A DNA stretch of 64,000 nucleotides, taken from contig DJVR01000064.1 in the NCBI GenBank assembly GCA_002441285.1, positions 313 through 64,312 of the forward strand, written 5' to 3'. A program made the translations under genes and the position numbers. Below the pieces are notes generated by a model. That model did no database searches, had not been told where the DNA came from, and was given only the letters and a program-made list of their open reading frames with translations. Shown piece after piece: positions 1 to 64,000 of the stretch; positions within the stretch are counted from its first letter, which is position 1; every line of letters starts with the position of its first letter. The stretch comes from Candidatus Atribacteria bacterium UBA6251 (GTDB lineage: Bacteria; Atribacterota; Phoenicimicrobiia; Phoenicimicrobiales; Phoenicimicrobiaceae).

Positions 1-3000
1 GTCTAAAATTAAATTAAGATCAGCCTTTCTTAAAATAGGATTAATTACCCTGCTTATCGGATTAATAGTTACTGGTGCTTACTTAACCATTCGAAGTAAT
101 CTAGCCAGAGAAGAGCTTAAAAGATTGATTGCTGTTCAATTAGAAAAGATTATGGAGCGGGGCATCTATATCGGGAAGATTAAAAATTATTCTCTGCACT
201 CTTTAACTATATCCGATTTTAGAATCTATAGAGATAAAAATTTACAAGCAGAAGATTTGATCTTTTCTGCTGATGAAATGATAGCTAATTATAACCTCGA
301 TCTTTTTTCTGCTCTAAAAAAAGAGACTGGTTTGTTGCTTGAAGATATTACTTTTAGACAAGCAGAAATGACTCTAATTAGGGATCAAAAAGGAGTTTTT
401 GATTTTCCAGAAAAATTTAACCTTCACCTGGATAAGTTTCCAGTATTTTATCAGGTAAAAAAGATTAATTTTCAGGATAGTACACTAAATTACTTAGATT
501 ATTTTACCACTAAGGAAGATGGACTTTGTATTTTAGCAGATTCGGTACAGGGATATTTTAATCTGAGTAATTTGCCCAGGATAGAATTTAATATTTCTGG
601 ATTAAGAAGGGAAGACCAAAGCCCTTTGACTATTGGTGGACAATTTTTTCTTAATTCCTCTAACTATTCTCTGGACTTTACCCTTAAAGAAGCAGAAATT
701 AGTCATTTTCAATATTATGTAAAAGATGCCAGTATATTAAATCTAGAAAAGGGAAAGTTTGACCTTAATTTACATCTTGTTCATAATGAAGAAAATACTC
801 CAGCAGAGCTTATGCAAACTGGAGAAGCTTCTTTTAGAGAAGTAGAATTCTCCCCTGCATTTTTTGGAGGATTAAATTTTCATCAAGCAGAAGGAAAACT
901 TACCTTAAATAATCAAAAGATAACTTTGCAGCAGCTTAAAACCTTCTATCAAGATTCTCCTTTGGTTTTAAGTGGAAAGATTAACTATGATGACCAGGGT
1001 ATAGATTATCATTTAAATCTTAGCTCTAATAATTTTTCTTTAAGCGATTTAGAAGAAGGTTTACAAGAAAATTTTGCTTTTAATTCTGAGCTTAATGTTG
1101 CCGGTACTTCTCATTTAAGGATGGAAATAATTGGTTCATCAGATACACTACAGTTTCAGGGTAGTCTATCCAGTGCGCAGCTAAAATTAGGTGGATATGA
1201 TCTCTTTAAGATGAATACTGACTTTTCTTATGCTCAAGATGTTTTCTATTTAAAAAATTTTGAGGCGGAAGTAGAAAATGGCAAAATAAATGGGAAAGGA
1301 AAGATAATTTCGCTGAACCATCTACCTCAATATAATCTTTCTTTTCATCTAGAAAAGATAGATTCTACCAACCGCTTAATTGCTAATCTTCCTTTAAGTC
1401 TTTTAAAACAAGGTTTATGTTCAGCTGAAGTTGAAATTAATGGTGGGTTGAATTGGGAAGAAAAAATTAATCTTTTCCTGAAAGGAGAAATAGCTAATTC
1501 TTCAGGGACAACCTCCCTTCTAGCTAATGGTTTTATTTTAGAGGGGAACCATCTTAATCTATATGTTGAATGTTCTGGAATTGATCTTAAGGAATGCGGT
1601 AAAATAATTCCTGAGCTTGAGCTTTTTGGAAAGGCTAATTTTAGCGGTGAAATTAAAGGTGTTCCAGAAGATCTAAAAATAAATGGTAATCTAAAAATTA
1701 AAGAGGCTCAAATAGCCAAAATTCCTCTTAATAACTTAGAGACCCGGATAGATTATCAAGCCCATCAAGTAGAATTACAGGATATATTTCTAAAGAATGA
1801 CGGCTTAATAGCAGATGGGAAGGGGAAAATTATTTTTATTGAAAATCAAGGTATCAAGACAGATCTTAATTTTCAAGTCGAAGAGCTGGGTTTAAATTAT
1901 CTTAACCAGTTTATAAGTAAGGAGAATCTCCCTTTAACTGGTAAGGCCAAGGGAGACCTTAAATTACAGGGAATTGATTCAGCCATTACTGCTCAGGGAA
2001 ACTTAGAAATTTGCGATTTTGCAATCGCAGATTTTAAATTTAATTCTGCAGACCTAACCTTTGATTATCAAGAGGGAAAGATAATACTAGATAAAGTTTT
2101 GCTTAATTCCCCAGGAGGTGCTCAATGTTATGCTCAAGGAGACTTAGATTTATCTTCCGAATCTCCCTTGAATTTAAGGATAAATTTCTTAAAGCAAGAT
2201 CTTACCGCTATAATTTCTAATTTTATTAATTTAAAAGAGTTACAAACGATAACTGGGCGGGCTACAGGTTCCCTGGAGATAAAAGGTGACTTAAAATCCC
2301 CTGATTTTACTCTAGCTTCTGTCGTTGATTTTGCTCGGGTAGGGGAAATTCCTTTAAATTCTATAGAGATAAAGGCAGAAAAGATCGGTGAGGTGATTAG
2401 CATAAATAATTTGACTCTGCATCAAAAAAAGGGTAAGTTTACTGCTCAGGGATGGATTGATTTAAGAGAAGATAGGCATAATCTAGGAATTTTACTTAAT
2501 GCTGACCAGGTAGATTTAAAACAATTAAATGATATCTTTGGTTTTACAGAAGAGATTGAGGGTTTAGTGAGCCTGCATGCAGAAATAAATGGTCCTTTTA
2601 ACTCTCCCTATATCTCTATCCAGGGAGATATAAAACAGGGCAAGGTTGCTGATTTTGGGTTTGAAAAATGCAGCATAGATGCCTTATATGAGCAAAATAT
2701 TTTACAGATTAAAAGTTTTAATTTAGAGAAGGAAGGGCATCTTATTCAAGGAACAGGAAGGATTCCTTATAAATTTTCTCCGGGAAATAAGGAAGAAACA
2801 GTTACCAGCCTTGCTGATCTTCCTCTGGATTTTAATTTACTGATGCAGAATATGGAATTAAGTCTATTGGAACTATTATTCCCTCAAGAAATTAAACAGA
2901 TTCAAGGAAGAGGTAATATTTCTTTACAGCTTTCTGGGAGCTTTAATCAACCCATCCTTAATGGAGTGATTTCCTTACAAGTAAGCGAAGCAGAATTTTA

Positions 3001-4147
3001 CTCTTTGTCTAAAAAAATAAATAATTTAAATGCCTCTCTAGAAATAAAAGATAACTTGGTTAAAGTAAAAGAAATGGATTTTTTGGTAGATAATTTTAAG
3101 CTAAATACTGCCGGTACTCTAGTTTTAGAAAAATGGAACCTTCAGGATATTAGTTTAGATCTCTGGACAGCTGAAGAAGCATTTGCCTGGCAGGATATCT
3201 TTCAGGCTCAGGTTAAACTCCAGGCCAGGATAGAAGGTTCCCTTAAGGCAGCCCATCTTTCTGGAAATTTAGTTATTGCCCAAGGGAAGATTAACTGGAC
3301 TACCATTAATCAGAATATTTCATTTCAACCGGATCAGCTTTTTACCCCTTTAGCTGGTTTATCGGGTGATGTTGATTTAGAGATAGAAATTGTTGATGAT
3401 CTTCAGGTAAGAACCTCTGATATTGATTTAAAATTAGGCGGTATTACCAAGCTGCAGGGTGATTTAACTTCTCCCCGTTTTAATGGGGAATTGAAAATTA
3501 AACAGGGATATGTCTCCTTTTTAGATAAGAGTTTCAGAATTTCCAGTGGTAGATTATTATTGGTTGATTCTACAGGAGATGATATGATATTAGATATCGA
3601 TGCACGAACTAAAATTGATGATATAGAGGTATTATTAAAAATAAGCGGTATTTTAGGACGACCAGTTATGACTTTGAGTTCTTCTCCTTCGCTAAGTGAA
3701 GGGGAGATTGTCGCTTTATTAATGTTTAATAAAAATTATGCCGGGCTTACTCAGGGAGAATTAGAAATAGTTTTACAGGAAGAATTAATCAATTTAATTG
3801 CTCAGGGGTTAAGTATAAGATTTTTGAACCAATTGGAAAATAGAATAGCAGAATCTTTAGGTTTGGATGAATTTAAAATAGAAACTATTTTCCAGAAAGA
3901 AGAAACAGATTCTAGTTTTAGCCTTTTTCCTGATTTTAGTTTACAATCTTTAGCTTTTAAATTAGGTAAATATTTTACTGATAATTTCTATTTCAGTTAT
4001 TCTATGCCTTTATTGGAAATGGGTTTGGGAGAGCTGGAACTAGAATTTAAATTAGATGAAGATCTAACTTTTAGCACTAAACTTGATTCTTTAGGTTTAC
4101 AAAAGAATGAATTTGAAGTAAAATTTGAGTTAAACTATGAGTTTTAA
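1..4147 (+). CDS. tamB: TamB-like translocation/assembly module protein (C-terminal DUF490-type), 5' end outside window
   Basis: The ORF track starts at 125, but the same frame stays open back to nt 2. There it encodes a hydrophobic N-terminal anchor (FLKIGLITLLIGLIVTGAYL), so the true start is at or left of the window edge. The protein is >1300 aa, repetitive and beta-rich. The C-terminal block LSSSPSLSEGEIVALLMFNK is typical of TamB. It lies directly upstream of bamA. Confidence 0.8.
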   Translation, partial: SKIKLRSAFLKIGLITLLIGLIVTGAYLTIRSNLAREELKRLIAVQLEKIMERGIYIGKIKNYSLHSLTISDFRIYRDKNLQAEDLIFSADEMIANYNLDLFSALKKETGLLLEDITFRQAEMTLIRDQKGVFDFPEKFNLHLDKFPVFYQVKKINFQDSTLNYLDYFTTKEDGLCILADSVQGYFNLSNLPRIEFNISGLRREDQSPLTIGGQFFLNSSNYSLDFTLKEAEISHFQYYVKDASILNLEKGKFDLNLHLVHNEENTPAELMQTGEASFREVEFSPAFFGGLNFHQAEGKLTLNNQKITLQQLKTFYQDSPLVLSGKINYDDQGIDYHLNLSSNNFSLSDLEEGLQENFAFNSELNVAGTSHLRMEIIGSSDTLQFQGSLSSAQLKLGGYDLFKMNTDFSYAQDVFYLKNFEAEVENGKINGKGKIISLNHLPQYNLSFHLEKIDSTNRLIANLPLSLLKQGLCSAEVEINGGLNWEEKINLFLKGEIANSSGTTSLLANGFILEGNHLNLYVECSGIDLKECGKIIPELELFGKANFSGEIKGVPEDLKINGNLKIKEAQIAKIPLNNLETRIDYQAHQVELQDIFLKNDGLIADGKGKIIFIENQGIKTDLNFQVEELGLNYLNQFISKENLPLTGKAKGDLKLQGIDSAITAQGNLEICDFAIADFKFNSADLTFDYQEGKIILDKVLLNSPGGAQCYAQGDLDLSSESPLNLRINFLKQDLTAIISNFINLKELQTITGRATGSLEIKGDLKSPDFTLASVVDFARVGEIPLNSIEIKAEKIGEVISINNLTLHQKKGKFTAQGWIDLREDRHNLGILLNADQVDLKQLNDIFGFTEEIEGLVSLHAEINGPFNSPYISIQGDIKQGKVADFGFEKCSIDALYEQNILQIKSFNLEKEGHLIQGTGRIPYKFSPGNKEETVTSLADLPLDFNLLMQNMELSLLELLFPQEIKQIQGRGNISLQLSGSFNQPILNGVISLQVSEAEFYSLSKKINNLNASLEIKDNLVKVKEMDFLVDNFKLNTAGTLVLEKWNLQDISLDLWTAEEAFAWQDIFQAQVKLQARIEGSLKAAHLSGNLVIAQGKINWTTINQNISFQPDQLFTPLAGLSGDVDLEIEIVDDLQVRTSDIDLKLGGITKLQGDLTSPRFNGELKIKQGYVSFLDKSFRISSGRLLLVDSTGDDMILDIDARTKIDDIEVLLKISGILGRPVMTLSSSPSLSEGEIVALLMFNKNYAGLTQGELEIVLQEELINLIAQGLSIRFLNQLENRIAESLGLDEFKIETIFQKEETDSSFSLFPDFSLQSLAFKLGKYFTDNFYFSYSMPLLEMGLGELELEFKLDEDLTFSTKLDSLGLQKNEFEVKFELNYEF

Positions 4148-4184
4148 GTAAAATATAAAAATAACCCTCCAGGAGGAATAAAGA

Positions 4185-5936
4185 ATGAAAAAGAAAAAGT
4201 TCAAGTGGTTTTTATGCTGTTTTATTTTAGTGAACGTATTTTTAGTTAGTATTGTTAATTCTACCTTAGCTCAAACCAATAATCAGGGCAAGATTACAGC
4301 TATAGTGGTAGAAGGAAATGAAAACGTTGCCAAGGATTTAATTATATCTCAAATATCTTCTAATCTGGGGGATGTTTTTTCTAAGGAAAATCTGGAAAAA
4401 GATATGAAGGCTATTTATGATCTGGGTTATTTTCAGGATGTGAAAATTAAATTAGAATCATTTAGAAATGGTTATAAAGTAGTATTTACAGTGATAGAGA
4501 ATGCTATTCTTAAAGATATAAAGTTTTCAGGTAATACTATAGTATCCGAAGAAGAGATGAGGGAAGTAATGATTGTGAAGGAAGGACAGATTCTTTCTTA
4601 TAAAATATTGAAGAATGATTTGGAACGTATCTCTCAACTTTATAAAGAGAGGGGTTACCTATTAATCGATTTTGCCAAGGTTGATTTTAGCCAGGAGGGA
4701 ATTTTAAGTATAGAACTTATCGAAGGGCGATTAGAGAAGGTAGCAGTAGAAGGAAATGACAAGACTAAAGAGAAGGTTATTACTAGAGAAATAAACCTGA
4801 AAACTGGTGATCTTTTTAATTTTGAAAAAGCAAAGAAGTCTCTTCAGAATATTTATAATCTGGGATTTTTTGAGGATGTGAGTATGAGGTTAGAGCCAGG
4901 AGAAGAGCCAGAATCTGTAATTTTGGTAATTAAGGTTATCGAAAAAGATACTGGTAAAATTGGAGTTGGAGTCGGATATAATACCGAAGAAGGATTAATG
5001 GGCTTTGCCGAATATGCTGAAGAGAATCTTTTTGGAGGAGGACAAAAACTACAAGCAAAACTGGAAATTGGGGGACGTACTACTTATAAATTTTATTTTT
5101 TAGAACCCTGGTTTGCCAATACTCCAACTTCGGTGGGGGTGGAGGCTTATGACAAGATTATCACCCGAGAAAACAAAGAAGGATCTACAGTAATTGGTGA
5201 ATATGATCTGGAGAGATTGGGAGGGAGACTAATTCTGGGTAGGAAGATAGGAGAATCCTTCAACTTAGGATTAGAATTAAAGAGTGAAAAGGTAACCTAT
5301 GAATTAGTTTCTGGAGAATTACCTGAAGATATTAATGAAGGATGGACTAATACCCTTACTCCGACCCTTTCTTATGATACGCGAGATAATGTATTCGAAC
5401 CTACTTCCGGATGGTTTCATAGTCTTTCTATAGAAAAAGCTGGTGATTTTTTAGGAGGAGATTATAGTTTTACTAAATATAATTTAACTTTACGGGCTTA
5501 TATTTCTACTAAATTTATTACTGATATATTTGATTTAAGAAGTTTAGAAAGCATTACCAACAAACTAAGCGAAGGAGTGTTAGCTCTGCGAGCAGCAGGT
5601 GGAATTGCCGATACCTCTTTACCTTCTTTTGCTGAGTATCAGGTAGGCGGGATGAATACTTTGAGGGGTTATGATTTTAATCAATTCTCCGGTGATAAAT
5701 CCCTGGTCTTTAATCTAGAATATAGGATTCCCTTGACGGATAGTTTTCAAGCAGTTATCTTTGCGGATTGGGGACAGGCTTGGGATTATTCAGAGGCTTT
5801 CAATCTGGAAGACCTAAAATTTGGGAGAGGATTAGGATTTCGTTATGAGACTCCTTTAGGACCGATTAGATTTGATTATGGCATCAATGAGGAAGGAGAA
5901 GGAAAGAGTTACTTTAGTATAGGTCATACTTTTTAA
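4185..5936 (+). CDS. bamA: Outer membrane protein assembly factor BamA (Omp85 family, POTRA repeats plus beta-barrel)
   Basis: Signal peptide, POTRA-like repeats (ITAIVVEGNENV..., LEKVAVEGNDKTKEKVI...), an Omp85 barrel and a terminal aromatic residue (...FSIGHTF). RBS ccaggagg lies upstream. Confidence 0.9.
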   Translation: MKKKKFKWFLCCFILVNVFLVSIVNSTLAQTNNQGKITAIVVEGNENVAKDLIISQISSNLGDVFSKENLEKDMKAIYDLGYFQDVKIKLESFRNGYKVVFTVIENAILKDIKFSGNTIVSEEEMREVMIVKEGQILSYKILKNDLERISQLYKERGYLLIDFAKVDFSQEGILSIELIEGRLEKVAVEGNDKTKEKVITREINLKTGDLFNFEKAKKSLQNIYNLGFFEDVSMRLEPGEEPESVILVIKVIEKDTGKIGVGVGYNTEEGLMGFAEYAEENLFGGGQKLQAKLEIGGRTTYKFYFLEPWFANTPTSVGVEAYDKIITRENKEGSTVIGEYDLERLGGRLILGRKIGESFNLGLELKSEKVTYELVSGELPEDINEGWTNTLTPTLSYDTRDNVFEPTSGWFHSLSIEKAGDFLGGDYSFTKYNLTLRAYISTKFITDIFDLRSLESITNKLSEGVLALRAAGGIADTSLPSFAEYQVGGMNTLRGYDFNQFSGDKSLVFNLEYRIPLTDSFQAVIFADWGQAWDYSEAFNLEDLKFGRGLGFRYETPLGPIRFDYGINEEGEGKSYFSIGHTF

Positions 5937-6026
5937 ATAAATCATTTAGTTAGTTGATTTAAGTTTAAACCTGAACCAACTAACCAGTTAAGAAAATAAT
6001 TAACCAAAAGAAATTTAAGGAATAAA

Positions 6027-6581
6027 ATGGAGGAAAATATGCAAACTTTGGGAAAAACATTAGTTAACAAAGTAGTAGTTATGGTATGGTTGTTAATTCT
6101 GACTATAGCTTTATGCTATAACGGAGCAGAAGCAGCGACCGCAAAAATTGGTTATGTAGATCTAACCGTAATATTAGCCCAACACCCCTATTCTCAAAAT
6201 ATCAAACAACTTACCCAGAATTTAGAAGAAGAACTAAAGAAGAGACAGGAGGAATTAAATAAACAGGGTAAAGGATTAGATGAAACAGAATTAAAAAAAT
6301 TAGAAGAGAAGTTTAACAGTGAATGGGAACCCATAAAACAAAAGATTTTATCCGAGATACAATCTTACCAGGCTGCCCGCTATGCTAATATCATAGAATC
6401 GATTAAAGCCGTAGGAGAAAACGGGAAATATGATTTAATATTAAGCAGCGAAATAAATGTTTCTTTGAGCAGTACTAGTCTGAATTATCCGATCATCCTC
6501 TATGGAGGAGAAAATATTACCCAGGATGTAATTAACGAAGTGTTAAAAAGGGTAGAAGAAGAACAGAAGGCAAAAAAATAA
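6027..6581 (+). CDS. skp: OmpH/Skp-like periplasmic chaperone
   Basis: 184 aa with an N-terminal signal/anchor and a lysine/glutamate-rich coiled coil, in the conserved position immediately after bamA. The start could instead be the internal ATG at 6039. Confidence 0.7.
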   Translation: MEENMQTLGKTLVNKVVVMVWLLILTIALCYNGAEAATAKIGYVDLTVILAQHPYSQNIKQLTQNLEEELKKRQEELNKQGKGLDETELKKLEEKFNSEWEPIKQKILSEIQSYQAARYANIIESIKAVGENGKYDLILSSEINVSLSSTSLNYPIILYGGENITQDVINEVLKRVEEEQKAKK

Positions 6582-6585
6582 ATTA

Positions 6586-7014
6586 ATGCAAATAAAATTA
6601 TCTATTCGGGAAATTGTAGATCTCTTACCCCATCGTTATCCTTTCTTGTTGGTAGATAAGATTATAGAACAAGAAAAGGATAAGATAGTGGGATTAAAAA
6701 ATGTAAGTAGTAATGAACCTTTTTTTTCAGGACATTTTCCGGGGTATCCAGTTATGCCGGGGGTACTGATTATTGAAGCTATGGCTCAGGTGGCTGGAGT
6801 ATTAATGTTTTCCCGGGAGGAAAATAAGGGAAGGATTCCTCTTTTAGTGGGCATCGATAATGCTCGCTTTAAGAAACAGGTCTTTCCGGGAGATCAATTA
6901 ATTCTGAAAGTTGAAATTATTAAGCAAGTAAAAGGTGTTGGTAAGGCTCGAGCAGAAGCTTTTGTAGATCAAACTTTGGTCGCCTCTGCCAATCTTATGT
7001 TTACTACTATGTAA
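6586..7014 (+). CDS. fabZ: 3-hydroxyacyl-ACP dehydratase FabZ
   Basis: Canonical hot-dog motifs: LPHRYPFLLVD and GHFPGYPVMPGVLIIEAMAQ. Confidence 0.95.
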   Translation: MQIKLSIREIVDLLPHRYPFLLVDKIIEQEKDKIVGLKNVSSNEPFFSGHFPGYPVMPGVLIIEAMAQVAGVLMFSREENKGRIPLLVGIDNARFKKQVFPGDQLILKVEIIKQVKGVGKARAEAFVDQTLVASANLMFTTM

Positions 7015-7043
7015 AAAAAAGTGCCAGGCACCTTTTTTTACAT
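7009..7043. repeat. Family A palindrome copy 1 (ATGTAAAAAAAAGTGCCAGGCACcTTTTTTTACAT), terminator-like
   Basis: 35-nt palindrome centred on 7026 with one mismatch. It contains the fabZ stop codon (7012-7014). Nearly identical copies sit at 17815, 18450 and 21963. Confidence 0.9.
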
Positions 7044-7054
7044 CTGGGGGGAAG

Positions 7055-7780
7055 TTGGTGCAGACTATTAAGACAGAAAGTTTAATTAAGGTTTACCGAA
7101 GAAGAAGGGTAGTTGATGAGGTAAACCTGGAGATAAAAAGAGGAGAAGTGGTAGGCCTTCTGGGACCAAATGGAGCTGGAAAGACCACCACTTTTTATAT
7201 CATTGTAGGTTTAATCAGTCCGGACAAAGGTAAGGTTTTTTTTAATAATAAAGAAATCACCAAAATTCCTATGTATCGACGAGCACGAATGGGTTTAGGT
7301 TATTTAGCCCAAGAACCCTCTATCTTTCGTAAACTTACGGTAGAAGAAAATCTCCTTCTCATTTTAGAATCTTTAGGTATAGAAAAGAGTGAACAAAAAG
7401 AGCTTTGTTATTCTATCTTAAAAGAATTACAGATAGAACATCTGGCTGACTACCGAGGTTATATGCTCTCAGGAGGAGAGAGGCGTCGGGTAGAGATTTC
7501 TCGCACCCTGGTTAGTTCTCCTTCTTTTATGTTGCTGGATGAACCATTTACCGGAGTAGATCCTATTGCTGTTTGTGATATTCAAGAGATTATCGCTTAC
7601 CTTAAAGAAAAAGGGTTAGGGATATTGATTACCGATCATAATGTTAGAGAGACTCTTAAGATTACTGATCGAGCTTATATTATGCACAATGGAAAAATCT
7701 TGACCCAGGGTACTCCTCAGCAGGTAGCTCATTGTGAGATTACGCGTAAAATCTACTTGGGAGAGAGGTTTAATCTTTGA
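7055..7780 (+). CDS. lptB: LPS export ABC transporter ATP-binding protein LptB
   Basis: Walker A GPNGAGKTT, signature LSGGERRR, Walker B MLLDEP, and an LptB-type C-terminal tail YLGERFNL. TTG start with the gggggaag RBS. Confidence 0.9.
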   Translation: MVQTIKTESLIKVYRRRRVVDEVNLEIKRGEVVGLLGPNGAGKTTTFYIIVGLISPDKGKVFFNNKEITKIPMYRRARMGLGYLAQEPSIFRKLTVEENLLLILESLGIEKSEQKELCYSILKELQIEHLADYRGYMLSGGERRRVEISRTLVSSPSFMLLDEPFTGVDPIAVCDIQEIIAYLKEKGLGILITDHNVRETLKITDRAYIMHNGKILTQGTPQQVAHCEITRKIYLGERFNL

Positions 7781-7821
7781 AATAGAATATTAATTAGTTA
7801 ATAAAGAGGGATTCAGAATAT

Positions 7822-8955
7822 ATGTATAGTTTAATTTTGATCCTTACTCTAATTATTGTTAGTGGTTTAATCGCCTCCATCGGTGATTATATAGGTTTAA
7901 AGATTGGAAAAAAAAGAGTATCTATTTTTGGTTTACGCCCTCATTATACTGCTATATTTATTACTATAATAACTGGAATTTTAATTGCAATTATCACTAT
8001 CACAGTGCTTACTATTACTTCTCAAGATGTTCGGACTGCTTTATTTGGAATGGAGGAATTGAAAAATCAGCTTTCCTATCTTTCTAAAGAAGTAGAAAGC
8101 CGAAATATACAGCTATCTTCCCTGCAGGGAGAATTAAAACAAAAATCCAATCAATTGCAGGAAATAGAAGAGCAATTCCAGCAGTTATCTCAGGAAATAC
8201 AGGATAAAACAGTACAACTTACTGATTTGTTATCAGTCAGAGAAGAATTAATTAAAGAAAAAGATAGACTAACTAAAGAAGTAGAAGAATTAAATAAAAC
8301 TATTAAAGCATTATATACTGGCATAACCCTGATGCGAGAAGGCGAGGTAATTTTTGAACCAGATGAACAGATTACTTTTACTGTTATTCAAGGAGGAAAA
8401 CCCAAAGAAGAAATTACTAAAGAATTAATTAAATTTTTAAATGATTCTTCAAGTGTAGCCTTATCTAAAGGAGCTAAATTAGATGAAAGAACCAATCAGG
8501 TGTTTATTATAGCTCAGCAAAATTATGATAATATTGTAGAAAACATCCATCATAGTGATAATAATAAGTATTGGGTAGTAAGACTTTTATCTGCCATTAA
8601 TATCCTGAAAGGAGAACCGGTATTAGCCTATTTTTCATTATTAGAGAATAAATTAATCTTCCAAAAAAACGAAGTAATTATTACCGAAGAAATTACGAGG
8701 TCTGGGGTATCTGAGGAAGTAGAGAAAAGTTTAATATCTCTATTGAGAAAAGTAAATCTTTTAGCGGTAGAAAAAGGGATTATTCCGGAACCAAAGACCA
8801 ATTTTGTAGGTTATGTTTCCGCGGTGAATCTCTATGATATAGTAAAAAAAATTGAGGAATCAAACTCTCCTATGCATGTCTCAATCATTTCTATAAATGA
8901 TACCTGGAGTACTAGCCCTTTAAGGGTAAGAATAGAGGCTGAGCCAGTTTCTTGA
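7822..8955 (+). CDS. Membrane-anchored coiled-coil protein (DUF3084-like architecture)
   Basis: Two N-terminal TM helices, a long heptad-rich coiled coil (QLSSLQGELKQKSNQLQEIEEQFQQLSQEIQDK...) and a C-terminal globular part. The family assignment is from memory of the architecture only. Confidence 0.5.
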   Translation: MYSLILILTLIIVSGLIASIGDYIGLKIGKKRVSIFGLRPHYTAIFITIITGILIAIITITVLTITSQDVRTALFGMEELKNQLSYLSKEVESRNIQLSSLQGELKQKSNQLQEIEEQFQQLSQEIQDKTVQLTDLLSVREELIKEKDRLTKEVEELNKTIKALYTGITLMREGEVIFEPDEQITFTVIQGGKPKEEITKELIKFLNDSSSVALSKGAKLDERTNQVFIIAQQNYDNIVENIHHSDNNKYWVVRLLSAINILKGEPVLAYFSLLENKLIFQKNEVIITEEITRSGVSEEVEKSLISLLRKVNLLAVEKGIIPEPKTNFVGYVSAVNLYDIVKKIEESNSPMHVSIISINDTWSTSPLRVRIEAEPVS

Positions 8956-9032
8956 ACCTAAATAAAGAAGATAAAGGTAGTTAACAAATATATATTTTAC
9001 TATTTTCTTTATGATCCTTGATTTATTTTTAC

Positions 9033-9062
9033 TTGACATACTATAATCATAATGCTTATAAT
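9033..9062 (+). promoter_or_regulatory. Sigma70-type promoter for the SLH porin gene
   Basis: TTGACA (9033-9038), 18-nt spacer, TATAAT (9057-9062). Implies a leader of about 350 nt before the ATG at 9421. Confidence 0.6.
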
Positions 9063-9420
9063 ATAATAAGGAAAAGTAAAGGATTTTAAGAAGAATTATA
9101 CAAGAGATTATTTGTTAAAAAATTAAAAAATTTTTCTAAAAAAAGAAGGATTTTTTTTACACCTTATAGTAATAATATCTAATGAATGAAATTAATTCAG
9201 CAAATAGACGTATCATCTCTAGAAGGTTAAAGTAGGAAGAAAGGAGGTGAAAAAATACTTGGATCTGCTTTAATTTAATGAGATGGTATTAAAACCAGTT
9301 AGTTTATTGATCAAAGGAAGTACTGATGAGGGAACTTTGGATACTCAAAAAGTATTTCCTCCAGATAGATAAGCTTACTGGTGAAATAAAAAATAAAAAC
9401 AAAAAACCAAGGAGGAAAAA

Positions 9421-11091
9421 ATGAAAAAATTACTTTTAGTACTAGTATTGGTCTTCGCTTTTGCACTTCCTGCATTAGCTAACCCCTTTGCCGATGTTCC
9501 ATTAAATCATTGGGCTTATGATGCTGTACAGTCTTTAGCAGCAAAAGGGGTCATTGTAGGTTATCCCGACGGAACCTTTGGTGGTGGGAAAAACCTAACT
9601 CGTTATGAATTTGCTGAAGCAGTAGCTAAAGCCTTAGCTTACGTAGAAGGTATGGATTTTGCCTCTGCTGAAGATGTAGCTATTCTGGAGAAATTAGCTA
9701 TTGAATTTGCAGATGAACTAGCAAATCTTGGGGTGACTGTTGCTGATTTAGAAGCTGCAGTTGGCGCAAATTCTGAAGCCATTGCAGCTTTAGAAGAGAA
9801 AGTAGCCAAACACGAGAAATTCTTTGAACCATTAACTATTACCGGTCAATTTAGAGTAACTTACGACAAGGACGTTCTCCCCACTTCAGCCACTGCTACT
9901 CTAGTAGATCGTACCAGACTATGGTTTAAAGCAGAAATTAATGATACCACTTCAGCAGGAATTAGACTACAGGCTCAGAATACTATTTATGGTACCCCTG
10001 CTATCACCTGGAGCAATTTCTGGCTTGAACACAATGGAGAAAATCTTTTCCTGAGAGTAGGAGATGTATTACCTGATGCCATCGGTTTAGGTTTAATTGC
10101 TTACTACGGAAAAGATGAATGCAGTTCCTACAACTTTGATGGATTTTTAGCCAAGTGGACCTGGGACGATGTTACTGATACTGATTTAGGTAACTGGACT
10201 TTCTTCGGCGATGTGGAAGATTACTATACTTTACACGTAGCCACCACTCTCGGTGAAAAAGATGAAGTCGATTTAGGTCTTACTGCTTCTTATGATTTAG
10301 CTGCTGGTGGTTATGCTGGTGGTGTAGACTTGGCTTTTGATCTCGGTGAAGAAGATGAAGTATCTATTGGTTTAGAAGGTGGAGTATTCTATGATCCTGT
10401 AGCTGCTGCCCTTTCTTATGCAGCTGCTGTTGATGTCGGAGCTTCCCTCGATGATCTAGCTCTTTCTTTAGGTGCATGGTATGTACTTCCTGGTTTTGCT
10501 CCTACTATGACCGATTATAGTGCAGATACATTAGGTGGCTATGTCCAGGCAAAATACCCCTTCGATGAAGAATTTACTGGAAAGGTAAAATTCACCTATG
10601 AGATGGATTCTGCCTTAACTGCTCCAACTACTCAGAAGGTAAGAGGTACTTTAAACTATGTTCCTGAGGATGGTGCTAAGGATGAAAAGGCAGAAGTCTA
10701 CTTAGAATACAACTTCTTAACTGCTGCTGTTACCGCCTTCGGAAAATATATGAACTATCCATTAGCTGATGACTTTGTATTGAGTGGCTTTGTAAAATAT
10801 GTCTATCCTACCAACAATTATGTAGGAGCAGCTACTTTAGAATATAAATTAGCTGATGATATGGATCTAATGGTTGAAGGTCGTGTAGATAGTGATGGAG
10901 CAGCCCTCTGGAGCGCTGAAGCACAAGTAACCTATGCTATTGCTACTAATACTAAGTTGACCTTTGGTTTTGAAATGAACGATTGGAGTGATAACCTCAA
11001 GGATTACGATCCGATAGATACTTGCGAAGATCAGACTACTATACTTGATAATGTTGGCACTCTGAAGGCTCAACTAACCGTAAGCTTCTAA
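9421..11091 (+). CDS. SLH-domain outer membrane porin (OmpM/Mep45/Slp-like OM-peptidoglycan tether)
   Basis: Signal peptide and an N-terminal SLH motif (FADVPLNHWAYDAVQSLAAKGVIVGYPDGTFGG...TRYEFA). Then a coiled-coil stalk and a long amphipathic beta-strand region ending ...LKAQLTVSF. Codon usage is visibly biased (GCT/GGT/GAT/ACT), with a strong RBS aaggagg. Confidence 0.85.
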   Translation: MKKLLLVLVLVFAFALPALANPFADVPLNHWAYDAVQSLAAKGVIVGYPDGTFGGGKNLTRYEFAEAVAKALAYVEGMDFASAEDVAILEKLAIEFADELANLGVTVADLEAAVGANSEAIAALEEKVAKHEKFFEPLTITGQFRVTYDKDVLPTSATATLVDRTRLWFKAEINDTTSAGIRLQAQNTIYGTPAITWSNFWLEHNGENLFLRVGDVLPDAIGLGLIAYYGKDECSSYNFDGFLAKWTWDDVTDTDLGNWTFFGDVEDYYTLHVATTLGEKDEVDLGLTASYDLAAGGYAGGVDLAFDLGEEDEVSIGLEGGVFYDPVAAALSYAAAVDVGASLDDLALSLGAWYVLPGFAPTMTDYSADTLGGYVQAKYPFDEEFTGKVKFTYEMDSALTAPTTQKVRGTLNYVPEDGAKDEKAEVYLEYNFLTAAVTAFGKYMNYPLADDFVLSGFVKYVYPTNNYVGAATLEYKLADDMDLMVEGRVDSDGAALWSAEAQVTYAIATNTKLTFGFEMNDWSDNLKDYDPIDTCEDQTTILDNVGTLKAQLTVSF

Positions 11092-11120
11092 TTAGAGAAG
11101 TTTTAAAAAGTTAAATTAAA

Positions 11121-11153
11121 TAACCCCCGAAAAATTTCGGGGGTTATTTTTTT
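11121..11153 (+). terminator. Rho-independent terminator of the porin gene
   Basis: TAACCCCCGAAA-aa-TTTCGGGGGTTA stem followed by a T7 run. Confidence 0.85.
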
Positions 11154-11360
11154 ATGGCTATTTCTATTGCGGAGATTCCCAAATTATATTATAATTTAAT
11201 TAGTTACTTGGTTAGATAGTTATCTAGTTAATCTGGTTAATTAGTTGGTAAATAAGTTCCCAGTTAATTAAATAATTACTAAACCAACCAAAACAGTCTC
11301 TATCTATTTTTTCTTAACCATTTAACCAACCAGCTAATTAACAGTTTTTAAATTTTTATA

Positions 11361-11409
11361 TTAACTAACTAATTAACTAACTAACCAGTTAACCATTTAA
11401 CTAACTAAC
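11361..11409. repeat. Octamer-periodic tract (CTAACTAA-like units x6)
   Basis: ttaactaa|ctaattaa|ctaactaa|ccagttaa|ccatttaa|ctaactaa, ending just before the RBS aaaggtgg. The complementary-type words (ttagttac ttggttag ...) lie at about 11201-11260. Confidence 0.8.
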
Positions 11410-11428
11410 AAAAAGGTGGTGGCTATAA

Positions 11429-12361
11429 ATGATATTTAAAAAATCATTTGCTCTTCTTTTGGTAATTATTTTTATCTTTACTTCAGTTTTAGCTAATTTT
11501 TCTTGGGCTGCTGAGGTATCTCAGAAGGCCTTGTTGGCAGATTTATCCCAGATAGAAAAGACTATCTATGGTACAATTTCTACTCAGCCTCTAGTCGAAC
11601 GAGTAGAATACTTAGAAAAAGAAATGGTAGGACGCACTCTTCCCGGAACTATTACCAATAGAGTTAAACAATTGAAAGATTTCGTTATTACTGGCACAAT
11701 GGAAGAACCTTCACTTATCTTCAAAATCAATACTTCCCAGTGGACTCTGGATAACCAGATTTCTAATCAACCTTTAATTACCAAGATTGAAAATTTAGAA
11801 AATTTATTATTTGGTAAAACCTCTGAAGATGTCCTAGCTATGAGAGCAGAAGCAATCTTTAGTCTTTGTTTCAAAGAAGGAAAACCACAATTTACCGAAG
11901 TCATTCTTCCGGCTGGGACCTTAATATTAATCAAGTTCCTTAATCAAGTAAGTTCAAATAAGAGCGAGGAAGGAGAAACTTTTAATTTCCAAGTGGCAGA
12001 AAATATTTTCATAGAAGAAAAACTGGTTATTCCAGCCAATACCCAGGGGGTCGGGAAGGTTTCGGAAGCCAAAAAAGCTACTTTATTGGCTCGTCCGGGG
12101 AAATTGACTCTGGAATTTGAAAAGATTTCTGCATTAGATGGTACTCCCTTACAATTAGTGTTAGGGGAGGAAGCCAAAGAAGAGAATAAAAGGATAGCAG
12201 TAGCAGTAGGAGTGGGTGTTTTGGGTTTAATTATCTTAAGTAATCCAGTGGGCTTAATTGCTGGAGCATTAGTTCCTGGTAAGAATGTGAAGATTGAGGA
12301 AGGGACTGAAATGTTCCTGCAAATTGAACAGGATACCCCAGTTATTGCCTTAGTGCCATAA
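11429..12361 (+). CDS. Hypothetical secreted/membrane protein with a glycine-zipper-like TM segment
   Basis: Signal peptide (FSWAAEV). The C-terminal region carries AVAVGVGVLGLIILSNPVGLIAGALVPG. No family recognised. Confidence 0.55.
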   Translation: MIFKKSFALLLVIIFIFTSVLANFSWAAEVSQKALLADLSQIEKTIYGTISTQPLVERVEYLEKEMVGRTLPGTITNRVKQLKDFVITGTMEEPSLIFKINTSQWTLDNQISNQPLITKIENLENLLFGKTSEDVLAMRAEAIFSLCFKEGKPQFTEVILPAGTLILIKFLNQVSSNKSEEGETFNFQVAENIFIEEKLVIPANTQGVGKVSEAKKATLLARPGKLTLEFEKISALDGTPLQLVLGEEAKEENKRIAVAVGVGVLGLIILSNPVGLIAGALVPGKNVKIEEGTEMFLQIEQDTPVIALVP

Positions 12362-12370
12362 TAAAAGAAT

Positions 12371-12442
12371 AAAAGAGGAAAGTCTACTTTTATATAATGC
12401 ATAAAAGTAATATAAGCACATAAAAGTATTCTGTCCCCTTTT
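12371..12442. repeat. Family B inverted-repeat element copy 1 (arms AAAAGAGGAAAGTCTACTTTTA / TAAAAGTATTCTGTCCCCTTTT)
   Basis: Fills the gap between the convergent stop codons at 12361 and 12453. Arms match the family consensus AAAAGGGGACAGGCTACTTTT. Confidence 0.8.
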
Positions 12443-12452
12443 ATTCTCCCAA

Positions 12453-13688
12453 TTAATATTCTACAATGGTGAAAGTTGAATCAGTAGGGTAAACTTGGAC
12501 TTCCTGGGTAATATCAATACTGGTTAATAGATTATCCAATTCTGTAACCCAGTTTTTTATATAGAGATAGGCTTCCTGCAAGCTGACCCTGGTATCCAGA
12601 TTAGTATCCGCTGGGTAACTACCAGAGTAACCGCAACCCTCACATAAAGCCATAGAAAAGACTGCGAAAGGATCGAAGGTTTCTGGTATTATTGGAGAAA
12701 TTTCCATACATTGTTGGTAGTAATGACAGGAAGTTAAGACTTGGTATTGATTTGTGGTAAGTAATCCTTTAGATGGAGCTTGATGAAAAACCTTAATGAG
12801 CTCATTATTAAATGAGTACAATTCTTCTTGAAGTTTTTTTATTTCCTGATATTTTTTACCGATAAAACCTCCAGAATGGCAGGCATCAATAAAGACTACT
12901 TTTATTCCTGGGATAGCGCTTAAAGCATTTTCTAATTCATTTACACTTATAGCTGTATTTACAAAAAAAGTCATATCCGCGGGACAAAGATAAGAAGTGT
13001 TTTTTAATAGCATTCCGTGTCCGCTAAAATAAAAATAGGAAATATCATTATTATCTGCACCTAAAAAACAGGAAGTAATATTCTGCAGGATATTTGATTT
13101 GGTAGCTTGCCAGTCCTTTAAATACCAAATATTAGAAAATAAAGTGTTTGAAGAACCAAAACTGCATTTACTAAGAATATAACACATTCTATCCACATCA
13201 TAAGGCGGGGAAGATAAGTCATTATCACTACCCCAAATATAATTACCTACTCCCACACAAAGAGCTCGATATACTACTTCATTTTGAGTGACAGCAACTG
13301 CCATTGTATCCGATTTGCTTATATTTCCTTCTGTGTAAGTGACTAAGATAATAGTTGTTCCTACTGATATTCCAGTAATTAATCCGTTTGAGTCAACACT
13401 GGTACAATCAGGGTTAGCACTGGAAAAAATACAATTGTTAAGCTTTATGTCTGCTGAGCTAAAATCAGAATAATAAGCAGTCACTGAGGTAATGTATTTT
13501 GATTCTCCCACCTTTAATTCTATAGTCTCAGGTTGAATCTCTATTTTAGTAAGGTAAGGGAGTAAAGTAGTGGAATTAGATGGATTAGGAGGATAGAGAT
13601 ATCTCCAGCAACCGACAAAACATATTAAAAAAGCCAGTAGAAAGAAAAAAATTAATAAATTTTGATTAAAGAATCTTTGTTTATACAT
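12453..13688 (-). CDS. Secreted caspase-family (peptidase C14) protein with N-terminal Big_2-like Ig domain
   Basis: Catalytic motifs YFYFSGHGMLL (His) and VVFIDACHSGGF (Cys). The N-terminal hydrophobic segment ends FVGC (lipobox-like). Big_2-like segment: IEIQPETIELKVGESKYITSVTAYY...GTTIILVTY. Confidence 0.85.
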   Translation of the reverse strand: MYKQRFFNQNLLIFFFLLAFLICFVGCWRYLYPPNPSNSTTLLPYLTKIEIQPETIELKVGESKYITSVTAYYSDFSSADIKLNNCIFSSANPDCTSVDSNGLITGISVGTTIILVTYTEGNISKSDTMAVAVTQNEVVYRALCVGVGNYIWGSDNDLSSPPYDVDRMCYILSKCSFGSSNTLFSNIWYLKDWQATKSNILQNITSCFLGADNNDISYFYFSGHGMLLKNTSYLCPADMTFFVNTAISVNELENALSAIPGIKVVFIDACHSGGFIGKKYQEIKKLQEELYSFNNELIKVFHQAPSKGLLTTNQYQVLTSCHYYQQCMEISPIIPETFDPFAVFSMALCEGCGYSGSYPADTNLDTRVSLQEAYLYIKNWVTELDNLLTSIDITQEVQVYPTDSTFTIVEY

Positions 13689-13791
13689 AACAAAAACTTC
13701 TAAATAAAGAATAAAGATAGTCTTTATACTATATATAATTATTCGATAAGGTTAAAAAAATCTTTTTACCTAAAAATTATTTATTTGATTA

Positions 13792-13852
13792 AAAAAGGGA
13801 CTGTTTACTTCTAAACTGAGATATAGTATAAAAGTAGCCTGTCCCCTTTAAA
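13792..13852. repeat. Family B inverted-repeat element copy 2
   Basis: Arms AAAAAGGGACTGTTTACTT and AAAAGTAGCCTGTCCCCTTTAAA. Lies downstream of the minus-strand lipoprotein gene and upstream of the caspase gene. Confidence 0.75.
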
Positions 13853-13887
13853 TAATTTTCATTATTAGATCCAGATTAAGTTAAAGA

Positions 13888-14208
13888 TTAAGGATAAAGA
13901 TACACATAGTTTACTCCAGCATGAATATATCTTGTGACATAATAATAGCCCCACCAATAACCATCGACATCAATTGCTTCAAAGAAGTGATTTCCTATTG
14001 GAACATTATATAAGACATAAGTCCCTGGTGCAACTCCCGAGAACTTTTGAGTGTAATCCATCCAAATGTTATAATACCAGGAACCTGATACCACTATATA
14101 AACTGTTCCTGTAGTCGGATAAGTTGGTACACATCCTGTAAATGCGAGTGACAAAAATGCAATTACTACTAATACCAGAATACCTTTTACTAAAACATTC
14201 TTTTTCAT
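13888..14208 (-). CDS. Small Tyr/Trp-rich lipoprotein (PEGA-like beta-sandwich?)
   Basis: Lipobox LAFTGC. 106 aa and very aromatic-rich (GYWWGYYYVTRYIHAGVNYVYLYP). Strong RBS (gaggaggtg on the minus strand). Confidence 0.7.
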   Translation of the reverse strand: MKKNVLVKGILVLVVIAFLSLAFTGCVPTYPTTGTVYIVVSGSWYYNIWMDYTQKFSGVAPGTYVLYNVPIGNHFFEAIDVDGYWWGYYYVTRYIHAGVNYVYLYP

Positions 14209-14513
14209 TAAAATTCACCTCCTCTCGGATCTTTATTAGTATTATACAGTATCTTCCTAAAAAAATCCTCTTTTTTGTGAAAAATATTTCGATTTCCCCT
14301 ACAAAATTAGAATCAAATATGGTTTTCCCAAGAATACTATCCAGGTTTTTAATAAAGTACTTAATTTTTAAGTGTTTAGACTTTATAGTTATAATATGTT
14401 ATATTATTATAAGTGATTTATTATATTAAATTTTTTACCATAAACAGAATTTTCAACTAAATAACAAAAGAACCAACTAACTAATTAACCAAAAAAGGAG
14501 TCCTCATAAATAA

Positions 14514-15746
14514 ATGCATAGTAAAAATATTTTAATTTTTTCCCTTATCTGTCTATTAATATTATCTATCAATCTAACTGGCTGTTATTTATTCCCTCCC
14601 TCTAATCTCCCTGAATGGACGGTAATGGTCTATCTTGATGCTGATAATGATTTAGAAAGTTATGGGATTAAGGATATCAATGAAATGGAAATGGTCGGTT
14701 CTAGTTCCCAGGTAAATATATTGGTACAAATAGACCGTATTCCTTATAATGTATTAAATTCTCTCTATATAGGGTATCTGGATGATTTTTCTAACAGCAA
14801 CTGGTCTACTACCCGTAGATATTATATTACTCAAGATATGGACCTCAATCTGATAAATTCCCCCTTACTGGCTGATTTAGGCGAATTAAATATGGGAGAT
14901 CCTCAAACCTTGATTGACTTTGTTAGTTGGGCAATTACTAACTATCCAGCCAGGAAGTATTTGCTGGTACTCTGGAATCATGGTGGTGGATTTAGGAGTG
15001 TATCTTTTACTACTAAAGATATTTGCTGGGATTATAGTAACGGTTTGGATAAAATTACTATGCCAGAATTGGCGGATGCTCTTTCAGTAATTAGCAGTCA
15101 GGCTGCTGGGAAAATAGATATATTAGGGATGGATGCCTGTCTTATGGCTATGACGGAAGTTGCTTATCAGGTGAAAGACTTTACCGAAATTATGGTAACT
15201 TCCCAGGAATATGTACCAGCTGAGGGCTGGCCTTATGAGGCTATTTTAGCTGAACTAATTGCCAATCCATCTATGTCTAAAGAAGAACTAGCTACTCAAA
15301 TTGTAGATAAATATATTTTATCTTATCCTTTTAAAAATGTTACCTGTTCAGCAACTGATTTAAGTCAGATGGATATTTTAGCTGGAGAAGTATCTGCACT
15401 GGCTCAAGCGGTAATAGCTGATAATTCTACTTCGAAAAATATATATTTACAATGTGGCCAGCAAAGTCAGTATTTTTCTGATCCTGATTTTGTAGATTTA
15501 TATGATCTTTGTCAACAGTTTTTAAATTATTCTAATAATATAGAGGTAAAAAATATAGCCACCAGCATTCAGCAGACTTTAAATTATGCACGCCTTAAAT
15601 CTGTAAATAATGGGGGAGCACTAAAAGATGCCAATGGTCTTTCCATCTATTTCCCCTGGTATCGTGGTTATTCCAGTTATTATAATTTAACTGATTTTGC
15701 TCAGGATACTACCTGGGATGAAATGCTTTTACATTTAGGGCTTTAA
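14514..15746 (+). CDS. Clostripain-family (peptidase C11) lipoprotein
   Basis: Lipobox LTGC, WTVMVYLDADNDLE, and the catalytic His/Cys context LVLWNHGGGF and LGMDACLMAMTEVAYQ. Confidence 0.85.
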   Translation: MHSKNILIFSLICLLILSINLTGCYLFPPSNLPEWTVMVYLDADNDLESYGIKDINEMEMVGSSSQVNILVQIDRIPYNVLNSLYIGYLDDFSNSNWSTTRRYYITQDMDLNLINSPLLADLGELNMGDPQTLIDFVSWAITNYPARKYLLVLWNHGGGFRSVSFTTKDICWDYSNGLDKITMPELADALSVISSQAAGKIDILGMDACLMAMTEVAYQVKDFTEIMVTSQEYVPAEGWPYEAILAELIANPSMSKEELATQIVDKYILSYPFKNVTCSATDLSQMDILAGEVSALAQAVIADNSTSKNIYLQCGQQSQYFSDPDFVDLYDLCQQFLNYSNNIEVKNIATSIQQTLNYARLKSVNNGGALKDANGLSIYFPWYRGYSSYYNLTDFAQDTTWDEMLLHLGL

Positions 15747-15761
15747 TGATATTATTATAAT

Positions 15762-16355
15762 ATGCGAAGAAGTAAAAATATTTGGTTGATAATAATTTTA
15801 ATCATTTTTCTATCTATAGGGGCATATTTTTATTTTTTTTCTAACCGAGAAAAAGATAAGGAGCTAGAACAGCCAAAGGAAGAAAAAAAAGAGATAGCTG
15901 AAGAAGAGGTCATCGTTAATGAAGCCCCGGTCAGGATTGAACAGGGAAGAGTAGTGGGAATGAAAGGCGGGGTAAAAGAGTGGGAGATAGAAGCAGAAAA
16001 GATCTCTTTAGCCCAGGACAGAAAAATGACTGTTTTTGAGAAGATTAACAAGGCGATTATCTTTAGAGACAATGAGCCTTACTGGAATATTCAATTAGAG
16101 AAATGTATTGCAGATATGGGTAGTAATAATATGGAATTAATAGGCGGAGTAATCTTTGAATCAAAAGAAGGAGATATTTTAAAGGGGAATAGATTTTACT
16201 GGAATTCACAAGACCAAACCTTATCCAGCTTAGAGCCTGTGGAACTGCTAGTAGAAGATAATTGGATAATCGCAGATTGGATGAGCACTGACATAGAATT
16301 AAATATGCTCGAATTGGAGGGAAAAGTAAAGGCAGTTTTTAAAATTAAAGGATAG
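15762..16355 (+). CDS. LptC-like bitopic protein (tentative)
   Basis: 197 aa with a single N-terminal TM helix followed by a beta-rich domain. Called from size, topology and position upstream of an OstA/LptA-like gene. No diagnostic motif could be checked by eye. Confidence 0.45.
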   Translation: MRRSKNIWLIIILIIFLSIGAYFYFFSNREKDKELEQPKEEKKEIAEEEVIVNEAPVRIEQGRVVGMKGGVKEWEIEAEKISLAQDRKMTVFEKINKAIIFRDNEPYWNIQLEKCIADMGSNNMELIGGVIFESKEGDILKGNRFYWNSQDQTLSSLEPVELLVEDNWIIADWMSTDIELNMLELEGKVKAVFKIKG

Positions 16356-16385
16356 AATATCTTATTTAAAAGAGATGGAAAGAGA

Positions 16386-16721
16386 ATGAATAAAGAGAGA
16401 TTAAAAAAATCTATTATATCTTTATACCAAAAAATAGATCCAGAAAGAATAATTCTGTTTGGTTCTTGGTGTAAAGCAGAACAAGATCAATACAGCGATG
16501 TAGACAGGATCATAATTTATGATACTAAAAAGAGGGTTTTAGATAGATTAAAAGAGCTTTACCTTTTATGGAATATCCCCATTGCCTTTGATTTGCTTGC
16601 TTATACCCCACAAGAATTTGAAAAGATGCTGAAAGAAAAAAATCCCTTTATTGAAAGAATAAAAAAAGAAGGAGAGGTTGTCTATGAAAGACTCGGACAA
16701 GAAAGCACTTCGCTGGTTTAA
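16386..16721 (+). CDS. Nucleotidyltransferase-domain protein (MNT-type antitoxin)
   Basis: The LFGSWCKAEQDQYSDVDRIIIY motif (GS...DxD), 111 aa, overlapping the start of a HEPN remnant. Confidence 0.8.
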   Translation: MNKERLKKSIISLYQKIDPERIILFGSWCKAEQDQYSDVDRIIIYDTKKRVLDRLKELYLLWNIPIAFDLLAYTPQEFEKMLKEKNPFIERIKKEGEVVYERLGQESTSLV

Positions 16722-17108
16722 GCACTCAGAAGATGACCTTGAAATGGTAAGATGGTTGAATGTTGAATAAAGAAAAAAATTTTTTAGATAAAGGATGTTT
16801 TATAGCTCAGCAAACTGGAAAAAAACATTGAAATCCGGACTTTATACTTAAGGAGAAAGAATAGTAATAAGGCATTCTTTTAAGAATTTTTTGAAAAAAT
16901 AAGAAATGAAGTTTTAGAATTTTAGGAAATTAGGGATGAATGTAGGAGGTTAGATCGTGATTATATTCCTACCAGATATCCTAATGGTTTACCTGGTGGA
17001 ATACCTTTTCAGTATTTTATGGAAAGTGATATAAAAAGTGCTTTAAAAGATAAGGAAAAGGTTTTAAATTTTTATAGGATATTTCTCCAGAAGAAAGGAG
17101 GGTTATAA
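16684..17108 (+). pseudogene. Decayed HEPN-domain toxin gene (partner of the MNT gene)
   Basis: ATG 16684 gives MKDSDKKALRWFKHSEDDLEMVRWLNVE, then TAA at 16768. Further HEPN-like pieces lie in other frames (CFIAQQTGKK...). The C-terminal fragment LDRDYIPTRYPNGLPGG... runs 16950-17108. Confidence 0.7.
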
Positions 17109-17113
17109 ATAAA

Positions 17114-17815
17114 TTGAAAAATATTCAAAAAACCTATTTTATTAAAATTATTGTTTTGCTTTTTAGCTTATTTTTAATAGTAACTTTATCTTCAGTGGTG
17201 GTTTTGGCACAAAAAGCAGAAAGCGAAGAAGGAAAAGAGGCAACAGAAACTACAGTAAGTATAGAGGCGGATAAGGTTCTTTATGATAAGAGTATGGATA
17301 AGATGAACTTTCAAGGAAATTTAAGAATTTTGCAGGAGGATATTGTTTTAACGGCAGAGGAAGCTGAATTTGATGTGAACCAGAAGATTGGGCAGATTAA
17401 GAACAATATTAAGTTGGTGCAGAAAGATATCACCATTACTGGTGAAGCTCTGGAAGCATTTCTTAATGATAAAAGATATATCTTCCAGGGAGAAGTAAAA
17501 CTAATTCAAGAACGCAAAGATGAAGAAGGAAAAGAAGATAATATTATCTGGAATGCCCCTCAATTGGAGATTTTGGCTGATAGCAAAGATATTACTGCTA
17601 CCGGAGGAGTAAAGATTTTAAAGAAGGACTATACTATTACAGCAGAGCAGGCAGTTTATAATGATCAGGAACAGAAGATAGAACTAAAAGGAAAAGTAAA
17701 GATAGAAGAAGAGGAAAGTAATCGCTGGATCTCCGGTGATCAAGCTATCTTTTTTATCGAATCTGAAAGATTAGAAGTCACCGGCAATGTACATAGCGGC
17801 CTCAAATTAGACTAA
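17114..17815 (+). CDS. LptA/OstA-like periplasmic protein
   Basis: Signal peptide and repeated OstA-like strands (IEADKVLYDKSMDKMNFQGNLRILQEDIVLTAEEAEFD...). TTG start after the RBS aaaggaggg. Confidence 0.65.
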   Translation: MKNIQKTYFIKIIVLLFSLFLIVTLSSVVVLAQKAESEEGKEATETTVSIEADKVLYDKSMDKMNFQGNLRILQEDIVLTAEEAEFDVNQKIGQIKNNIKLVQKDITITGEALEAFLNDKRYIFQGEVKLIQERKDEEGKEDNIIWNAPQLEILADSKDITATGGVKILKKDYTITAEQAVYNDQEQKIELKGKVKIEEEESNRWISGDQAIFFIESERLEVTGNVHSGLKLD

Positions 17816-17849
17816 TGTAAAAAAAAGTGCCAGGCACTTTTTTTTACAT
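17815..17849. repeat. Family A palindrome copy 2 (perfect)
   Basis: ATGTAAAAAAAAGTGCCAGGCACTTTTTTTTACAT, starting at the last base of the preceding stop codon. Confidence 0.9.
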
Positions 17850-17865
17850 CGAGAGGGAGAAGGAA

Positions 17866-18447
17866 ATGAAAGATTGCAGAAAATGGTTTATATTAATCAT
17901 TTTGGGAATAGTTTTATTGACGGGGGGATGTGCTCGCTGGCCTGATGGTTCAGATGAGCCTGGTGAAACTCAATATCAAGTACAAATTACCGTCCAGGTT
18001 CAAGGGCAAGTTAGTTCAGATTTAAATAAGGGAAAATATTATATAGTGCTAGATACAGATGAGAATACTGCTGATGGACCAGGGGCTAATATTTTGCTCT
18101 GGGATGATGAATTTTATTATATTATAAAGTATGAGGGTGGTTTCTTTGATTTTACTCAAGTAGGAGGAGTAGAATCTTTTACCGGTAGTGGAGAGGTAAT
18201 TGAGGAAGACGAAATAAGAGTTACTTTCGATTTGAATGATTTAGGTAATCCCGAAAGCCTGGATATTAATGTAGTAACTACCGACAAAGATAATAATACC
18301 TATGATTCTCTGGATGCAGGTTATTTTTCTATTTATACCAACCGACTTGGTGCTACTAATACTATAAATGATCGTTTTGATGATTCAGGAGAGGGAGGAG
18401 TAGATTTTGACATCATTAAAGTGACAACTTTAATCACTACTCCCTGA
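17866..18447 (+). CDS. Acidic lipoprotein of unknown family (candidate LptE analogue)
   Basis: The track ORF starts at 17827, inside the palindrome. The ATG at 17866 (MKDCRKWF...) follows the RBS gagggagaagg and gives the lipobox LLTGGC. The product is about 193 aa. Confidence 0.7.
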   Translation: MKDCRKWFILIILGIVLLTGGCARWPDGSDEPGETQYQVQITVQVQGQVSSDLNKGKYYIVLDTDENTADGPGANILLWDDEFYYIIKYEGGFFDFTQVGGVESFTGSGEVIEEDEIRVTFDLNDLGNPESLDINVVTTDKDNNTYDSLDAGYFSIYTNRLGATNTINDRFDDSGEGGVDFDIIKVTTLITTP

Positions 18448-18449
18448 TT

Positions 18450-18484
18450 ATGTAAAAAAAAGTGCCAGGCACTTTTTTTTACAT
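18450..18484. repeat. Family A palindrome copy 3 (perfect), bidirectional terminator position
   Basis: Fills almost exactly the 37-nt gap between the convergent stop codons at 18447 and 18485. Confidence 0.9.
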
Positions 18485-20764
18485 CTATTGTTGGCCGATG
18501 GTGATCTTTTCGGTGGGGAAGGCTTTGATGTAAAATTCTAACCAGAAAGATTGAGTGGCTTGTTTATAATTAAAACGAATTTCTCGGCAATGTAAATCTC
18601 TGGTAATACCGATTACACTATTTCTTACTTCCCAATCCTCTAAGTCGATTATACCTTTATAATTAACCTTCCAATTATCGCTCAGTTTAAGATCAAGGGT
18701 AGTATTTATCTCTTTGCTCCACTCTGAGGTATTTAAATTGTAAGAGGTATTAAAATTCATTTTCCAGTCTTCTTTAGGTTTATATGCTAATTTAGCTACC
18801 AGGCTGGCGAAGCTTTCCGCCACAAAATCATAATTAGTAGATAAATTTAAGTCGATTTTTTCAGTAGGAGTAAAAGCCAAAGTCCCTTTGATAAAATGTG
18901 TTAGGGGGTCAATATAATCAAACTTAAAAGGTGTTGGCCCTTCTGTCTTATTATAACTATAGTTCAAAGTAGCGGATAGATAAGGATTATAAGTAGTTTT
19001 TACCTCTATTTTTCCTCCGACTAAATAGCGTGCTTCACCGGTGAGATAGACATCCTGTCGGAAGATACCAGCTGGAGTAATACTGATATTATCTCCAAAT
19101 TTGAAAGGTCTTTTTAAATTAAAAATAAATTCACCACGCCAGTTATCCTCATCTGAGGAATATTCATAAAAATGAGCCACTGAGGTATTAATATCATAAG
19201 AAATCTTGGTTTCTCCCAGAAGGGCAGAGCTTTTTATAAAAGTAAATTCTGGTAAACGATCGATTATTTTGGAAACATTTTCTCCCGTGTAATCATCTTC
19301 ATCCAGGTCAAATCTCTTTTTTGCAACTACATTCACTTTATAGCCTTCGCCCTGAAATTTTAATTCCCACTCTGGAGTGAGCTCCAAATCAGCAAATTCC
19401 TGAGTAGAGGGATGATTTTGGGTAAAATATAGAGTAAGTATAGAATTTAATTGATCACTAATAGTATAGTCATATTTTGCCTTGATATTGCCATTAATAC
19501 CCAGATTATCTAAATCCTTTCCACTAAATTTATATTTTCCGGATAGTTGAAAAGTATAATTTTCTCCGGCTTTATCTAAAGTAAACTGGGAATTCAGGGT
19601 ATTACTGGCTAAAGTTCCATTTGGATTTCTAACCCCGGAATAATTTAAAATCATCTGAGTCGTCAAATCCTGCCCTTTGAATTCCTGCTGATATTTTAAT
19701 TCTCCGTTCAAACTGATCTTATCAGTATCCTTATTCTTAATCTGATAAAGATACAAAGAAGTCTCGCCAGGGTTATTATCTCCTCCAATTTCTAAAGTAT
19801 GAGTAAATCCCAATCCTAATCCCTTCTTCTGTAACCAGTCTGCATAAATGATACCATAAGATTTTTCGGTTATATAATAATTGAAATTAGTCTTTATATA
19901 CCAGCCGTCAGCACTGTTTTGTCCAATCTTAGGGAGGATGGGTTGTTGAGTTTTACGATCTAAAAAGATTATAAAATAGGGAAGGGTAATAATCTTCAAG
20001 TTTCCTTCGTACCAGGAGATATGGCGGGCAATGATTTTATCTTTAGGATAGATAATTAACTCTTTAGCTTCCAGGTGATAATGAGGTTCTGCCAGATCAC
20101 AGGTGGTGAAAGTCCCTCCAGTTATTTCCACTGTCTCCGGGAAGTTTTCCATCTTTTCTCCAGTAAAATAGATCTTCCCCTTTATTCCTTCACCAGTCAA
20201 TTCTCCTTTTAAGCGAATAAGGATTATCTTTTCTGTCTTCCAGTTGTAAGTGACTTCTTCACAATAAGTTTCTGTCTCTTCTTGCTTTAAAAAAACCTCT
20301 CCAGAAGCCCAGAATAAATTTTTATTTAGGTTAATCTTTAATTCCTGACTCTTTATTTCCGTATTATTATATTTTAATTCGACTCCTTCTCGGGCGACAA
20401 TAATATCTTCACCTTCCACCTTTTCATAGGTAATAGATTCTGCCTTTAAGGAAATTTCGTCCTCTGCTTCTTTCCCGGTTTCTTCACTTTTTGCTTCTGC
20501 CTGTTCTTCTCCGAGCTCAATTATTGTCGAGGAAGTTTCAGTTGAAAAGGTATTAGTAGAGGAAATTTCTGGTGATCCGGGGCCTTCTCCTTCTTCAGAG
20601 GCAGGTTCAATATCTGTAGTAGCTGGAGTCTCTTGAGCCCAGGCAGTGGAATCTATTAGCCATTTTCCATTAAAAATAAAGTTTGGTGAGCTTACTCCTA
20701 AAACCGTTGTTAGCACTATTATTAAATAAATTATTAATGGAAATATTTTTTTTGATTTTTGCAT
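18485..20764 (-). CDS. LptD-like outer membrane beta-barrel with N-terminal OstA-like domain
   Basis: 759 aa with a signal peptide and an acidic low-complexity linker. OstA-like segment (ISLKAESITYEKVEGEDIIVAREGVELKYNNTEIKSQELKINL...) followed by a long alternating beta-strand region. Lies adjacent to lptF/G. Confidence 0.6.
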   Translation of the reverse strand: MQKSKKIFPLIIYLIIVLTTVLGVSSPNFIFNGKWLIDSTAWAQETPATTDIEPASEEGEGPGSPEISSTNTFSTETSSTIIELGEEQAEAKSEETGKEAEDEISLKAESITYEKVEGEDIIVAREGVELKYNNTEIKSQELKINLNKNLFWASGEVFLKQEETETYCEEVTYNWKTEKIILIRLKGELTGEGIKGKIYFTGEKMENFPETVEITGGTFTTCDLAEPHYHLEAKELIIYPKDKIIARHISWYEGNLKIITLPYFIIFLDRKTQQPILPKIGQNSADGWYIKTNFNYYITEKSYGIIYADWLQKKGLGLGFTHTLEIGGDNNPGETSLYLYQIKNKDTDKISLNGELKYQQEFKGQDLTTQMILNYSGVRNPNGTLASNTLNSQFTLDKAGENYTFQLSGKYKFSGKDLDNLGINGNIKAKYDYTISDQLNSILTLYFTQNHPSTQEFADLELTPEWELKFQGEGYKVNVVAKKRFDLDEDDYTGENVSKIIDRLPEFTFIKSSALLGETKISYDINTSVAHFYEYSSDEDNWRGEFIFNLKRPFKFGDNISITPAGIFRQDVYLTGEARYLVGGKIEVKTTYNPYLSATLNYSYNKTEGPTPFKFDYIDPLTHFIKGTLAFTPTEKIDLNLSTNYDFVAESFASLVAKLAYKPKEDWKMNFNTSYNLNTSEWSKEINTTLDLKLSDNWKVNYKGIIDLEDWEVRNSVIGITRDLHCREIRFNYKQATQSFWLEFYIKAFPTEKITIGQQ

Positions 20765-20766
20765 CT

Positions 20767-21891
20767 TTATTTCTTTTCAGCTCCTAGCATAATAAATATG
20801 CCTAAAATGCCAAAGACTAGGTTCGGTAACCAAGCTGAAGTAATCGGGTCTATCATTCCACCTCGACCCATAGAGCGAGTAACGGATAAGAAAACATAAT
20901 AGGATAAGATTAAAACAATACTAATCACTATTCCAGTTGCCTTGCTACCTCTCTTAACTCTTAGACCCAGGGGTACACCCATTAAAACAAAGATTAGTCC
21001 TGAATAGGGTATAGAAAATTTCATATGGTAATCTACTTCAAAATTTTTGGTATCTGCCCCAGCTTGTTTCAAAATCTCTATCTGTTGACTTAACTCTTTA
21101 CTACTCATTTCCTGAGGGGTCCGTTGATTGGTAAAGAATTTTTGTAAATCTTCCTTTACTATAATATCCAGATTGATAAAGTCCATTTCATAAGTAATTT
21201 TACCATTTTCATCGTAATTGTAGATAGTTCCATTCTCCAGTTTCCAGGTATCTACTACCCAGACACCTCTTTTTGCTGTAATAACTCGAGGGAATTTTTC
21301 TCGAGTCATTTCATAAACCATAATATCTTGCATAATCATTCCATCTTCATCCAGTTTATTGATGTAAAAATAACGATTTTCTGCATCCCTAAAGAAGACA
21401 TTGCGCATGATATTGGGAGGACCCTTTTTTAAGACAATTTCGCGAATAATATTCTGGGAAATGTGGTTTGCTTCCGGAACTATGTAATCATTGATGTAAA
21501 AAGATAATATGCTGACTAATAGGGAGGCGACCAAGAAAGGAATCATAATCCGCCTTAGGCTTATTCCTCCAGCGCGCATAGCGGTAATCTCTCCATCGGT
21601 AGATAATCTAGCAATCGCAAATTCACTGGAGGCTAATAAGGACATAGGGAAGGTTACTACTAAGTAGGCAGGAAGACGGTAAATTAATAATTTAGCTACA
21701 TATTGCCAGGCTACCCTTTTATTAATCAATATATCCAGTAGTTCAAAAAGGGTTTGCATAATAAGCATAATAGTAAGGGCAGCAACTGCCAGTGCCACAA
21801 AACTTAACACCTCTTTGATAATATAGCGGTCTAATATCTTAGGCCACCATAAAAAACTTCTTCTCCTCTTTACCGACATCTCCATAGTCAT
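20767..21891 (-). CDS. LptF/LptG family permease (YjgP/YjgQ)
   Basis: 374 aa with 6 predicted TM segments and a periplasmic beta-jellyroll insert. The N-terminus ILDRYIIKEV is typical of the family. Confidence 0.85.
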   Translation of the reverse strand: MTMEMSVKRRRSFLWWPKILDRYIIKEVLSFVALAVAALTIMLIMQTLFELLDILINKRVAWQYVAKLLIYRLPAYLVVTFPMSLLASSEFAIARLSTDGEITAMRAGGISLRRIMIPFLVASLLVSILSFYINDYIVPEANHISQNIIREIVLKKGPPNIMRNVFFRDAENRYFYINKLDEDGMIMQDIMVYEMTREKFPRVITAKRGVWVVDTWKLENGTIYNYDENGKITYEMDFINLDIIVKEDLQKFFTNQRTPQEMSSKELSQQIEILKQAGADTKNFEVDYHMKFSIPYSGLIFVLMGVPLGLRVKRGSKATGIVISIVLILSYYVFLSVTRSMGRGGMIDPITSAWLPNLVFGILGIFIMLGAEKK

Positions 21892-21962
21892 TTTAGCTTC
21901 CTATTTTCCTGCTTATACTATTGTATTTTTATCCAGTATAACATATTTTCTTTTTTAACAAA

Positions 21963-21997
21963 ATGTAAAAAAAAGTGCCAGGCACTTTTTTTTACAT
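21963..21997. repeat. Family A palindrome copy 4 (perfect), in a divergent intergenic region
   Basis: Same 35-mer, lying between the starts of lptF/G (21891, minus) and the TPR gene (22063, plus). Confidence 0.9.
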
Positions 21998-22062
21998 TGA
22001 ACTAGCTGGGGAACTATTATATAATTATAAAGTTAAATGGAAGAAAAGAAAAGGTAGGAAAG

Positions 22063-22935
22063 ATGAAAAATATTGCCAATAATCTACCAAATCAGCAAAT
22101 AGACGTCTTCTGGCTAACTACAATTATAGTGTTAGTATTGGGACTTTTTTCTTTTTCGAGTATTTTTCTTTTTAGCTCGATCCAGGTAGCCGCAGATTCG
22201 ACGCCATCCCTCCCTGAAACATCACCACAGAAGTCTTTTAACGAGGGATTAGCCCTGTTTAGGCAAAGTAAATACGAACAGGCTATTCCTTATTTTAATA
22301 CAATGCTTCTCCAGGATCCTGAACATACTGAAAGTTATTACTATTTAGGACAATGTTATCTTCAATTGGGAATAATAGAATATAATCAAAAGAATATCTT
22401 TAAGGCTTATAGTCTATACCGTAAAGCCAATGAGATAGCCGAACAGGTGATTCCTCTTTACATAAAGGGAATTAAGCAGGATCCTGATGAACTAGATAAT
22501 TATATAAAGCTGGGTTATATTTACGAATTAAGGAGTGAGGTGCCTTTTAATGATGAATACAAAATTGCTTTAGAATACTATCTAAAAGGGTTAGAAGTAG
22601 TAAAAAGATTGGAAAATAATCTAATCTCTGATCCATCTATTTCTGCTTCTAATACTCAAAGGTATAGCCCTTATCGAGGAATAAAGATTTATTTTTTATC
22701 GAGAGCCGGATATATCTACTGGCTAAAAAAAGATTATACGGAAGCTATTGATTATTTAGAACAGGCAGTGGAATTATCCCCTGAGAATATTGAGGGAAAC
22801 TATTATTTAGGTTTATCTTATGTTAAAATAGGAGAAAAAGAAGAAGCTAAACCATATCTTTTACGGGTAATAGAACTGGTCCCTCAATCAGAATACGCTC
22901 AAGAAGCAGAAAAAATATTAAAGAAAATAGATTAG
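22063..22935 (+). CDS. TPR-repeat protein with N-terminal membrane anchor
   Basis: TM helix followed by several TPR-like units (YEQAIPYFNTMLLQDPEH, YTEAIDYLEQAVELSPEN). Confidence 0.75.
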   Translation: MKNIANNLPNQQIDVFWLTTIIVLVLGLFSFSSIFLFSSIQVAADSTPSLPETSPQKSFNEGLALFRQSKYEQAIPYFNTMLLQDPEHTESYYYLGQCYLQLGIIEYNQKNIFKAYSLYRKANEIAEQVIPLYIKGIKQDPDELDNYIKLGYIYELRSEVPFNDEYKIALEYYLKGLEVVKRLENNLISDPSISASNTQRYSPYRGIKIYFLSRAGYIYWLKKDYTEAIDYLEQAVELSPENIEGNYYLGLSYVKIGEKEEAKPYLLRVIELVPQSEYAQEAEKILKKID

Positions 22936-23204
22936 TTGATTAATTAATTTGCTAGTCGGTTGGCTGGCTGTTCAATTTTAATTAGTTACCTAATTAATTA
23001 GCTGGTTGTCTAATCTTTTTACCTATCTAATTAACTGGTTAGCCATTTTGTCTATTAAAATTAAAATTAAAACAGCATATAGTTTGTGCTACTTGGCTTT
23101 GGTTTTAAGGGTGGTATTAAATTTATTGATTAGATAAAAAAATAGGTATCAAACAAAAAAGATAAATTTTATTATTTTATTATTTCACTATTATTATTAT
23201 TATT

Positions 23205-24548
23205 ATGGTGAGACAAAAATACCTACTATATATCGGCGGAGGCATCAAGGATTTGAATCAATATAAAATAAAAGAAGCATTTAAAAAATTCAAAAGCAAA
23301 AAAAATGGATTAATAATCTTATTATTATTAGGCAGTCTCTTTTCTCTGTTGACTTTAAGTGGTTGCCTGTTTAATTCCTTCTATAAAGGTTCTGTAGAGG
23401 GATATATTTATGAACAGACTATTTTAGAACCACGCCCTCTTAAAGATGCCTTAATCAGCATAACTGGCTCAACCAATACTGCCTTAACCGATGAAGATGG
23501 ATACTTTCATCTTGATGAGGTAAGCATCGGAACAAGAACCCTAACTATAGCTAAAGAAGGTTATGTTACTACCAAAGTATTGAATGTAGTGATTACTAAA
23601 GATGAAACCACCTTATTAAATGATGGTAATCCCTTAATTATTTTTCCTACTGATGATAAATATCTCTTTGATAGCGGAGTAAGCTATTATAATTTAAAAG
23701 ACTATAATTCCTCCCTGTCCACTTTTAAAGAATTAGTTACTACTTATCCAGACAGTCCTTATGCGGATGATGCCCAGTATTATCTGGGCTATATCAATGA
23801 ATATAAGTTATACAATTATATTCAAGCCTTTCAAGAGTATCAATACTTAATTGATACTTATCCAGACAGTCCTTATGCGGATGATGCCCAGTTAGGTTTA
23901 GGAAACTGTTATTATGCTACTTATGATTATACTCACGCTATTGAGGCTTATCAGCAGTTACGCCAGGATTACCCTGATTCCAATCTTGCCCCCATGGCTC
24001 AGTATTATATTGGACATAGCTATCGAAAACTATATAATTTTAGTCAGGCTATTATTGAATATACTAAAGTACTTATAGATTTTCCGGAGAGTGAATATGC
24101 GGCTCCCGCCCAATACTATATTGCCTATACATATTATAGTGACAAACAATACGATCAAGCTATCTTAGAATTCCAAAATACAGTAAATAACTACCCCGAT
24201 TCTACCTGGCCAGGTGAACCAGACCGACTTATTGCCCCTTGTGCCCAATTTTATATCGGATTCTGCCTGATGAAAGCAAAAGATTATAATGAAGCTATTC
24301 GAGCCTTTCAGGTAGTAATTGATGATTATCCTGAAGATTCCTGGAATGACAATCGTATCATTGCACCGGAGGCTCAGTATTATATTGGGGATTGCTACCG
24401 ATTACAAGAACTCTGGACAGAAGCTTTAGAGGCTTATCAGAAAGTAATCGATAATTATCCCGAAAGTAAATGGTGGGATGGTACCTCAATCCCGGATTCT
24501 GCCCAATACTGGATTGACTGGATCAATGAAAAACATCCCCCAACTTAG
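23205..24548 (+). CDS. Lipoprotein with carboxypeptidase-regulatory-like domain and YbgF/BamD-type TPR repeats
   Basis: Lipobox LTLSGC. CarbopepD_reg-like segment: GYIYEQT...TDEDGYFHLDEVSIGTRTLTIAKEGY. Seven repeats of the ...YPDSPYADDAQYYLG... type. The start codon is uncertain. Confidence 0.7.
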   Translation: MVRQKYLLYIGGGIKDLNQYKIKEAFKKFKSKKNGLIILLLLGSLFSLLTLSGCLFNSFYKGSVEGYIYEQTILEPRPLKDALISITGSTNTALTDEDGYFHLDEVSIGTRTLTIAKEGYVTTKVLNVVITKDETTLLNDGNPLIIFPTDDKYLFDSGVSYYNLKDYNSSLSTFKELVTTYPDSPYADDAQYYLGYINEYKLYNYIQAFQEYQYLIDTYPDSPYADDAQLGLGNCYYATYDYTHAIEAYQQLRQDYPDSNLAPMAQYYIGHSYRKLYNFSQAIIEYTKVLIDFPESEYAAPAQYYIAYTYYSDKQYDQAILEFQNTVNNYPDSTWPGEPDRLIAPCAQFYIGFCLMKAKDYNEAIRAFQVVIDDYPEDSWNDNRIIAPEAQYYIGDCYRLQELWTEALEAYQKVIDNYPESKWWDGTSIPDSAQYWIDWINEKHPPT

Positions 24549-24971
24549 TAAATTAGTGCATAGTATTGATAATATATAATAATTTGTATCTAACCGTTAT
24601 GTTAGTATTATAGAGTATATTATCTTTAACCAGTAGAGATTGAATAGAAATTGAATTAAAAATTAGATGCTGAAAAATTTTTTATTTTATTATATCTTTT
24701 CCTAACTAAGTAACTATTTAATTAACCAAGATACTAACTAATAAAGCAACTAATCAGCTAATATAGCTAAGTAATATAATCGAGCAATCAATAAATTGAT
24801 TAATTGACAAATTAGAAAAGTAATAAATTAATAAATCACGCAATTGAATTATCGCTTACCAAAACAAATAGTTTCAACAGGACCAGCGGTAAGCATAAAC
24901 TGCAATAGTCTTTTTAATACTAATGATTATTTATTATACACTGACCATTAGAAAATCGGAGAATTTCCTAA

Positions 24972-25553
24972 ATGGATGAACTTAAAATTATTGAGCTTTG
25001 TCTTCTGGGAAAGACCCAATATTTTTCCCGGTTAATTGATAATTATCAACATATGATCTTTAACTTAGCTTATCGGATGAGTAATAATCTCCAAGAAGCG
25101 GAGGATATTGCCCAGGAAACTTTTATTAAAGCCTTTCAGCATCTGAACCATTTTAATCCTAACTATAAATTCTCTACCTGGCTTTACCAGATTGCCTTAA
25201 ATATTATGCGAGATAAATTTAAAAAAAAGGAAATACATCCTTATTCTCTGGACACTCCGAAAGAAGGAGCAGATACAGAATCTTTACCTCCCGAACCAGC
25301 AGACCATACCCATAATCCGGAATGTATTCTAACCCAAAAAGAAGAAACTGAACTAATTCAAAGGGCAATTAATGCCCTCCCTTTAAAATATAAAGAAGTA
25401 ATTATCCTGCGACATATTCAAGACTTATCTTATCTAGAAATTGCCCGTATTCTAAAATTGCCAGAAAGCACAGTAAAAATACGCCTCTTCCGTGCTCGTG
25501 AACAATTGAAGCAAGAGATTGAAAAAGAGGGGAGAGGCTGCTTTTTTGATTAA
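24972..25553 (+). CDS. ECF (group 4) sigma-70 family factor
   Basis: Region 2 (AEDIAQETFIKAF...FSTWLYQIALN) and region 4 (ILRHIQDLSYLEIARILKLPESTVKIRLFRAREQL). Confidence 0.9.
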   Translation: MDELKIIELCLLGKTQYFSRLIDNYQHMIFNLAYRMSNNLQEAEDIAQETFIKAFQHLNHFNPNYKFSTWLYQIALNIMRDKFKKKEIHPYSLDTPKEGADTESLPPEPADHTHNPECILTQKEETELIQRAINALPLKYKEVIILRHIQDLSYLEIARILKLPESTVKIRLFRAREQLKQEIEKEGRGCFFD

Positions 25554-25591
25554 TTTTAAAAAATAACCTCTACCCTTTTTTATCCTTTTTT

Positions 25592-25619
25592 TGTAACTTT
25601 TCTCTTAATTTTTCGTAAT
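25592..25619 (+). promoter_or_regulatory. ECF-type promoter candidate (TGTAAC-N16-CGTAAT) upstream of the anti-sigma gene
   Basis: tgtaac (25592-25597), 16-nt spacer, cgtaat (25614-25619). The 12-mer TGTAACTTTTCT is identical to that at 27717. Confidence 0.6.
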
Positions 25620-25715
25620 ATATGGTGAAGAGAAAAGGAACCCTAAAGCCAAAGAGGGAAGGGCAAAAAAATTTAAGTCTTTCCAAAGAATAAAAATTAG
25701 AAAAAAGATGAAAGA

Positions 25716-26405
25716 ATGAATACCAGAATGGATTGTATAAAAATTAAAACGCTACTAAATGAATATATAGAACAGCTTACTAATGAGGATTCTACTAATC
25801 AGATAAAAGAGCATCTTCGCTCCTGTCCATCTTGTCAACAGGAATATCAAAGGTTGCAAAAATTAATCTCATCCCTGCGCAGTTTTACTCCTCAGGAAGC
25901 ACCTGCAGACTTCACCGAAAAGGTGATGGCTAAGATTGCTCAAGAAAAAATAGAAATTGATCCTTCTTTCTGGAAGGAAATAAAAAGAAAGATTACGGTA
26001 CCTCTACCTTCTTTGCCTTCTTTGCGGGTTATGGGAGTATCTAGCGCTCTCATTGTTGTATTTTTATTTTTTGCTTTTAATTATCTCTTTAAACCAGTAG
26101 AAATAATCCCTCTCTGTTCAGCGGAAGTAAAGTTTTCTTTGCGGGTAGGGGATAACCAACAGATTCATACCATTGCGATTGCTGGTGATTTCAATAACTG
26201 GGATCCTCAGGCAAATATCTTGCAGGATTCCGATGGTGATGGCATCTGGACAGCTACCTTAAAACTACCTCCCGGTAGATATGAATATATGTTTGTTTTA
26301 AATGGAGAAAAGTGGTTGCCTGATCCCAATGCCCTACGTTACGTCAAAGATGGTTTTGGGAACAGGAATGCTATCTTAGAGGTAAATAATTGTAGCTCAA
26401 CTTAA
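25716..26405 (+). CDS. Anti-sigma factor: zf-HC2 N-terminus, one TM helix, extracytoplasmic CBM48/AMPK-beta-like glycogen-binding domain
   Basis: HLRSCPSCQQEY zinc-finger motif and TM helix VSSALIVVFLFFAFNYLF. C-terminal IAIAGDFNNWDP...GIWTATLKLPPGRYEYMFVLNGEKWLPDPNA is typical of E-set/CBM48 modules. Confidence 0.8.
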   Translation: MNTRMDCIKIKTLLNEYIEQLTNEDSTNQIKEHLRSCPSCQQEYQRLQKLISSLRSFTPQEAPADFTEKVMAKIAQEKIEIDPSFWKEIKRKITVPLPSLPSLRVMGVSSALIVVFLFFAFNYLFKPVEIIPLCSAEVKFSLRVGDNQQIHTIAIAGDFNNWDPQANILQDSDGDGIWTATLKLPPGRYEYMFVLNGEKWLPDPNALRYVKDGFGNRNAILEVNNCSST

Positions 26406-26478
26406 TCTCAATCTGAATAGGTAAGTTATTCGGTTATTTTGTTATGGTTATCTTGACTAAAAGAAATGGGTAAATAGA

Positions 26479-27483
26479 ATGACAAAAAAGATCCTTAAAG
26501 CTAACAACACAATAAAATTAACTTTAATAAATTCAATTATTTTAATCATTTTAGTCTCTTTGACTACCACTGTTCTTTCTGCTGCAACAGAAGGAGGAGA
26601 TCCAGTTATTGAACAACAATTAGCACAACTAAAAGATATTTTAGATAATTCCTCCTCTTATAGTGAATTCCAGAAGAATCAGATGCTTCTACCAACTTTG
26701 CAGAAGATCTTAGCCAGTGGTATTTCCTTTGAAGAGACTAATGAAATAGTGGAAAAAGGGGTAAACAATTCCTTTGATGCTTATAATATGAAAAAGATTC
26801 TAGATATCCTTCAGGAGACTAAAGAAGAAGATTTGCCAGTAGAACCCTTGATCAATAAAATAAACGAAGGATTAGCTAAAAATGTAAATAAGACTACCTT
26901 AATTTCAGTAATTTCTAAAAAGGCAGAAAATTTGAAAAAAGCTAATGAAATTTTAAGGGCAGCCGAGCAAGAAGGCTTAAAAATTGAAGATGGTGAGGAA
27001 GTCATCAGGATTATCGGGGATAGTCTGGAAAATGATGTCCCTGCCGAATCTTTATCCTGGCTAATTAAGACCGGATTAAAACAGGGGAAGAGCTTAGAAG
27101 AGATTACCGAAATTAGTGATGAACTGGGATATTTAAGTTTAATGGCTTATGATGCTGGCCTATCTTCTGATAAGATAAATCTCTTATTTAATCAATCCAT
27201 AGAAGGCAGTATATTAGTCGAAGAGATATGCGTAACTATTCAAAAGAATTTAGAAGCAGAAATTGCCTTAAATACTATGGGAGGGAATGGAACCAAACCT
27301 TCCTCTCCTGCCAGTGGAGGAGCAACTTTACCTACCTCACCCACTGAAGCAGTGAGTGGCTTTACTGATATGGGAGGAACACCTGCACAAGAGGCAGGAG
27401 AAGCCCCTACCGAAAGTGGTAGTGCTCCTATACCCTCTGAGCCATCTGAAGAGGAGAGCCCAACTCCACCACCGGAAAACTGA
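26479..27483 (+). CDS. Secreted all-helical protein with Pro/Ser/Thr/Gly-rich C-terminal tail
   Basis: Signal/anchor, repeated helical modules, and a C-terminal low-complexity tail (GTKPSSPASGGATLPTSPTEA...PSEPSEEESPTPPPEN). Confidence 0.6.
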   Translation: MTKKILKANNTIKLTLINSIILIILVSLTTTVLSAATEGGDPVIEQQLAQLKDILDNSSSYSEFQKNQMLLPTLQKILASGISFEETNEIVEKGVNNSFDAYNMKKILDILQETKEEDLPVEPLINKINEGLAKNVNKTTLISVISKKAENLKKANEILRAAEQEGLKIEDGEEVIRIIGDSLENDVPAESLSWLIKTGLKQGKSLEEITEISDELGYLSLMAYDAGLSSDKINLLFNQSIEGSILVEEICVTIQKNLEAEIALNTMGGNGTKPSSPASGGATLPTSPTEAVSGFTDMGGTPAQEAGEAPTESGSAPIPSEPSEEESPTPPPEN

Positions 27484-27716
27484 TTAATGAATGTGATTTT
27501 AATCACTATGTGCTCCTTGACAAAAGAATAACTAAGTCAATATCAGGAAAGATTTTAAATTAAAAACTTATCTTAGCACAAAGATAATTCGCTTATCTGG
27601 TGATCTTATAATAATCTTCTTTAAGCTTAATTAACCAGATACACTGTTTTATGGTTTAACATTGCCTGGTGATTATCTTAACAGCTAAATTAGTTAATCC
27701 ACTAACTAACTAATTA

Positions 27717-27744
27717 TGTAACTTTTCTTGACTTTTCTCGTACT
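27717..27744 (+). promoter_or_regulatory. ECF-type promoter candidate (TGTAAC-N16-CGTACT) upstream of the Cys-rich lipoprotein gene
   Basis: tgtaac (27717-27722), 16-nt spacer, cgtact (27739-27744), with the same TGTAACTTTTCT core as 25592. A sigma70-like alternative overlaps it (TTGACT 27728, 17 nt, TAGTAT 27751). Confidence 0.55.
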
Positions 27745-27870
27745 ATTTATTAGTATTTATTTAGTTACTTAGTTAAATAGTTAAAAATTTAATTAATTTC
27801 TTATATTAGGCAAGTTATCTTTATTTTAACTAATTAGTTAACCAATGACTAATAAATGATTATACAGTGG

Positions 27871-27967
27871 TAGTTTCTTCCCGTGCGAGGTCGACGTGCG
27901 GTAGGATTGCTTATGAAATAAAGCATAAAATAATAACTACTCATAAGCCAAGAGTTTAAAGAAACTA
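27871..27967 (+). ncRNA. Candidate structured 5' leader (three-way junction), class unknown
   Basis: P1: UAGUUUCUU (27871-27879) pairs with AAGAAACUA (27959-27967). P2: CCGUGCG-AGGUCGA-CGUGCGG (27881-27901). P3: GCUUAUGA (27909-27916) pairs with UCAUAAGC (27941-27948). A GC-rich patch in an otherwise very AT-rich spacer, about 90 nt upstream of the ATG at 28054. Confidence 0.45.
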
Positions 27968-28053
27968 TTAAAAAAAAAGAAATTAGATTAGTTAATTTCG
28001 CGAAATTAAATAATTAAAAGATAAATGACCTTAAAAAATGAAAGGAGAAAGAA

Positions 28054-28959
28054 ATGAAGAAACTATTCTTGTTGTTATTAGTTGTAGCCTTAGCCGCCTT
28101 CTTATTTGTCGGCTGTATTCCTGTAACTCCCGGAGAAGGTGAAGGAGAAGGTGAAGGAGAATTAGAAGTAACTATAACATTTGAGAATGAATATACTGAT
28201 GCTAAGGGGGTAACCTTTATACCATGTTCTGGCGAGGTAACAGTTACTTTATCGGCTCCTGTAGCTGTAGATAATGTCGTATATGTTGCATTGAAAGAAG
28301 ATGATGGAGACTATGATTGTTCTGAACCACTTACTCCTAATGCCGATCGGACAGTCTGGACTGGAGATTATACTCCAAACATATGCTCTCCTAGCATTGA
28401 TGAGTGCGAACCGTTCTGTGTAGTCGCCCTAGTCAAACATCCCTGCTGCCCCGGTGAAGAGGTTGCCCTAAAAGTAGTGAGAGCGGATTGCACACCACCT
28501 ACACTTGACCTTTTTGTTAAATTTTCAGATTGTACTGATCCTTGCGTAGATCCAGACCCTTGTGTCGAACCATTTGCGGGTGTATCTATGGAATGGACTA
28601 GCAGAACTACCAGTCTCTGCGAGACTACCGATTGTTGTGCAGATAACTGTTCCGGAGTTGGTGGCTGGAGCCTGGTGATAGATCCAGATGAGTGTGAAGG
28701 CCCATGTGATACTGTAGAAGGAACTGGTTGTCATGTAGAAGGAGAATTAGGGTGTGAATGTTTTGCCTATGCTGACACAGGTGAAGTCTGCTACATCATT
28801 GAATTCACTCTCGAAGATAATGTAGGAAATGCAGTTGAAAGCAAGTGGGAACTTTGCTTAGATACCGATTCCGTGGTTTCATTCTCTATAGTCGATGGAG
28901 ACACATTAACTGCAGATTCTGAAGGTTGGTACACAGTTTACAATGATTGTCAACCTTAA
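28054..28959 (+). CDS. Cysteine-rich acidic lipoprotein (24 Cys), unknown family
   Basis: Lipobox LFVGC followed by a (GE)4 linker. 23 further Cys occur in CxxxC, CC and CxC spacings (DECEPFC, HPCCPG, DCTDPCVDPDPC, DCCADNC, DECEGPC, GCEC). Visibly higher G+C and biased codons, with the strong RBS aaaggagaaag. Confidence 0.8.
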   Translation: MKKLFLLLLVVALAAFLFVGCIPVTPGEGEGEGEGELEVTITFENEYTDAKGVTFIPCSGEVTVTLSAPVAVDNVVYVALKEDDGDYDCSEPLTPNADRTVWTGDYTPNICSPSIDECEPFCVVALVKHPCCPGEEVALKVVRADCTPPTLDLFVKFSDCTDPCVDPDPCVEPFAGVSMEWTSRTTSLCETTDCCADNCSGVGGWSLVIDPDECEGPCDTVEGTGCHVEGELGCECFAYADTGEVCYIIEFTLEDNVGNAVESKWELCLDTDSVVSFSIVDGDTLTADSEGWYTVYNDCQP

Positions 28960-29019
28960 CCATTTTAACTGTAATAAATCAAAATAAATAATAGAATAAT
29001 CTTTAAATAGGCAATTGAT

Positions 29020-29053
29020 ACTAAAGGGATATCCAATAGGGTATCCCTTTAGT
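29020..29053 (+). terminator. Terminator-like hairpin after the Cys-rich lipoprotein gene
   Basis: 12-bp stem ACTAAAGGGATA / TATCCCTTTAGT with a 10-nt loop. There is no clean T-run. Confidence 0.5.
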
Positions 29054-29149
29054 ATATATAAATAAAAAATATACTCTTTATTATTATGATTTATACGAAT
29101 TTGATATTCAATAAACAAAATAGCCAAAGATGATAGAAAGCTAATTTAA

Positions 29150-29178
29150 TTGACATCTAAAAACAAGCCCTTTATAAT
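29150..29178 (+). promoter_or_regulatory. Sigma70-type promoter
   Basis: TTGACA (29150-29155), 17-nt spacer, TATAAT (29173-29178). Confidence 0.65.
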
Positions 29179-29245
29179 TAAAAAGAACATAAAATTTAAA
29201 AGAATTGATTTTCAATTAACAATTAAAGACAAAGGGGTAAAATAA

Positions 29246-30040
29246 ATGCAAAAAAAATTATGGGCTATTTCATTTTTATTAATATTATCGTTAGGTTTAT
29301 TTGCGGGCTGCGCTCCTGGGATTACACCTGAACCAGACGAGCCAGAGCCGGAACCAGAACTACCAACCACTGACAATAGGGTGGTAATGGTAGAATTGTT
29401 TGTTGCACCTGGTTGCAGTAGATGTCCTAGTGCTAAATCAGATATGGCACAGTTATTAGATGAATACGGTCTTGATAAAATAGTAGTTTTAGAAGAATAC
29501 GCCTGGAATTATCCGCTTTCCTCAGGATGGGCCACTCCTGAAACTATTAGTAGATATTCTATGTATACTTCCGATACCGCTACTCCCGATGCTTATTTTA
29601 ATGGTTTAAACCAATCTGTTCATCAGGATGATTCAAGTTATAATAATTATAAAAATGCAATTAACCAGGAATTGGAAAAATTAACACAAATTACCATTAT
29701 AGCTTCAGCGTCTAAAGATAATTCTATTAATTCAATTAACATTTCCGGAAGCATTAAAAATATTGGGATTAACACCTTTTATAATATCGAAATAGGAGCA
29801 ATGATTTACGAAGATTCAGTTCAATTAGGAAATAGTATTGCTAATCATGTAGTTAGAGATATTTTAACCCCTGTTCAGGTAGAAAGTTTATTTTCGGGGG
29901 AAACTTATGATTTTTCCTTTACTTCCAGATCAGAAGATTTAAAATGGGTCAGTAATTTTAATAATTTACATATAGTGGTTTATGTTCAATCTCCCAATAG
30001 TTTGACAAAAGAAATCTTACAAGCTTTGTATGTTGAATAA
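29246..30040 (+). CDS. DUF1223-like thioredoxin-fold CxxC lipoprotein, paralogue 1
   Basis: Lipobox LFAGC. VVMVELFVAPGCSRCPSAKSDM...VVLEEYAW...GW...TPDAYFNG parallels the DUF1223 pattern (VELFTSQGCSSCPPAD...HVDYW..GW...TPQ.VVNG). C-terminus ILQALYVE. Confidence 0.7.
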   Translation: MQKKLWAISFLLILSLGLFAGCAPGITPEPDEPEPEPELPTTDNRVVMVELFVAPGCSRCPSAKSDMAQLLDEYGLDKIVVLEEYAWNYPLSSGWATPETISRYSMYTSDTATPDAYFNGLNQSVHQDDSSYNNYKNAINQELEKLTQITIIASASKDNSINSINISGSIKNIGINTFYNIEIGAMIYEDSVQLGNSIANHVVRDILTPVQVESLFSGETYDFSFTSRSEDLKWVSNFNNLHIVVYVQSPNSLTKEILQALYVE

Positions 30041-30160
30041 ATTTATTCTATGATATAAAAACCGCTTTTAAATAAAAATATATTAAGGAAAATATTGATC
30101 GGTGGAGATCAAATTGTAGTTGTAAAAAAAATTAGGAACATTTTTAAATAGGTTATTTAC

Positions 30161-30943
30161 ATGCTAAAAAAATTTTATTTATTTATAGTGATGGTAATAT
30201 TGATTTATTCTTTTATTGGTTGTTTTTCTACTAATCCTATAGAAGAAACGGAAAGCGATAATGGAGAAATACCGGATTCTATAAAAAGGGTAGTTATGTT
30301 AGAGTTATTTGTAGCTCCAACCTGCAGTCGTTGTCCTTCTGCAAAATTAGCAGCGAAATCTTTATCAAATAAATATGGTCTTGACCAATTAGTAATATTA
30401 GAGGAATATGCTTGGGATGATCCTAATGGTGTATATACTGGCTGGTCAACTTACGAAATTTTTAATAGATTTAAATGGTACAGTAAATCTACTAAGACTC
30501 CTCATGCTTTTTTTAATGGCTTAAATCAAAATATCCCTTATTATGAATTTTCACTTTTTAATTATGAAGAAGCTATTAAAGCAGAATTGAATCGTTCTCC
30601 AAAAGTATCTATTTCAGCTTCTTATGATATTTTTGCACAAAAAATTACTATAAATGGGAAGATATATAATATTAGTTCTGGTAATCTAAACAAAATTGTT
30701 ATTGGAGCAATGATTTACGAAGATTCAGTTCAATTAGGAAATAGTATTGCTAATCATGTAGTTAGAGATATTATTGTTTCTGATACAATTGATATTTTAA
30801 CTGAAGGATCTAATATAACTTTTTATTTAGAGTCAGAAAATTTGAGCAATGTCAAAAATATGGATAATATACATATAGTAGTATATGTGCAAGAACCTTT
30901 TATTGAAAACAAGGAAATACTACAGGCATTGTATATAGAATAA
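30161..30943 (+). CDS. DUF1223-like thioredoxin-fold CxxC lipoprotein, paralogue 2
   Basis: Lipobox FIGC, VVMLELFVAPTCSRCPSAKLA...ILEEYAW, C-terminus ILQALYIE. Shares a 69-nt identical block with paralogue 1. Confidence 0.7.
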   Translation: MLKKFYLFIVMVILIYSFIGCFSTNPIEETESDNGEIPDSIKRVVMLELFVAPTCSRCPSAKLAAKSLSNKYGLDQLVILEEYAWDDPNGVYTGWSTYEIFNRFKWYSKSTKTPHAFFNGLNQNIPYYEFSLFNYEEAIKAELNRSPKVSISASYDIFAQKITINGKIYNISSGNLNKIVIGAMIYEDSVQLGNSIANHVVRDIIVSDTIDILTEGSNITFYLESENLSNVKNMDNIHIVVYVQEPFIENKEILQALYIE

Positions 30944-31346
30944 ATTAAATATAATTAAATGTATGATAATATTAATCTGATTAACTGATACAGCATATAA
31001 ATGTGCACTTATACAATAAAGCTTAATAATTGATTTATTAAAATGAAAGAATATTGGCTTTTAGAAATATTTAATAATGAGATGAAATAGAAGAACTAAA
31101 TGAAAGTGTAAAAACGAATAAAAATATTATCTATAATAATCAATATCTTTTTAGTTATATCTTTCTGTGTTCTTTAACTTTTACTACTAAGGAAACTCAA
31201 TTAAATAGATTGAAAAAATAATAAAAAAAACTATAAATGATAAAGATATAGATTTATTTATCTATAACATATCTTATAATTATATTAATTCCAAACGTTA
31301 TATAAGATAATTATTTAATAATTTATTGAACTGGAGCTCAATATAA

Positions 31347-33491
31347 GTGGAGCAAAAAGAAATAATTTCATCTCATATATTTAGCGGAAAATCAATTTAT
31401 ACAAAGGCCATTGAGGTAATAATTATCGCTCTCCTTATTTTAATCCCAATTGCGTTTTACCCTTATTTACTTCGAATATTTAATCCACCTAAAGAACTGA
31501 TTTTTAATTTTTTAGTAATTGCAGGTCTAATGTTCTGGGGATTCAAGATGGTCGATGAAGAAAAAATAAAGGTTATTTCCACTCCTTTAAATCTTCCCAT
31601 TTTTGCCTTTATAATTATTGGTCTTCTCTCCTTACTTTGGTCTAATAGCCCCAAGGTAAGTCTTTTAGAATTACCTCTATTTCTAGTAGGTCCTTTATTA
31701 TTTTTTATAGTTGCTAATAATATTAGTGAAGAACGTCAAATCAATTGTCTGCTTTATACTGCCCTTATAGTTAGTAGCATTCTGGGCGTATATGGTATCC
31801 TGCAATATAATGGTATAGATTTTTACTTCTGGAAGGCTAATATTGGTAGGCATATGGTATTTGGTCTTTTTGGAAATGTCAATTATTTTGCCGAATACCT
31901 GATTGTACCCTTACCCCTTGCTATATCTTTATTCTTTACCACTCGAAACCGCACTAATAAAATTTTACTCCTGATTGGAATATTGACAATGGGAGGAAGT
32001 TTAATTCTTACTTTTACCCGGGGATCTTATCTAGCCATAGGAATTTCATCCTTCTTTATGCTCTTCCTTTATCTGGTCACTCGAGGTAAAGGCTTTATTA
32101 AAGAGCATAAAAAAATCTTTATCTTTATCCTTTCTCTTATCATCTTAGCAACATTTCTCTTTGCTTTGCCTAATCCACTAAATGAACCAGGAACTGTTAT
32201 CTCTAAAATAAAGAGTCGAATTTCTATTTCTCAACTTACTAAAGATACCTCTCTTAAAAGGAGAGAAGCTATTTGGGGATTTACCACCCTGATGATCAAG
32301 GATCACCCTATACTTGGCTCGGGACTGGGAACTTTTAAATATAATTCTTTATCCTATCAAGCAAAATTTTTTAACCTGGGTGAAAATCGCCACCTTTATC
32401 CTTACGGAATTGCCGATAAAGCTCATAATGAATATTTGCAGCTTTGGGCGGAATTAGGGTTAATCGGCTTAGGTATTTTTATCTGGATTATCATTGTATA
32501 TTTCAGGTCTGGAATAAAGTATTTAAAAAGGATAAAAGATAGATATAAACAAGGAATAATAATTGGCTTAATGGGTGGGGTAATAGCCGTATTGATTGAT
32601 GCTATTTTCGGTTTTCCTCTTCATTTACCAGCTACTATTTGTTTATTTTGGTTGAGTCTAGGGGTTACTTTTTCTATTGGTAGAATAGAAACAAAAAGTA
32701 TTGTAAATGTTTTTGGTAAAAAAGAAAAGATAGATATTCCACCGGACAAAAAAGATAATAAAAAAACTAAAAAATCCAAAAATAATTTAAGGGACGATTC
32801 AATTTTCAAGTGGAAGCCACTTTTATACCTTATAATTATTTTATTTTGCACTATTTTAGTAATAATAACCTACAGACCCTTTATAGCTCAAGTTTATGAA
32901 TTTTTAGGAATTCAAGCAGCAGTAAAAAGAGACTATAATACTGCTACTAGCTATTTTCATTTAGCTTTAAAATGGAATCCTTATTTTGGAAATATATACT
33001 ATAATCTTGGACAAATAGTATATCAAAAAGGTATTTATAATAAATCTATAGAATATTTTGAAAAAGCGGAAAAATTTATAGATCATCCTAATTTGCCTTC
33101 GAAATTAGCTTATCTTTATTTGAAGAAGGGTGAGATAGAAAAAGGAATAAGTTATTTAAAAAAAGCAATTTCCTATCAAGAAGATGAAAAAGATACGATT
33201 CCCTTACTTACTGATTTAGGCAATAACTATATGAGATTAAAAAAATATAAACTTGCAGAAGAAGCTTTCAAAGATGCTTTAGATATAAATCCTGATTTTA
33301 TAAATGCCCACTATGGTCTGGCGGGGGCTTATTTAAAACAAAATCTAATAAATAAAGCTCAGATTGAGTTACAAAAAATAATCGAACTTGCTCCGGATAG
33401 TCCAGAAGCTCAATATGCTAGAAATATGTTACAGCAAATAGCTCAAGAAAAACTATCTAAGGAAGAGCAGGAAGAAGAAAAATCTCCTTGA
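31347..33491 (+). CDS. O-antigen ligase/polymerase-like (Wzy_C) membrane protein fused to a C-terminal TPR domain
   Basis: About 11 TM segments and the Wzy_C signature AHNEYLQLWAELGLIGLGIF. Then a Lys-rich linker, a further TM helix and TPR units (NYNTATSYFHLALKWNPYF...). Confidence 0.8.
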   Translation: MEQKEIISSHIFSGKSIYTKAIEVIIIALLILIPIAFYPYLLRIFNPPKELIFNFLVIAGLMFWGFKMVDEEKIKVISTPLNLPIFAFIIIGLLSLLWSNSPKVSLLELPLFLVGPLLFFIVANNISEERQINCLLYTALIVSSILGVYGILQYNGIDFYFWKANIGRHMVFGLFGNVNYFAEYLIVPLPLAISLFFTTRNRTNKILLLIGILTMGGSLILTFTRGSYLAIGISSFFMLFLYLVTRGKGFIKEHKKIFIFILSLIILATFLFALPNPLNEPGTVISKIKSRISISQLTKDTSLKRREAIWGFTTLMIKDHPILGSGLGTFKYNSLSYQAKFFNLGENRHLYPYGIADKAHNEYLQLWAELGLIGLGIFIWIIIVYFRSGIKYLKRIKDRYKQGIIIGLMGGVIAVLIDAIFGFPLHLPATICLFWLSLGVTFSIGRIETKSIVNVFGKKEKIDIPPDKKDNKKTKKSKNNLRDDSIFKWKPLLYLIIILFCTILVIITYRPFIAQVYEFLGIQAAVKRDYNTATSYFHLALKWNPYFGNIYYNLGQIVYQKGIYNKSIEYFEKAEKFIDHPNLPSKLAYLYLKKGEIEKGISYLKKAISYQEDEKDTIPLLTDLGNNYMRLKKYKLAEEAFKDALDINPDFINAHYGLAGAYLKQNLINKAQIELQKIIELAPDSPEAQYARNMLQQIAQEKLSKEEQEEEKSP

Positions 33492-33524
33492 TCATCTACT
33501 TGATATCATTATTGGAGGCAGAAA

Positions 33525-34025
33525 ATGTCCTTAAAAAAGAAGATCCTATCCCTTGTATTAGTTATCAGCTGGTTAGTATTGTTGCTACTACTTGAAGGTT
33601 GTAACCTTCTATCTTCTGATAAAACGCAGATTAATCAGATTGCGGAAAATATTCAAAAAGCTCTGGAAGAGAAAGATGTAGATCTATTTATGGAGAATAT
33701 CTCTTCTAATTATTCTGATGAAGAGGGTGGCACTTACGATAATCATATTAATAGTTTACCAGAACAGTTAATCTCCCAAATACAAGATGCTGAAGATTTA
33801 ATAGGTAATTTTCCATTATTGAAGATAGAGACAAAAGTTACTATTCCGGAAGCTGATTTAACCATTTTAGATACCCTTGCTACTGGAAAGATGAAGATTG
33901 AAATTACCCTTAAAGCTTGTGTGGCTTGGGTAATATGTTCAGATTTATACCACGATAATATAGAATATAATGTTGATTTTATCAAAGAAGATGAAGATTG
34001 GAAGATTATCTCTCTGGCAGAATAA
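33525..34025 (+). CDS. Small lipoprotein, unknown function
   Basis: Lipobox LLEGC, 166 aa, acidic. Confidence 0.65.
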   Translation: MSLKKKILSLVLVISWLVLLLLLEGCNLLSSDKTQINQIAENIQKALEEKDVDLFMENISSNYSDEEGGTYDNHINSLPEQLISQIQDAEDLIGNFPLLKIETKVTIPEADLTILDTLATGKMKIEITLKACVAWVICSDLYHDNIEYNVDFIKEDEDWKIISLAE

Positions 34026-34095
34026 AAGGGAACCGGCTACTTTTTCTTTACTTTTTATTTTTAGAATCCTAAAAAAGTAACTTTACCCTTTTTAG
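34024..34095. repeat. Family B inverted-repeat element copy 3
   Basis: Arms AAAAGGGAACCGGCTACTTTTT and AAAAAAGTAACTTTACCCTTTTT. The left arm begins in the stop codon of the preceding gene. Confidence 0.8.
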
Positions 34096-34113
34096 AAAAG
34101 GAAGAAAATTCTT

Positions 34114-36217
34114 ATGAATTTGATGGAAAATGATAAAATAGTTTTGAAGAATAATGAAGAAACAGTATATTTAAAAATAATTGAATTGGTCATTTTAGCA
34201 TTGATTTTCTTGGTACCCCTGGTCTTTTATCCTTATTGTATTACTGTTTTCTTGCCGGCGAAGGAACTTGTAGTAGAATTTTTGACTTTAATTGCTTTGA
34301 TGTTTTGGGGATTACGAATAGTAAGTCTAAAGAGATTTAGTTTTCAATCTTCTCCCCTCAATCTACCCATTTTAAGCTTTATGATGATAGGAATTTTTTC
34401 CCTAATCTGGTCTTCTAGTTTTTTTATTAGCTTAAAAGGACTACTTCTGTTCTTATCTGGACCTTTATTATACTTTGTAGTAATTAATAATATTAAAGAA
34501 GAAAAACAAATTTATCGGTTTCTCAATTTTTTAATATTATTAGGAGGCTTTTTTGGAATATACGGTATTTTACAATATAATGGTATAGATTTTTCTTTCT
34601 GGATTCGCAATATTGGTAGACAACAAGTTTTTGGGCTCTTTGGTAATATTAATTACTTTGCAGAATACTTAATAATTCCTCTTCCAGTGGCAATTGCTTC
34701 TTTCTTTATATTTCGCAATAAATTGTATAAAACTTTTGTATTCTTTTCTATTATAACTATGGGTTTAAGCCTTATCTTTACCTTTACTCGTGGCTCTTAT
34801 CTTGCTTTAGGGGGTTTCCATAAGTGTAATGTTTTTGCTTTTTCTATCCTTGCAAGGTAAAGAATTTTTAAAGAAGAATAGAAAAATATTTATCTTCATT
34901 ATTATATTAATGGTTATTATCTCAATTTTATTTATTGTACCCAATCCCTTAAATCAAACCGGAACAGTTTTATCAAAAATAAAAGGAAGAGTTGCTCTAA
35001 CCCAATTAATTACAGATAATTCTTTAAGGGCAAGATTAGCTACTTGGAAATCTGCCTTAATAATGATTAAAGAAAGACCTTGGTTAGGTTTAGGAATAGG
35101 AACCTTTAAATATAATTCTTTACGCTATATAGCTAAATTTTTAGAACAGGGAGAGAATCGTTCTTTTTATCCTACCCTTGCTTCTACTGAAGCTCACAAT
35201 GAATATTTACAATTTTGGGCAGAAATCGGAATAATCGGTTTATTGATTTTTATTTGGTTTATCATTAGTTATTTTAAATATTGTCTAAAAATGATAAAAA
35301 AGATTAAGGATGAATATGCTCGAGGAATCTTAATAGGTATGATAGGAGTAGCGGTTGCTATGGTAGTGGATTCTATCTTTGGTTTTCCTTTACATTTGCC
35401 TGCCTCGGTTAGCTTGTTCTGGTTAATAATTGCTCTCAGCATAACTTTAATTAGAATAAAAGTTTATGCCCAAGAGAACAAAAAATTTGTAAAAAAGATA
35501 GATAAATCAGGCAAAAAAGATGAAAAAGCACTATTGCTTAGTACAAAAAATTTATTATCTATAGCAATAATCCTTTTTACTGTTTTTTTGAGTACGCTTA
35601 TCATTCGTCCATTTATGGCTCGAACCTATTGGTTTTCGGGAAATAAAGAGTTAAATGCTAAGAGAGTGGATAATGCCATAAAAAATTACCAACAAGCATT
35701 AAGATGGGATCCTTATTTAGGTGAAGTATATTATCAAATAGGCAAAATTTTACAGAATAAAAATTTAAATAATGTTGCCTTACAATATTTTGAAAAAGCA
35801 GAAAAATATGTCGATCATCCTGATTTATCTCAGGATCTTGCCAGGATCTATCCGTTAAATAAATCTTACGATCTAGCTATTTTGAAATTGAAACAAGCGA
35901 TTACCTATCAATCTGATCTGAAATCAATGCTGCCTTTAATGTATCAATTAGGTTCAGTATATATTATCAAAAAAGATTATGATCAAGGCGAAATAATATT
36001 TAAGAAAGCCTTAAATATAGACCCTTCTTATTACAAAGCTAATTATGGATTAGCTACCATCTATCTTAATCAGAATAAAATCGAAGAAGCACTGGTTGAA
36101 TTAAAAAAGGTAATCGAACTTGCCCCGGACAGCCTGGAAGCAAATTATGCCCGGAATATTATGCAACAAATCGCTCAGGAAAAGCTAAAATCCCAACCAA
36201 CGGAAACAGACAACTGA
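34114..36217 (+). pseudogene. Second Wzy_C-TPR paralogue, interrupted by a +1 frameshift in a G5 run
   Basis: The track splits it into 34114..34860 and 34829..36217. Removing one G from GGGGG (34810-34814) restores LALGVSISVMFLLFLSLQGKEF, collinear with LAIGISSFFMLFLYLVTRGKGF of the upstream paralogue. Confidence 0.75.
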
Positions 36218-36232
36218 AATGATTGGTAGGAT

Positions 36233-36276
36233 GGTTACCCAGTTGCCCGGTTATCCGGTTTGCCAGTCTGCCATTT
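36233..36276. repeat. Octamer-periodic tract (GTTNCCNG units)
   Basis: ggttaccca|gttgcccg|gttatccg|gtttgcca|gtctgcca. Bases 36250-36272 recur with one mismatch at 61537-61559. Confidence 0.75.
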
Positions 36277-36427
36277 GGAATCAGTTAAGCTATTTATCAG
36301 TGAGTTAGCTGACTATATAATTGTAAATCTCCTCCTCTCTATTATTGCAAACCAGAGTTGACAAATAATCAATTATAATGTAAACTATAGTTAGCAATAT
36401 CACAGTAAAATAGTAAAAGGAAACAGA

Positions 36428-37900
36428 ATGGCAAAAAATATAGAAGGCAAAGAAAAATTGAAAAAACTTTTATATTTCCATAACCCTTGGTGGATAGGCC
36501 ATAGAGTTCCAGACTCCCTCAAGCTAACTTACCGAAGGCCGGTATTAAAAAAGCTCCTCGAGTATTTTAAATTAGATAGGGCTATCCTTATTAAGGGACC
36601 GCGAAGGACAGGGAAGACTACCCTTCTTTACCAAATTATTGATGAATTAATAACTAAAAGAGAAATGCCAGCCCAAAATATAATTTATCTTTCCTGTGAT
36701 GACCCTGAATTAAAATTGCTCACCAGCTCTCCCTCAGATTCACGGATAAACCTGTCTGATATATTAGATGTTTATGAACAGCTAAGAGAAAAAACTATAA
36801 AAGAATTAAAACCCAATGAGAAGATTTATCTTTTTTTAGATGAAGTTCACTTCTGGGAAGGATGGCAGTTTGAAATAAAAAAATATTTTGATAAAAAATA
36901 TCCTCTTAAATTTATATTATCAGGTTCCTCAGCTTCTCTTATCAAGAGAGGGTCTGAATCATTAATGGGCAGGACCATAGAAGAGCTTATATTGCCCTTT
37001 AGTTTTTATGAGTTTTTATCCTGCCAGTTAAAAGATAAAAGATTAGATAAAATTATTCTTAATTTGCAGAAGGATTTTACCCCTTCTAATTTACTTAAAG
37101 GGGTAACCGGTCTTTTTTCGGACAGGGATAGTATATCGCCAATCGACCAGCTGATTCCCTATCAAAATAAAATTAAAATTCTTTTTGCCGAATATCTTAA
37201 TCGGGGAGGATTTCCCCATCTTCTAGAGGTAGAAAATCCTATTCTGTGGCAGAGGCTTCTTCGAGAAGATGTTATTGAAAAAGTTATTTATCGAGACCTG
37301 GTAGACCTTTACGAAATAAAAAAACCGCAGGTTCTGGAAAAATTTTTCCTCTATCTGGCCGGTCACTCTTCTGATATTATGAACATTACTAATATAGCTA
37401 ATTCCCTCTGCCTGAGCAGAGAATATACCCTAAAATATTTAAATTACCTTATCGAATCATTTTTAGTTTTTGGGATAAAAAAGTATTCTCCCTCGGTAGA
37501 AAAGCAGATTCGTAGTAATCAGAAGGTTTATCTTATCGATAGCGGTTTAATTACTGTCTTTGGAGGGGGAAATAACGAGAATAGGGTAGATGGCCAAAAA
37601 GTAGAGAGCTTGGTTGGCAGGTGTTTCTTAAAAGATAAAGTTTTTTATTGGAGGGAAAGAGAAGAAGTTGACTTTGTGCTTGATATAGATGGAGTCGGCA
37701 GTAATTCTCTTCTGCCTGTCGAAGTTAAATATCGTAATACTATTTTGCCAGGAGACCTGAAAGGGATAGTCAAATTTATGGGAAGGTATGGAGTTAGAGA
37801 AGGGGTGGTGGTTAGTAAAGATTTGTTGCAGAAGAGGGAACAGGATGATAAAATATTATGGCTAATCCCCGCCTGGCTAATTTTATTGTTAATAAGTTAA
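36428..37900 (+). CDS. AAA+ ATPase (AAA_14 plus DUF4143 architecture)
   Basis: Walker A GPRRTGKTTLL and Walker B LFLDEVH. The C-terminal VDFVL...PVEVKY block is typical of DUF4143 ATPases. Confidence 0.8.
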   Translation: MAKNIEGKEKLKKLLYFHNPWWIGHRVPDSLKLTYRRPVLKKLLEYFKLDRAILIKGPRRTGKTTLLYQIIDELITKREMPAQNIIYLSCDDPELKLLTSSPSDSRINLSDILDVYEQLREKTIKELKPNEKIYLFLDEVHFWEGWQFEIKKYFDKKYPLKFILSGSSASLIKRGSESLMGRTIEELILPFSFYEFLSCQLKDKRLDKIILNLQKDFTPSNLLKGVTGLFSDRDSISPIDQLIPYQNKIKILFAEYLNRGGFPHLLEVENPILWQRLLREDVIEKVIYRDLVDLYEIKKPQVLEKFFLYLAGHSSDIMNITNIANSLCLSREYTLKYLNYLIESFLVFGIKKYSPSVEKQIRSNQKVYLIDSGLITVFGGGNNENRVDGQKVESLVGRCFLKDKVFYWREREEVDFVLDIDGVGSNSLLPVEVKYRNTILPGDLKGIVKFMGRYGVREGVVVSKDLLQKREQDDKILWLIPAWLILLLIS

Positions 37901-37959
37901 ATAGAATTATAGTTTCAAGCCTCTTTGCTCTTTGTGAGTAAAAATTAAATCAATATATC

Positions 37960-37995
37960 TCCTCCCCCTTGAGGGGGGAGGATTAAGGTGGGGGT
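37960..37995. repeat. GC-rich hairpin repeat (TCCTCCCCC-ttgag-GGGGGAGGA-TTAAGGTGGGGG), copy 1
   Basis: 9-bp perfect stem. A reverse-complement copy (roughly 85% identity by eye) is at 62655-62697. Confidence 0.8.
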
Positions 37996-38065
37996 GAGAG
38001 AATATTTGATTGTATTTCTCTTACACTTGTAGCCAGCGCCTATACGCTAAACGTTGTATGCTAAC

Positions 38066-38083
38066 TAAATACTAACGACTAAA
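38066..38083 (-). repeat. TAGTCGTTAGTATTTAGT 18-mer (heptamer TAGTATT-type), minus orientation
   Basis: The reverse complement of actaaatactaacgacta. The same 16-18-mer is on the plus strand at 61442-61459 and 62638-62653. Confidence 0.8.
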
Positions 38084-38102
38084 AAAACAGGAGGTTTTTT
38101 AA

Positions 38103-39329
38103 ATGCCGGAAATACAGGAAGAAGAAATTGATTTACGAGAATACATTAATGTCTTACTAAAAAGAAAAGGAATTATTATCTTAATTTTTCTAATTGCGGT
38201 GATTACTGCCGCAGTGGTGAGCTATTTTGTTTTAAAACCTGTCTATGAGGCAAATGTAGTTATAACAGTTTCAACACCCAAGATTAAAAATTCACTTATA
38301 GACGAGATTTCTATAGAAGATTACAAAAACTTAATTAAAGATATTGAAATCGAAGAAGAACTAATACAAAAATTAAATTTAGACAAGGCTCCCTTCGAAC
38401 TAACCCCTTACGATTTAGATCAAATGCTTACCATAGAACTGCCAAAAGGTACTAATCTTATAAAAATAAGTTTACAGGCCTCTAATCCCAAGTTAACTAA
38501 AGATATAATTAATAACTGGGCAACTTTATTTGTAGAGAAAAACAAAAAATTATATTTCGATAAAGTAAAAAAAACTAAAATTAGCGTTGAAGATAGATTA
38601 AAATATGCTGAAAAGGATTATTTTGAAATTGAAGAGAAATTAATGAAATTTAATGAAACTGATAATGTGGAAACAATAGAAAATGAAATTAAATATAAAA
38701 CAACAAAAATATCAAATTTTAAATCAAGATTGATTGATATTCAATTATCTTTAGAAAAAGAAAAGGTAAAAAAAGAACAAATTGTTAAAGCAATAAGTGA
38801 GCAGGAAAAAATATTAAAATTAAATAAATCAATAGTTGATGACCTATTTTTCCAACAGTTAATATCTGACATTACAGATACTAATCTTGAAGTTGCTAAT
38901 CTGACCTATATTAGCGAAGTAACAAACCCAATTTATTATAATTTAGCTCAACAGTTAATTTCTACAGATATTTTAGTTAATTGTTTAATAGCAGAAGAGA
39001 ATCAATTGAAAAAATATATTAATGATTTTAATGCAAGTTTAGAAGATTTAAAAAAAGAATTAACTGAAAAAAAATTAATTCTATCCCAATTGAATAGAGA
39101 ATATAGTGTGAAAGAAAAATTGTATAATAATCTTCACAAGCAAGCTGAAGAAATTTGGCTTACCGAAACTGCCGAAAAAGATTTATTGAAGATTGCCAGT
39201 TTAGCTTATGAACCAAAATATCCTATTAAACCAAACAAAAAATTAAATATCTTAATCGCTGGAGTGCTTGGTCTATTCGTAGGTATATTTGCGGCTTTCT
39301 TCCTCGAATTCTGGCAAAAAGGAAAATAG
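38103..39329 (+). CDS. wzz: Wzz-type polysaccharide chain-length determinant (PCP family)
   Basis: N-terminal IDLREYINVLLKRKGIIILIFLIAVITAAVVSYF, a long coiled-coil periplasmic region, and a C-terminal TM helix LNILIAGVLGLFVGIFAAFFLEF. Confidence 0.75.
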   Translation: MPEIQEEEIDLREYINVLLKRKGIIILIFLIAVITAAVVSYFVLKPVYEANVVITVSTPKIKNSLIDEISIEDYKNLIKDIEIEEELIQKLNLDKAPFELTPYDLDQMLTIELPKGTNLIKISLQASNPKLTKDIINNWATLFVEKNKKLYFDKVKKTKISVEDRLKYAEKDYFEIEEKLMKFNETDNVETIENEIKYKTTKISNFKSRLIDIQLSLEKEKVKKEQIVKAISEQEKILKLNKSIVDDLFFQQLISDITDTNLEVANLTYISEVTNPIYYNLAQQLISTDILVNCLIAEENQLKKYINDFNASLEDLKKELTEKKLILSQLNREYSVKEKLYNNLHKQAEEIWLTETAEKDLLKIASLAYEPKYPIKPNKKLNILIAGVLGLFVGIFAAFFLEFWQKGK

Positions 39330-39336
39330 AAAATAT

Positions 39337-39360
39337 GTCATTCCTGCGCAAGCAGGAATC
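39337..39360. repeat. GTCATTCCTGC-GCAA-GCAGGAATC hairpin element (family D)
   Basis: 6-8 bp stem with a GNRA loop. A half copy gtcattcctg is at 39425. A related reverse copy is at 61604-61650. Confidence 0.7.
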
Positions 39361-39530
39361 TATTATTATTTTTTCTTATACCACAGGAAAAGGGTCCTGT
39401 GTTTTTACTGGAGTAGGCTTGCTTGTCATTCCTGAAATATAGGGGTTCAATGCATCGAGCTTGCGATAAACTTTTATGACCGCTGAAATTATTGCAAAAT
39501 GTAAAGTAATATACTTTATAATTGTAAATA

Positions 39531-39559
39531 TTGACAATTGTTTTACTTATTATTATAAT
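39531..39559 (+). promoter_or_regulatory. Sigma70-type promoter of vapBC with overlapping inverted repeat
   Basis: TTGACA (39531-39536), 17-nt spacer, TATAAT (39554-39559). An ATTGT-N8-ACAAT dyad overlaps the -35 box. Confidence 0.6.
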
Positions 39560-39596
39560 TAAGATGAATAATAGTATAGTAAAAGAAGGTGTAAAA

Positions 39597-39836
39597 ATGA
39601 AGACAATGATAACGATCAGCAGTAAATATCAAATTGTTATTCCTCGAGAGGTAAGGGAAAAATTAGATCTCAAAGCCGGAGACAAGCTAATAATAAAGAC
39701 CAATAAGGAAAAAATAATTATCTACCCCCAACCAAAAAGTTATGCAAAATACGCCTTAGGATTAGGAAAAGAAATTTGGCAAGGTATTGATGCAACTGAA
39801 TATGTGCGAAAGGAAAGGGAAACGTGGAAGACCTAA
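39597..39836 (+). CDS. vapB: AbrB/MazE/SpoVT-family antitoxin (VapB-like)
   Basis: ISSKYQIVIPREVREKLDLKAGDKLII motif. The ATG at 39597 is preferred over the track start at 39531 because of the RBS gaaggtg. Confidence 0.8.
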   Translation: MKTMITISSKYQIVIPREVREKLDLKAGDKLIIKTNKEKIIIYPQPKSYAKYALGLGKEIWQGIDATEYVRKERETWKT

Positions 39837-40258
39837 AAGGAAAGATAGTAGGTCTGGATACTATGGTTTTTATTTATCACTTTGAAGAGAATCAGCTATA
39901 TTCTCCTTTAACTTTTTCTATTTTTGAAAGCTTAGAAAAAGGAAATTTTAATGCCGTTACTTCTATACTTACTTTGTTAGAAATTTTGGTTAAACCCAAA
40001 AGAGAGAACAATTCAATTCTTACTGAAAGATATAAATTATTATTTGAAACCTTCCCTAATTTACAGGTGAAATCTCTTGATGAAAACATCGCCGATATTG
40101 CTTCCAGTTTAAGAGCTAACTATAATATTAATGTTCCCGATGCTATTCAGATAGCTAATTCCTTAGAAGCAAAAGCTGATATATTTATTACCAATGATGC
40201 AACTTTGAAAAAAATAACAGAAATAAAAGTTTTGTTATTAGATGAAATGTTAAAATAG
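39824..40258 (+). CDS. vapC: PIN-domain toxin (VapC-like)
   Basis: GLDTMVFIY (first acidic residue) ... FITNDATL (last Asp). The GTG start overlaps the antitoxin end. Confidence 0.8.
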   Translation: MEDLKGKIVGLDTMVFIYHFEENQLYSPLTFSIFESLEKGNFNAVTSILTLLEILVKPKRENNSILTERYKLLFETFPNLQVKSLDENIADIASSLRANYNINVPDAIQIANSLEAKADIFITNDATLKKITEIKVLLLDEMLK

Positions 40259-40297
40259 TCCATCTAGTTCTACCTAAAAACCGAAGGTTTTTATATT

Positions 40298-41092
40298 ATG
40301 AAAATAAACCAAAAAATATTTATATGGATATCTGTTATAATATTTTTATCAGCCAGTAATGTCTTTACTCTTGAAGTTTTTACCCAGAATCAGAATAATG
40401 AGTCTACACCCAAAACTGTTCCCCAAACTGTCCTGGTGGAATTATTTGTGCAATCGACTTGTACTACCTGTCCAACTGCTGAATTCTGTTTGGAAGATTT
40501 AGCCTGGGAATATGGCACCTCAAAATTTATCCTGGTGCAGGAACATCTCTGGGGAGATGGATATGATACCCCGGAAACTAATGCTCGTTATGATTGGTAT
40601 GTCGGAGAGGGAGATAAGGGAACTCCTGATGTATTTATAAATGGTTTAACCAAAAGATATCTGGGATTATTTTGTGAATGTGCGGAAGAGAATTATGAAT
40701 GTTATAAAAAGGCAATTGATGAAGAATTAGACAAACCATCTTTTCTTCAGATTTCTGCTACCTGGAGGCAAGAGGGGTCTGCTCTGATTATTGAAGGCAC
40801 AGTAAAAAATTTAAGTGATCAACCTTTAGAGAATCTAGCGGTAAGTGGTATGTTAGGTAGGGAGGAGAATGAACCAGGTCTCTATAATTACATTCAGGAC
40901 ATCTTTGCCTTTCAGGAAATACCAACTTTTTCTCCTGGAGCTATCTTTTCTTTCACTTTTTATCCCGAAATTAATTTTCCGCTTAATACTGATAGGGAAG
41001 AAAAAGAGGATATCTCTGAAGTTTTACACCTGGTGGTCTTTGTTCAGAATTTAGAGACCAAAAAAATTTTACAATCTTTTTATATAGAATAA
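40298..41092 (+). CDS. DUF1223-like thioredoxin-fold CxxC protein, paralogue 3
   Basis: TVLVELFVQSTCTTCPTAEF...LVQEHLWGDGY...TPDVFINGL and C-terminus ILQSFYIE. Has a signal peptide without a lipobox Cys. Confidence 0.7.
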   Translation: MKINQKIFIWISVIIFLSASNVFTLEVFTQNQNNESTPKTVPQTVLVELFVQSTCTTCPTAEFCLEDLAWEYGTSKFILVQEHLWGDGYDTPETNARYDWYVGEGDKGTPDVFINGLTKRYLGLFCECAEENYECYKKAIDEELDKPSFLQISATWRQEGSALIIEGTVKNLSDQPLENLAVSGMLGREENEPGLYNYIQDIFAFQEIPTFSPGAIFSFTFYPEINFPLNTDREEKEDISEVLHLVVFVQNLETKKILQSFYIE

Positions 41093-41167
41093 AAGAGAAC
41101 AGGCTACTTTTTATAACTATTATTCCGGATAATATAAAATCTATAAAAAAGTAACTTGTCCCTTTTT
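41091..41167. repeat. Family B inverted-repeat element copy 4
   Basis: Arms AAAAGAGAACAGGCTACTTTTT and AAAAAAGTAACTTGTCCCTTTTT. The left arm starts in the stop codon. Confidence 0.8.
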
Positions 41168-41191
41168 ATCTAAGGGAGGAAAACTTAAAAG

Positions 41192-43012
41192 ATGGATTAT
41201 TTAGAAAAATATAAATTTTGGTTAGAGAATGAATACTTTAGTGAGGAAGCAAAGGCTGAATTACGTGCTATTGCCGCTGATGAAGAGGAAATAAAGGATC
41301 GCTTTTATAAAGAATTGGAGTTTGGTACTGGAGGCTTGCGAGGTAAAATTGCAATAGGTACTAATCGAATGAATATCTACACTGTTTCTCGGGTTACCCA
41401 AGGGCTTGCCAATTATCTTATTGAAAAAGCCCAGGAAGAAATCCGAAAAGAAGAAAATATTCCTCCCTTAGAGTACCTACAGAAAGGTGTAGTTATTGCC
41501 TATGATTGCCGTCATCAATCTCGGGAATTTGCCGAAACTACCGCTTTAGTCCTTGCCGCCAACCACATTAAAGTTTATCTTTTTTCCGATATTCGTCCTA
41601 CTCCTGAACTTTCTTTTGCCGTAATCCATCTTAAAGCTATTGCCGGTATAGTAATTACTGCCAGTCATAATCCACCAGAGTATAATGGTTATAAAGTTTA
41701 TGGACCTGATGGCGGACAGGTGATCCCGGAGATCGCCAACCGCATTACTGCTCATATCAATCGAATTACAGATTATTCCTTGATTCAGAAAATAGAACGT
41801 CCTACTGCCCTTCAACAAGGACTTCTAAAAATAATAGGAGAAGAAGTAGATTCTCAGTATTTAAAAAAAGTTCAAGGGCTTGCCATTCGCTCCCATTTTC
41901 CCGGTGAAATAGATCCGTCTATAAAAATCGTTTATACTCCCCTCCATGGGGCAGGGTATCAGCCCATTAGTACTATTTTAAAACAACAAGGCTTTACCCA
42001 TCTCTATTTCGTTAAAGAACAAATTCCTCCTGATCCTGAATTCTCTACCGTAGAATCACCCAATCCGGAAAATCCCGCTGCCTTTAAGTTAGCTATTCAG
42101 TTAGCTCAAAAAGTTGAGGCCGAAATTATTCTAGCTACCGATCCTGATGCAGATAGACTGGCTTTAGCCGTGAAATCTCCATCCTCTTCTAACTCTCCTT
42201 CTACCTCTAACCCTCCTTTTTCCTATACTATCCTTAATGGCAATCAGGTAGGGGTTCTTCTACTTCACTATATCTTAAGTAGTAAACAAGAAAAACAACA
42301 GCTCCCCCCAAATAGTTTTATAGTGAAAACAGTAGTAACCAGTGATATGTCCCGGGTAATTGCGGCAGATTTTGGCGTAGAAACCTACGAAACTCTCACT
42401 GGATTTAAATTTATCTGTAATAAAGCTATTCAGGTGGAAGAAAAGGAGAAAAAGAATTTTCTTTTTGGTTATGAAGAAAGTATCGGATATTTAACCGGAA
42501 CCTTTGTTCGGGATAAGGATGCGATTATTTCTGCCCTCTTAATCAGTGAGATGGCTGCCTATTATTTCCGGCAAAAAAAGAATTTATTTCAGGTCTTACA
42601 GGAACTTTATCAAAAATACGGATACTATCAGGAAGAAGGACATTCGGTCTATCTGGAAGGAATGGAAGGGGAACAAAAGATGGCTCAGATTATGGAAACC
42701 TTTAGAAAGGAACTTCCTCCCATTCCAGGAATGGAAATCCTTCGCTATGAGGATATTCTTACTGGCACCAGCTATAATCTAAAAACTCAGCAAACCAAAA
42801 GCCTCGACTTACCTTCTTCCAATGTCTTAAAGATTGTCTTTACTGATGGCTCCTGGTATTGCCTTCGTCCCTCTGGCACAGAACCTAAAATCAAATTCTA
42901 TTTTTCTTTTTCTGCTCCGACTCAGAAGGAAGCCCAGCAAAAACTAAACCTTACCAAATCCATCATCTTAAAAAAGATAGATTCTTTGATCGGGGAGACC
43001 GAAAAAATCTAA
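41192..43012 (+). CDS. Alpha-D-phosphohexomutase (phosphoglucomutase/phosphomannomutase)
   Basis: Active-site loop TASHNPPEYNGYKVY, metal loop DPDADR and sugar loop GYEESIG. Contains a Ser/Pro low-complexity insert (SPSSSNSPSTSNPP). Confidence 0.9.
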   Translation: MDYLEKYKFWLENEYFSEEAKAELRAIAADEEEIKDRFYKELEFGTGGLRGKIAIGTNRMNIYTVSRVTQGLANYLIEKAQEEIRKEENIPPLEYLQKGVVIAYDCRHQSREFAETTALVLAANHIKVYLFSDIRPTPELSFAVIHLKAIAGIVITASHNPPEYNGYKVYGPDGGQVIPEIANRITAHINRITDYSLIQKIERPTALQQGLLKIIGEEVDSQYLKKVQGLAIRSHFPGEIDPSIKIVYTPLHGAGYQPISTILKQQGFTHLYFVKEQIPPDPEFSTVESPNPENPAAFKLAIQLAQKVEAEIILATDPDADRLALAVKSPSSSNSPSTSNPPFSYTILNGNQVGVLLLHYILSSKQEKQQLPPNSFIVKTVVTSDMSRVIAADFGVETYETLTGFKFICNKAIQVEEKEKKNFLFGYEESIGYLTGTFVRDKDAIISALLISEMAAYYFRQKKNLFQVLQELYQKYGYYQEEGHSVYLEGMEGEQKMAQIMETFRKELPPIPGMEILRYEDILTGTSYNLKTQQTKSLDLPSSNVLKIVFTDGSWYCLRPSGTEPKIKFYFSFSAPTQKEAQQKLNLTKSIILKKIDSLIGETEKI

Positions 43013-43237
43013 CTATAAATAAAAAATAGTATTTACAAAATATTTTTGTTTTTATAAAATTAATAAATACAAAACTTTTTAAATCTGTTATTTTTAAAAC
43101 CTCAAAGCTTAATTAAAATTTTTTATTAAAACCTAATATTATTTTTATTAGCTAATTTCCTTCCAAACTAAGGCGGTAGAAGGGGTTTAAATTAAAAGTA
43201 AGGGTAAAGAGCGTAAATAAGAGACTCGGGAGATAAA

Positions 43238-44161
43238 ATGTTTTCATTAAAAAATAAAAAAAATCTTAGCAATAAAATCTTTCTCTTTTCAATCTTAATT
43301 TACTTATTCACTACTATTTTATGGCTTTCCTACTTTGAAATCAAAGACCCTTCTTCCTACGATATGGAAGATATATTTTTTGAGGGAATGTATCTATCTA
43401 TTGCTGGTATTTGCTTTTTCTTTATCAATAAACTAAAATCTGCTTCCTTTAATCTAGGCTGGGGTTTATATGTCTGGGGATTAGTGATCAATATTCTTGA
43501 TGAGTTTACTTCAGAACCTGGCTTTTATGATACTGTATTAGAAGGGATGATTGTTATTGCTGGATTAGTAGTAATTACCTACCATATCTATACTTTCTAT
43601 TTTCAACAACAGAAATTGGGAAAAAGATTAATCTACTTAGCTACTCATGACCCCATAACTAACTCTTATAATCGCCGCTATTTAAAGATATTGATTCGCG
43701 AAGAAGAAAAACGTTCTAAAAGATATAATCACCAGATAGGATTGATGATGATGGATATTGATAGATTCAAAGAACTTAACGATAAGTTTGGTCATCAAAT
43801 GGGGGATAAAGTTTTGCGTCGGGTGGCTAAATTTTTGGAAACTCAATTCCGAGTAGTGGATAGGGTTATTCGCTATGGGGGAGATGAATTTCTGATTGTC
43901 CTACCTGAAACTCAAAGCCTTAAAGACCTTAATCAACTTAAAGAACGACTAAAGGAAAAATTTAAAGAGGAGAAATTTGAGGAGCTTCCTACCGATTTTA
44001 GTTTCTCTCTTTCTATTGGTTGCGCCCTATGGAACCCCACTCAGGCTGCTTCCGTAGAAAATATGATTGATCAAGCCGACAAACAGATGTATCAAGAAAA
44101 GGAAAAGGGGAAAAACAATTATTCCCTCTCTCCTTCTTCCAACTTCCACTCTAAAACCTAA
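43238..44161 (+). CDS. Membrane-anchored diguanylate cyclase (GGDEF) with intact I-site
   Basis: Several N-terminal TM helices. RYGGDEF is preceded by RVVD five residues upstream (RxxD I-site). Confidence 0.85.
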   Translation: MFSLKNKKNLSNKIFLFSILIYLFTTILWLSYFEIKDPSSYDMEDIFFEGMYLSIAGICFFFINKLKSASFNLGWGLYVWGLVINILDEFTSEPGFYDTVLEGMIVIAGLVVITYHIYTFYFQQQKLGKRLIYLATHDPITNSYNRRYLKILIREEEKRSKRYNHQIGLMMMDIDRFKELNDKFGHQMGDKVLRRVAKFLETQFRVVDRVIRYGGDEFLIVLPETQSLKDLNQLKERLKEKFKEEKFEELPTDFSFSLSIGCALWNPTQAASVENMIDQADKQMYQEKEKGKNNYSLSPSSNFHSKT

Positions 44162-44581
44162 AAAATCTTAAAAATTCTAAATCCTAATTTTGTTCAATTT
44201 TAGAATAATTATAATCTATCTTCTGCATATTATTTTTTTATTAGTCTGCCCCCCATATCTATTGGTTATTTCATTATATATTGTGGTAATAGGTAATAAG
44301 ATATAAAACATAAACAGGCCAAGGCTAAAAAAGAGATGAATCTTTTTCTACTATTTAATTAATATTATTTGTTCTTTAGCAAAATCCTGAGTTTTTAATA
44401 TGAAATATTAAATTTTTAAGCTTATAATAACCATAGGAAGAATGAAAAAATATAAAGATAAAAGTAAATAAAATTTGCAACTAAAAATAGATCGAGAATT
44501 AAAAAACATTACACTTAGAACATTAAAAACTCTTCCTGCAATTCTATTTACCGCTTTACTTCAATCATAAATTTAAATAAA

Positions 44582-44642
44582 TTGACTTTTCTTTCTTTCC
44601 ATTTTATAATGGTAAAGGTACTAAGTTCACATCTTGAACATT
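44582..44642 (+). promoter_or_regulatory. Sigma70-type promoter plus AAGTTCA-N5-TGAACATT operator (site 1)
   Basis: TTGACT (44582-44587), 17-nt spacer, TATAAT (44605-44610). The palindrome is at 44623-44642. Confidence 0.65.
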
Positions 44643-44789
44643 AATGAGCAGGCTGGTAAGCTAACCAATTAATTAGGGGACTCTTAAATTGGTTGATTAG
44701 TAATTATTGCTTAGCCATTATCGATTAGCAATTGCTGTTTGCCTTTTGCCTTGGTTGATTGATACACCGTATAATTGAAAGGACTCCTT

Positions 44790-45425
44790 ATGATGCAAAA
44801 AGATGAACTAAATACCCTTTTAGAAATAAAAGAAAATCCATCAACCACTCAAAGATCACTATCTCGTAAACTTAACATCTCCTTAGGTCTTACCAATGCC
44901 ATTTTAAAGAACCTGATTGAGCGTGGCTGGATTAAGGTACAAAAATTAACCGGTCGTAAAATCCTTTATCTTATCACTCCTAAAGGAATGATGCGGGTAA
45001 CTAACTTGCTCTACGAACGGTTTCACGAAACCCAGCACTACTGTCAGCATACCAAGGATTTAATCAACCATTATTTTATAGAACTCTACCAGCAGGGGAT
45101 TCGGGAAGTAGCCCTCTACGGCATCAATCAGCTCTCGGAAATAACCTATCTTGCCCTCCTGGATAGCCCTCTGAAATTGCACTCCATCCTCAATAATGAC
45201 CCTTCATCCCCTAAAAAGAAATTCCTGGGTCATGAGGTGCTAACTTTATCCGACTTTTTTCAAAGAATATCCGATACACCAAATCCCGAAAACTTAATCA
45301 TACTTTCTACCGTCAATTATGAAGGTAATAAAATCCTGAATGCTGAAAGAAAAAAATGGGAAAACATATCCCAAAAGATTAAAATATTCAATCTCGAAGA
45401 TCTCTTAAAAAATAATACCCAATAA
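44790..45425 (+). CDS. EPS-associated MarR-type winged-helix regulator with C-terminal Rossmann-like domain
   Basis: LNTLLEIKENPSTTQRSLSRKLNISLGLTNAILKNLIERGWIKVQKLTGRKILYLITPKG resembles the EPS-associated MarR subfamily. The track start at 44775 is TTG. The ATG at 44790/44793 is preferred. Confidence 0.7.
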   Translation: MMQKDELNTLLEIKENPSTTQRSLSRKLNISLGLTNAILKNLIERGWIKVQKLTGRKILYLITPKGMMRVTNLLYERFHETQHYCQHTKDLINHYFIELYQQGIREVALYGINQLSEITYLALLDSPLKLHSILNNDPSSPKKKFLGHEVLTLSDFFQRISDTPNPENLIILSTVNYEGNKILNAERKKWENISQKIKIFNLEDLLKNNTQ

Positions 45426-45437
45426 CAGAGGGGTAAA

Positions 45438-45492
45438 TTGACAGGCCATTCTTTCTATGGTATATTTTATATAAGTTCATATTATGAACATT
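45438..45492 (+). promoter_or_regulatory. Sigma70-type promoter plus AAGTTCA-N5-TGAACATT operator (site 2)
   Basis: TTGACA (45438-45443), 17-nt spacer, TATATT (45461-45466). The palindrome is at 45473-45492. Confidence 0.65.
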
Positions 45493-45494
45493 CT

Positions 45495-45532
45495 GTCATT
45501 GCCAGGGGGGCTTTAGCAACCGAAACAATCTC
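45495..45532. repeat. GTCATTGC...CAATCTC element (family E), intergenic copy
   Basis: gtcattgccaggggggctttagcaaccgaaacaatctc. It shares its termini with the copy inside ugd. Confidence 0.6.
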
Positions 45533-46032
45533 TACTTACAACCTAAAAAGATATAAATTATCTCATTACCTTGCACTTTGAAATGCTTAATATACAAGGG
45601 TTTCAGAACCCTCTTAAAATTATAAAAAATATTCATCACGAAAATCGTCTCCAAAGCAAGTAAAAGAGTGCCATAAATAGCCTTTTGAGCTCTTGAAAGG
45701 GTTGCTATATAAGGCTTTCAAGTGATATTCGCGTATAACGCGTATAATGCATTTTTTTGAAGTCCATAAGGTAAAACCCTTTAAATTTCAAAAAAATGCT
45801 TAATATGAGCGTTCTATTAGATCTAGCCCAAAAGGCTTTTATGATAAGGGTTTCCGACAGCTCAATAATGAAATAATTAACTAATGCTTAGCTTAGTGGG
45901 ATAGATAATCGTTCACTGTTTCAGGAAAATTAAATATTAGAAATAATTGGTCAATTGAATAACCTGGCAACTTTTTTAAAACTGTAAACTTTACATTTGC
46001 AACTTGCATCTAACTTTTCATCCTGAATTTTT

Positions 46033-46104
46033 AACCGGTAAATCGGGTAACTGGTTAACTGGTGAACTGAGTCTGACCGCTAGACTGGAAGACTGGGAGA
46101 CTAA
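46033..46104. repeat. Octamer-periodic tract (ACTGGNNA units x8)
   Basis: aaccggta|aatcgggta|actggtta|actggtga|actgagtctg|accgctag|actggaag|actgggag|acta, immediately upstream of the ugd RBS. Confidence 0.75.
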
Positions 46105-46127
46105 ATTTTATAAACGGAAGGAATAAA

Positions 46128-47489
46128 ATGAATATATGTATTATCGGTACTGGCTATGTTGGCCTGGTCACAGGCACTTGCCTTGCTGACTTTGGTCTTT
46201 CTGTAACCTGTGTTGATCAAGACGAAACAAAAATTTCTCTTCTAAACTCCGGTGGCGTTCCCATTTACGAACCGAATTTAGAAGCGTTAATCCAAAAGAA
46301 CATCTCAGCTGGCCGTCTTACCTTTACCACTGACCTTGAAAAAGCAGTCCAACAATCCAAAGTAATCTTTATTGCTGTTGGAACTCCTCCCAATCACGAT
46401 GGATCCACAAATTTAGAGCAGATTGAAAAGGTAGCCCAGCAAATTGCCGCCTCTCTAAATGAATATAAAGTTATAGTAAACAAAAGCACTGTCCCCATCG
46501 GCACCGCCACCAAAATCAAAGAAATAATAAATAAAAATGTCATTGCGAGGAGCGAAGTAAGCCTGCCCCAGCGAAAGCAGGGGAAGCAATCTCACCCTCA
46601 ATTAAAACCAATTGAATTTGACGTCGTCGCCAACCCTGAATTCCTTCGGGAGGGCTCAGCAGTCTATGACTTTACCCATCCCGATAAAATAGTAATCGGC
46701 ACCGAAAGCCCCAAGGCTCTAAAGATAATGCAGGAAATTTACCGCCCTCTCTACCTTATCGATACACCCTTTGTGATTACCAATCCCGAAACTGCAGAAT
46801 TAATTAAATATGCCTGTAATGCCTTTTTGGCTACCAAGATTACCTTTATTAATGAAATTGCCAACCTCTGTGACAAAGTAGGAGCAGATGTGCATCAGAT
46901 AGCCAAAGCTATGGGTTTGGATGGCCGTATCAGTCCTAAATTTCTCCATCCCGGTCCTGGTTATGGTGGCTCCTGTTTCCCTAAAGATACCGAAGCCCTT
47001 TATCATTTTGCATCAACTTGCGGATATGATTTTAAACTCCTAAAAGGGGTAATCTCTGCCAACAATCGCCAAAGAGAACTGATGGTAGAAAAAATTAAAC
47101 ATCATCTTGGCAATCTTAAAGGAAAAACCATCGGCATCTTAGGCCTGGCCTTCAAACAAAATACTGATGATATTCGAAAATCCCCTGCAATTGATATTAT
47201 CCAACTATTACTTAAAGAAGGCGTGCGTATCAAATGCTTCGACCCTCTGGCAATGGATAATACTAAAAAAATCCTTCCCAACTTAACCTATTGCCAGGAT
47301 GAATACGAAACTGCTCAAGATAGTGATGCCCTGGTAATTGCTACTGAATGGAATCAATTCCGTAATCTGGACCTACTTAAAATAAAAAAACTATTAAAAT
47401 CTCCCACCTTACTTGACCTAAGAAACTTATACGACCCAGAAAAAGTAAAACTCTTAGGCTTTATCTATGAGGGAGTAGGAAGGAAATAA
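46128..47489 (+). CDS. ugd: UDP-glucose 6-dehydrogenase
   Basis: N-terminal ICIIGTGYVGLVTGTCLADFG, NPEFLREG and catalytic GGSCFPKD. Carries a 19-codon in-frame insert at 46539-46595. Confidence 0.9.
   Translation: MNICIIGTGYVGLVTGTCLADFGLSVTCVDQDETKISLLNSGGVPIYEPNLEALIQKNISAGRLTFTTDLEKAVQQSKVIFIAVGTPPNHDGSTNLEQIEKVAQQIAASLNEYKVIVNKSTVPIGTATKIKEIINKNVIARSEVSLPQRKQGKQSHPQLKPIEFDVVANPEFLREGSAVYDFTHPDKIVIGTESPKALKIMQEIYRPLYLIDTPFVITNPETAELIKYACNAFLATKITFINEIANLCDKVGADVHQIAKAMGLDGRISPKFLHPGPGYGGSCFPKDTEALYHFASTCGYDFKLLKGVISANNRQRELMVEKIKHHLGNLKGKTIGILGLAFKQNTDDIRKSPAIDIIQLLLKEGVRIKCFDPLAMDNTKKILPNLTYCQDEYETAQDSDALVIATEWNQFRNLDLLKIKKLLKSPTLLDLRNLYDPEKVKLLGFIYEGVGRK
46539..46595. repeat. Family E hairpin element inserted in-frame in ugd
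   Basis: gtcattgcgaggagcgaagtaagcctgccccagcgaaagcaggggaagcaatctcac. Terminal ATTGC/GCAAT inverted repeat and an internal CCCC-a-GC-GAAA-GC-a-GGGG hairpin. Translated as VIARSEVSLPQRKQGKQSH. Confidence 0.7.
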
Positions 47490-47505
47490 CAAATATTTTT
47501 TTAAT

Positions 47506-48978
47506 ATGAACACAGTCCAAAGAATTGCAAAAAATACAGCAGTTTTACTTGCTGCTACTATAATTAGTAGAGTGTTAGGCTTTTTTTATGTACTGTATAC
47601 TGCCCGTTATTTAGGGGCAGAAGGTTTTGGAATTTTATCTTTTGCCCTTGCTTTCACTGGAATATTTGGCGTTTTCACCGACCTCGGTCTTGGATCATTG
47701 ACAGTGAGGGAAGTTGCCCGGGATAAATCATTGGCAGTTAAATATCTTGACAACATTACAGTAATAAAAATAATTTTAGTTACTTTCACATTTGGATTAA
47801 TTGCTTTAGCCATAAATGTTTTAGGTTACCCGGAGCAAACAATCAAGGTTGTTTATCTTATTGCTTTATCTGTTGTGTTTAATGAGTTTGCTATGATGTT
47901 TTATTCGATATTTCAGGCATTTGAAAAAATGGAATATCAGTCATTGGGACAGATTTTAAGTAGTGCTTTAATGTTCTCAGGAGTTATACTTGCTATAAAA
48001 TATAATTTTACTATCGTTGTCTTTGCGTCTTTATATCTTATAATTAGTGTTATAATTTTAGGGTATAATATTGTCGTTTTAAGATGGAAGTTTTCCAATC
48101 CGTTCCTTGCCTGGTCTCCAAGAAATATAAAAATAGATTGGAGTTTTTGGAGCCCTACAATTAAGGAGGCATTACCCTTTGGGTTGAGTGGAATTTTCAT
48201 TACAATTTATTATCATATTGATACTGTCATGCTTTCTTTAATGATACCTAATGCGAATGAAATTGTTGGTTGGTATAATGCAGCGTATAAAATAGTTTTT
48301 GTTTTAATGTCTATACCACATATGTATGTTATAGTAATTTTTCCTATTATGTCAAGATTTTTTAAAACTTCGGAGAAATCCTTGAAATTTATTTTCGCTC
48401 GTTCTATTAGATATATACTACTTATAAGCATTCTAATTGTGGTTGGAATAACATTACTGTCGGATAGGATAATTTTATTAGTTTTCGGATCAGATTATAT
48501 TCCATCAATAATTGCACTTCAAATTTTGGTTTGGTCGTTTCTTTTTGCAGCTATCGGAGGTGTTTTCGGATACTTATTAAATTCTATAAATAGACAAGCA
48601 ACATTGACTAAGATTGTTGGATGTGGTATGGCCTTAAATTTAGTTTTAAATGCTCTTTTAATACCGAATTATAGTTACATTGGTGCGAGTATTGCAACAG
48701 ATTTAACTAGATTTTTTGTAATCTTAATAGAATTTATTATACTTTCAAAAATTGGTTTTAACCTGCAGAATAGCATGTTTTTTGCTGTGGTGCTGAAAAT
48801 AATTGCTTCAAGTTTAATAATGGCAGGCTTTATTGAATATTTCAGAAATATAAATCTTTTATTGCTGATAATTTTATCTGCGTTTCTATATTTTATAGCA
48901 TTTTATTTAATGGGGGGATTGGATAAAGGTGATATTTCTTTAGTTAGGAGGCTATTGCATGGAAGAATTGAAAGCTAA
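47506..48978 (+). CDS. wzx: Wzx-type polysaccharide flippase (MOP superfamily)
   Basis: 490 aa with about 14 TM helices. The N-terminus KNTAVLLAATIISRVLGFFYVLYTARYLGAEGFG is typical of the family. Confidence 0.8.
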   Translation: MNTVQRIAKNTAVLLAATIISRVLGFFYVLYTARYLGAEGFGILSFALAFTGIFGVFTDLGLGSLTVREVARDKSLAVKYLDNITVIKIILVTFTFGLIALAINVLGYPEQTIKVVYLIALSVVFNEFAMMFYSIFQAFEKMEYQSLGQILSSALMFSGVILAIKYNFTIVVFASLYLIISVIILGYNIVVLRWKFSNPFLAWSPRNIKIDWSFWSPTIKEALPFGLSGIFITIYYHIDTVMLSLMIPNANEIVGWYNAAYKIVFVLMSIPHMYVIVIFPIMSRFFKTSEKSLKFIFARSIRYILLISILIVVGITLLSDRIILLVFGSDYIPSIIALQILVWSFLFAAIGGVFGYLLNSINRQATLTKIVGCGMALNLVLNALLIPNYSYIGASIATDLTRFFVILIEFIILSKIGFNLQNSMFFAVVLKIIASSLIMAGFIEYFRNINLLLLIILSAFLYFIAFYLMGGLDKGDISLVRRLLHGRIES

Positions 48979-50743
48979 CAAAGAAGAGGCAAATCGAAAA
49001 TGGCATTTATCAGAATTCCAATATGAAAAAGAGAGTGGAATTTATTTATCGGAGAAGTCACATACAATTTGCTATTCAGATGGAGCAAGTGTCGAAAATT
49101 ACATTTTACAATCTATAAAAAAAGCTAAAGATATTACGGATGACTCGGAAGAGCTTATGAAAATGGCAAAAGACTGGCCCTCTTATTATCATTTAGGGAT
49201 AGGAAGATCAAATATCTTAAAAACCCTTAATTTGCTTCCTAACGCTAAAGTTTTAGAACTTGGTTCTGGGTGTGGAGCCTTAACAAGATATTTAGGCGAA
49301 AATTTTGAGTCGGTTGATGGTATTGAAGGAAGCCCTCAACGCGCACAAATAGCACACGAAAGATGTAGAGATTTAAAAAATGTTAAAATATTTTGTTCGG
49401 ATTTTAATAGAGTAAAATTTAACAATAATTATGATATTGTTACTTTAATAGGTGTCCTGGAATATTCTCCTAAATATTGCTTAAATCAATTAGATACAAC
49501 AGATGCCTGCTTAATGCTTTTAAATCTTGCAAAAACTGCCCTAAAAAAAAATGGTATTTTACTAATAGCAATAGAAAATAGAATTGGAATTAAATATTGG
49601 AGTGGCTGTCCGGAGGATCATACGGGAAAAATATTTAGTAGTATTTACGGATATCCCGAAGGAAAGGGCGTAATAACTTTTTCTAAAAAAGAATTAAATT
49701 CTTTATTGGAAAAGGCAGGTTTTTTAAATAATTCTTTTTATTCTTGTTTTCCTGATTATAAATTTGCATCTACTATATTTAGTGATATTGAGGATGAAAA
49801 AGATTTTTATCTTCATAATTGGGTAGAAATTCCTTTTCGTACATATAGTGTTCCAAGAAGTTATACTTTTCATGAAGGTCTAGCAATTAAGACATTATCT
49901 AAATCAGGATTATTGAGAGAATTTGCAAATTCTTTTTTAGTTATAGCAAGTAAAAGTGAAAATAATATAGTTAATAAACCGGATTGGATTGCAAAAAGAT
50001 TCTCCACACAAAGGCGAAAGGAATTTCAATGTATAACTACATTAAAGATAAATCCTAAAATTTATATAGAGAAAAAAAAGATAATTAATGATAAAAATTA
50101 TATAATAAAAAAGAATAATTACAAAATAAAACAAAAAGCTATAAATTCTCCTTGGTATGATGGTGATTTATTAATATTTGATATATATAAAATGTCTATT
50201 TGTAAGGATTATAAAAAAAAGTTATTAAAAATATTTAATTTGTATTACCAAGAACTATTTAAGCGCTATTATATAGGGAGCAATGACAAGGAAGGTTATC
50301 CTCTTTTGAAGGGTGAGTCAATCGATTTTATTTTTAGAAATATAATAAAAGCAAATAACAAAATTTTACCTATAGACAATGAATGGTTTATAGAAAATTC
50401 TATTCCTGCAGACTATGTTATGTATAGAACTGTAATAACTGATATTGTGGGATCACAATTTCCTTGGATTGATAAAAAAATTAAAAATGTTGATAAATTT
50501 ACAGTTGAATTAATAAAATCAATTTTTCCAAATTATGGGAATAGAAGAAACAATAAAAACAAACTGATTGAAAAATCTTTCCAGGATGGTGTAACAAATG
50601 GATTAAATCAAATAAATTTATTACCAAATTACTATTTTTTAAGAAATAAAATAATTAGGAGTCTAACTTTAAAAGTATGGAGTAAAATATTGCCTAGAAG
50701 AATAAAAACCGTAATAAAAAAGATTATTTTTAAAAAACAGTAA
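48959..50743 (+). CDS. Class I SAM-dependent methyltransferase fused to a kinase-like domain and basic C-terminal tail
   Basis: Motif I VLELGSGCGALTRYL. Downstream DFIFRNIIKANNKILPIDNEWF resembles the DxxxxN...(I)DxE catalytic loops of APH/choline-kinase-like folds. Tail: RRIKTVIKKIIFKKQ. Confidence 0.65.
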   Translation: MEELKANKEEANRKWHLSEFQYEKESGIYLSEKSHTICYSDGASVENYILQSIKKAKDITDDSEELMKMAKDWPSYYHLGIGRSNILKTLNLLPNAKVLELGSGCGALTRYLGENFESVDGIEGSPQRAQIAHERCRDLKNVKIFCSDFNRVKFNNNYDIVTLIGVLEYSPKYCLNQLDTTDACLMLLNLAKTALKKNGILLIAIENRIGIKYWSGCPEDHTGKIFSSIYGYPEGKGVITFSKKELNSLLEKAGFLNNSFYSCFPDYKFASTIFSDIEDEKDFYLHNWVEIPFRTYSVPRSYTFHEGLAIKTLSKSGLLREFANSFLVIASKSENNIVNKPDWIAKRFSTQRRKEFQCITTLKINPKIYIEKKKIINDKNYIIKKNNYKIKQKAINSPWYDGDLLIFDIYKMSICKDYKKKLLKIFNLYYQELFKRYYIGSNDKEGYPLLKGESIDFIFRNIIKANNKILPIDNEWFIENSIPADYVMYRTVITDIVGSQFPWIDKKIKNVDKFTVELIKSIFPNYGNRRNNKNKLIEKSFQDGVTNGLNQINLLPNYYFLRNKIIRSLTLKVWSKILPRRIKTVIKKIIFKKQ

Positions 50744-51000
50744 TAGAAGTTCATTTATACCTAAATTATAAATCCATATAAACTTATATTTTCTGTTATT
50801 TTAATTGTTTTATAACAAAAATAATACCAATAACATAGTGTGATTTGATATAGAGGGGTTATAAAGTTTTTATTCATCTATAGTGTTTAACTAAATAGAA
50901 AAAAATTACTCCAATACTGTTTTTAAAAGAATGTTTTTCTTTAATTAGGTATAACTAAGACAGATAATATATAAAATTTTTTATAATGGAGATAAGAATA

Positions 51001-51882
51001 ATGAAAGGCATAATATTAGCCGGTGGGGCGGGGACCAGACTCAATCCCTTAACCAAAGCAATAAGTAAACAATTAATTCCAGTGTATGATAAACCGATGA
51101 TATATTATCCCTTATCTACTTTGATGCTAGCGGGGATCAAAGATATTTTAATTATTTCTACTCCTCAGGATTTACCGAAATTTAGAGATTTATTTGAGGA
51201 TGGTAAAGAAATTGGACTTAAAATTACCTATAAAGAACAGCCCAGGCCAGAGGGGATTGCCCAGGCCTTTATTATTGGAGAGGAATTTATTGGAGAAGAT
51301 TCAGTATGCTTGATACTGGGGGATAATATATTCTATGGGCATAATTTGTCAATGACTTTGCAGAAGATGGCAGGACTAAAAGAAGGAGCTTGTATCTTTG
51401 GTTACTGGGTAGCTAATCCGCAAAGATATGGGATAGTGGAATTTAATGAAGGTAATGAAGTTGTAAGCATAGAGGAAAAACCGAAGGTTCCTAAATCCAA
51501 TTATGCTGTTCCTGGACTTTATTTTTATGATAATGAGGTTGTGGATATAGCTAAAAAATTAAAGCCCTCTGGCAGAGGGGAACTGGAGATAACTGATGTA
51601 AACTTAGCTTACTTAGAGAAAGGGAGTCTTAAGGTAGAACTTTTGGGTCGAGGTTATGCCTGGTTGGATACCGGAACACCGGACAGTTTGCTTGATGCTT
51701 CAAATTATATTGCTACTATGGAGAGAAGACAGGGCCTAAAGATTGGCTGTATAGAAGAGGTAGCTTTCAGGATGGGTTATATTAATAAGAATCAGTTTGA
51801 GGGAATAATTGAGCGATTACCGGCAAATGATTACAGAAAATATCTGGAAATGATTTTAAAAGAAGAACAAAAGATAAAGTAG
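51001..51882 (+). CDS. rfbA: Glucose-1-phosphate thymidylyltransferase
   Basis: [18 protein letters not shown]... The track start at 50986 is also possible. Confidence 0.95.
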
Positions 51883-51891
51883 AGGGTGGCT

Positions 51892-52386
51892 ATGGAATTT
51901 AAAAAAGGTGAAATCGAAGGGGTAGTAATAGAAAAATTAATTAAATTTTCTGATGAGAGAGGTTTTTTGATAGAGACCTTCAGGATAGATAATCTGCCGG
52001 ATAATTTACAGCCAATAATGAGCTATGTCTCTTATACCAGGCCAGGAGTCGCTCGAGGACCTCATGAACATAAGGAGCAGACTGATATCTTTTGTTTTAT
52101 GGGGCCGGGTAATTTTAAGATAAAACTGTGGGATAATCGAAAAGAGAGTAAGACTTATAGATGTTGTATGGAGATAATTGGAGGGAAAGATAATTCCATC
52201 AGGGTAGTTGTTCCTCCCGGGGTAGTTCATGGTTATAAAAATATCTCTAAAGAGGTAGATGGAATGGTGTTAAATTATCCCGATAAATTATATCGAGGTT
52301 GGGGCAAAAAAGAAGAAGTTGATGAAATAAGACACGAAGATAAAGAGGATGAATTTTATTTAGATTTTATTAAAGAGGATAAATAG
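51892..52386 (+). CDS. rfbC: dTDP-4-dehydrorhamnose 3,5-epimerase-like cupin (short form)
   Basis: FSDERGFLIETFR and HEHKEQTDIF motifs, positioned between rfbA and rfbD. Confidence 0.8.
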   Translation: MEFKKGEIEGVVIEKLIKFSDERGFLIETFRIDNLPDNLQPIMSYVSYTRPGVARGPHEHKEQTDIFCFMGPGNFKIKLWDNRKESKTYRCCMEIIGGKDNSIRVVVPPGVVHGYKNISKEVDGMVLNYPDKLYRGWGKKEEVDEIRHEDKEDEFYLDFIKEDK

Positions 52387-52389
52387 TCT

Positions 52390-53289
52390 ATGATCTGGCT
52401 TATCGGAAATAAAGGAATGCTGGGTAATGATGTAGAAAAATTATTAAAAGAGCGAGGGCTTACTTATTGGGCCAGTGATAAGGAAGTCGACATTAGCGAT
52501 TATAAAGCGATGGAGAAATTTGGAAAAGACAAGAAGATTAAATGGATAATCAATTGTTCAGGATATACCAAAGTAGATAAGGCAGAAGAAGAAGTAGATG
52601 AGGCCTTCAGAATAAACAAAGATGGGGTTAGGAATATTGCCTTATTTTCGGCAAAGAGGCAGATCAAATTAATTCATATTTCCACAGATTATGTATTTGA
52701 TGGTAGTCAAGAGGGCGGTGGGGGTGTCGTTGCTTACAGTGAAGATGATAAAACTAATCCTATAAATATATATGGTAAGAGCAAATTAGCTGGGGAAGAG
52801 GAGATAAAAAAGATATTAGAGGAATATTTTATCATCCGCACCGCCTGGCTCTATGGATTACAGGGGAATAATTTTGTCTATACTATGTTAAGATTATTCA
52901 AGGAAAGAGATTTGGTAAAGGTAGTAGAAGACCAGTGGGGCTCTCCTACTTATACGGTGGATTTAGCGAGAGCTATTTTAAAGATAATAGAAGATGATTC
53001 AGTTAGTTATGGGATATATCATTTTACCAATGAGGGAGTAACCAATTGGTATGAATTTGCTAAGGCAATTTATAATAGAGCTAAAAGATTAGGATTGATT
53101 GATGACAATAAAAAAGTAGAGATACAACCTATCAAGACTGAGGATTATCCTACAGCTGCCAGGAGACCAAGATATTCAGTTTTATCTAAAGAGAAAATAA
53201 AGAAAGAATTTAATATTGAAATTCCTTATTGGAGAGAGTCTTTAGAGAAATACTTGAAGAGGATTTTGGATGAAGGATATAGGATTTAG
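52390..53289 (+). CDS. rfbD: dTDP-4-dehydrorhamnose reductase
   Basis: HISTDYVFDG, YGKSKLAGE and RPRYSVL motifs. Confidence 0.9.
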   Translation: MIWLIGNKGMLGNDVEKLLKERGLTYWASDKEVDISDYKAMEKFGKDKKIKWIINCSGYTKVDKAEEEVDEAFRINKDGVRNIALFSAKRQIKLIHISTDYVFDGSQEGGGGVVAYSEDDKTNPINIYGKSKLAGEEEIKKILEEYFIIRTAWLYGLQGNNFVYTMLRLFKERDLVKVVEDQWGSPTYTVDLARAILKIIEDDSVSYGIYHFTNEGVTNWYEFAKAIYNRAKRLGLIDDNKKVEIQPIKTEDYPTAARRPRYSVLSKEKIKKEFNIEIPYWRESLEKYLKRILDEGYRI

Positions 53290-53291
53290 TT

Positions 53292-53648
53292 ATGAATTAT
53301 GAAGAGCTAAATGTATTCAAAGAATCTCATAAGTTTGTTTTAGAGATTTATAAAATAACTGAGACCTTTCCAAATGAGGAGAAATTTAGGTTAGTTGATC
53401 AACTAATAAGAGCGTCATATTCTATTCCGTCAAATATTGTTGAAGGAAACAGCAGAAATACGACAAAAGATTATATAAACTTTTTATATAATGCAAGGAG
53501 TAGTGCAAATGAGATTAAATATTTTTTACTTTTATCAAAAGATTTAGGATATATCAGTATGGAAAGATATTTGGAACTGAAAACTAAAATAGAAGATATT
53601 ATTAAAATGTTAAATGGATTAATAAATTCATTGAAAAGGAAAATATGA
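53292..53648 (+). CDS. Four-helix-bundle protein (23S rRNA intervening-sequence protein family)
   Basis: LIRASYSIPSNIVEGNSRNTTKDYINFLYNARSSANEIKYFLLLSKDLGYI is diagnostic of the family. Wedged between rfbD and rfbB with an ATGA stop/start overlap. Confidence 0.85.
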   Translation: MNYEELNVFKESHKFVLEIYKITETFPNEEKFRLVDQLIRASYSIPSNIVEGNSRNTTKDYINFLYNARSSANEIKYFLLLSKDLGYISMERYLELKTKIEDIIKMLNGLINSLKRKI

Positions 53649-54886
53649 TGAAGAAAGAAAAGAACACTAATGATTTACAAAATCACAAATCCCCAATCCT
53701 AAATCCCAAATCCATCCCCCTACATCCTAAATCCATCTTAGTTACCGGGGGAGCAGGATTTATCGGCTCAAACTTTATTCATTATGTTTTTAAGGAAACT
53801 AAATTTGATGGGAAAATTATCAATGTAGATAAACTAACCTATGCTGGTAATTTAGAGAATTTAGTAGAGATTGATAATAAATATGGTGGAGAGAGATATT
53901 TTTTTGAGAGAGTAGATATATGTGATTTTAATGAGATTAAAAGGATATTTGAGAAATATGATATTGATACCGTGGTTAATTTTGCCGCAGAATCACATGT
54001 AGATAGGTCTATCTTTGGGCCTAAAGATTTTGTGCAGACTAATATTATGGGAACATTTAATCTTTTGGAAGTAGCATATAAATACTGGATGGAGAAGCCA
54101 TTCAAGTATAAAGCCAGATACTTGAATGGAGGGAACATAGGATTTAGGGGTAAGGGTTTAGAAAGTAACGAAATCCAAAATCCAAAATCCAAAATTCATT
54201 TTCCTCGCTTCCATCATATCAGTACTGATGAAGTCTATGGTTCGATTGAGAAGGGAGGATATTTTTATGAGGATACTGCTTATAAACCAAATAGCCCTTA
54301 TTCTGCCTCTAAAGCTTCTTCTGATCATCTAGTAAGAGCTTACCATAAGACTTATGGCCTGCCCGTTACTATTTCTAATTGTTCTAACAATTATGGTCCT
54401 TATCAATTTCCGGAGAAATTAATTCCTTTGATGATTTTAAACATTTTAGAAGAAAAGGCTCTGCCGGTATATGGTGATGGGAAAAATGTGCGGGATTGGC
54501 TGTATGTGGAAGACCACTGTTCGGCAATTTGGGAGATATTAAATAAGGGAAGGGTAGGCGAGACCTATAATATCGGTGGAGAGAATGAGTGGGAAAATAT
54601 AAAGCTGGTTAATTCTCTTTGTGAGAAGATAGCGAAGATAAAAGGAAAAGATAAAGATTATTATAAAAAATTAATTACCTTTGTCAAAGATAGACCTGGA
54701 CATGACCGACGATATGCCATTAATTGTGATAAGATAAAGCGTGAGCTGGGCTGGAATAGGCAATATGATTTTGAAAAAGGATTAGATTATACCATCAAAT
54801 GGTATATAAATAATCAAGACTGGGTAGATAGAGTAAGAAGTGGGGAGTACAGGAAGTGGATTGAGAGGAATTATAATAGGAGATAA
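53645..54886 (+). CDS. rfbB: dTDP-glucose 4,6-dehydratase with repeat-derived N-terminal extension and internal insert
   Basis: ILVTGGAGFIGSNF, HISTDEVYGS and YSASKASSDHL. The extra segments coincide with heptamer repeats at 53687-53737 and 54140-54198. Confidence 0.9.
   Translation: MMKKEKNTNDLQNHKSPILNPKSIPLHPKSILVTGGAGFIGSNFIHYVFKETKFDGKIINVDKLTYAGNLENLVEIDNKYGGERYFFERVDICDFNEIKRIFEKYDIDTVVNFAAESHVDRSIFGPKDFVQTNIMGTFNLLEVAYKYWMEKPFKYKARYLNGGNIGFRGKGLESNEIQNPKSKIHFPRFHHISTDEVYGSIEKGGYFYEDTAYKPNSPYSASKASSDHLVRAYHKTYGLPVTISNCSNNYGPYQFPEKLIPLMILNILEEKALPVYGDGKNVRDWLYVEDHCSAIWEILNKGRVGETYNIGGENEWENIKLVNSLCEKIAKIKGKDKDYYKKLITFVKDRPGHDRRYAINCDKIKRELGWNRQYDFEKGLDYTIKWYINNQDWVDRVRSGEYRKWIERNYNRR
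53687..53737. repeat. Heptamer tandem repeat (AAATCCN) translated as the rfbB N-terminal extension
   Basis: aaatccc|caatcct|aaatccc|aaatcca|tccccct|acatcct|aaatcca. Confidence 0.75.
54140..54198. repeat. Palindromic heptamer-repeat element inside rfbB
   Basis: ggattta|ggggtaa|gggttta ... aaatcca|aaatcca|aaatcca|aaattca. The two halves are mutually complementary. Confidence 0.75.
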
Positions 54887-54959
54887 ATTAAAATTTAAAA
54901 AATCTAGAATTAGCAGTAATTTATTGATTAATTTACTATAGAGGAATAAATAAAATATT

Positions 54960-55976
54960 ATGAATGAACCTTTAATTTCTATAATTTCTCCTACTTATAA
55001 TCATAGATTGTATATAGGTAAGTGCATAGAAAGTGTTTTAAAACAGACTTATATAAATTGGGAAATGATTATTATTGATGATTTTTCCAGTGACGGAACA
55101 CCAGAAATTATTGAGAAATATATTAAAAAAGATAAAAGAATAAAAACTATTAGACATACAGAGAATTATGGAATTTATCGATTATCTGATAGTTATAACG
55201 AGGCTTTAAAAATTGCAACTGGTGAATTTATTGCAATTTTAGAAGGCGACGATTATTGGCCCAAAGATAAGTTAGAAAAACAAATAATATTTTTTAATAA
55301 TGATAAAGTTATACTTGTATGGGGGAAAGGAGCTTATATTAATGCAAAAGGAAAAATTATCAGATTAATGTCTTTCCCTAGAATATCTTTAAGGTCTAAA
55401 TCAATCTATTATAATAAACCAATTGGTATGGCATTAAAAAAGTTATTATTTGAAAATTTCATCGTTCCTACAGCAAGTATAATGGTAAAAAAAAGCGCTC
55501 TTTTATCAATAGGTGGTTTTAAACAGCCTTCAAATATTTCCTATGTAGATTATCCAACCTGGCTTGAACTTTCGTTAAAAGGTGAATTTTGTTTTTCAAA
55601 TGATATTCTTGGTTATTGGAGGATACATTCTTCTCAAGCAACAGCCACTTTTTTGAATGAGCAAATATTTAGTCGTTCAAAAATAGCTTTTGAATTTTGC
55701 AAGTCTTTACCTGACGATTTCAAGAAATCTTTAGAAATAAATGATAGAACTATTGAGGTAAGATATTATTGGTTCGAAGGAAGATCAAATTTATTAATAA
55801 AAAATTGGAGTGATTCTCGAAACGATTTCATTAAAGTATTTTTAAAAGGATCGCTATTTATGAAGATAAAAGGGATAATTGGATTATTTAGTAGTTATTT
55901 AAAAAAAGATATTATTAAGTATTTAGCAAAGATAATCAATCGAAAATTATATAATGGTATAGAAAATGAAAATTAA
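54960..55976 (+). CDS. Family 2 glycosyltransferase
   Basis: ISIISPTYNH...IIIDDFSSDGT...LEGDDYW. Confidence 0.85.
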   Translation: MNEPLISIISPTYNHRLYIGKCIESVLKQTYINWEMIIIDDFSSDGTPEIIEKYIKKDKRIKTIRHTENYGIYRLSDSYNEALKIATGEFIAILEGDDYWPKDKLEKQIIFFNNDKVILVWGKGAYINAKGKIIRLMSFPRISLRSKSIYYNKPIGMALKKLLFENFIVPTASIMVKKSALLSIGGFKQPSNISYVDYPTWLELSLKGEFCFSNDILGYWRIHSSQATATFLNEQIFSRSKIAFEFCKSLPDDFKKSLEINDRTIEVRYYWFEGRSNLLIKNWSDSRNDFIKVFLKGSLFMKIKGIIGLFSSYLKKDIIKYLAKIINRKLYNGIENEN

Positions 55977-57183
55977 TGGAGTTAAAAAAGTATTATTTTC
56001 TTTATTTATATTAGCAATTCCATTTGATAATTATAATATATTTTCACAATTTTCTACTTCTGATATATTTTTAATTTTTTTATTGTTTTTCTTGTTAATA
56101 AATATTCTACTTGGGAAAAGTAAATTTGAATGGAATAATGTAAATACTTTATTAATAATATTATTATTTTGGTTTATTTTGTCTTTTTTTAATTCAGAAA
56201 ATTTGGATATATCTTTACGTACATTAATAACAAGTATTATGGTAATCCTTGTAGTTTATATTACTATATATTATAATGATTCACAAAAAGCATTAAGAAA
56301 TATTTATTGGATTATCATAGTTACTGGAATAATTTCAGCTACAACAGGTATATTACAATTTTTATTATATAAAAATCTGGGTATTATATTATGGCATCCA
56401 AGATTTTATTATAGTGATTTAACGAATAGTAGTATTTTTAGAATAACAGGAAGTTATTTCGATCCCAATTATTATACTTTATATTTAATTATTCCAATGA
56501 TATTATCATTAATGATAATTGTTGAAAAGAAATTTTTTACACATCGGGAAAGAATATATGCTTTTTTTTCTTTAATAATAATAACGATACCTTATATTTT
56601 GAGTTTTTCCAGAGCAGGTTGGCTAGTTTTAGCGGTATTCTCTTTTTGCTTTGTTTTTAGAAGATTAAAAATTACAGGAAGATTTTTTTTATTTAGTTTA
56701 GTTATTGTAATTTTAATTACTGGAATAATTCCAAAACTATTTTATAATTTAGTAAATTTTAACTATGAATCGATAATGCAACGTTTTACCATTGCAATTT
56801 ACAGTTTACGAACAATTTTTAGTCATCCAATAAATGGCATTGGTTTAGGAGTAAGGATTTTCAATCCATATACTGGATATAGGATGGAAACACATAATAC
56901 ATTTCTCCAAGTAGGGACATATGCGGGTCTTTTTGCTTTAATTGTTTTTATCGCAATCGTAATATATATTTTTTATTGCGGAAGTAAAACTTATAAAAAA
57001 ATAAAAGGCACACAAGATGGAGTAATTTTAGAGGGATATATATGGGCATTTAGTAGCTGTCTTCTGGGAATGTTAACCTTGAATGGATTGTTTTTGAAAC
57101 ACTTTTGGGTACTTAGCGGTTTAGTAATGTCTTATTATTTACTAATTGGGAAAGGCAAGTATAATATTGAAAGTATTAAATGA
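55966..57183 (+). CDS. wzy: O-antigen polymerase (Wzy)/O-antigen ligase-like membrane protein
   Basis: About 10-11 TM helices, a SRAGWLVL loop and ETHNTFLQVGTYAGLFAL (Wzy_C-type). Confidence 0.75.
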   Translation: MKINGVKKVLFSLFILAIPFDNYNIFSQFSTSDIFLIFLLFFLLINILLGKSKFEWNNVNTLLIILLFWFILSFFNSENLDISLRTLITSIMVILVVYITIYYNDSQKALRNIYWIIIVTGIISATTGILQFLLYKNLGIILWHPRFYYSDLTNSSIFRITGSYFDPNYYTLYLIIPMILSLMIIVEKKFFTHRERIYAFFSLIIITIPYILSFSRAGWLVLAVFSFCFVFRRLKITGRFFLFSLVIVILITGIIPKLFYNLVNFNYESIMQRFTIAIYSLRTIFSHPINGIGLGVRIFNPYTGYRMETHNTFLQVGTYAGLFALIVFIAIVIYIFYCGSKTYKKIKGTQDGVILEGYIWAFSSCLLGMLTLNGLFLKHFWVLSGLVMSYYLLIGKGKYNIESIK

Positions 57184-58357
57184 TAAATTAATAAATATTC
57201 TTTATTTTGAAAATGTTGCTATTTTAGGTGGAGCAGCAATTGTTTTAAGGAATCTTATAAAAGAAATTAAAAAAGAAGAGGGAATAAATCTTATTGTAGT
57301 TTGTCCGGAAGGAGAATTAGCAAAAGCCTTTAGAGAAGATGGTATAAAAGTTGAGGTTGTTAATTCTAAAAGAATTGTAAAAACTTTAAACCCTTTAAAA
57401 TTGCTATTTTATTTTTATAATTTTTTACAAGTAAATTTGAAGCTAATAAAAATAATCCGAAAATACAATATTGATATTTTACATTCCAATTCTTTGGGAG
57501 CACATATTTATAGTTTTTTTGCTGCAAAAATATCAGGTATTCCTAATATTTGGCATTTACACGATATTTTAAAAAAAAGAATATCTAACCAATTATTATG
57601 TGTTTTTTTAAGTAAGATGGCTACCCAAATTATTGTTGTTTCTTGTGCTGTTAAAAAATCTTTAGTCAATTTTGGTATTAATTCGAATAAGATAAAAGTT
57701 ATTTATAATGGATTAGATTTAAAATTTTGGAAATCGCACGTTTATACTCAAAATTATTTGTTAAGAGAATTCAATATAGATAAAAATAATTTTATTAAAA
57801 TAGGAATTATTGGGCAATTAACTAAATGGAAAGGGCAAGATGTTTTTTTAGATTCTGTAACAAATTTAATAAGAATAGGAAATACTAACCTAAAGTTTTT
57901 TATCATAGGTGATGAACTTTTTAAAGAGGAAAATGAATATAAAAATAGCCTTTATAAACAAGTTCAGGTTAATCATATTGGGGATTATGTAATATTTACA
58001 GGCTGGAGAAATGACATACCAAATATTATGGCTTTTTTAGATATTGTTATTGTTTGTTCTTGCTATCCTGATTCTTTACCGACAGTTGTATTAGAGGCAA
58101 TGGCGATGGGTAAAGTTGTGATTGGTACAAATATTGGAGGTATACCAGAAATGATATTAAATGATGAAACTGGGATATTAATACCGCCAAACGATCCAAA
58201 AGCTTTGGCAAAAGCCATTTTAGGTTTAATTAACCAACCTGATAAAATCAAAGAAATGGGATTTAAATCAAGAGAAAGATTAAAATCAAATTTTACAATA
58301 GAAAAAAATGTTGAGATGGTTAAAGATTTATATCAAGAAATACTAAAAAAACAATAA
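57146..58357 (+). CDS. Family 4 (GT-B) glycosyltransferase
   Basis: SLPTVVLEAMAMGKVVIGTNIGGIPE. The TTG at 57167 (MKVLNDKLINILY...) is a plausible alternative start. Confidence 0.85.
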   Translation: MGKASIILKVLNDKLINILYFENVAILGGAAIVLRNLIKEIKKEEGINLIVVCPEGELAKAFREDGIKVEVVNSKRIVKTLNPLKLLFYFYNFLQVNLKLIKIIRKYNIDILHSNSLGAHIYSFFAAKISGIPNIWHLHDILKKRISNQLLCVFLSKMATQIIVVSCAVKKSLVNFGINSNKIKVIYNGLDLKFWKSHVYTQNYLLREFNIDKNNFIKIGIIGQLTKWKGQDVFLDSVTNLIRIGNTNLKFFIIGDELFKEENEYKNSLYKQVQVNHIGDYVIFTGWRNDIPNIMAFLDIVIVCSCYPDSLPTVVLEAMAMGKVVIGTNIGGIPEMILNDETGILIPPNDPKALAKAILGLINQPDKIKEMGFKSRERLKSNFTIEKNVEMVKDLYQEILKKQ

Positions 58358-58410
58358 TAATTTTTATAAGTATAAGTTATAAAAAAAGACAAATATAAAG
58401 GAACATAATT

Positions 58411-59568
58411 ATGCGTATAGCAATTGACCTTACTTCGCTTCCTACCCAACTGGTGGGAGTTGGGAGTTATGCAAAAAACCTTATTACTTCACTAAAAAAA
58501 TTTGATACAGAAAATCAATATTTTATTTTTGTAAAGAGAGAACATTCTAATGTTTTTAGCATAAATCAAAATAACATAAATATTATTTATCAAAAAAATA
58601 TACTAAGAAATAAAATATTAAGAGTTTTATGGGAACAAATTATTTTACCACTTTATATTAAGAGGTTAAAGATTGATCTCTTACATTCAATTCATTATAC
58701 TATTCCTTTATTTGCAGGATGTAAAGTAGTAGCAACTTTTCATGATATGACTTTCTTTCTTTATCCCCAAAAACATATTTTTATAAAAAGGATATTTTTT
58801 AAGTTGTTTATTCGCATTTCTAGTTGGAAGGCGAATAGAATAATTGCTGTTTCAGAAAGTACAAAAAAGGATATAATTAAATTTTTAGGTGTTAGTAATA
58901 AGATAGATGTAGTTTATGAAGCCGTAGATTCTAAATACCATCCCTTTAAGAATGAATCTATGGCTTCAATTATTATGAGGAAATATGGAATTTTTAATAA
59001 ATTTATTCTTTACGTAGGTACTCTTGAGCCTCGAAAAAATATAGTACGATTGATTCAAGCCTATTATAATTTAATTTTTAAAAATAATATAACTCACCAA
59101 TTAGTTATTGTTGGGAAAAAAGGATGGTATTATCAAGAAATATTCAAAATCGTAGACGAATTAGGTTTAAACAAAGAAAAACAAAGAGTAATTTTCACAG
59201 GATATGTACCAGATGATGAATTACTATTTTTGTATAATGCAGCAGATTTTTTTGTATATCCGTCTTTATATGAAGGATTTGGGATTCCCCCCTTAGAAGC
59301 CTTGGCATGTGGAGTTCCTGTTATTTCTTCAAATATATCTTCTCTACCAGAAGTTATAGGAGATGCAGGTATGCTTATAGACCCATATAATGTTCAGGAA
59401 ATAAGTCAAGCGATGTTCGAAATGTTAAAAAATCATAAAAAGAAAGTACAATTTAAGATTAAAGGTTTAAAAAGAGCAGAAAAATTTTCAAATGAAAAAA
59501 TAGCAGAGGGAACAATTAAAGTATATAAAAAGACGATGCAAGAAGGTAATAAATTATATGAAACATAG
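58411..59568 (+). CDS. Family 4 (GT-B) glycosyltransferase
   Basis: YEGFGIPPLEALACGVPVISSNISSLPEV. Confidence 0.85.
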   Translation: MRIAIDLTSLPTQLVGVGSYAKNLITSLKKFDTENQYFIFVKREHSNVFSINQNNINIIYQKNILRNKILRVLWEQIILPLYIKRLKIDLLHSIHYTIPLFAGCKVVATFHDMTFFLYPQKHIFIKRIFFKLFIRISSWKANRIIAVSESTKKDIIKFLGVSNKIDVVYEAVDSKYHPFKNESMASIIMRKYGIFNKFILYVGTLEPRKNIVRLIQAYYNLIFKNNITHQLVIVGKKGWYYQEIFKIVDELGLNKEKQRVIFTGYVPDDELLFLYNAADFFVYPSLYEGFGIPPLEALACGVPVISSNISSLPEVIGDAGMLIDPYNVQEISQAMFEMLKNHKKKVQFKIKGLKRAEKFSNEKIAEGTIKVYKKTMQEGNKLYET

Positions 59569-60343
59569 TATTGATATTTCAATTGCTATAGTAACTTATA
59601 ATAATAGTAAAATTATAAAAAAATGCTTAAATAGCATATTTAAAAATATAAATAATACTAATTTTGAAATAATCATTGTTGATAATGGTTCCTCTGATAA
59701 TACTGTTGAAATTATAGAAAATAATTTTAAAAATATAAAATTAATACAAAACAATAAAAATATTGGATTTGGTGCTGCTCATAATATAGCTATTAAACTA
59801 GGGAGAGGGAAGTATCATTTAGTTCTAAATCCTGATGTTATTTTTACAGAAAACTCTGTTGAAAAACTTGTTAATTTTATGGAAGAAAATCTAGATGTTG
59901 GATTAGTGTCTCCAAAAATAGTATATCCTGATGGAACAACGCAATATTTATGCAAGAGATTACCCTGTCTTTTTGATTTAGCTATAAGAAGATTTACTCC
60001 AAGATTTATCCAAAACTTATTTAAAAAAAGAATAGATTACTTTGAAATGAGAGAAACAGGTTATAATAAAATTATGGAAGTACCATACTTATCTGGTTCG
60101 ATTATGTTATTTAGAAAAAATATATTAGCAAAAATCGGTGGTTTTGATGAAGATTATTTTATGTATTTTGAAGATGCGGATATAACGCGAAAAATTAGCG
60201 AGATCTCAAGAGCAGTATTTTATCCGCATACAAGTGTAATTCATTTATGGCAACGTGATTCACACAAAAATATTAAATTATTTTTTGTTAGTCTTATATC
60301 CACTATTAAATATTTCAATAAATGGGGATGGAAAATAGTTTAA
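59558..60343 (+). CDS. Family 2 glycosyltransferase
   Basis: ISIAIVTYNN...IIIVDNGSSDNT...FMYFEDAD. Confidence 0.85.
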   Translation: MKHSIDISIAIVTYNNSKIIKKCLNSIFKNINNTNFEIIIVDNGSSDNTVEIIENNFKNIKLIQNNKNIGFGAAHNIAIKLGRGKYHLVLNPDVIFTENSVEKLVNFMEENLDVGLVSPKIVYPDGTTQYLCKRLPCLFDLAIRRFTPRFIQNLFKKRIDYFEMRETGYNKIMEVPYLSGSIMLFRKNILAKIGGFDEDYFMYFEDADITRKISEISRAVFYPHTSVIHLWQRDSHKNIKLFFVSLISTIKYFNKWGWKIV

Positions 60344-60422
60344 AGAATTATAGAATTAAAATAATTTTAGTATAGGAAATTTTTAATAGAATAATTTTAA
60401 AAAGTAGAAGGATGAAAAGTAT

Positions 60423-61107
60423 ATGGTATTTTTAATTTTTATAGTATCATTCATAGTTAGTTTTGCGGGATTTCCCATAGTTATACCTCGACTTAAGAGT
60501 GCGGGAATTGTAGGCAAGAATATGAATAGCGAGAAAGAGGAAGAGATTGCAGAGATGGGTGGATTGCTGATAGCAGCTGGTGTTGGTGCCTCTGGGAATT
60601 ACCGGGGCAGCTAATGCCGTTAATATACTGGCCGGTTTTAATGGCCTGGAAGTTGGCATGGGAATGGTAGCGGTTGGGTCATTGGCTGTTATTGCTTATT
60701 TGATTGGGCAGACCACTGCTCTTATAATTTTAATGGCAGCTTTGGGAGCATTGGTGGCAACTCTACATTATAATTGGTATCCGGCCAGGATTTTGGTGGG
60801 AGATGTAGGAACTTTAAGTATTGGGGCGGTTATTGCCTGTGCGGTGATTGTGGGAAATTATGAGACGGCTGGAGTTATTATTATAATACCTTATGTGGTG
60901 GATTTTTTAATTAAGGCGAGAAATCGTTTTCCCTATAGTTTTGGGATTTGTAGAGAGGGGAAATTGTATTGCCCGGATAGCGGTCCGGTAGGATTAGCAC
61001 AATTAATTATGAAGGTGTGTGGCGGAATCAGCTAGCGTAATCTGGTGTTGGTGTTGATGGGGATTGAGGCAGTTTTTGGAGTAGTGGCGATATTGCTTTA
61101 TGTATAG
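60423..61107 (+). pseudogene. Decayed WecA/MraY-superfamily (archaeal/eukaryote-like GT4) initiating phosphoglycosyl transferase
   Basis: N-terminal piece 60423..60614 (..KNMNSEKEEEIAEMGGLLIAAG..). Frameshift into 60580..61035 (AANAVNILAGFNGLEVG motif). In-frame TAG at 61033-61035, then 23 further sense codons (RNLVLVLMGIEAVFGVVAILLYV) up to 61107. The total of about 228 codons is roughly 100 short of typical family members. Confidence 0.75.
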
Positions 61108-61186
61108 TTAGTCAAGTCTTTAGATGAATTAGAAGAAATATTAGATAAGAATAGTAGAAAATAACTTGTGTTAAAGGAGATAGGAA

Positions 61187-61387
61187 ATGAGTCTTTATGA
61201 TTATGAAGAGTCGAAGAAAATAGCAGCAGAAGGTCAGTTATTTGCATCTTTGATAATGGCAGCCGCCTGGAAAGCTGATACTTTAAAATTTGGCAAACTA
61301 AAATCAGCATTCCCAGAGATTATAAAGGAGTTTGAAAAGAGATATTTCACGGGTGGAGCTTATCACGAGGATAAAAGAGAAGATTAA
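61187..61387 (+). CDS. Small hypothetical protein (66 aa)
   Basis: RBS aaggagatagg followed by ATG. No family recognised. Followed by a half family-B arm at 61397-61418. Confidence 0.35.
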   Translation: MSLYDYEESKKIAAEGQLFASLIMAAAWKADTLKFGKLKSAFPEIIKEFEKRYFTGGAYHEDKRED

Positions 61388-61433
61388 TTTTGGAAAAGAA
61401 AAACGGGGACTACTTTTTAAATCCAAGATGTGT

Positions 61434-61468
61434 TTAGTATTTAGTCGTTAGTATTTAGTATTTAGTGA
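61434..61468. repeat. Heptamer tandem repeat (TAGTATT x5, degenerate)
   Basis: tagtatt|tagtcgt|tagtatt|tagtatt|tagtgag. Contains the 18-mer TAGTCGTTAGTATTTAGT (61442-61459). Confidence 0.8.
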
Positions 61469-61603
61469 GGAAAAGATTATTTAATTTACCAATTGACCGA
61501 TTAAAGATACAAGTTACAAGATAATTCAGTTAGCCTGTTATCCGGTTTACCAGTCTGCCGGTCTACGATTCTGAATAAATTCATATATGTGGGTATAAGT
61601 GTT

Positions 61604-61650
61604 CTGGATTCCCGCTTTCGTAGGAATGAAAAGAAGAGTGCGGGAATGAC
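61604..61650 (-). repeat. Family D element (GTCATTCCCGC ... CATTCCTAC-GAAA-GCGGGAATCC), reverse orientation
   Basis: The reverse complement reads gtcattcccgcactcttcttttcattcctacgaaagcgggaatccag. Confidence 0.65.
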
Positions 61651-61703
61651 AATTAGTTAAGAAGTGATGAAATTAATAACGGGGTATGGGGTGGTGCATA
61701 ATC

Positions 61704-62441
61704 ATGAAGTCTTATATTATAAAAATCGAACTACTTAATTCAGATCCACTAATATGGAGAAGAGTGATCCTACCAGCAGGTGCTACTTTTAACCGGCTTC
61801 ATGAGGTGATTCAGTCGGTGACAAACTTTAAAAGCGGATACCCTGTTGGGGATTATCATCTTTATGAGTTTGATCTAAAAGAAGAGAACATTAGGGTAAC
61901 CAATGATGAAAAGGTATACCAGGAACATCTTCATTTCAAGCAAAATAGAAAAGCATATGAAGAAAGACTGAGGACAATGCCTCCCGACATCGCTGAGTTT
62001 GAGATAGCACATCAAGAAAGCCTTAAAGTTGAAGTACGCAAACCTAAAGGACTGAAGATCGATGAATACATCGAAAAGCATAAAGAGATTATTTACAATT
62101 ACGATTTTGGTGATAATTGGCAGTTCATCGTGAGGCTTGAGGACATTGTAGATGATTATTACTTTGGTTATCCAACATTACTTGATGGGGCAGAGACCGC
62201 GCCGCCAGAAGATGCAGGTGGACTATCTGGATTCTATGAATTCTTGAAAGTTTACCAGGATGAGAAGCATCCAGAGCATAACGAAATTAAGGCATGGGCA
62301 AAAGAGCAGGGTTTCGAAGAATATGATCCTGAAAGGATTAATGATATTATAAAGAACCTTAGCTACAAGAAAACAGAATGGGATAAAATCAATCATAATA
62401 GATATAGGATTATTGAGGATAAGTATCGCAAGAACCATTAG
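61704..62441 (+). CDS. Plasmid pRiA4b ORF-3 family (PRiA4_ORF3) protein
   Basis: YIIKIELLNSDPLIWRRVILPAGATFNRLHEVIQ...HLYEF...YNYDFGDNWQFIVRLE...DGAETAPPEDAGGLSGFYEFL is the family signature. The track start at 61686 is also possible. Confidence 0.85.
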   Translation: MKSYIIKIELLNSDPLIWRRVILPAGATFNRLHEVIQSVTNFKSGYPVGDYHLYEFDLKEENIRVTNDEKVYQEHLHFKQNRKAYEERLRTMPPDIAEFEIAHQESLKVEVRKPKGLKIDEYIEKHKEIIYNYDFGDNWQFIVRLEDIVDDYYFGYPTLLDGAETAPPEDAGGLSGFYEFLKVYQDEKHPEHNEIKAWAKEQGFEEYDPERINDIIKNLSYKKTEWDKINHNRYRIIEDKYRKNH

Positions 62442-62645
62442 GGACGGTTCTGTAAAGTTTATTCAACTATCAGTTTTCGTGACTTTGGTAATTATGATGC
62501 TGTAAAAGGAAAGCTACTCCGTGTTGCATGTGGATTCTATAAACTTTCTGAATACAGTGAATTCTTAGGAGAAGAAATCGCTGTAGATCCAGCTGAGGTC
62601 GCTAAGGCTTATGCCTGTGCAAATCAATGGACTAATGGTCGTTAG
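62442..62645 (+). other. 67 sense codons continuing in-frame after the TAG stop of the PRiA4_ORF3 gene
   Basis: GRFCKVYSTISFRDFGNYDAVKGKLLRVACGFYKLSEYSEFLGEEIAVDPAEVAKAYACANQWTNGR, then TAG. An open stretch this long is unlikely by chance in such AT-rich DNA, so it may be a former C-terminal domain cut off by a nonsense mutation. Confidence 0.45.
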
Positions 62646-62654
62646 TATTTAGTA

Positions 62655-62697
62655 AAATCCCCACCTTAGTCCTCCCCCTGCAAGGGGAAGGAAATAA
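62655..62697 (-). repeat. GC-rich hairpin repeat, copy 2 (reverse complement of 37960-37995)
   Basis: The reverse complement reads ttccttcccc-ttgca-gggggagga-ctaaggtgggga. Directly abuts the GTCGTTAGTATTTAGT 16-mer (62638-62653). Confidence 0.8.
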
Positions 62698-62705
62698 GAA
62701 GTAGA

Positions 62706-62762
62706 CAGGCGAGACGCCTGTCCAACAGATGCTGATGATAACAGGTGAGACGTCTGTTTTAT
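62706..62762. terminator. Two tandem hairpins (GACAGGCG-aga-CGCCTGTC; AACAGGTG-aga-CGTCTGTT followed by TTTTA)
   Basis: Located between the ends of the plus-strand fragment (62645) and the minus-strand wHTH remnant (62769). Confidence 0.55.
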
Positions 62763-62768
62763 TAATTA

Positions 62769-63589
62769 CTAATTTATTTTCAGTTCCTTATCATTTATAT
62801 TTAGCATTACCACTCTTCCCGATACTACTTTAAAGATATCTTTAACTTTTTCTTTATTTGCTTTGTTATTGCCAATTGCATCTAAAATATCTCTTCTGAA
62901 TTTATGTATATGCTGTATTATTCGAGTATAGATAGCATCTTCATCATCTTTTTTCCAAATTTCATCTAATATATTATCATAACTTACTATTTTTTTCTAT
63001 GTTGGGCTAAAAGATAGAGTAGGGAAAACCCTTTGGCGGTAACTTTTATCTCTTGCCCTTGAAAGATGACTCGGTCGGGGCGGTGTCGGTCGATTTCTAA
63101 GATGGTTTTCGGTTGTCGGTTTCTAGTTTTTGGTTTGTTGTTTTTTGTTGGAGATAGGTTAGAGAAGAGATCAAGTTTTTGTTTAATTCTTTTTATTAAT
63201 TTTTCCGGAAGCATATGTTTTAAGTCTTCCTCTGACAATTGCCTTAAACATTCTTCGTTGGTGAAACCTTCTCTTACTAAGATTCTTATATAATTCCTAT
63301 TTAATCCTCTTATATATAGTTACGCTAATTCTAAACCTTCTTCTTCTACACCTATATCTAATCTTTTAGAAAGTATTTTAATTTTTTCTAAACCCTTGGG
63401 ATTGTCTTTAGCCCAACCTATGCTCTCCACAACTGCTGCTAAGCTATCTGCTAACCAGGAAAAGCTCTTTCCTAATCTCTGGATAGAATTAGCCTGAAGG
63501 CCATATTTTTGTTGAATGCTTTTAATTTCTCTATTTTCTATCCAATCATAAAGAGAAGAGATAGCTGAGAAAATAAAATTGCTAAGAAA
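62769..63589 (-). pseudogene. Remnant of a Hel308/Ski2-like helicase C-terminus fused to an OmpR/PhoB-type winged-helix domain
   Basis: The minus frame is open from 63589 with no start codon. Hel308-like segment: IQQKYGLQANSIQRLGKSFSWLADSLAAVVESIGWA...ILSKRLDIGVEEEGLELA. Then an in-frame TAA (63320-63322) followed by LYIRGLNRNYIRILVREGFTNEECLRQL (HhH-like). Next VIFQGQEIKVTAKGFSLLYLLAQHRKK and a -1 shift at the A7 run (62990-62996). Finally IVSYDNILDEIWKKDDEDAIYTRIIQHIHKFRRDI...VVSGRVVML (trans_reg_C-like), with the stop at 62769-62771. Confidence 0.6.
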
Positions 63590-64000
63590 TCATGGACGGA
63601 TAAGCAAGAAATATGAGCATGAAATAGAGGGTTACAGTAGTAGATTGGATAATTTGCAGGCAGCAATATTAAGAGTTAAGTTAAGGCATTTAAATAAGTG
63701 GAATGAGAGTCGAAGAAGAAATGCTAAAAAATATAATGAATTATTAAATAATATAGACGGGATTATTACTCCTTATGAAGCTGATTATGCTAAACATGTC
63801 TATCACTTGTATGTTATAAGGACAGATAAAGGGCGAGATAAGCTAAGAGAAGAACTTAAGTCCAAGGGTGTAGCTACCGGAATACATTATCCCATTCCTC
63901 TACATCTACAGCCTGCTTATAAATATTAGGGACATAAAAGAGGAGATTTTCCTGTTACCGAAGAGTGCAGCCAAAAGATTTTGTCTCTGCCAATGTTTGC
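63552..64000 (+). pseudogene. 5'-truncated DegT/DnrJ/EryC1/StrS-family aminotransferase fragment with in-frame TAG, running off the window
   Basis: Only the C-terminal third is present ([35 protein letters not shown]...HVYHLYVIR...[16 protein letters not shown]). TAG at 63927-63929 is followed by GHKRGDFPVTEECSQKILSLPMF, which matches the family C-terminus. Confidence 0.8.

Follow-up and report, generated by a model that had tools for sequence, protein, structure and literature searches.

In E. coli, the envelope-linked ECF module sigma-E/RseA/RseB operates in the context of LPS and the outer membrane, and the third gene, following that of the anti-sigma factor, codes for the secreted RseB. 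In the sigma-W/RsiW system of B. subtilis, the zinc-binding anti-sigma domain of RsiW is followed by a single membrane helix. The promoters are characterized by the −35 element tgaAACntttt and by CGTA as the sigma-W-selective −10 element, and the ECF sigma factors of the SigW/X/M/V type overlap in the promoters they recognize (PMC5758882). Membrane-bound anti-sigma factors of another type, RsgI of C. thermocellum, carry external carbohydrate-binding modules and report polysaccharides (PMC10328401, PMC6852018); their partners belong to the sigma-I family and not to the ECF factors (PMC6582324).

The locus described here is situated in a 64,000-nt stretch of contig DJVR01000064.1 from Candidatus Atribacteria bacterium UBA6251, referred to below as the window. 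It comprises the following observed or predicted features:

24972..25553, + strand: gene for a SigW-like ECF sigma factor of 193 aa (Pfam Sigma70_r2 and Sigma70_r4_2)
25527..25591, + strand: hairpin and U-rich tract at the sigma gene end, a possible terminator
25592..25617, + strand: predicted ECF-type promoter P1 of the anti-sigma gene (−35 TGTAAC, T-tract, −10 CGTA)
25716..26405, + strand: gene for the anti-sigma factor (zf-HC2, membrane helix, CBM48/AMPK1_CBM)
26479..27483, + strand: gene for a secreted helical protein of 334 aa with a Pro/Ser/Glu-rich tail, 73 nt 3' of the anti-sigma gene
27717..27742, + strand: predicted ECF-type promoter P2 of the gene for the Cys-rich lipoprotein; a TTGACT-17-TAGTAT of sigma-70-like type overlaps it at 27728-27756
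27868..27970, + strand: conserved three-way-junction leader RNA (covariation in alignments A3 and A5)
27992..28009, no strand assigned: palindrome of 18 bp, TTAATTTCGCGAAATTAA, about 45–60 nt 5' of the ATG
28054..28959, + strand: gene for a Cys-rich lipoprotein of 301 aa (24 Cys, lipobox FVGC)
29018..29055, + strand: intrinsic terminator following the Cys-rich gene, a perfect hairpin of 17 bp
29150..29178, + strand: consensus sigma-70 promoter TTGACA-17-TATAAT of the CxxC genes (12/12 match)
29246..30040, + strand: gene for CxxC lipoprotein 1, thioredoxin-fold, HBP35/Omp28-like
30161..30943, + strand: gene for CxxC lipoprotein 2, a thioredoxin-fold paralogue (48% identity)

The sigma and anti-sigma factors both find their best sequence match in the B. 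subtilis sigma-W/RsiW pair (chains A and C of 5WUQ, respectively, with E 1.1e-35 for SigW and, for the anti-sigma N-terminus, 5.7e-9 for RsiW). The small sigma factor consists of the sigma-2 and sigma-4 domains only (66.9 bits for Sigma70_r2 and 64.4 bits for Sigma70_r4_2, both over the Pfam cut-offs), which places it in the ECF group (group 4), as does the score of 115.6 bits against the TIGR02937 sigma70-ECF model (cut-off 42.9). Its best NCBIfam model is SigW NF007223, but the score of 171.4 bits stays below the cut-off of 209, and that against TIGR02948 (157.8 bits) below 243.1; hence, the protein is SigW-like, not a SigW orthologue.

The anti-sigma factor harbors zf-HC2 at residues 7-41 (25.9 bits vs. 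a cut-off of 22.2), a hydrophobic helix at about residues 105-125 and a CBM48/AMPK1_CBM module at residues 150-225. The translation displays the motif HLRSCPSC and one hydrophobic stretch, i.e., the N-terminal H-x3-C-x2-C followed by a membrane helix that typifies class I zinc-binding anti-sigma factors and is found likewise in RsiW; judging by homology, the true ATG may be at 25728. The outer domain, unlike the RsiW ectodomain, is CBM48-like, as the first-pass annotation had proposed: AMPK1_CBM (38.7 vs. 26.8 bits) and CBM_48 (29.1 vs. 22.4 bits) exceed their Pfam cut-offs along with zf-HC2. The N-terminal part returned just zf-HC2 and RseA_N from Pfam, the latter below its cut-off, and the sensor domain differs from that of the sigma-E/RseA system. 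A carbohydrate-binding-type module outside the cytoplasm of a membrane anti-sigma factor is shared with RsgI of C. thermocellum, but Pfam gave no further anti-sigma domain here, the anti-sigma factor is paired with an ECF sigma and the targets are not glycoside hydrolases; an RsgI-type anti-sigma-I was, therefore, rejected.

The C-terminus resembles the N-terminal region of pullulanase (5OT1) and the CBMs of AMPK beta. The FNNW and GxxW tryptophans of AMPK beta are retained in the alignment; the roles of these tryptophans and of the YKF lysine are those known from AMPK structures. The lysine of YKF contacts the sugar in AMPK, and in the alignment it is replaced by Met, so glycan binding by the module is not assured. 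Of the 573 homologues, all organism-named entries among the best 120 are from Atribacterota. The literature searches returned no description of a CBM48/AMPK1_CBM anti-sigma factor or of an Atribacterota ECF system; the combination of zf-HC2 with a CBM48 sensor is new relative to the literature searched.

The presumed promoters were initially spotted as a repeated motif. The 12-mer TGTAACTTTTCT, followed after 10 nt by CGTA, does occur twice on the + strand, at 25592-25617 and 27717-27742, the end coordinates given earlier being 2 nt too long. The sigma ORF (24972-25553) and the anti-sigma ORF (25716-26405) are 162 nt apart, with the first site in between; the second one precedes the lipoprotein ATG by 312 nt. 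The exact form TGTAAC-N16-CGTA has two matches in the window vs. 0.02 expected (none of 100 shuffles reached two), and a scan of the whole window with the relaxed pattern nGwAAC-N15-17-CGT[AC] returned just these two sites. Tolerating one mismatch also yields the same two sites only, vs. 1.27 expected; the evidence thus comes from the exact pair and from where it is placed, and not from a loose motif.

Both sites keep TGwAACTTTT-N12-CGTA in about a dozen Atribacterota loci that have otherwise diverged. The P1 consensus over 12 lineages is TGwAACTTTT-variable spacer-TTTCGTAtTAT, with the boxes retained and the spacer varying, whereas P2 is kept as TGAAACTTTTCTTGACTTTTATCGTA in all syntenic relatives examined except one (L026), and the same sequence also precedes further members of the lipoprotein family. 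Related loci, 400 kb in total after removal of redundancy, contain TG[AT]AAC-N16-CGTA 38 times vs. 0.87 in simulation; in the list that includes the window as well as two loci duplicating it, 43 of 44 occurrences are on the gene strand. The ECF geometry suggested for the motif is borne out by this excess and by the conservation of both positions: AAC and CGT are spaced 16–17 nt apart upstream of the putative targets, as in the ECF consensus used for comparison (PMC5758882). Like the B. subtilis sigma-W promoter, with its TGAAAC, T-tract, 16-nt spacing and CGTA, the paired motif is, by its sequence, of the sigma-W promoter type. A scan of GTDB genomes with TGWAACTTTT-N12-CGTAWTA gave at least 120 matches, and those listed are mostly from Bacillaceae and Bacteroidales; among them, Atribacterota are represented by only two loci (L116 and L151) repeating known sites, and in three unrelated genomes (L128, L139, L093) the motif is directly upstream of ECF sigma genes.

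The placement of P1 departs from that of sigma-W, whose promoter lies before the sigma gene. The intergenic region between the TPR gene and the sigma gene lacks the ECF motif in the window and in 10 relatives, and a canonical autoregulated ECF operon was rejected, since the motif is located between the sigma and anti-sigma genes; an ECF promoter solely ahead of the anti-sigma gene is atypical. The segment 25515-25600, which includes the hairpin at the sigma gene end, folds with −23.8 kcal/mol (z −3.6). A terminator at this position was rejected as a general feature: apart from the window, a comparable hairpin was found in the closest relative (L041) alone, and the other lineages lack it.

The order of sigma, CBM48 anti-sigma, 334-aa protein, Cys-rich lipoprotein and CxxC lipoprotein genes is conserved in relatives, in keeping with the gene linkage presumed at the outset, and the gene of the 334-aa protein invariably comes next after that of the anti-sigma factor. 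In this respect, and in its LPS/outer-membrane context, the locus resembles sigma-E/RseA/RseB, but the 334-aa protein displays no similarity to RseB in family-model searches; no match to it was found in Pfam or NCBIfam, and no known function was assigned. CBM48 anti-sigma genes were also recorded in two distant loci, L202 and L204. In L202, the second gene 3' of the anti-sigma gene encodes a helical protein with weak similarity to the 334-aa protein (27% over 121 aa, E 5.7e-10). Other lineages possess sigma and CBM48 anti-sigma genes with an unannotated gene of 261–271 aa in the classical operon order. The surroundings of the module contain LPS and envelope-polysaccharide genes. The host differs from B. 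subtilis in having LPS-transport genes, and the putative target differs from those of sigma-W in being a lineage-specific lipoprotein.

The gene after the second motif does encode a lipoprotein with 24 Cys, as first counted. It has 294 uncharacterised homologues, and no Pfam domain was found in the best 120 of them; a scan of GTDB with the lipoprotein profile gave no matches. Some 18 alignment columns of Cys show no or almost no variation, while the protein as a whole diverges faster than its neighbours (31–41% vs. 55–78% identity in relatives). Its AF2 model (pLDDT 84) is all-beta, resembling tandem Ig/FN3-like sandwiches; the fold search against the PDB returned generic Ig-fold arrays only, giving no functional lead. 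At other places in these genomes, some members of the family are not preceded by the ECF motif.

The leader between P2 and the ATG, about 305 nt long, harbors the three-way junction. Its helix P1 is formed by GTAGTTTCTT/AAGAAACTAT, helix P2 is a hairpin with an invariant loop AGGTCGA, and helix P3 is formed by GCTTATGA/TCATAAGC. In alignments A3 and A5, pairing is retained in 98.6% of the cells, with eight pairs changed on both sides (0/500 shuffles as high), and MFE folding of the copy in the window gives a structure consistent with the junction. The comparison with Rfam 15 gave nothing at gathering score, only chance-level matches (E about 6). The 14-bp core of the palindrome, AATTTCGCGAAATT, precedes about 60 lipoprotein genes of this family, some of which have no ECF motif. 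Since the palindrome displays zero variation in the 32-sequence alignment A3, it may be read equally as a DNA operator or as an RNA hairpin.

The two CxxC genes were originally described as DUF1223-like. Membership in DUF1223 was rejected, as the score against PF06764 is below the gathering cut-off for the first protein (25.2 vs. 30.7 bits) and the second one has no match. Both proteins possess a lipobox and CxxC, which are invariant in 26 homologues. The AF2 model of the first one (pLDDT 84) features a thioredoxin domain with CxxC and a C-terminal beta-sandwich; among PDB entries, Foldseek ranks HBP35 of P. gingivalis first (5Y1A; E 1.5e-9, TM 0.68, 252 columns), followed by Omp28 (2R2C). The likeness to HBP35 and Omp28 is that of fold, while the identity is 14–22%, the CxxC proteins have a lipoprotein anchor, and the scores remain below the cut-offs of Omp28 PF11551 (26.9 and 27.2 vs. 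34.9 bits) and NF033782 (47.7 and 30.1 vs. 150 bits).

These lipoproteins may help to fold the Cys-rich protein. Their co-transcription with it was rejected: a GC-rich hairpin with a T-run is present 3' of the Cys-rich gene in 13 of 13 relatives examined (−26 kcal/mol, z −5.6 for 29018-29055), and the promoter TTGACATC...TATAAT is kept in L006, L021, L039, L042, L046, L049 and L057. With the terminator and a sigma-70 promoter intervening, the CxxC genes constitute a separate unit and are not behind the shared promoter. Hence, of the single regulon envisaged in the first-pass annotation, the part uniting the anti-sigma and Cys-rich genes through the shared motif is supported, but the CxxC partners fall outside.

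Judging from these comparisons, we consider it probable that the locus is a SigW/RsiW-type module and that the adjacent sigma factor reads both P1 and P2. A different reading of P2 would be that the housekeeping sigma uses TTGACT-17-TAGTAT, the ECF match being incidental or minor and the anti-sigma site being the only true ECF promoter. The sigma-70-like site scores 9/12 in the promoter scan, class-b members of the lipoprotein family have other upstream sequences without CGTA, and TTGACT and TAGTAT are as invariant in relatives as the ECF boxes; since these boxes lie within a 44-bp block of P2 that is near-invariant throughout, the ECF boxes are not set apart from them by conservation alone. 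Still, CGTA falls into the sigma-70 spacer and TGAAAC upstream of its −35 element, yet both are invariant; two loci (L080 and L044) retain the ECF boxes despite having lost the TTGAC box or its spacing; and TGwAACTTTT...CGTAtTAT recurs at the anti-sigma site, where a TTGAC box is absent. We regard the housekeeping reading as unlikely.

That both sites are ECF promoters read by another ECF sigma elsewhere in the genome, the adjacent one having a different specificity, appears very unlikely: the genome may encode further ECF factors of the same specificity, and SigW/X/M/V-type factors overlap in recognition, but the sigma gene, motif and targets are linked in every syntenic locus, and SigW, the closest characterised relative, reads exactly this consensus. 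The shared 12-mer might also be a relic of a duplication or mobile cassette, or a binding site of another protein, with no promoter function, given that the promoter, the leader, the palindrome and the signal peptide move as a set in front of different lipoprotein paralogues and that short repeats of the TAAC type abound between the genes. However, conservation at the anti-sigma site is confined to the two boxes, spaced as in ECF promoters, with divergence of the intervening and flanking DNA, which argues for a functional footprint and not for block ancestry, making a relic hardly credible.

According to the favoured reading, in which the adjacent sigma would transcribe from both promoters, P1 would drive the anti-sigma factor and the secreted helical protein; as the sigma gene has no motif upstream, this would be negative feedback only. 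P2 would turn on a single gene, that of the fast-evolving, disulfide-rich beta-sandwich lipoprotein, and the three-way-junction RNA and the palindrome in its leader would add layers of control. The sigma factor would be freed probably by regulated proteolysis of the anti-sigma factor, as in RsiW and RseA, and the trigger may be a change in the contact of the CBM48 module, predicted to be the sensor, with a glucan-like or envelope glycan. A more far-reaching version, which we hold to be distinctly improbable, is a self-glycan checkpoint particular to Atribacterota, where the CBM48 anti-sigma factor and the helical protein would monitor envelope polysaccharide or intermediates of LPS made by the cell itself and switch on a hypervariable, disulfide-rich coat lipoprotein, gated again by a new ligand- or protein-binding three-way-junction leader RNA and a family-wide palindromic operator.

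Atribacterota are abundant in subsurface sediments, and, to our knowledge, the regulation of their genes has hardly been studied. The known picture of ECF signalling is not overturned by this locus. It represents a small ECF regulon, well defined by comparative data, with a sigma-W-type promoter and a feedback layout in which the promoter is found only ahead of the anti-sigma gene. As its putative target, this regulon has a major family of Cys-rich lipoproteins that evolve fast, and the locus also yields a candidate new structured leader RNA.

The 12-mer TGTAACTTTTCT with CGTA 10 nt downstream is present twice in the window, on the + strand in both cases and at the places indicated by the first-pass annotation, i.e., between the ORFs of an ECF sigma factor and its anti-sigma factor, and ahead of the gene coding for a lipoprotein with 24 Cys. 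The exact pattern TGTAAC-N16-CGTA was found at these two sites against 0.02 expected in the window, and none of 100 shuffles gave two; the search tolerating one mismatch returned the same two sites and no others (1.27 expected), as did a relaxed ECF pattern across the 64 kb. The motifs, designated P1 and P2, and the gene next after the anti-sigma gene are positioned as follows:

25592-25617, + strand: P1 motif, within the 162-nt gap between the ECF sigma ORF (24972-25553) and the anti-sigma ORF (25716-26405)
26479-27483: gene next after the anti-sigma gene; its 334-aa product is secreted and mostly helical and has a tail rich in Pro, Ser, and Glu
27717-27742, + strand: P2 motif, 312 nt ahead of the Cys-rich lipoprotein gene (28054-28959)

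The sigma factor harbors Sigma70_r2 and r4_2 domains (Pfam); its top NCBIfam model is SigW (171 bits, i.e., below the equivalog cut-off of 209) and, among PDB sequences, SigW of B. subtilis (5WUQ_A, E 1.1e-35) is its best hit. The anti-sigma factor exceeds the Pfam cut-offs for zf-HC2, AMPK1_CBM, and CBM_48, the latter two bearing out the CBM48/AMPK-beta-like module originally ascribed to it. Its N-terminus resembles RsiW (5WUQ_C, E 5.7e-9) and its C-terminus a pullulanase N-terminal region and the carbohydrate-binding modules of AMPK beta, with which its FNNW and GxxW tryptophans align. The anti-sigma ORF contains two in-frame ATGs (25716 and 25728). Since its relatives begin MNC..., and the second ATG gives MDCIK..., the true start may be the second one, at 25728; in the related contig L002, the protein (225 aa) was called from the second ATG. 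The 334-aa protein had no family match in Pfam or NCBIfam.

Scanning metagenomes with the lipoprotein profile yielded 79 loci. Near-identical and related proteins and contigs come from sources named Candidatus Caldatribacteriota, Atribacteria, or Atribacterota. Eight loci (L017, L039, L041, L042, L048, L054, L072, and L076) repeat the order TPR protein, sigma, anti-sigma, 334-aa protein, Cys-rich lipoprotein, CxxC lipoprotein, Wzy-TPR, and others keep part of it, so the neighborhood pointed out in the window is a conserved one; the sigma factors of these syntenic loci are 65-78% identical to the window copy. Non-redundant related DNA totaling 400 kb contains TG[AT]AAC-N16-CGTA 38 times against 0.87 simulated; in a list to which the window and the two loci duplicating it also belong, 43 of 44 occurrences lie on the gene strand. 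At the P1 site, TGwAACTTTT and TTTCGTAtTAT are common to 12 lineages and the spacer differs, as one would expect for a promoter made of two boxes. Ahead of the lipoprotein gene, TGAAACTTTTCTTGACTTTTATCGTA is present in every syntenic locus except L026.

In B. subtilis, the ECF −35 element is tgaAACntttt and the sigma-W-selective −10 element is CGTA (PMC5758882), a consensus agreeing with both the window motif and the adjacent SigW-like sigma factor. Many Bacillaceae are among the matches listed by a GTDB genome scan for the motif, as are three loci (L128, L139, and L093) where it is situated immediately ahead of ECF sigma genes. Neither the window nor any of 10 relatives has an ECF motif before the sigma gene, so feedback in this circuit appears to act on the anti-sigma factor only. 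Only the window and L041 show a terminator-like hairpin past the end of the sigma gene.

Possibly, P2 is a dual promoter, ECF and sigma-70-like. The whole 44-bp block at this site is nearly invariant in the relatives, and the overlapping TTGACT-17-TAGTAT flagged by the first-pass annotation is part of it, being conserved along with the ECF boxes. This conservation does not extend to L080 and L044, where the sigma-70-like −35 box or its spacing is lost but the ECF boxes are kept, a pattern favoring the ECF reading of P2.

Between P2 and the ATG there are a variable TAAC-type repeat stretch and two further elements:

27868-27970: conserved three-way-junction leader element, ~103 nt, 98.6% of cells paired
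27992-28009: invariant 18-bp palindrome TTAATTTCGCGAAATTAA, ~45-60 nt ahead of the ATG

In the leader RNA, eight pairs are altered on both sides, and none of 500 shuffles attained the observed values. Its three stems (also called P1, P2, and P3, and distinct from the promoters) all display compensatory changes, and the loop of stem P2, AGGTCGA, is invariant; when the second gene class (see below) is added, three pairs of stem P3 and one of stem P1 switch, in 12 sequences each. Since no match was found in Rfam, the element is a candidate new cis-regulatory RNA. The 14-bp core of the palindrome occurs before ~60 genes of the lipoprotein family whatever their promoter, including those without the ECF motif. 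It may be a DNA operator or an RNA hairpin, which are indistinguishable because the palindrome never varies.

Intergenic sequence flanking the sigma gene and P2 (24690-24800 and 27690-27860 in the window) is filled with short tandem TAACYRGT-like repeats, e.g., ggtaaactggtaaaccggctaactgg, which also occur in intergenic regions of L039, L048, L053, and L054. A conserved AAAAAGAAGGATTTT, followed ~13 nt on by CGTCGAATAT or ACGTATA (columns ~110-150 of alignment A2; loci L003-L015 of the second class), is located ~160-250 nt upstream of P2 or the leader, often just past a terminator hairpin; in the window it is degenerate (~27540-27560).

The product of 28054-28959, with its 24 Cys, is one of an uncharacterised protein family for which 294 members were detected; the family has ~18 conserved Cys columns and no Pfam domain among the best 120 of the 294. 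Its AF2 model (pLDDT 84) is all-beta, like tandem Ig/FN3-like sandwiches, and its PDB matches are generic Ig-fold arrays only. The GC content of the gene (28200-29000) is 41-45% vs. 24-39% in its neighbors, which fits the Gly/Glu/Pro/Cys/Asp-rich composition of the protein. The mature lipoprotein diverges much faster than the flanking proteins (31-41% vs. 55-78% identity) while its signal peptide and the leader are almost unchanged. Tandem or nearby paralogues are common (L017, L021, L063, L068, L015, and L003), and L067 carries a copy between the sigma and anti-sigma genes. Genes of a second class (L003, L004, L005, L007-L011, L014, L015, L019, and L066) are not situated beside the sigma gene, and their products are 62-68% identical to the window protein; they are devoid of the ECF motif yet retain a variant leader RNA and the palindrome. 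In L014 and L019, TGTAAC and the T-tract are kept, and TATGATAAT or CATATAAT replaces CGTA.

Two features separate the Cys-rich gene from the CxxC lipoprotein genes (29246-30040 and 30161-30943):

29018-29055: 17-bp perfect hairpin after the Cys-rich gene (−26 kcal/mol, z −5.6)
29150-29178: consensus sigma-70 promoter after the hairpin (12/12 match)

A GC-rich hairpin with a T-run is found at the corresponding place in 13 of 13 relatives examined, and the promoter is kept as TTGACATC...TATAAT in seven. These signals argue that the CxxC genes form a transcription unit of their own and lie outside the regulon in which they had been included; their putative link to the Cys-rich gene is one of synteny only, missing for some Cys-rich family members. 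The DUF1223-like identity proposed for them did not hold either: both proteins fall below the cut-offs of the DUF1223 and Omp28 models (Pfam, NCBIfam). The CxxC motif of both is invariant, and an AF2 model (pLDDT 84) resembles P. gingivalis HBP35 (5Y1A, E 1.5e-9, TM 0.68) and also Omp28, so both are lipoproteins with a thioredoxin domain and a beta-sandwich. Plausibly, such thioredoxin-fold lipoproteins would help to fold the Cys-rich protein. The neighborhood also includes genes for LptC/LptA-like and LptF/G proteins, two Wzy_C-TPR proteins, and Wzz, making this a region of envelope, LPS, and polysaccharide genes.

Overall, the earlier interpretation of the locus as one regulon is partly supported. 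The sigma factor probably reads both promoters, with P1 renewing the anti-sigma factor and the helical protein and P2 inducing the Cys-rich lipoprotein. RsiW, RseA, and RsgI provide precedents for sigma release and glycan signaling. By analogy with them, the sigma factor would be set free via regulated proteolysis of the anti-sigma factor, and the signal would be a glycan at the CBM48 module.

Literature searches on CBM48 anti-sigma factors and Atribacterota ECF systems yielded no description of this sigma/anti-sigma module. An exhaustive HMMER search added no fewer than seven clusters (50% identity) of zf-HC2 + CBM48 proteins, 204-227 aa long. In two loci from more GC-rich lineages, L202 (7360-10337) and L204 (7417-9501), a gene of this kind comes immediately after one for an ECF sigma factor that is 40-43% identical to the window sigma factor. 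The anti-sigma gene is followed there by an unannotated 261-271-aa gene, with one or two secreted helical proteins encoded; in L202, the gene one further along encodes a 271-aa product with weak similarity to the 334-aa protein. This arrangement is the classical operon form of the trio, and the split layout with an internal ECF promoter was found, among the loci examined, in those of Atribacterota only. Thus, the pair of a sigma factor and a CBM48 anti-sigma factor followed by a secreted helical protein appears to be a broader module.

Follow-up and report, generated by a model that had tools for sequence, protein, structure and literature searches.

The leader of a cysteine-rich lipoprotein gene in Atribacterota contains a three-way-junction RNA domain (27870-27968, + strand). 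This domain belongs to an RNA family that is real, new and well supported, that lies in cis as a leader, and that has a narrow phylogenetic range. The evidence comes from the minimum free energy (MFE) fold, from covariance models and from covariation among homologues. All positions are those of the window, the 64,000-nucleotide stretch of DNA that was analysed.

A covarying three-way junction

On the + strand, helix P1 joins 27871-27879 with 27959-27967, P2 joins 27881-27887 with 27895-27901 and includes two G-U pairs, and P3 joins 27909-27916 with 27941-27948. P2 is capped by L2, a 7-nt loop with the sequence AGGUCGA (27888-27894). J2/3 occupies 27902-27908, a conserved AAAUA (27917-27921) directly follows the 5′ strand of P3, and J3/1, CAAGAGUUUA, extends over 27949-27958. 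The first-pass annotation had drawn these three helices on paper, and RNAfold returns exactly the same pairs as both the MFE and the centroid structure of 27871-27967. It had also placed the fold in an island of G+C inside an AT-rich spacer of 570 nt, and this description holds, with a GC content of 73% at 27880-27905, compared with 25.6% for the spacer overall and 23% outside the motif. A 26-mer from this island is unique within the window and within the genome. Taken from the window sequence alone, the folding signal is modest. The energy of 27871-27967 is −22.0 kcal/mol, against −15.7 ± 3.1 for shuffled sequences (z −2.05), and 5 of 200 shuffles equal it. What makes the fold convincing is the comparison with homologues. 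No open reading frame of at least 40 amino acids in the ORF list overlaps the fold on either strand, and the indels in the motif are not multiples of three, so that a coding function was rejected.

Homologues were found in the window's own family (f1) and in a sister family (f2), both in one order of Atribacterota, and in metagenomes. By BLAST, the region from the fold through the start codon (27869-28060) is 70-76% identical in several f1 genera, and the mature part of the lipoprotein is unalignable among the same relatives. A covariance model built from 10 BLAST-found sequences (R1) finds the motif in 14 of 30 f1 genomes and in 12 of 22 f2 genomes, and one pattern scan together with R1 yielded 57 further copies from metagenomes, for a total of 89 matches and 77 distinct motif sequences. 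A second model, R2, trained on both f1 and f2, gave no match in 34 genomes from five other families of the phylum. As far as we searched, the leader RNA family is confined to one order of Atribacterota.

The genome from which the window derives, a 1.7-Mb, 79%-complete MAG, has a single copy of the motif, which led us to reject a within-genome repeat. This copy is a divergent member of the family, scoring 84.9 bits with R1 and 78.3 with R2, where typical f1 copies score 100-118. It is without the 2-nt J1/2 and without the inner hairpin P3b (GGAGC/GCUCC), which most f1 copies carry and which f2 also lacks. The inner three pairs of its P2 have been replaced, two by changes on both sides and one by a change from A-U to G-U.

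Two matches come from MAGs labelled Methanosarcinales (contig of 35% GC) and Desulfobacteraceae (about 50% GC), the contig of the latter carrying type II secretion genes beside a leader-driven ice-binding gene, and both likely reflect mis-binning or horizontal transfer. Numerous copies of the leader sit at most a few hundred bases from a contig end, many of the matches within 300 nt of one (G001:C65:34, G014:C85:281, G040:C39:180, G040:C56:121 and others). For this reason the cassette of promoter, leader and signal peptide seems to break assemblies, and the copy numbers are accordingly underestimates. Some of the genomes in which the motif appears to be missing probably represent assembly breaks at the repeated cassette.

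Covariation was evaluated in an alignment made by MAFFT without regard to structure (A4; 36 sequences, at most 88% identical). When P1, P2 and P3 are imposed on A4, 92.2% of the cells form standard pairs, against 34-46% when the partner strand is slid by 1-3 columns. The first-pass annotation had proposed collecting homologous leaders and looking for compensatory changes, and these were found, with changes on both sides in 18 of 25 pairs. None of 500 shuffles attained any of the five measures. Given A4, RNAalifold recovers P2 and P3 unaided, with 12 of 15 pairs compensatory, and in an alignment fitted to the model (A2) 90.3% of cells are paired and 23 of 32 pairs are compensatory. Over both alignments 90-92% are paired, against 34-52% in slid controls. 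P1, P2 and P3 each covary across 36-89 related sequences. The differences between the families illustrate the point: in P1, GUAG/CUAU in one corresponds to CUGG/CCAG in the other; the closing pair of P2 is C-G in 21 sequences and G-C in 14; and in P3, UUAUGA/UCAUAA corresponds to CUGUAA/UUACAG. Thus the absence of conserved or covarying helices, which the annotation had named as the outcome that would speak against its proposal, is the opposite of what was found across the two families. Because G-U pairs are frequent (one P1 pair, for instance, is U-G in 22 of the 36 sequences), the functional strand is the + strand RNA.

The unpaired positions are nearly invariant, namely the AGGUCGA of L2, the AAAUA adjoining the 5′ strand of P3 and, in J3/1, the purine run AAGAG. 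L2, together with a linker and palindrome block further downstream, is at least 95% invariant while the stems vary. A mutual-information scan for a pseudoknot or tertiary partner of L2 produced no credible non-nested pair and was dominated by the split between f1 and f2. L2 could pair with GACCU at 28036-28040, but only in the window; this pairing is not conserved and was set aside.

The fold corresponds to no known RNA family in the searches that we made. With Rfam 15 and cmscan at E≤10 under permissive filters, the region 27400-28200 gave three chance-level matches at other places in the spacer, none of which overlaps 27866-27972, and the entire window gave no match at the gathering thresholds. 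The covariance-model search that had been recommended thus bears out the earlier description of the element as an unclassified structured RNA. ARAGORN found no tRNA-like element or tmRNA gene at 27500-28200. In the literature we found no paper on RNA motifs in Atribacterota, nor any that ties Atribacteria lipoproteins to the leader.

Promoter, spacer and translation start

Upstream of the junction, on the + strand, a match to an ECF-sigma-type promoter, GTAAC-N16-CGTA (27718-27742), overlaps a sigma-70-like promoter, TTGACT-N17-TAGTAT, detected by a consensus scan at 27728-27756. On the other side of the junction lies the ribosome-binding site. As the annotation had it, the element is therefore placed between promoter (27718-27756) and RBS (GGAG, 28044-28047). 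The pattern GTAAC-N16-CGTA has two matches in the window (27718-27742 and 25593-25617), where 0.29 are expected by chance. The second of these lies between the genes for an ECF sigma factor and an anti-sigma factor and has no three-way junction behind it. Among 52 f1-type copies of the leader, AAC-N16-CGT occurs within 300 nt upstream in 35; the reverse strand has 1 and shuffles lead one to expect 2.0. The f1 form of the promoter is TGAAAC-N16-CGTA overlapping TTGACT-N17-TAGTAT, 60-260 nt before the junction. The promoter block of the window, GAAACTTTTCTTGACTTTTATCGTATTATTTATTAGTAT (about 27711-27774), has 82-90% identity to its counterparts in other genera, and the spacer that follows is unalignable. 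The f2 copies keep TTGACT-N17-TATAAA about 22-30 nt before the junction, the junction begins some 15-25 nt after the predicted transcription start, and AAC..CGT is absent from most of them (2 of 17 have it). An ECF-type promoter class fits the window, which has both the motif and a nearby sigma/anti-sigma pair, and the gene may depend on such a sigma factor. A search of the genome with the promoter pattern gave four matches, two in the window, one in dnaA that is due to chance and one before a transporter-like gene, and the definition of a regulon in this way was dropped as uninformative.

The AU-rich spacer between promoter and junction (27757-27869, + strand) is variable, with a length of 60-260 nt in relatives and a sequence that is not conserved. 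Within it, at about 27826-27858, are degenerate short repeat units, TTAACTAATTAGTTAACCAATGACTAATAAATGA. Most f1 copies have short tandem arrays directly upstream of the junction (the last 45 nt or so in L026, L024 and L126), whose units differ from lineage to lineage: (CTAACGA)n, (AATTGGT/GATTGGG/AATCGGT)n and (AACTGGN/AACCGGC)n. Similar tandem units are present in f2, upstream of the promoter. They may form an array to which a protein binds, at the level of DNA or of RNA. The window also has an AT-rich inverted repeat of 33 nt (27745-27777 with 27825-27857, 79% complementary) that overlaps the −10 region, and in some f1 relatives the corresponding position, immediately behind the promoter, is occupied by GC-rich hairpins. 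Seven copies that precede genes for proteins other than lipoproteins (L031, L033, L034, L037, L038, L039 and L040) share another block 100-250 nt upstream, composed of a terminator (AGCCCTTTGGC...GCTGAAGGGCTTTTT) and then AAAGAAGGATTTTTAA-N-GTCGTATATA. The latter may be a second type of promoter.

In every case the motif lies 55-120 nt upstream of a Shine-Dalgarno (SD) sequence and ATG on the same strand, and the order of elements after P1 is an A-rich linker, a hairpin (P4) and palindrome, an A-rich stretch, GAAAGGAG and the ATG. In the window, P4 is predicted by RNAfold to pair GAAAUUAG (27979-27986) with UUAAUUUC (27992-27999) on the + strand. Its place in the leader is preserved although the arms differ, being GAAAUUAA/UUAAUUUC in f1, GAGAAAUU/AAUUUCUC in f2 and AAAGGUAA/UUACCUUU in a group of leaders before ice-binding genes, and variants with G-U wobbles exist (GAGGAAUU/AAUUUCUC). 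The mean z for the P4 region is −2.5 over 52 distinct segments. An inverted repeat at 27992-28009 (+ strand) forms a perfect 18-nt palindrome, TTAATTTCG/CGAAATTAA, which is an alternative hairpin. Since in f1 its 5′ arm is shared with the 3′ arm of P4, the two are mutually exclusive, and either alternative may form. The linker and palindrome block is at least 95% identical over 30 distinct f1 copies. Pairing of the palindrome is retained by a compensatory change in L031 (AACUUC/GAAGUU) and by G-U wobbles in L037 and L121. The downstream palindromes are perfect and of even length in both families (TTAATTTCGCGAAATTAA in f1, GAGAAATTAATTAATTTCTC in f2) and have the half-sites GAAATT/AATTTC in common.

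Two further features of this region may be mentioned. After P4, some 25-40 nt past the motif, all 19 distinct f2 copies have an invariant box, AAAAUCCAUGGAAAA (e.g. L057 and L054), which contains the palindromic UCCAUGGA and an AUG without an SD; the frames that begin at this AUG are not conserved. In L078, which precedes a DUF4386 gene, the first 20 nt past the motif are CAGAAATTAAATAAC and there is no P4 hairpin. This copy looks like the product of recombination between two direct GAAATTAA repeats with loss of the shared middle strand.

The RBS of the window, GAAAGGAG, and the ATG at 28054 together occupy 28040-28056 on the + strand. The RBS and the first 20 or so codons, which encode the signal peptide MKKL...FVGC, are conserved along with the leader. 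The predicted accessibility of the SD is heterogeneous, with an unpaired probability that ranges from 0.04 to 0.94 and averages 0.44.

Genes behind the leader

The gene downstream (28054-28959, + strand, from the ORF list) encodes an acidic, Cys-rich lipoprotein of 301 amino acids. Across the family, 74 downstream ORFs were readable and 59 of these (80%) encode lipoproteins with a signal peptide of the form MKKLL...(F/L)(V/A)GC, 51 of the 59 having an acidic linker such as (EG)n, (DP)n or similar. Five more encode Ice_binding-like proteins (PF11999) with a Sec signal. The others include PspC (PF04024), a LiaF/LiaI-like membrane protein (PF22570 LiaF-TM, PF18917), three DUF4386 membrane proteins and a small DUF308-like protein. 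Two of these, PspC and the LiaF-like protein, belong to the classical effectors of envelope stress. The common theme is thus envelope, exported or membrane proteins and not one pathway, and the gene set does not point to a single metabolite or ion. In genome G014 two copies are homologous across the stretch from motif to ATG only and precede unrelated genes, so that the leader behaves as a portable module. In one copy (L067) an IS-type transposase gene, with weak HTH_32 and rve_3 matches, is inserted 247 nt past the motif, where a lipoprotein gene would normally stand. The leader is also found before Ice_binding-like genes that adjoin GspC/D/E/F in DNA of about 50% GC (L050 1-8000; L117; L083 1-3000). 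L083 is elsewhere about 35% GC, and L050 comes from the Desulfobacteraceae-labelled MAG. These loci represent either a horizontally acquired island, into which the native leader cassette was recruited, or an error of binning.

Upstream in the window, at 24972-26405, are the genes for the ECF sigma factor (24972-25553) and a zf-HC2 anti-sigma factor. The order of the locus is ECF sigma, an anti-sigma with zf-HC2 and CBM48/AMPK1_CBM domains, a protein of about 330 amino acids that has no Pfam match and ends in an acidic, Pro-rich tail (SPPPEN), then the leader and the lipoprotein gene. The locus is syntenic in both families, being present in the window and in the f2 genomes G028 and G034; the coordinates of the four-gene order are 24972-28959 in the window, 2911-6683 (minus strand) in L187 and 2299-6051 in L188.

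Possible roles of the leader RNA

We consider the chances about even that the three-helix leader RNA is a specifically recognised module, read by a protein, the ribosome or an RNase, that sets the stability or translation of envelope mRNAs. The transcript probably starts at the promoter at 27718-27756, as suggested by the conservation of that promoter. The leader would then be about 290 nt long and would comprise in turn the variable spacer, the autonomous junction, the A-rich linker, the AU-rich hairpin and palindrome, the A-rich stretch and the RBS. The junction would be a stand-alone, constitutively folded recognition domain whose invariant AGGUCGA loop and junction purines serve as the contact for a protein, or perhaps for the ribosome or an RNase. 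Specific recognition is implied by the invariance of the loop and junction nucleotides. Reading of the junction would set mRNA stability or translation for an ECF-linked set of envelope and envelope-stress genes, and the junction would not switch in response to a metabolite by rearranging a terminator or hiding the RBS. However, conserved junction and loop nucleotides are equally to be expected of a ligand-binding aptamer, and the mutually exclusive hairpins at 27979-27999 and 27992-28009 could be a switch. The uneven accessibility predicted for the RBS also counts against a recognised module.

An alternative is a new riboswitch class, in which the junction would be an aptamer for an envelope-relevant small molecule or ion and would act by way of the competing AU-rich hairpins, of Rho or of access for RNases, and not by a classical terminator. 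Several features fit, including the covarying three-way junction in a 5′ UTR with its near-invariant junction and loop nucleotides and, in f1, the two hairpins that share a strand directly after P1. Of the generic features of riboswitches, the covarying domain in the 5′ UTR is present, but no expression platform was found and the gene set is not directed at a single compound. No terminator-like site was found at 27300-28300 and the AU-rich hairpins are without a proper U-tract, so that terminator-based attenuation was rejected. A second possibility was raised by RNAfold of the full leader, in which GGUAGUUUCUU, the 5′ strand of P1, forms a helix in f1 with AAGAAAUUAUU (codons 2-5) and in f2 with a UUAAGAAAC box immediately ahead of the SD, a complementarity that would favour a switch. 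In a cross-partner duplex test, however, the local 3′ partner of P1 was better than partners from other P1 classes by 3.0 kcal/mol in 95% of sequences, whereas the advantage of the start-region partner was only 0.24 kcal/mol, in 55%. In the P1 variants GGUCUCAA and GGUCACAA the local strand is altered and the distal box is not. Masking of the RBS or start by the P1 5′ strand was therefore rejected, as this pairing, unlike local P1, shows no co-evolution, and we regard the complementarity as incidental, a result of MKKL codons and of leaders rich in A and G. No SD-masking helix that covaries with an aptamer helix was found, and neither of the competing hairpins (27979-28009) extends as far as the RBS. 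P3b was considered as an anti-SD, since many f1 copies offer GGAG/CUCC, but it is not a conserved platform because it is absent in the window's own copy and in f2. The gene set, moreover, is structural or related to envelope stress and lacks metabolic or transport logic, the distribution is limited to one order, and there is no Rfam aptamer match, even a weak one. A riboswitch thus seems to us possible but unlikely. In the absence of a terminator or a covarying RBS-masking helix, a recognised module that governs stability or translation is favoured over a classical riboswitch. The first-pass annotation had offered either a new cis-regulator or a protein-binding leader; the cis position of the element upstream of the RBS is conserved and the RNA is unclassified, as it proposed, and the riboswitch version of the idea is the weaker one, since no expression platform was found.

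A stable fold might also act passively, by obstructing decay, whether 5′-to-3′ or endonucleolytic, or by bringing processing to a stop, and so give abundant envelope proteins long-lived mRNAs with no specific partner. A long structured leader, with no switch elements, before a presumably abundant lipoprotein is what one would expect from such an arrangement. The proximity of the junction to the predicted transcription start in f2 agrees with it as well, as do the GC-rich hairpins that some f1 copies add right after the promoter. We nevertheless judge it rather unlikely, for a barrier needs no invariant 7-nt loop, no conserved junction purines and no linker and palindrome block that is at least 95% invariant across genera while the stems drift. 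In addition, a simple protective hairpin at the 5′ terminus is disfavoured by the distance between promoter and motif, which varies from about 20 nt in f2 to 60-260 nt in f1 and is highly variable within f1.

A more specialised proposal makes the junction a device dedicated to the mRNAs of envelope proteins, either as a sensor, in the form of a new riboswitch for an envelope-derived signal, or as an address tag, in the form of an RNA "zip-code" for recognition by a factor associated with membranes or secretion. This is a distinctly doubtful idea, but if it were true, an ECF envelope-stress regulon would be linked through the leader with post-transcriptional control or with the localisation of its messages.

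It is very improbable that the motif exists as a small RNA in its own right, or that it is a ribozyme whose self-cleavage would trim the variable 5′ spacer. Hammerhead-type ribozymes are likewise compact three-way junctions with conserved unpaired nucleotides, and the upstream spacer is variable and dispensable. On the other hand, there is no terminator between motif and ORF, the spacing to the RBS is fixed, and no ribozyme or small RNA in Rfam matches at E≤10. For the self-cleaving ribozymes (hammerhead, twister, pistol and hatchet) Rfam gave no match, and on reading the sequences the hammerhead core CUGANGA/GAAA is absent from the alignment.

That the element works solely as DNA, its palindromes and repeats serving as operators for a DNA-binding regulator and its RNA fold being incidental, is barely conceivable: the perfect, even-length palindromes with common half-sites downstream of the junction would suit such a role, but the junction helices covary and tolerate G-U but not A-C, so that only RNA pairing explains P1-P3, and the palindrome variants likewise change by G-U-compatible transitions. 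The palindrome may have a role as a DNA operator in addition to its role in RNA.

Atribacterota are abundant in subsurface sediments, are almost uncultured and are known for unusual internal membranes; we know of nothing that has been established about post-transcriptional regulation in this phylum. The present analysis defines a new RNA family on the basis of 77 distinct sequences and provides two calibrated covariance models for it. It links an ECF sigma/anti-sigma locus with multi-copy acidic, Cys-rich surface lipoproteins and with PspC- and LiaF-like envelope-stress proteins. The family offers a handle for annotating Atribacterota genomes, for defining the envelope regulon of an uncultured lineage and for testing how a portable promoter-leader-signal-peptide cassette drives the expression of surface proteins. 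If a ligand or a binding protein were found, it would define a new class of regulatory RNA.

The leader may be compared with three kinds of known system. With the purine (RF00167) and TPP (RF00059) riboswitches it shares a location in the 5′ UTR, three covarying helices, conserved junction nucleotides and a size of about 100 nt. It differs from them in having no Rfam match, no expression platform that we could find and downstream genes that are not devoted to the metabolism or transport of one compound. Like the leaders of ribosomal-protein genes, such as the three-way-junction mimic bound up with S15, it is an autonomous domain with conserved loops, upstream of the RBS and without a terminator. 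In those systems the products bind RNA, whereas here they are lipoproteins and membrane proteins and not RNA-binding proteins, so that autoregulation by the product is unlikely. Finally, a 5′ UTR with a stabilising or regulatory role is found in the mRNAs of some abundant envelope proteins, among them E. coli ompA and slpA, which encodes the S-layer protein in Thermus thermophilus and Lactobacillus; the Thermus slpA leader is bound by proteins, and the stabilising effect of the ompA leader needs a 5′-terminal hairpin. Our leader resembles these in being long and structured, in preceding the gene of an exported and presumably highly expressed envelope protein, and in having independent stem-loops and a strong, free RBS but no terminator. 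There is no homology to them in sequence or structure, and in place of their hairpins we find a covarying three-way junction with an invariant loop which, unlike the ompA element, would lie 20-260 nt from the predicted start. A further difference from ompA and slpA is that the leader described here is common to several unrelated envelope genes.

Follow-up and report, generated by a model that had tools for sequence, protein, structure and literature searches.

Genes and features at the locus

The window (the whole stretch of DNA that was analysed, 64,000 nt) was an outer-membrane biogenesis region with genes for TamB, BamA, Skp, an SLH porin, LptA/C/D-like/F/G and Wzy_C; its BamA was 60-75% identical to those of Atribacterota MAGs, and the host is a member of that phylum. 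The gene under study, encoding a Cys-rich acidic prolipoprotein, was preceded by an ECF-type sigma factor gene, an anti-sigma factor gene and the third gene of this group, and followed by two genes for thioredoxin-fold CxxC lipoproteins and one for a Wzy_C protein (Table 1). The CxxC lipoproteins had been described in the first-pass annotation as flanking the Cys-rich gene; two were present, but both were located downstream. No second copy of the Cys-rich gene was detected within the window (tblastn). A recombinase near the locus was considered and rejected, because the window ORFs scanned contained no integrase or recombinase domain.

Table 1. Positions of the genes and elements at the Cys-rich lipoprotein locus, numbered along the window.
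Feature	Position	Strand	Remarks
ECF-type sigma factor gene	24972..25553	+	Sigma70_r2, Sigma70_r4_2, Sigma70_ECF; L001/L002 syntenic at 68% identity
ECF-type promoter-like motif no. 1, TGTAACTTTTCT-N10-CGTA	25592..25617	+	between sigma and anti-sigma genes
Membrane-spanning anti-sigma factor	25716..26405	+	Pfam/NCBIfam; syntenic in L001/L002
334-aa membrane-anchored protein of unknown function	26479..27483	+	third gene of sigma/anti-sigma group
ECF-type promoter-like motif no. 2	27717..27742	+	about 310 nt 5' of Cys-rich ORF
Three-way-junction RNA leader	27870..27968	+	RNAalifold on 50 leaders
Leader P0	27870-27878/27960-27968	+	
Leader P1	27883-27887/27895-27899	+	invariant loop AGGTCGA
Leader P2	27909-27916/27941-27948	+	
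Palindromic element	27988..28013	+	core TTAATTTCGCGAAATTAA at 27992-28009
Shine-Dalgarno AAAGGAG	28041..28047	+	6 nt 5' of ATG; kept in nearly all leaders
Cys-rich acidic prolipoprotein CDS	28054..28959	+	301 aa
Predicted signal peptide	28054-28113	+	
Lipobox Cys21 codon	28114-28116	+	
(GE)5 tether	28132-28161	+	
Beta-sandwich D1	about 28165-28488	+	
Cys-rich D2	28489-28956	+	C-terminal part HYR/Big_13-like
12-bp hairpin AAAGGGATATCC-AATA-GGGTATCCCTTT, likely terminator	29023..29050	+	64 nt after stop; found by folding downstream sequence
Omp28/DUF1223-like thioredoxin-fold lipoprotein with ELFVAPGCSRCP	29246..30040	+	sub-threshold Omp28, DUF1223, lipoprot_Omp28 matches
Second Omp28/DUF1223-like thioredoxin-fold lipoprotein, ELFVAPTCSRCP	30161..30943	+	sub-threshold matches; syntenic
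Wzy_C (O-antigen-ligase-like) and TPR membrane protein	31347..33491	+	Pfam; syntenic in L001, L004/5, L024, L026

The Cys-rich gene and its product

The N-terminus of the protein consisted of MKK, 16 hydrophobic residues and F-V-G-C21, as in bacterial lipoprotein signals, followed by IPVTP and by (GE)5, which was coded by a perfect 12-nt x 2.5 repeat. The 24 Cys were located at positions 21, 58, 89, 111, 118, 122, 131, 132, 146, 160, 164, 170, 189, 194, 195, 199, 214, 218, 226, 234, 236, 246, 268 and 299, with spacings of the CxxxC (118/122, 160/164, 195/199 and 214/218), CC (131/132 and 194/195), CxC (234/236) and CxxxCxxxxxC (160/164/170) types. The mature chain (281 aa; 8% Cys, 25 aromatic residues) contained 58 D+E, 9 K+R and 2 H, with a pI of about 4.05. 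The first-pass annotation had described a highly acidic prolipoprotein with 24 Cys in these four kinds of spacing, very few basic residues, a GE linker after the lipobox Cys and a strong RBS, and its ORF coordinates, Cys count and other particulars all agreed with the values found here. The ORF is a real gene for a very acidic envelope protein, predicted to be lipid-anchored. Haem, Fe-S and thioredoxin-like motifs were excluded by the Cys spacing: CxxC, CxxCH and CxxCxxC-type Fe-S spacings were absent from the protein, which had only 2 His.

The G+C content of the ORF was 43.4% (window, 32.7%), and the SLH porin gene (9421-11091, 40.8%) was the sole comparable large gene in the window. A likeness to this porin gene in G+C and codon choice had been proposed; it held for G+C and modestly for the share of NNC among two-fold NNY codons (0.293 in the Cys-rich ORF, 0.309 in the porin gene, window mean 0.18, sd 0.077), but GC3 (0.295) was ordinary. 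The high G+C was due to codon positions 1 and 2, i.e. to amino-acid composition, and foreign origin and codon bias were thus ruled out as its source.

Relatives and distribution

The protein matched 0 families of Pfam and NCBIfam at E <= 0.1 and 0 PDB sequences at E <= 10, and the first-pass statement that no family could be recognised was correct for these curated libraries but missed a sizeable uncharacterised family of relatives. A word-indexed metagenomic search returned 296 matches at E <= 0.01; the family comprised 285 cluster representatives at E <= 1e-3, including 64 at <= 1e-30, and one member (MDD4289634.1) came from an Atribacterota MAG. The Cys-rich ORF is a typical member of this unnamed envelope-lipoprotein family, which is apparently restricted to the Atribacterota. 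A lipobox was present in 92% of 120 relatives, together with a near-identical signal peptide, and an acidic run shortly after the acylated Cys was kept in character across the family. Two lipobox-less variants (P0112 and P0120) had a duplicated Ca-loop (dockerin-like) N-terminus in place of the lipobox; Pfam gave no match to dockerin there, and the likeness is one of resemblance only. The whole Cys-rich module was also found at the C-terminus of He_PIG-repeat proteins. Paralogues, in tandem or nearby and all co-oriented, were present in the related loci L001, L003, L004 and L022, and hypervariable, indel-rich segments of the family were located at aa 81-90, 101-120, 241-250 and 281-290.

GTDB species representatives scanned with a single peptide pattern, HPCC[PA]G[ED]E (the most conserved in the family), yielded 54 stretches and 0 relatives. 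The palindrome described below lay at most 130 nt from an end in 27 of 69 contigs (8.2 expected), and breakage of assemblies by the cassette repeat may explain why so little of the family is seen in binned genomes. In the literature, no paper was found tying an Atribacterota lipoprotein to this family; RT761_00907 of A. laminatus, which ranks 11 in the transcriptome of that isolate, is a highly expressed lipoprotein of unknown function.

Predicted fold and pairing of cysteines

Structure prediction and analysis of the disulfide pattern had been suggested as checks in the first pass; they gave a confident Ig-like fold and Cys columns that co-varied in pairs, from which a disulfide pairing is predicted. 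The AlphaFold model (pLDDT 91.4, pTM 0.82) was all-beta, with tandem Ig-like beta-sandwiches. Foldseek searches with the full model (PDB, BFVD) returned only generic tandem Ig, FnIII, MG-domain and S-layer-type matches (TM <= 0.41), and the D2 half alone matched nothing in the PDB at E <= 1e-3. The C-terminal DNVGN segment matched the repeated Big_13/HYR/Glucodextran_B units of giant proteins: positions of about 246-298 of the family profile aligned with 7-22 repeated stretches in proteins with Pfam-called repeats of these families.

Paired Cys covariation (phi) was seen for 189-214 (1.00), 218-236 (0.97), 246-268 (0.93-0.95), 122-132 (0.90) and 58-146 (0.87), and the pairs 81-119 and 221-230 co-varied in a clade-specific way. 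About 11 Cys were nearly invariant, so their pairing cannot be read from covariation. The number of non-lipobox Cys was odd in 96 of the 105 sequences with C170 and even in 39 of the 49 without it. This gain and loss of Cys in pairs fits disulfides rather than metal clusters, and the odd count in the main clade would be due to one extra Cys, C170, with no predicted intramolecular partner there.

A conserved leader, palindrome and hairpin

The three-way junction was the minimum-free-energy fold of the window sequence on its own and was supported by covariation: 98.2% of alignment cells were paired (40-51% with the partners slid), and two-sided changes were observed in 10 pairs versus 4.0 +/- 1.1 in shuffles, with 0 of 500 shuffles reaching that number. 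A covariance model scored 77.8 bits at the Cys-rich gene (next in the window, 18 bits). In every locus checked it located the leader ahead of the Cys-rich copy, or ahead of the first where there was more than one; the second L004 copy was matched only weakly and in part (32.5 bits), and the second L001 copy, which is unannotated, not at all. Rfam 15 had no match in the window at gathering thresholds, and a permissive scan of 27484-28120 gave unrelated snoRNA models (best E-value 0.93).

The palindrome TTAATTTCGCGAAATTAA was unique in the window, where it lay 44 nt from the ATG (mostly 38-41 nt in metagenome loci). It was found on at least 120 metagenome stretches, and 69 of the 80 palindrome loci examined had an ORF matching the family model 38-41 nt downstream. 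Among the leaders ascertained through the protein it was intact in 8 of 9, the second L003 copy having a one-base deletion in the left arm. The palindrome showed no covariation, so that an RNA hairpin and a protein-binding DNA site cannot be told apart, and it may be either. A MarR/TrmB-like protein encoded elsewhere in the window (44775-45425) is a candidate regulator that might bind it.

Median nucleotide identity reached 0.81 in both the leader and the signal peptide but 0.53 in the mature part. Downstream, a near-identical hairpin followed the stop codon in 10 of the 11 family gene copies checked (it was missing after the second L003 copy) and is likely a terminator; several copies had a T run downstream, whereas the window copy has no U-tract and is for this reason missed by a simple terminator scan. 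The same cassette (leader, signal peptide and terminator) was also present on other Ig-like lipoproteins, including Cys-poor ones. The RNA leader and signal-peptide cassette is conserved and was previously uncatalogued. Neither the conserved non-coding elements of the cassette nor the link with the adjacent ECF sigma factor had been picked up in the first-pass annotation.

Probable connection with the adjacent ECF sigma factor

The ECF-type motif had exactly 2 matches on both strands of the window (0 expected from shuffles), one between the sigma and anti-sigma genes and the other upstream of the Cys-rich gene, where it was overlapped by a sigma-70-like TTGACT-17-TAGTAT (27728-27756). The motif was located at those same two positions in L001/L002, and TGAAAC-N16-CGTAT preceded the first Cys-rich copy in L001, L002, L004, L005 and L006; paralogues at other loci kept the leader, and the ECF motif was absent. 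Since the promoter-like motif of the Cys-rich gene matches that of the anti-sigma gene, the adjacent ECF sigma/anti-sigma pair probably controls the Cys-rich gene. The anti-sigma factor had an N-terminal zf-HC2 (C7, H33-x3-C37-x2-C40) and a C-terminal CBM48/AMPK1_CBM-like domain. The 334-aa protein had no family above cut-off; in L001/L002 its gene likewise preceded the Cys-rich gene, and a fragment of it was present in L004. The strong RBS, the promoter-like motif of the gene itself, the structured leader, the terminator hairpin and the mild NNC bias are at most suggestive of the high expression that had been proposed.

The downstream CxxC lipoproteins

The first-pass annotation had asked whether orthologues neighbour DUF1223-like genes; CxxC lipoproteins followed in every orthologous locus seen. 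The gene of the first type was directly 3' of the Cys-rich gene in the window, L001, L004/5, L006, L024/25 and L026 (L002 ends earlier). Both neighbours scored below the curated cut-offs of Omp28 (26.9 and 27.2 vs. 34.9 bits), DUF1223 (25.2 and 15.1 vs. 30.7) and NF033782 (47.7 and 30.1 vs. 150), and showed weak matches to 2axo and 1fo5. Their CxxC occupied the active-site position of the thioredoxin fold, where helix 1 begins, following a beta-strand. The motif (V/L)(V/L)ELFVAPxCxxCP was kept in the adjacent paralogues of all six locus types, most of them with a lipobox, and was more divergent in distant copies and in L026 (ELFVQEGCxTCP or VEAYIAPGCSRC). The Omp28/DUF1223-like family has selenoprotein relatives among its members, and we know of no function for it in any organism. 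DUF1223 has a thioredoxin fold (PMC3091736).

Proposed function and alternatives

The Cys-rich protein would be an abundant, variable, disulfide-braced lipoprotein of a surface coat, a reading to which we assign a probability of about 0.55 and in which location, disulfides and expression level are inferred. The gene would be expressed as a monocistronic transcript, with a predicted start near 27750, from the ECF-type promoter through the adjacent sigma/anti-sigma pair, and its 5' UTR of roughly 300 nt would carry the covariation-supported three-way-junction RNA and the invariant palindromic hairpin before the strong RBS. The family-invariant signal peptide would direct export, with acylation at Cys21, and the variable, acidic, low-complexity tether, here (GE)5, would keep the protein off the membrane. 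The body, according to the AlphaFold model, would consist of two rigid Ig-like beta-sandwich modules cross-braced by about 11 intramolecular disulfides, as the paired gain and loss of Cys suggests, and C170, in a Pro/Asp-rich loop, might form an intermolecular link. The two CxxC lipoproteins just downstream would be the likely oxidase/isomerase for those disulfides. The most likely role would be that of an abundant, non-enzymatic coat or adhesion layer at the surface of the outer envelope, variable in sequence, the protein being one among several Ig-like “cargoes” on the common cassette, with several copies per genome. Of the roles put forward in the first pass, a disulfide-knotted surface-layer component fits best with the paired Cys, the Ig-like model, the variable mature part and the CxxC synteny, though “surface” and “S-layer” are our extrapolation. 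The acidic tract begins at +7, versus +2 to +6 in the Bacteroidetes surface-export signal, so that the case for surface exposure is drawn mostly from the variability pattern and from analogy. In the reduced sediments where the strictly anaerobic Atribacterota live (PMC7736352), stable extracytoplasmic disulfides, as well as an electron sink to make them, are not obvious.

The same lipoprotein might instead face the periplasm, for instance as a structural spacer or tether for the outer membrane or the peptidoglycan in the unusual Atribacterota envelope, with disulfides that rigidify a fixed length. Most lipoproteins of diderm bacteria do face the periplasm, and the gene belongs to an outer-membrane biogenesis cluster adjoining the SLH-porin tethering system; the placement of the acidic tract off the Bacteroidetes LES position (PMC5080379) and the multilayered envelope of A. 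laminatus, with its thin intermediate layer (PMC7736352), would also agree with a spacer. However, housekeeping periplasmic spacers are usually conserved, whereas here the mature part was highly variable, with indel-rich loops, beside a conserved leader and signal peptide; several paralogues were present per genome, and the module also occurred on He_PIG adhesin-like proteins and on the lipobox-less Ca-loop (dockerin-like) variants. We consider the spacer unlikely.

Binding or sequestration of metals, one of the roles suggested in the first pass, would require the Cys to be reduced in the sulfidic habitat, holding Zn, Ni, Cu, Fe or Cd with the help of the acidic surface. The strongly acidic chain with 8% Cys in CC, CxC and CxxxC clusters, the reducing habitat (PMC7736352) and the odd Cys count, which is compatible with metal sites, would suit this role, but Cys were gained and lost in twos and not in three- or four-ligand sets, the CxxC, CxxCH and Fe-S spacings were lacking in a chain with 2 His and 25 aromatics, the confident model is a rigid beta-sandwich unlike metallothioneins, and the conserved neighbours resemble thiol-disulfide oxidoreductases, not metal transporters or chaperones. 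No positive support was found for this role, which seems improbable.

The redox buffer of the first pass, for which no positive support was found either, is very improbable as a thiol/disulfide reservoir or relay working with the CxxC lipoproteins, or as a buffer or sensor of oxidative or disulfide stress under a ZAS-type anti-sigma factor. In its favour, the zinc-finger motif C-x25-H-x3-C-x2-C is complete in the adjacent anti-sigma factor, which also shows a weak RsrA-family match; an ECF-type promoter is common to the anti-sigma and Cys-rich genes, the CxxC partners are syntenic and one Cys is unpaired in the main clade. Against it, redox sensing is not the function of most ZAS anti-sigma factors, this one also bears an extracytoplasmic CBM48-like domain, a buffer would have no need for an Ig-like fold that is precisely conserved and carries hypervariable loops, and the same cassette drives Cys-poor Ig-like lipoproteins.

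Returning to the disulfide-braced surface coat, a wider version of it is a tentative possibility. The locus would then belong to a dedicated, undescribed Atribacterota surface-coat system, in which a new structured RNA acting in cis and the invariant 18-nt palindrome control interchangeable, multi-copy Ig-like lipoprotein cargo genes on one cassette, with the master copy wired to the ECF sigma/anti-sigma pair; cargoes might also be swapped by recombination or gene conversion at the palindrome. Such a system would imply a dominant cargo with about 11 disulfides in a strictly anaerobic fermenter and an as yet undescribed pathway of oxidative folding outside the cytoplasm, based on Omp28/DUF1223-like CxxC lipoproteins, and the swapping of cargoes would vary the coat as a defence against phages or grazers.

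Atribacterota are among the most abundant bacteria of anoxic subsurface sediments, with one isolate described, and their unusual envelope is essentially uncharacterised at the protein level (PMC7736352). The locus points to a specific family as a candidate for the major envelope proteins of this phylum and gives two further leads, a new structured RNA leader motif and a promoter-level tie to a specific ECF sigma factor. It is a puzzle how a strict anaerobe living by fermentation would form and maintain about 11 putative disulfides outside the cytoplasm, a task for which the Omp28/DUF1223-like CxxC lipoproteins are candidates.

Comparison with known systems

Metallothioneins are small proteins with 15-30% Cys in CxC/CC/CxxC clusters, few or no aromatics and little regular secondary structure unless metal is bound, a description that the Cys-rich protein does not share, and the same applies to c-type cytochromes and Fe-S proteins, whose Cys spacings it lacks. 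The chlamydial OmcA (a lipoprotein) and OmcB are thought to stiffen the envelope via disulfide cross-links. They are likewise Cys-rich envelope proteins, one of them lipid-anchored, and the unpaired Cys could, purely hypothetically, allow intermolecular links as in OmcA/OmcB. However, no Chlamydia OMP (Chlam_OMP3/OMP6) or DUF11 match was found in Pfam, and the carrier of the Cys-rich protein is a free-living anaerobe.

The Ig-like domains HYR, Big_13 and Glucodextran_B (PF02494, PF19077 and PF09136; PF23237, HYR_4C) are all-beta sandwiches like the Cys-rich protein, and the repeats of the giant proteins that bear them match the C-terminal D-N-V-G-N segment of the family profile. The Cys-rich protein differs in not exceeding the Pfam gathering threshold (0 families, E <= 0.1) and in having about 11 putative disulfides in 280 residues, a predicted lipid anchor and an acidic tether.

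Bacteroidetes LES lipoproteins also have an acidic run soon after the acylated Cys (consensus C-X-K-(D/E)2-X or SDDDD), and its position is critical in Capnocytophaga (PMC5080379). By contrast, the acidic tract of the Cys-rich protein starts at about +7, after a Pro-rich segment, and is long and of low complexity. As to the RNA, the E. coli ompA leader is the comparison for stabilising or regulatory 5' UTRs of mRNAs for major outer-membrane proteins. Both have a long stem-loop leader before a strong RBS on a monocistronic envelope-protein mRNA, as predicted here, but the leader of the Cys-rich gene forms a three-way junction whose loop and junction nucleotides are invariant, is accompanied by an invariant palindrome and has no Rfam family.

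Vpma of M. agalactiae and Vsp of M. bovis, phase- or antigen-variable surface lipoproteins of Mycoplasma, are multigene families in which the 5' UTR and signal-peptide region are conserved while the mature parts diverge (PMC2268961). The Cys-rich family is alike in its conserved leader and signal peptide, its divergent mature part, its paralogues and the other cargoes on the cassette; in both systems, a short conserved element lies within about 70 nt 5' of the start and a promoter is found at only one locus type. In contrast to Vpma/Vsp, the window had no recombinase gene and the copies were co-oriented, the host is a diderm, the mature part is modelled as a folded Cys-rich Ig-like domain and not as repeats, and the leader is an RNA structure supported by covariation.

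The Cys-rich gene and its family

The Cys-rich gene picked out by the first-pass annotation is real, and the finding extends beyond a single odd ORF. The gene was found at 28054-28959 of the forward strand (301 aa), where it had been placed, with a strong RBS (AAAGGAG) 6 nt upstream of the ATG. The 24 Cys and all the Cys spacings reported for its product were recovered, as were its acidity (58 acidic residues vs. 9 K+R in the mature chain, pI ~4.05) and its lipobox and linker: MKK, 16 hydrophobic residues and F-V-G-C21, followed by IPVTP and (GE)5, a tether whose codons form a perfect 12-nt repeat. The compositional claims stood in part: G+C was higher than in the window (43.4% vs. 32.7%), but the excess arose at codon positions 1 and 2, with an ordinary GC3 (0.295), and the codon choice resembled that of the SLH-porin gene, but mildly (NNC share of two-fold NNY codons 0.293 vs. 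0.309; window mean 0.18, sd 0.077; 6th of 46 genes).

As had been supposed, no curated family was recognised (Pfam and NCBIfam, E <= 0.1; PDB sequence search, E <= 10), but the protein is not an orphan. It belongs to a sizeable metagenomic family: 296 relatives at E <= 0.01 in a word-indexed search (those listed 300-330 aa long, the closest non-self match among them 69% identical), and 285 cluster representatives at E <= 1e-3 in an exhaustive profile search, 64 of these at <= 1e-30. Nearly all were unnamed metagenome proteins; the named members were MDD4289634.1, from an Atribacterota MAG, and those on two short contigs from Marinimicrobia and Caldisericota bins, assignments which we regard as doubtful. 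GTDB species representatives scanned with the most conserved peptide of the family gave no relative.

The signal peptide (MKKLLLVLxVVAxASFLxVGC) was nearly invariant. The tether downstream of the lipobox Cys varied in sequence and was always acidic or Pro-rich and of low complexity: (GE)n, (DG)n, (PD)n, Dn or En. The family proteins P0111-P0113, P0116 and P0120 had no lipobox, and carried instead a duplicated “(P)DG.(V/I)DFEDLMIFA” segment resembling dockerin, a reading that Pfam did not confirm. One related metagenome locus (L006 10567-11088) coded for a Cohesin-domain protein, a hint that the same module may alternatively be anchored by cohesin-dockerin.

A conserved expression cassette

The gap upstream of the Cys-rich ORF was 570 nt long, and ~190 nt were conserved in an upstream alignment of nine protein-ascertained loci. 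An invariant palindrome, TTAATTTCGCGAAATTAA, was carried by at least 120 metagenome stretches, and an ORF matching the family model started 38-41 nt downstream in 69 of the 80 palindrome loci examined. RNAalifold, applied to 50 distinct leaders, predicted a three-way junction with the palindrome hairpin after it, and the junction again came out as the minimum-free-energy fold when the window sequence was folded alone. Most leaders were chosen via the exact palindrome, of which the junction statistics are independent: 98.2% of cells pair (40-51% with partners slid), and 10 pairs were changed on both sides, vs. 4.0 +/- 1.1 in shuffles (0 of 500 reached 10). G-U pairs were frequent in the junction, which points to sense-strand RNA as the structured form. 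The palindrome helix never varied among leaders, so that it may act either as an RNA hairpin or as a DNA operator. A MarR/TrmB-type winged-helix regulator was the sole obvious dimeric DNA-binding candidate for the palindrome in the window; that it binds there is pure conjecture.

No known Rfam family corresponded to the leader. A covariance model of the junction scored 77.8 bits at its single copy in the window (next best 18), and gave full scores upstream of the first or only Cys-rich gene at five related loci (L001, L004, L006, L020 and L024) and of both copies at L003 and L022. The second L004 copy was preceded by a weak partial match (32.5 bits); no leader was found upstream of the unannotated second L001 copy, nor in 13 BamA loci.

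Of the 11 gene copies checked, 10 had a near-constant hairpin (AAAGGGATAYC...GRTATCCCTTT) after the stop codon; the second L003 copy lacked it. Median pairwise nucleotide identity was 0.81 for both the leader and the signal-peptide codons vs. 0.53 for the mature part, whose variability was concentrated in indel-rich segments (aa 81-90, 101-120, 241-250 and 281-290) around a conserved core including FCVVALVKHPCCPGEEVALK and TTDCCxDxCS. With leader, signal peptide and hairpin in common and divergent mature parts, the unit thus comprises a leader, a signal peptide, a variable cargo and a probable terminator, and occurs several times per genome. Nine of the 63 cassette ORFs were not Cys-rich and encoded A/T/V-rich Ig-like lipoproteins with a C-terminal D-L-A-G-N, one with a He_PIG domain. 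This second lipoprotein family under the same leader and signal peptide (L116, L140 and others; 310-460 aa, nearly Cys-free, conserved “TAPxxSxVxIYxD”) had no Pfam assignment apart from that domain.

In 27 of 69 whole contigs (8.2 expected) a contig end lay no more than 130 nt from the palindrome, and family contigs were mostly of 1-3 kb, consistent with the cassette being an assembly-breaking repeat; such breaks plausibly explain the absence of the family from binned reference genomes.

Table. Features of the window
Feature	Position (strand)	Remarks
ECF-type motif 1	25592-25617
ECF-type motif 2	27717-27742
Tandem repeat TTAATTAG	27757-27795	8 nt x 4.9
Leader stem P0	27870-27878 / 27960-27968	RNAalifold
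Leader stem P1	27883-27887 / 27895-27899	RNAalifold; invariant AGGTCGA loop
Leader stem P2	27909-27916 / 27941-27948	RNAalifold
Palindrome hairpin	27988-28013	RNAalifold
(GE)5 codons	28132-28161
Probable terminator hairpin	29023-29050
BamA	4185-5936
Caspase-like gene	12453-13688 (-)	Peptidase_C14, 14 Cys
Clostripain-like gene	14514-15746 (+)	Peptidase_C11
759-aa ORF	18485-20764 (-)	beside lptF/G
First Wzy_C (O-antigen-ligase-like) + TPR gene	31347-33491	syntenic with the Cys-rich gene in most loci
Second Wzy_C + TPR gene	34114-36217	apparently split/overlapping (34114-34860 / 34829-36217)
MarR/TrmB-type regulator	44775-45425
Scattered accessory genes	39531-40258; 16386-16721; 36428-37900; 61686-62441

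Regulation and gene neighbourhood

The motif TG[TA]AAC-N15-18-CGTA, which resembles Bacillus ECF promoters of the sigma-W/X type, had exactly two matches in the 64-kb window, both strands counted together, one between the genes for the ECF sigma factor and the anti-sigma factor and the other upstream of the Cys-rich gene; for the extended motif, TGTAACTTTTCT-N10-CGTA, 0 matches were expected from shuffles. In L001 and L002 these two places were again the only ones to carry the motif, and in L004/5 and L006 it lay upstream of the first Cys-rich copy. Being common to the anti-sigma and Cys-rich genes, the motif suggests that the adjacent ECF sigma factor drives the Cys-rich gene, with a 5' UTR of ~300 nt. 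Two caveats apply to this reading: a sigma-70-like TTGACT-17-TAGTAT overlapped the motif before the Cys-rich gene, and paralogues elsewhere kept the leader and had no ECF motif. The zinc-finger motif of the anti-sigma factor was complete (C7, H33, C37, C40), and the protein also had a CBM48-like domain outside the cytoplasm. An 8-nt tandem repeat lay just downstream of the ECF-type motif, in the presumed 5' UTR, and related loci carried similar TTAGTTA/TAACTAA-rich sequence.

Synteny (tblastn of window proteins against loci fetched around relatives) revealed a recurring order: sigma, anti-sigma, 334-aa protein, Cys-rich gene (1-2 copies), Omp28/DUF1223-like gene(s), 166-aa protein and Wzy_C-TPR. 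It was kept wholly or partly in L001/L002, L004/L005, L006, L024/L025 and L026, with relatives 39% to 65% identical. The two CxxC lipoprotein genes said to flank the Cys-rich gene were present, but both downstream and none on the other side. ELFVAPxCxxCP was kept in every Omp28-like neighbour (more divergent in the distant copies and in L026) and a lipobox in most; they matched 2axo weakly, and a thioredoxin fold is established for DUF1223 (PMC3091736). Their Omp28/DUF1223 scores fell under the curated cut-offs, so they are named Omp28/DUF1223-like only. The question of whether orthologues always adjoin such genes had two answers: always at the main locus, but not for extra paralogues (L003/L022, L020). 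Tandem copies were common.

A second coding remnant of the family (52% identity over aa 15-241) was seen at L001 8721-9482 and L002 11560-12321, in the “empty” gap that follows the annotated gene; mostly without a called gene (a 39-aa ORF, 9553-9672, alone overlaps its end) and without leader, it may be a pseudogene. Small 23S_rRNA_IVP/bAvd-like four-helix-bundle genes lay in the same neighbourhood (L001 12414-12605, L024 7144-7563); no reverse transcriptase was seen, so a diversity-generating retroelement is not indicated.

Predicted fold and probable cysteine pairing

AlphaFold2 (120-sequence alignment) predicted ~20 strands and no real helices (pLDDT 91.4, pTM 0.82). Foldseek (PDB, BFVD) with the full model returned solely generic tandem Ig, FnIII, complement-MG, SiiE and Deinococcus HPI S-layer matches (E about 1e-3 to 1e-5, TMq <= 0.41), and the Cys-rich C-terminal half modelled separately (aa 146-301, pLDDT 88.6) had no PDB fold match at E <= 1e-3. 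The family profile over ~246-298, round an invariant D-N-V-G-N, matched 7-22 repeated stretches in giant proteins, classed by Pfam as Big_13, HYR or Glucodextran_B, and He_PIG-repeat proteins ended C-terminally in the whole module. As modelled, the protein is therefore an Ig-like module of the kind seen at cell surfaces, with no enzyme fold. That the protein is instead a periplasmic spacer seems unlikely, if the least so of the alternatives.

Pairing was judged from Cys presence or absence across 170 aligned relatives. Cys columns were gained or lost in twos, 189-214 (phi 1.00), 218-236 (0.97), 246-268 (0.93), 122-132 (0.90) and 58-146 (0.87), as were the clade-specific pairs 81-119 (0.97) and 221-230 (0.95). 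This pattern reads as characteristic of disulfides rather than of metal sites with several ligands, and a thiolate metal binder, which the wealth of Cys might evoke, is improbable. Likeness to metallothionein was rejected because of the 25 aromatic residues, only 2 His and the rigid beta fold. A redox relay is the most remote reading. CxxC spacing was absent among all Cys of the protein, ruling out CxxCH haem sites and active sites of the thioredoxin type there.

Non-lipobox Cys were odd in number in 96 of 105 relatives with C170 and even in 39 of 49 without it, leaving one Cys without intramolecular partner in the main clade, speculatively a free thiol or an intermolecular bond. C170 sits in a lower-confidence Pro/Asp-rich loop, D-C160-xDP-C164-xxPDP-C170.

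The surrounding envelope genes

The window is an outer-membrane biogenesis region, encoding TamB, BamA (60-75% identical to BamA from 13 Atribacterota MAGs or single-cell genomes), Skp/OmpH, FabZ-like, an LptB-like ABC ATPase, an SLH-domain porin, LptC, LptA, LptF/G, two Wzy_C+TPR proteins, Wzz and sugar-nucleotide enzymes. The 759-aa ORF had no match in the Pfam search; the syntenic 718-aa gene of L002 gave a faint LptD match only, and on that ground the ORF probably encodes a divergent LptD. Since protein O-oligosaccharyltransferases are found among Wzy_C enzymes, the Thr/Ser-rich lipoproteins could conceivably be glycosylated. Caspase-like and clostripain-like genes lay close to the outer-membrane cluster, and both domains were fused in a 971-aa protein at L006 5818-8733, a few kb from a Cys-rich family gene. 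Accessory genes were scattered in the envelope cluster: a MazE/PIN toxin-antitoxin pair, a Polbeta-type nucleotidyltransferase, an AAA_14/DUF4143 ATPase and a PRiA4_ORF3-like protein.

Proposed role and comparison with known systems

We propose that, after ECF-dependent transcription and Sec/Lgt/Lsp processing, ~11 disulfides would be put in or proof-read by the downstream thioredoxin-fold lipoproteins, and that the acidic tether would display the protein as an abundant, variable, non-enzymatic coat or adhesin, with C170 as a possible intermolecular link. It would thus be a disulfide-rich, Ig-like surface lipoprotein in a strict anaerobe. Its gene sits in a conserved expression cassette, with an uncatalogued structured RNA and a likely link to an ECF sigma factor. 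In the isolate A. laminatus, a lipoprotein of unknown function (RT761_00907) is among the top transcripts (PMC7736352).

In gene-family architecture, the closest likeness is to the Mycoplasma Vpma/Vsp lipoproteins, in which the 5' UTR and signal peptide are conserved, the mature parts diverge and a recombination site lies no more than 72 nt from the start codon (PMC2268961); here, the window encoded no recombinase and the Cys-rich copies were co-oriented. HYR/Big_13-type bacterial Ig domains are nearest in fold, but the Cys-rich protein falls short of those Pfam thresholds. In chemistry the protein is reminiscent of the chlamydial Cys-rich envelope proteins OmcA/OmcB, with no sequence relationship, and the acidic tract is like the Bacteroidetes lipoprotein export signal (PMC5080379), but lies farther from the Cys.

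Follow-up and report, generated by a model that had tools for sequence, protein, structure and literature searches.

The window analysed here, a 64,000-nucleotide stretch of one contig of Candidatus Atribacteria bacterium UBA6251, carries a regulator gene among genes for surface-polysaccharide synthesis. Upstream of the regulator gene lie a Wzz-like gene, pgm, and a GGDEF gene. Downstream of it lies a co-directional series, comprising ugd, wzx, a methyltransferase gene, rfbA/C/D/B, glycosyltransferase genes, and a Wzy-like gene, which presumably constitutes one operon, because of its gene order and short gaps. Two copies of a dyad-symmetric site, 850 bp apart, flank the regulator gene, and each of them stands behind a promoter (Table 1).

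Table 1. Positions, in window coordinates, of the regulator gene and of the predicted promoters, putative operators, leader, and operon around it
Feature	Positions	Strand	Description
Promoter P1 of the regulator gene	44582..44610	+	TTGACT (44582-44587), 17 nt, TATAAT (44605-44610)
Operator O1 (putative)	44623..44642	.	AAGTTCA-CATCT-TGAACATT; core dyad 44625-44639
Regulator gene	44790..45425	+	211 aa; winged helix, long helix, Rossmann-like domain
Promoter P2 into the polysaccharide operon	45438..45466	+	TTGACA (45438-45443), 17 nt, TATATT (45461-45466)
Operator O2 (putative)	45473..45492	.	AAGTTCA-TATTA-TGAACATT; core dyad 45475-45489
Untranslated leader, O2 to ugd	45493..46127	+	~635 nt; opens with a REP-like hairpin element
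Co-directional polysaccharide operon, presumed P2-driven	46128..60343	+	from the ORF list and family matches

Direct reading of the letters confirmed the coordinates of the two AAGTTCA-N5 dyads and the promoter hexamers given in the original prediction. The sites had been described there as one palindrome; this holds for the core of 5 + 5 nt, GTTCA-N5-TGAAC, but not for the flanks, which O1 and O2 have in common and which are nonetheless non-palindromic (A-GTTCA...TGAAC-A). By this reading, O1 begins 12 nt past the TATAAT of P1, and O2 begins 6 nt past the TATATT of P2, which also has an extended −10 TG at 45458-45459. Relative to transcription starts predicted from the promoter hexamers only, the core of O1 extends from approximately +8 to +22 and that of O2 from approximately +3 to +17, in agreement with the earlier placement of both dyads at or just past the start; a site over the +1 of a near-consensus promoter occupies a repressor position. 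The two promoters had also been called strong, and they are indeed the two best σ70-type promoters around the regulator gene, being the only ones between 44100 and 46300 that match the consensus at 11 of 12 positions. A weaker promoter-like site (10/12) at 44746-44775, downstream of O1, could evade control.

The leader between O2 and ugd holds no open reading frame of at least 60 aa, no terminator-like site was found on the + strand between P2 and ugd, and no Rfam family matches the whole window at gathering thresholds, so that no known leader RNA is present. The REP-like hairpin element at its head (ctgtcattgc...gcaatctc, at about 45495-45532) recurs 5 to 10 nt past the operator in many promoter-plus-dyad cassettes of different classes (L010, L022/L044, L023, L030, and L126); lying right behind the operator, it would form the 5′ end of the leader RNA. 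A different hairpin repeat takes its place in L128.

The GGDEF gene directly upstream of the regulator gene (window 43238-44161) encodes a membrane-anchored diguanylate cyclase and follows the phosphoglucomutase gene, as does its counterpart in the closest relative, L126 (3366-4289). Because it lies directly upstream of the regulator both here and in that relative, c-di-GMP is a candidate signal for the regulator locus. Inside the operon, ugd carries an in-frame insert of ~22 aa (VIARSEVSLPQRKQGKQSHP...; window 46539-46595, residues about 138-160) that resembles a translated repeat element, and a gene between rfbD and rfbB (window 53292-53648) encodes a 23S_rRNA_IVP-like four-helix bundle, an assignment that comes from its sequence similarity to small genes inserted at the locus heads of relatives. 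Degenerate copies of an 8-nt unit (GATTGGCN) are found at about 44688-44702 and 44752-44766 of the window, and the P1 leader holds short 'ttggttgatt' remnants; in L128, this unit forms long tandem arrays (8321-8565 and 10207-10313) just upstream of the operon-side promoter cassettes.

Domain architecture and family of the regulator

Residues 6-80 of the regulator comprise a winged helix with the recognition helix LNISLGLTN and match the Pfam families HTH_24 and MarR, the latter (PF01047) with 28.7 bits, against a gathering threshold of 24.6, in a match confined to residues 6-53. Of the named families, TIGR04176 (MarR_EPS) scores best on the winged helix plus the adjoining helix, at 53.7 and 54.9 bits, which is below the curated cut-off of 88. 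The original designation of the protein as an EPS-type MarR regulator was therefore borne out in part: the winged helix is MarR_EPS-like, and its gene sits within a surface-polysaccharide cluster, as is expected of TIGR04176 members, but with some 54 bits against 88, and with 211 aa and an added C-terminal alpha/beta domain in place of a single domain of ~105 aa, the protein is not a bona fide member of that family.

A full-length AlphaFold model (pLDDT 78) consists of (i) the winged helix, (ii) a long helix, assigned to residues 64-101, and (iii) a Rossmann-like alpha/beta domain, assigned to about residues 103-211. The two-sided dimerization helices of MarR proteins are missing from this monomer model: the winged helix begins as early as residue 4, and behind it come the long helix and the Rossmann-like domain. 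In a fold search against the PDB, the winged helix of the full-length model matched the MarR-type proteins FabT, HcaR, and SlyA, and the search otherwise gave loose methyltransferase matches only. When the C-terminal domain was modelled alone (pLDDT 85, pTM 0.80), its best PDB fold matches were Rex repressors, with TM-scores of 0.5-0.6 and E-values from 3.7e-4 (top match 3ikv_B, E 3.7e-4, TM 0.57). The matched chains include Rex from T. aquaticus (3ikv, 3ikt, and 1xcb), T. maritima (7wb3), and B. subtilis (2vt3), as well as the Rex-family repressor RSP (3wg9) and 5zz5, which is deposited simply as Rex; a further match of the model is 3nkl, a UDP-sugar dehydrogenase, in its N-terminal Rossmann domain. 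This second, Rex-like Rossmann domain was missing from the earlier description of the regulator as a winged-helix protein.

At the sequence level, no Pfam family matched the C-terminal 110 residues even at E = 10, and no similarity of this domain to Rex was found in the Pfam and PDB searches. The glycine motif of the window's regulator is degenerate, reading GINQLS (Y-G-I-N-Q-L-S) where Rex has GxGxxG; the loop reads G-T-G-Q-L-A in many homologs and G-A-G-E-V-A in distant ones. Further, the recognition helix and the wing are invariant across a 41-sequence alignment. Judged by these models, the regulator is a plausible ligand-controlled DNA binder.

A family profile, searched among 1.84 billion clusters at 50% identity, retrieved 2676 representatives with E ≤ 0.001, of which 857 also pass E ≤ 1e-10, and most of the representatives are 180-250 aa long and match across both domains. 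Distant members retain a GxGxxA/G motif and give weak matches to the CoA_binding, PglD_N, and NeuD N-terminal models. The match of a distant relative to CoA_binding (PF02629), the Pfam family of the Rex C-domain, is below threshold (18.3 bits versus 22.3), and distant two-domain relatives score 61-67 bits on TIGR04176. On these grounds, we assign the regulator to a large unnamed family whose members combine a MarR_EPS-like winged helix with a Rex-like Rossmann domain. With the N-terminal 95 residues as query, a word-based search for short canonical MarR_EPS proteins found nothing beyond truncated copies of this family. Locus L125 contains a short gene fragment whose MarR_EPS-like recognition helix belongs to another type (GFSLGKLNYMLNAL); 87 nt ahead of the gene start at 1501, the locus has a GTTCA-TTTAT-TGAAC site (about 1414-1428), a hint that other branches of the family may share the operator.

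Occurrence of the dyad in the genome, in Atribacterota, and in SAR324

The metagenome-assembled, 79%-complete genome (1,705,004 bases, 33.5% G+C) contains exactly two copies of GTTCA-N5-TGAAC, both at the regulator locus. While base composition alone leads one to expect about 1.8 exact copies genome-wide, the chance of a second copy within 1 kb of the first is ~0.002, a figure that follows from the genome density and ignores the flanks and the promoter position. Two exact copies at this short distance, with the same flanks and in the same place behind the two best local promoters, are not due to chance. Other half-site spacings (N0-N11) gave 0-2 matches each genome-wide, and the 42 one-mismatch sites elsewhere in the genome lie nearly all within long ORFs, with no promoter found in front of them. 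Neither enrichment nor a further promoter-linked site emerged from these genome-wide searches of N0-N11 spacings and one-mismatch sites. Thus, the genome-wide search proposed along with the original prediction returned only the two copies at the locus, and the frequent random occurrence that would have spoken against it is absent. The regulon in this 79%-complete assembly appears to consist of these two promoters.

Among 86 Atribacterota genomes, the regulator is present in 16, all of them in two families of one order. The sequence AGTTCA-N5-TGAACA occurs in 15 of these 16 genomes (36 sites) and in 13 of the 70 genomes that lack the regulator (15 sites, which is the background level), counts that are descriptive and overstate the statistics, because related genomes are not independent. 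The reversed control pattern yielded 9 sites over all 86 genomes. An equivalent dyad is conserved upstream of the regulator orthologs, and in several genera it precedes both the regulator gene and a ugd-led polysaccharide operon. Indeed, the order promoter-dyad, regulator, promoter-dyad, ugd-led operon recurs in G002, G028, L126, and L128; in the last two, whose regulators are 83% and 73% identical to the window's, respectively, the counterpart of O2 lies ~50 nt past the regulator stop codon.

The position of the dyad relative to the promoter is likewise conserved in Atribacterota. Oriented on the regulator gene, the dyad always stands behind a TTGACA-16-to-18-TATAAT promoter, and for 34 of the 37 sites linked to a promoter, the distance from the −10 box to the start of the dyad is 8 nt, a phase that is kept across four sequence-distinct promoter classes. 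P1 of the window is an outlier in this respect, with its core dyad 14 nt, and not 8 nt, past the −10 box. In the aligned P2 regions of relatives, conservation is confined to an island between −35 and about +25, and the sequence diverges beyond it. The spacer reads CATCC in 24 of the 37 sites, and the promoter spacer is conserved too; this is more conservation than an operator needs, and other constraints or a recent spread of the cassette must therefore also act.

The cassette recurs in relatives in further settings. An insertion hotspot lies between the upstream polysaccharide genes and ugd in seven loci (L028, L032, L035, L036, L126, L128, and L130), with inserts that comprise MNT/HEPN, AbiEii, PemK, and HicA toxin-antitoxin genes, AAA_14-DUF4143 ATPases, and 23S_rRNA_IVP/bAvd-like four-helix proteins. 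Many of these inserts are preceded by a promoter-plus-dyad cassette copy of their own, and in L128 the cassette stands on both sides of a ~3.7-kb block as a direct repeat of 111 nt. Assemblies of relatives often stop ~170 nt past a dyad (G008:C104, G003:C3, and short contigs of G014 and G079), and genomes with several regulator copies carry them on contigs of 2-3 kb. The repeated cassette probably breaks these assemblies, which makes copy numbers and absences unreliable in G008, G003, G014, and G079.

A homolog from marine SAR324 shares only 29% identity with the window's regulator overall but retains the recognition helix LNISLGLTN and the wing, and GTTCA-ATAAC-TGAAC stands 90 nt ahead of its start codon. 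A metagenome scan with this SAR324 protein gave 68 loci, 59 of them with enough upstream sequence, and 57 of these 59 have a dyad with at most one mismatch in the 200 nt ahead of the gene, usually at −62. In the two exceptions (L110 and L112), coding sequence lies directly upstream of the gene, which places their promoter elsewhere. In the 42 distinct SAR324 sites, gathered by their exact half-sites, the outer bases are nearly fixed, with T before the dyad in 41 and A after it in 41, so that the palindrome lengthens to TGTTCA-N5-TGAACA, whereas the inner spacer positions vary, giving about 20 different spacers. Moreover, the dyad directly adjoins the −10 hexamer in 38 of 41 sites. The SAR324 gene heads a co-directional sugar-nucleotide and LPS-type cluster comparable to that of the window, and on some contigs the promoter-plus-dyad is duplicated in tandem. 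No downstream dyad was found on the SAR324 contigs that carry the gene, which makes the second operator, before the operon, an Atribacterota feature. Read as sequence patterns, conserved half-sites that keep their distance while the spacer varies, placed at the regulator's own promoter in two phyla whose proteins share only the DNA-reading residues, are the hallmark of an operator and the dimeric protein that binds it.

Proposed mechanism, alternatives, and relation to known systems

The original prediction held that the regulator autoregulates its gene and gates the polysaccharide operon, and comparative genomics speaks for this through the co-occurrence of dyad and regulator, the fixed promoter phase, the double placement in several genera, and the SAR324 half-sites that go with the same recognition helix. 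The invariance of the recognition helix and wing, which parallels that of the half-sites, likewise counts for the dyad as the regulator's operator. Given where the sites stand, and that they are found and conserved together with the protein, we infer that the regulator probably binds O1 and O2 as a dimer and represses both its own gene and the ugd-wzx-rfb-glycosyltransferase operon. In such a complex, a dimeric two-domain protein, with its MarR_EPS-like winged helix, long helix, and Rex-like Rossmann-type domain, would read one GTTCA half-site with each winged helix; the half-site centers are 10 bp apart, i.e., one helical turn. As the operators lie over or just past the start of near-consensus promoters, the bound protein would block RNA polymerase, which at P1 would result in negative autoregulation of the regulator gene, and at P2 would turn off the long leader and the operon behind it.

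Were the dyad instead to act in RNA, it would form a 5′-terminal hairpin, with a 5-bp stem and a 5-nt loop, that stabilizes the mRNA or signals to an RNA-binding or antitermination factor. In Atribacterota, where the dyad starts 1-2 nt past the predicted start, such a hairpin would be the first structure of the transcript; the spacer, mostly CATCC, keeps one fixed orientation to the promoter, and the consensus 27-mer forms a more stable fold than its shuffled versions do (z = −3.8). However, such a hairpin has little stability (−3.6 to −4.3 kcal/mol at 37 °C), the z-scores of the two sites in the window are only −1.1 and −1.9, and no Rfam family matches. Compensatory changes are absent from the stem, whose sequence does not vary, and this suggests that the bases themselves are read. 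In SAR324, moreover, a dyad that adjoins the −10 hexamer has the predicted start inside it, which leaves the left arm untranscribed and excludes an RNA hairpin there. Taken across both groups, a role in RNA is very improbable. An integron attC site was rejected as well, since the sequence and orientation of the dyad do not fit the attC core (GTTRRRY), and so was a LexA or Rex box, because the order of the half-sites does not fit those consensus sequences and the site is not genome-wide.

A protein other than the regulator might also bind the dyad, be it another transcription factor or a recombinase that inverts or excises the regulator gene, which is, after all, flanked by palindromic sites 850 bp apart in a locus head full of inserted toxin-antitoxin and defence-like genes. 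We regard this as improbable: no recombinase gene was found among the genes called around the sites, all copies have the same orientation at a fixed distance behind a promoter, and most SAR324 loci have a single copy (a few have tandem pairs) on the regulator's own promoter. That relatives' assemblies often break near the cassettes, and that some genomes have 4-6 copies, would suit a recombinase, but a repeated cassette accounts for the contig breaks, and genomes that lack the regulator have the dyad at background level only. The least probable reading makes the dyad a functionless passenger of a strong promoter cassette that has multiplied inside Atribacterota polysaccharide loci and moved by copying from one locus to another. 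While genera whose regulators share just 55-60% identity with the window's have near-identical whole cassettes of ~60 nt, the dyad is found at an equal distance in four unrelated promoter classes, and the SAR324 promoters, otherwise unlike the Atribacterota cassettes, keep the half-sites exact as the spacer drifts.

If the regulator is the repressor at O1 and O2, a small molecule that binds its C-terminal domain would trigger release from the DNA, analogous to Rex and NADH. This analogy suggests ligand control only weakly, given the degenerate GINQLS motif and the lack of sequence-level similarity to Rex; nucleotides, dinucleotides, and nucleotide-sugars are candidate ligands. Our guess for the C-terminal domain, a tentative one, is a nucleotide or a nucleotide-sugar, and the candidate pools are NAD(H), which is turned over by ugd, or a UDP-sugar. 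A bolder extension, which we consider possible but doubtful, is that a large cross-phylum family (857 clusters) heads surface-polysaccharide loci, with the regulators described here as its first readable members, that it senses a nucleotide or nucleotide-sugar pool, and that it co-regulates the capsule and the inserts. If this were true, one metabolite signal would co-regulate capsule synthesis and the toxin-antitoxin and defence-like inserts in Atribacterota.

Atribacterota and SAR324 are abundant, largely uncultured bacteria of the subsurface and the deep ocean, and to our knowledge almost nothing is known of their gene regulation. Our literature search on TIGR04176 or EPS-associated MarR proteins, their operator, Atribacteria together with MarR, and the dyad motif found nothing relevant. 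The present analysis yields a testable regulator-operator pair for the surface-polysaccharide loci of Atribacterota and SAR324, with a 15-bp site of defined half-sites and two target promoters in the window's genome, as well as a likely DNA motif and a Rex-like architecture for widespread proteins of ~200 aa to which databases give no more than the label "winged helix" or "MarR family". The logic of an autoregulated repressor over +1 is that of the textbook, and the value of the pair lies in annotation and in the experimental handle rather than in a new principle.

Among known systems, the classical MarR proteins (MarR, FabT, HcaR, and SlyA) have the winged-helix fold and the Pfam MarR match in common with the regulator, and autoregulation through a palindrome over the own promoter is the usual mode of the MarR family. 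However, their dimer interface is built from N- and C-terminal helices around the winged helix, which in the model of the regulator is replaced by one long helix and a separate alpha/beta domain. TIGR04176 proteins, like the regulator, are encoded in polysaccharide loci, but their model is a single-domain profile of 105 positions, to which the regulator adds a domain of ~110 aa. Rex has the same two-domain plan of ~200 aa, with an N-terminal winged helix and a C-terminal Rossmann-type domain, and a palindromic operator over the promoter, as we propose for the regulator; the wider family of the regulator keeps the GxGxxA/G motif and a weak CoA_binding match. The differences from Rex are that (i) the winged helix is MarR-like, with Pfam matches to MarR-type winged-helix families only and none to the Rex N-domain family, (ii) the C-terminal domain resembles Rex in modelled fold but not in sequence, and its glycine motif is degenerate, (iii) the Rex box, TTGTGAA-N4-6-TTCACAA, has the same pentamers in the opposite order to GTTCA-N5-TGAAC, and (iv) Rex targets genes of fermentation and respiration, whereas the targets here belong to a polysaccharide locus. 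In architecture, the regulator is thus closest to Rex, and in sequence, it is closest to TIGR04176, although not as a member.
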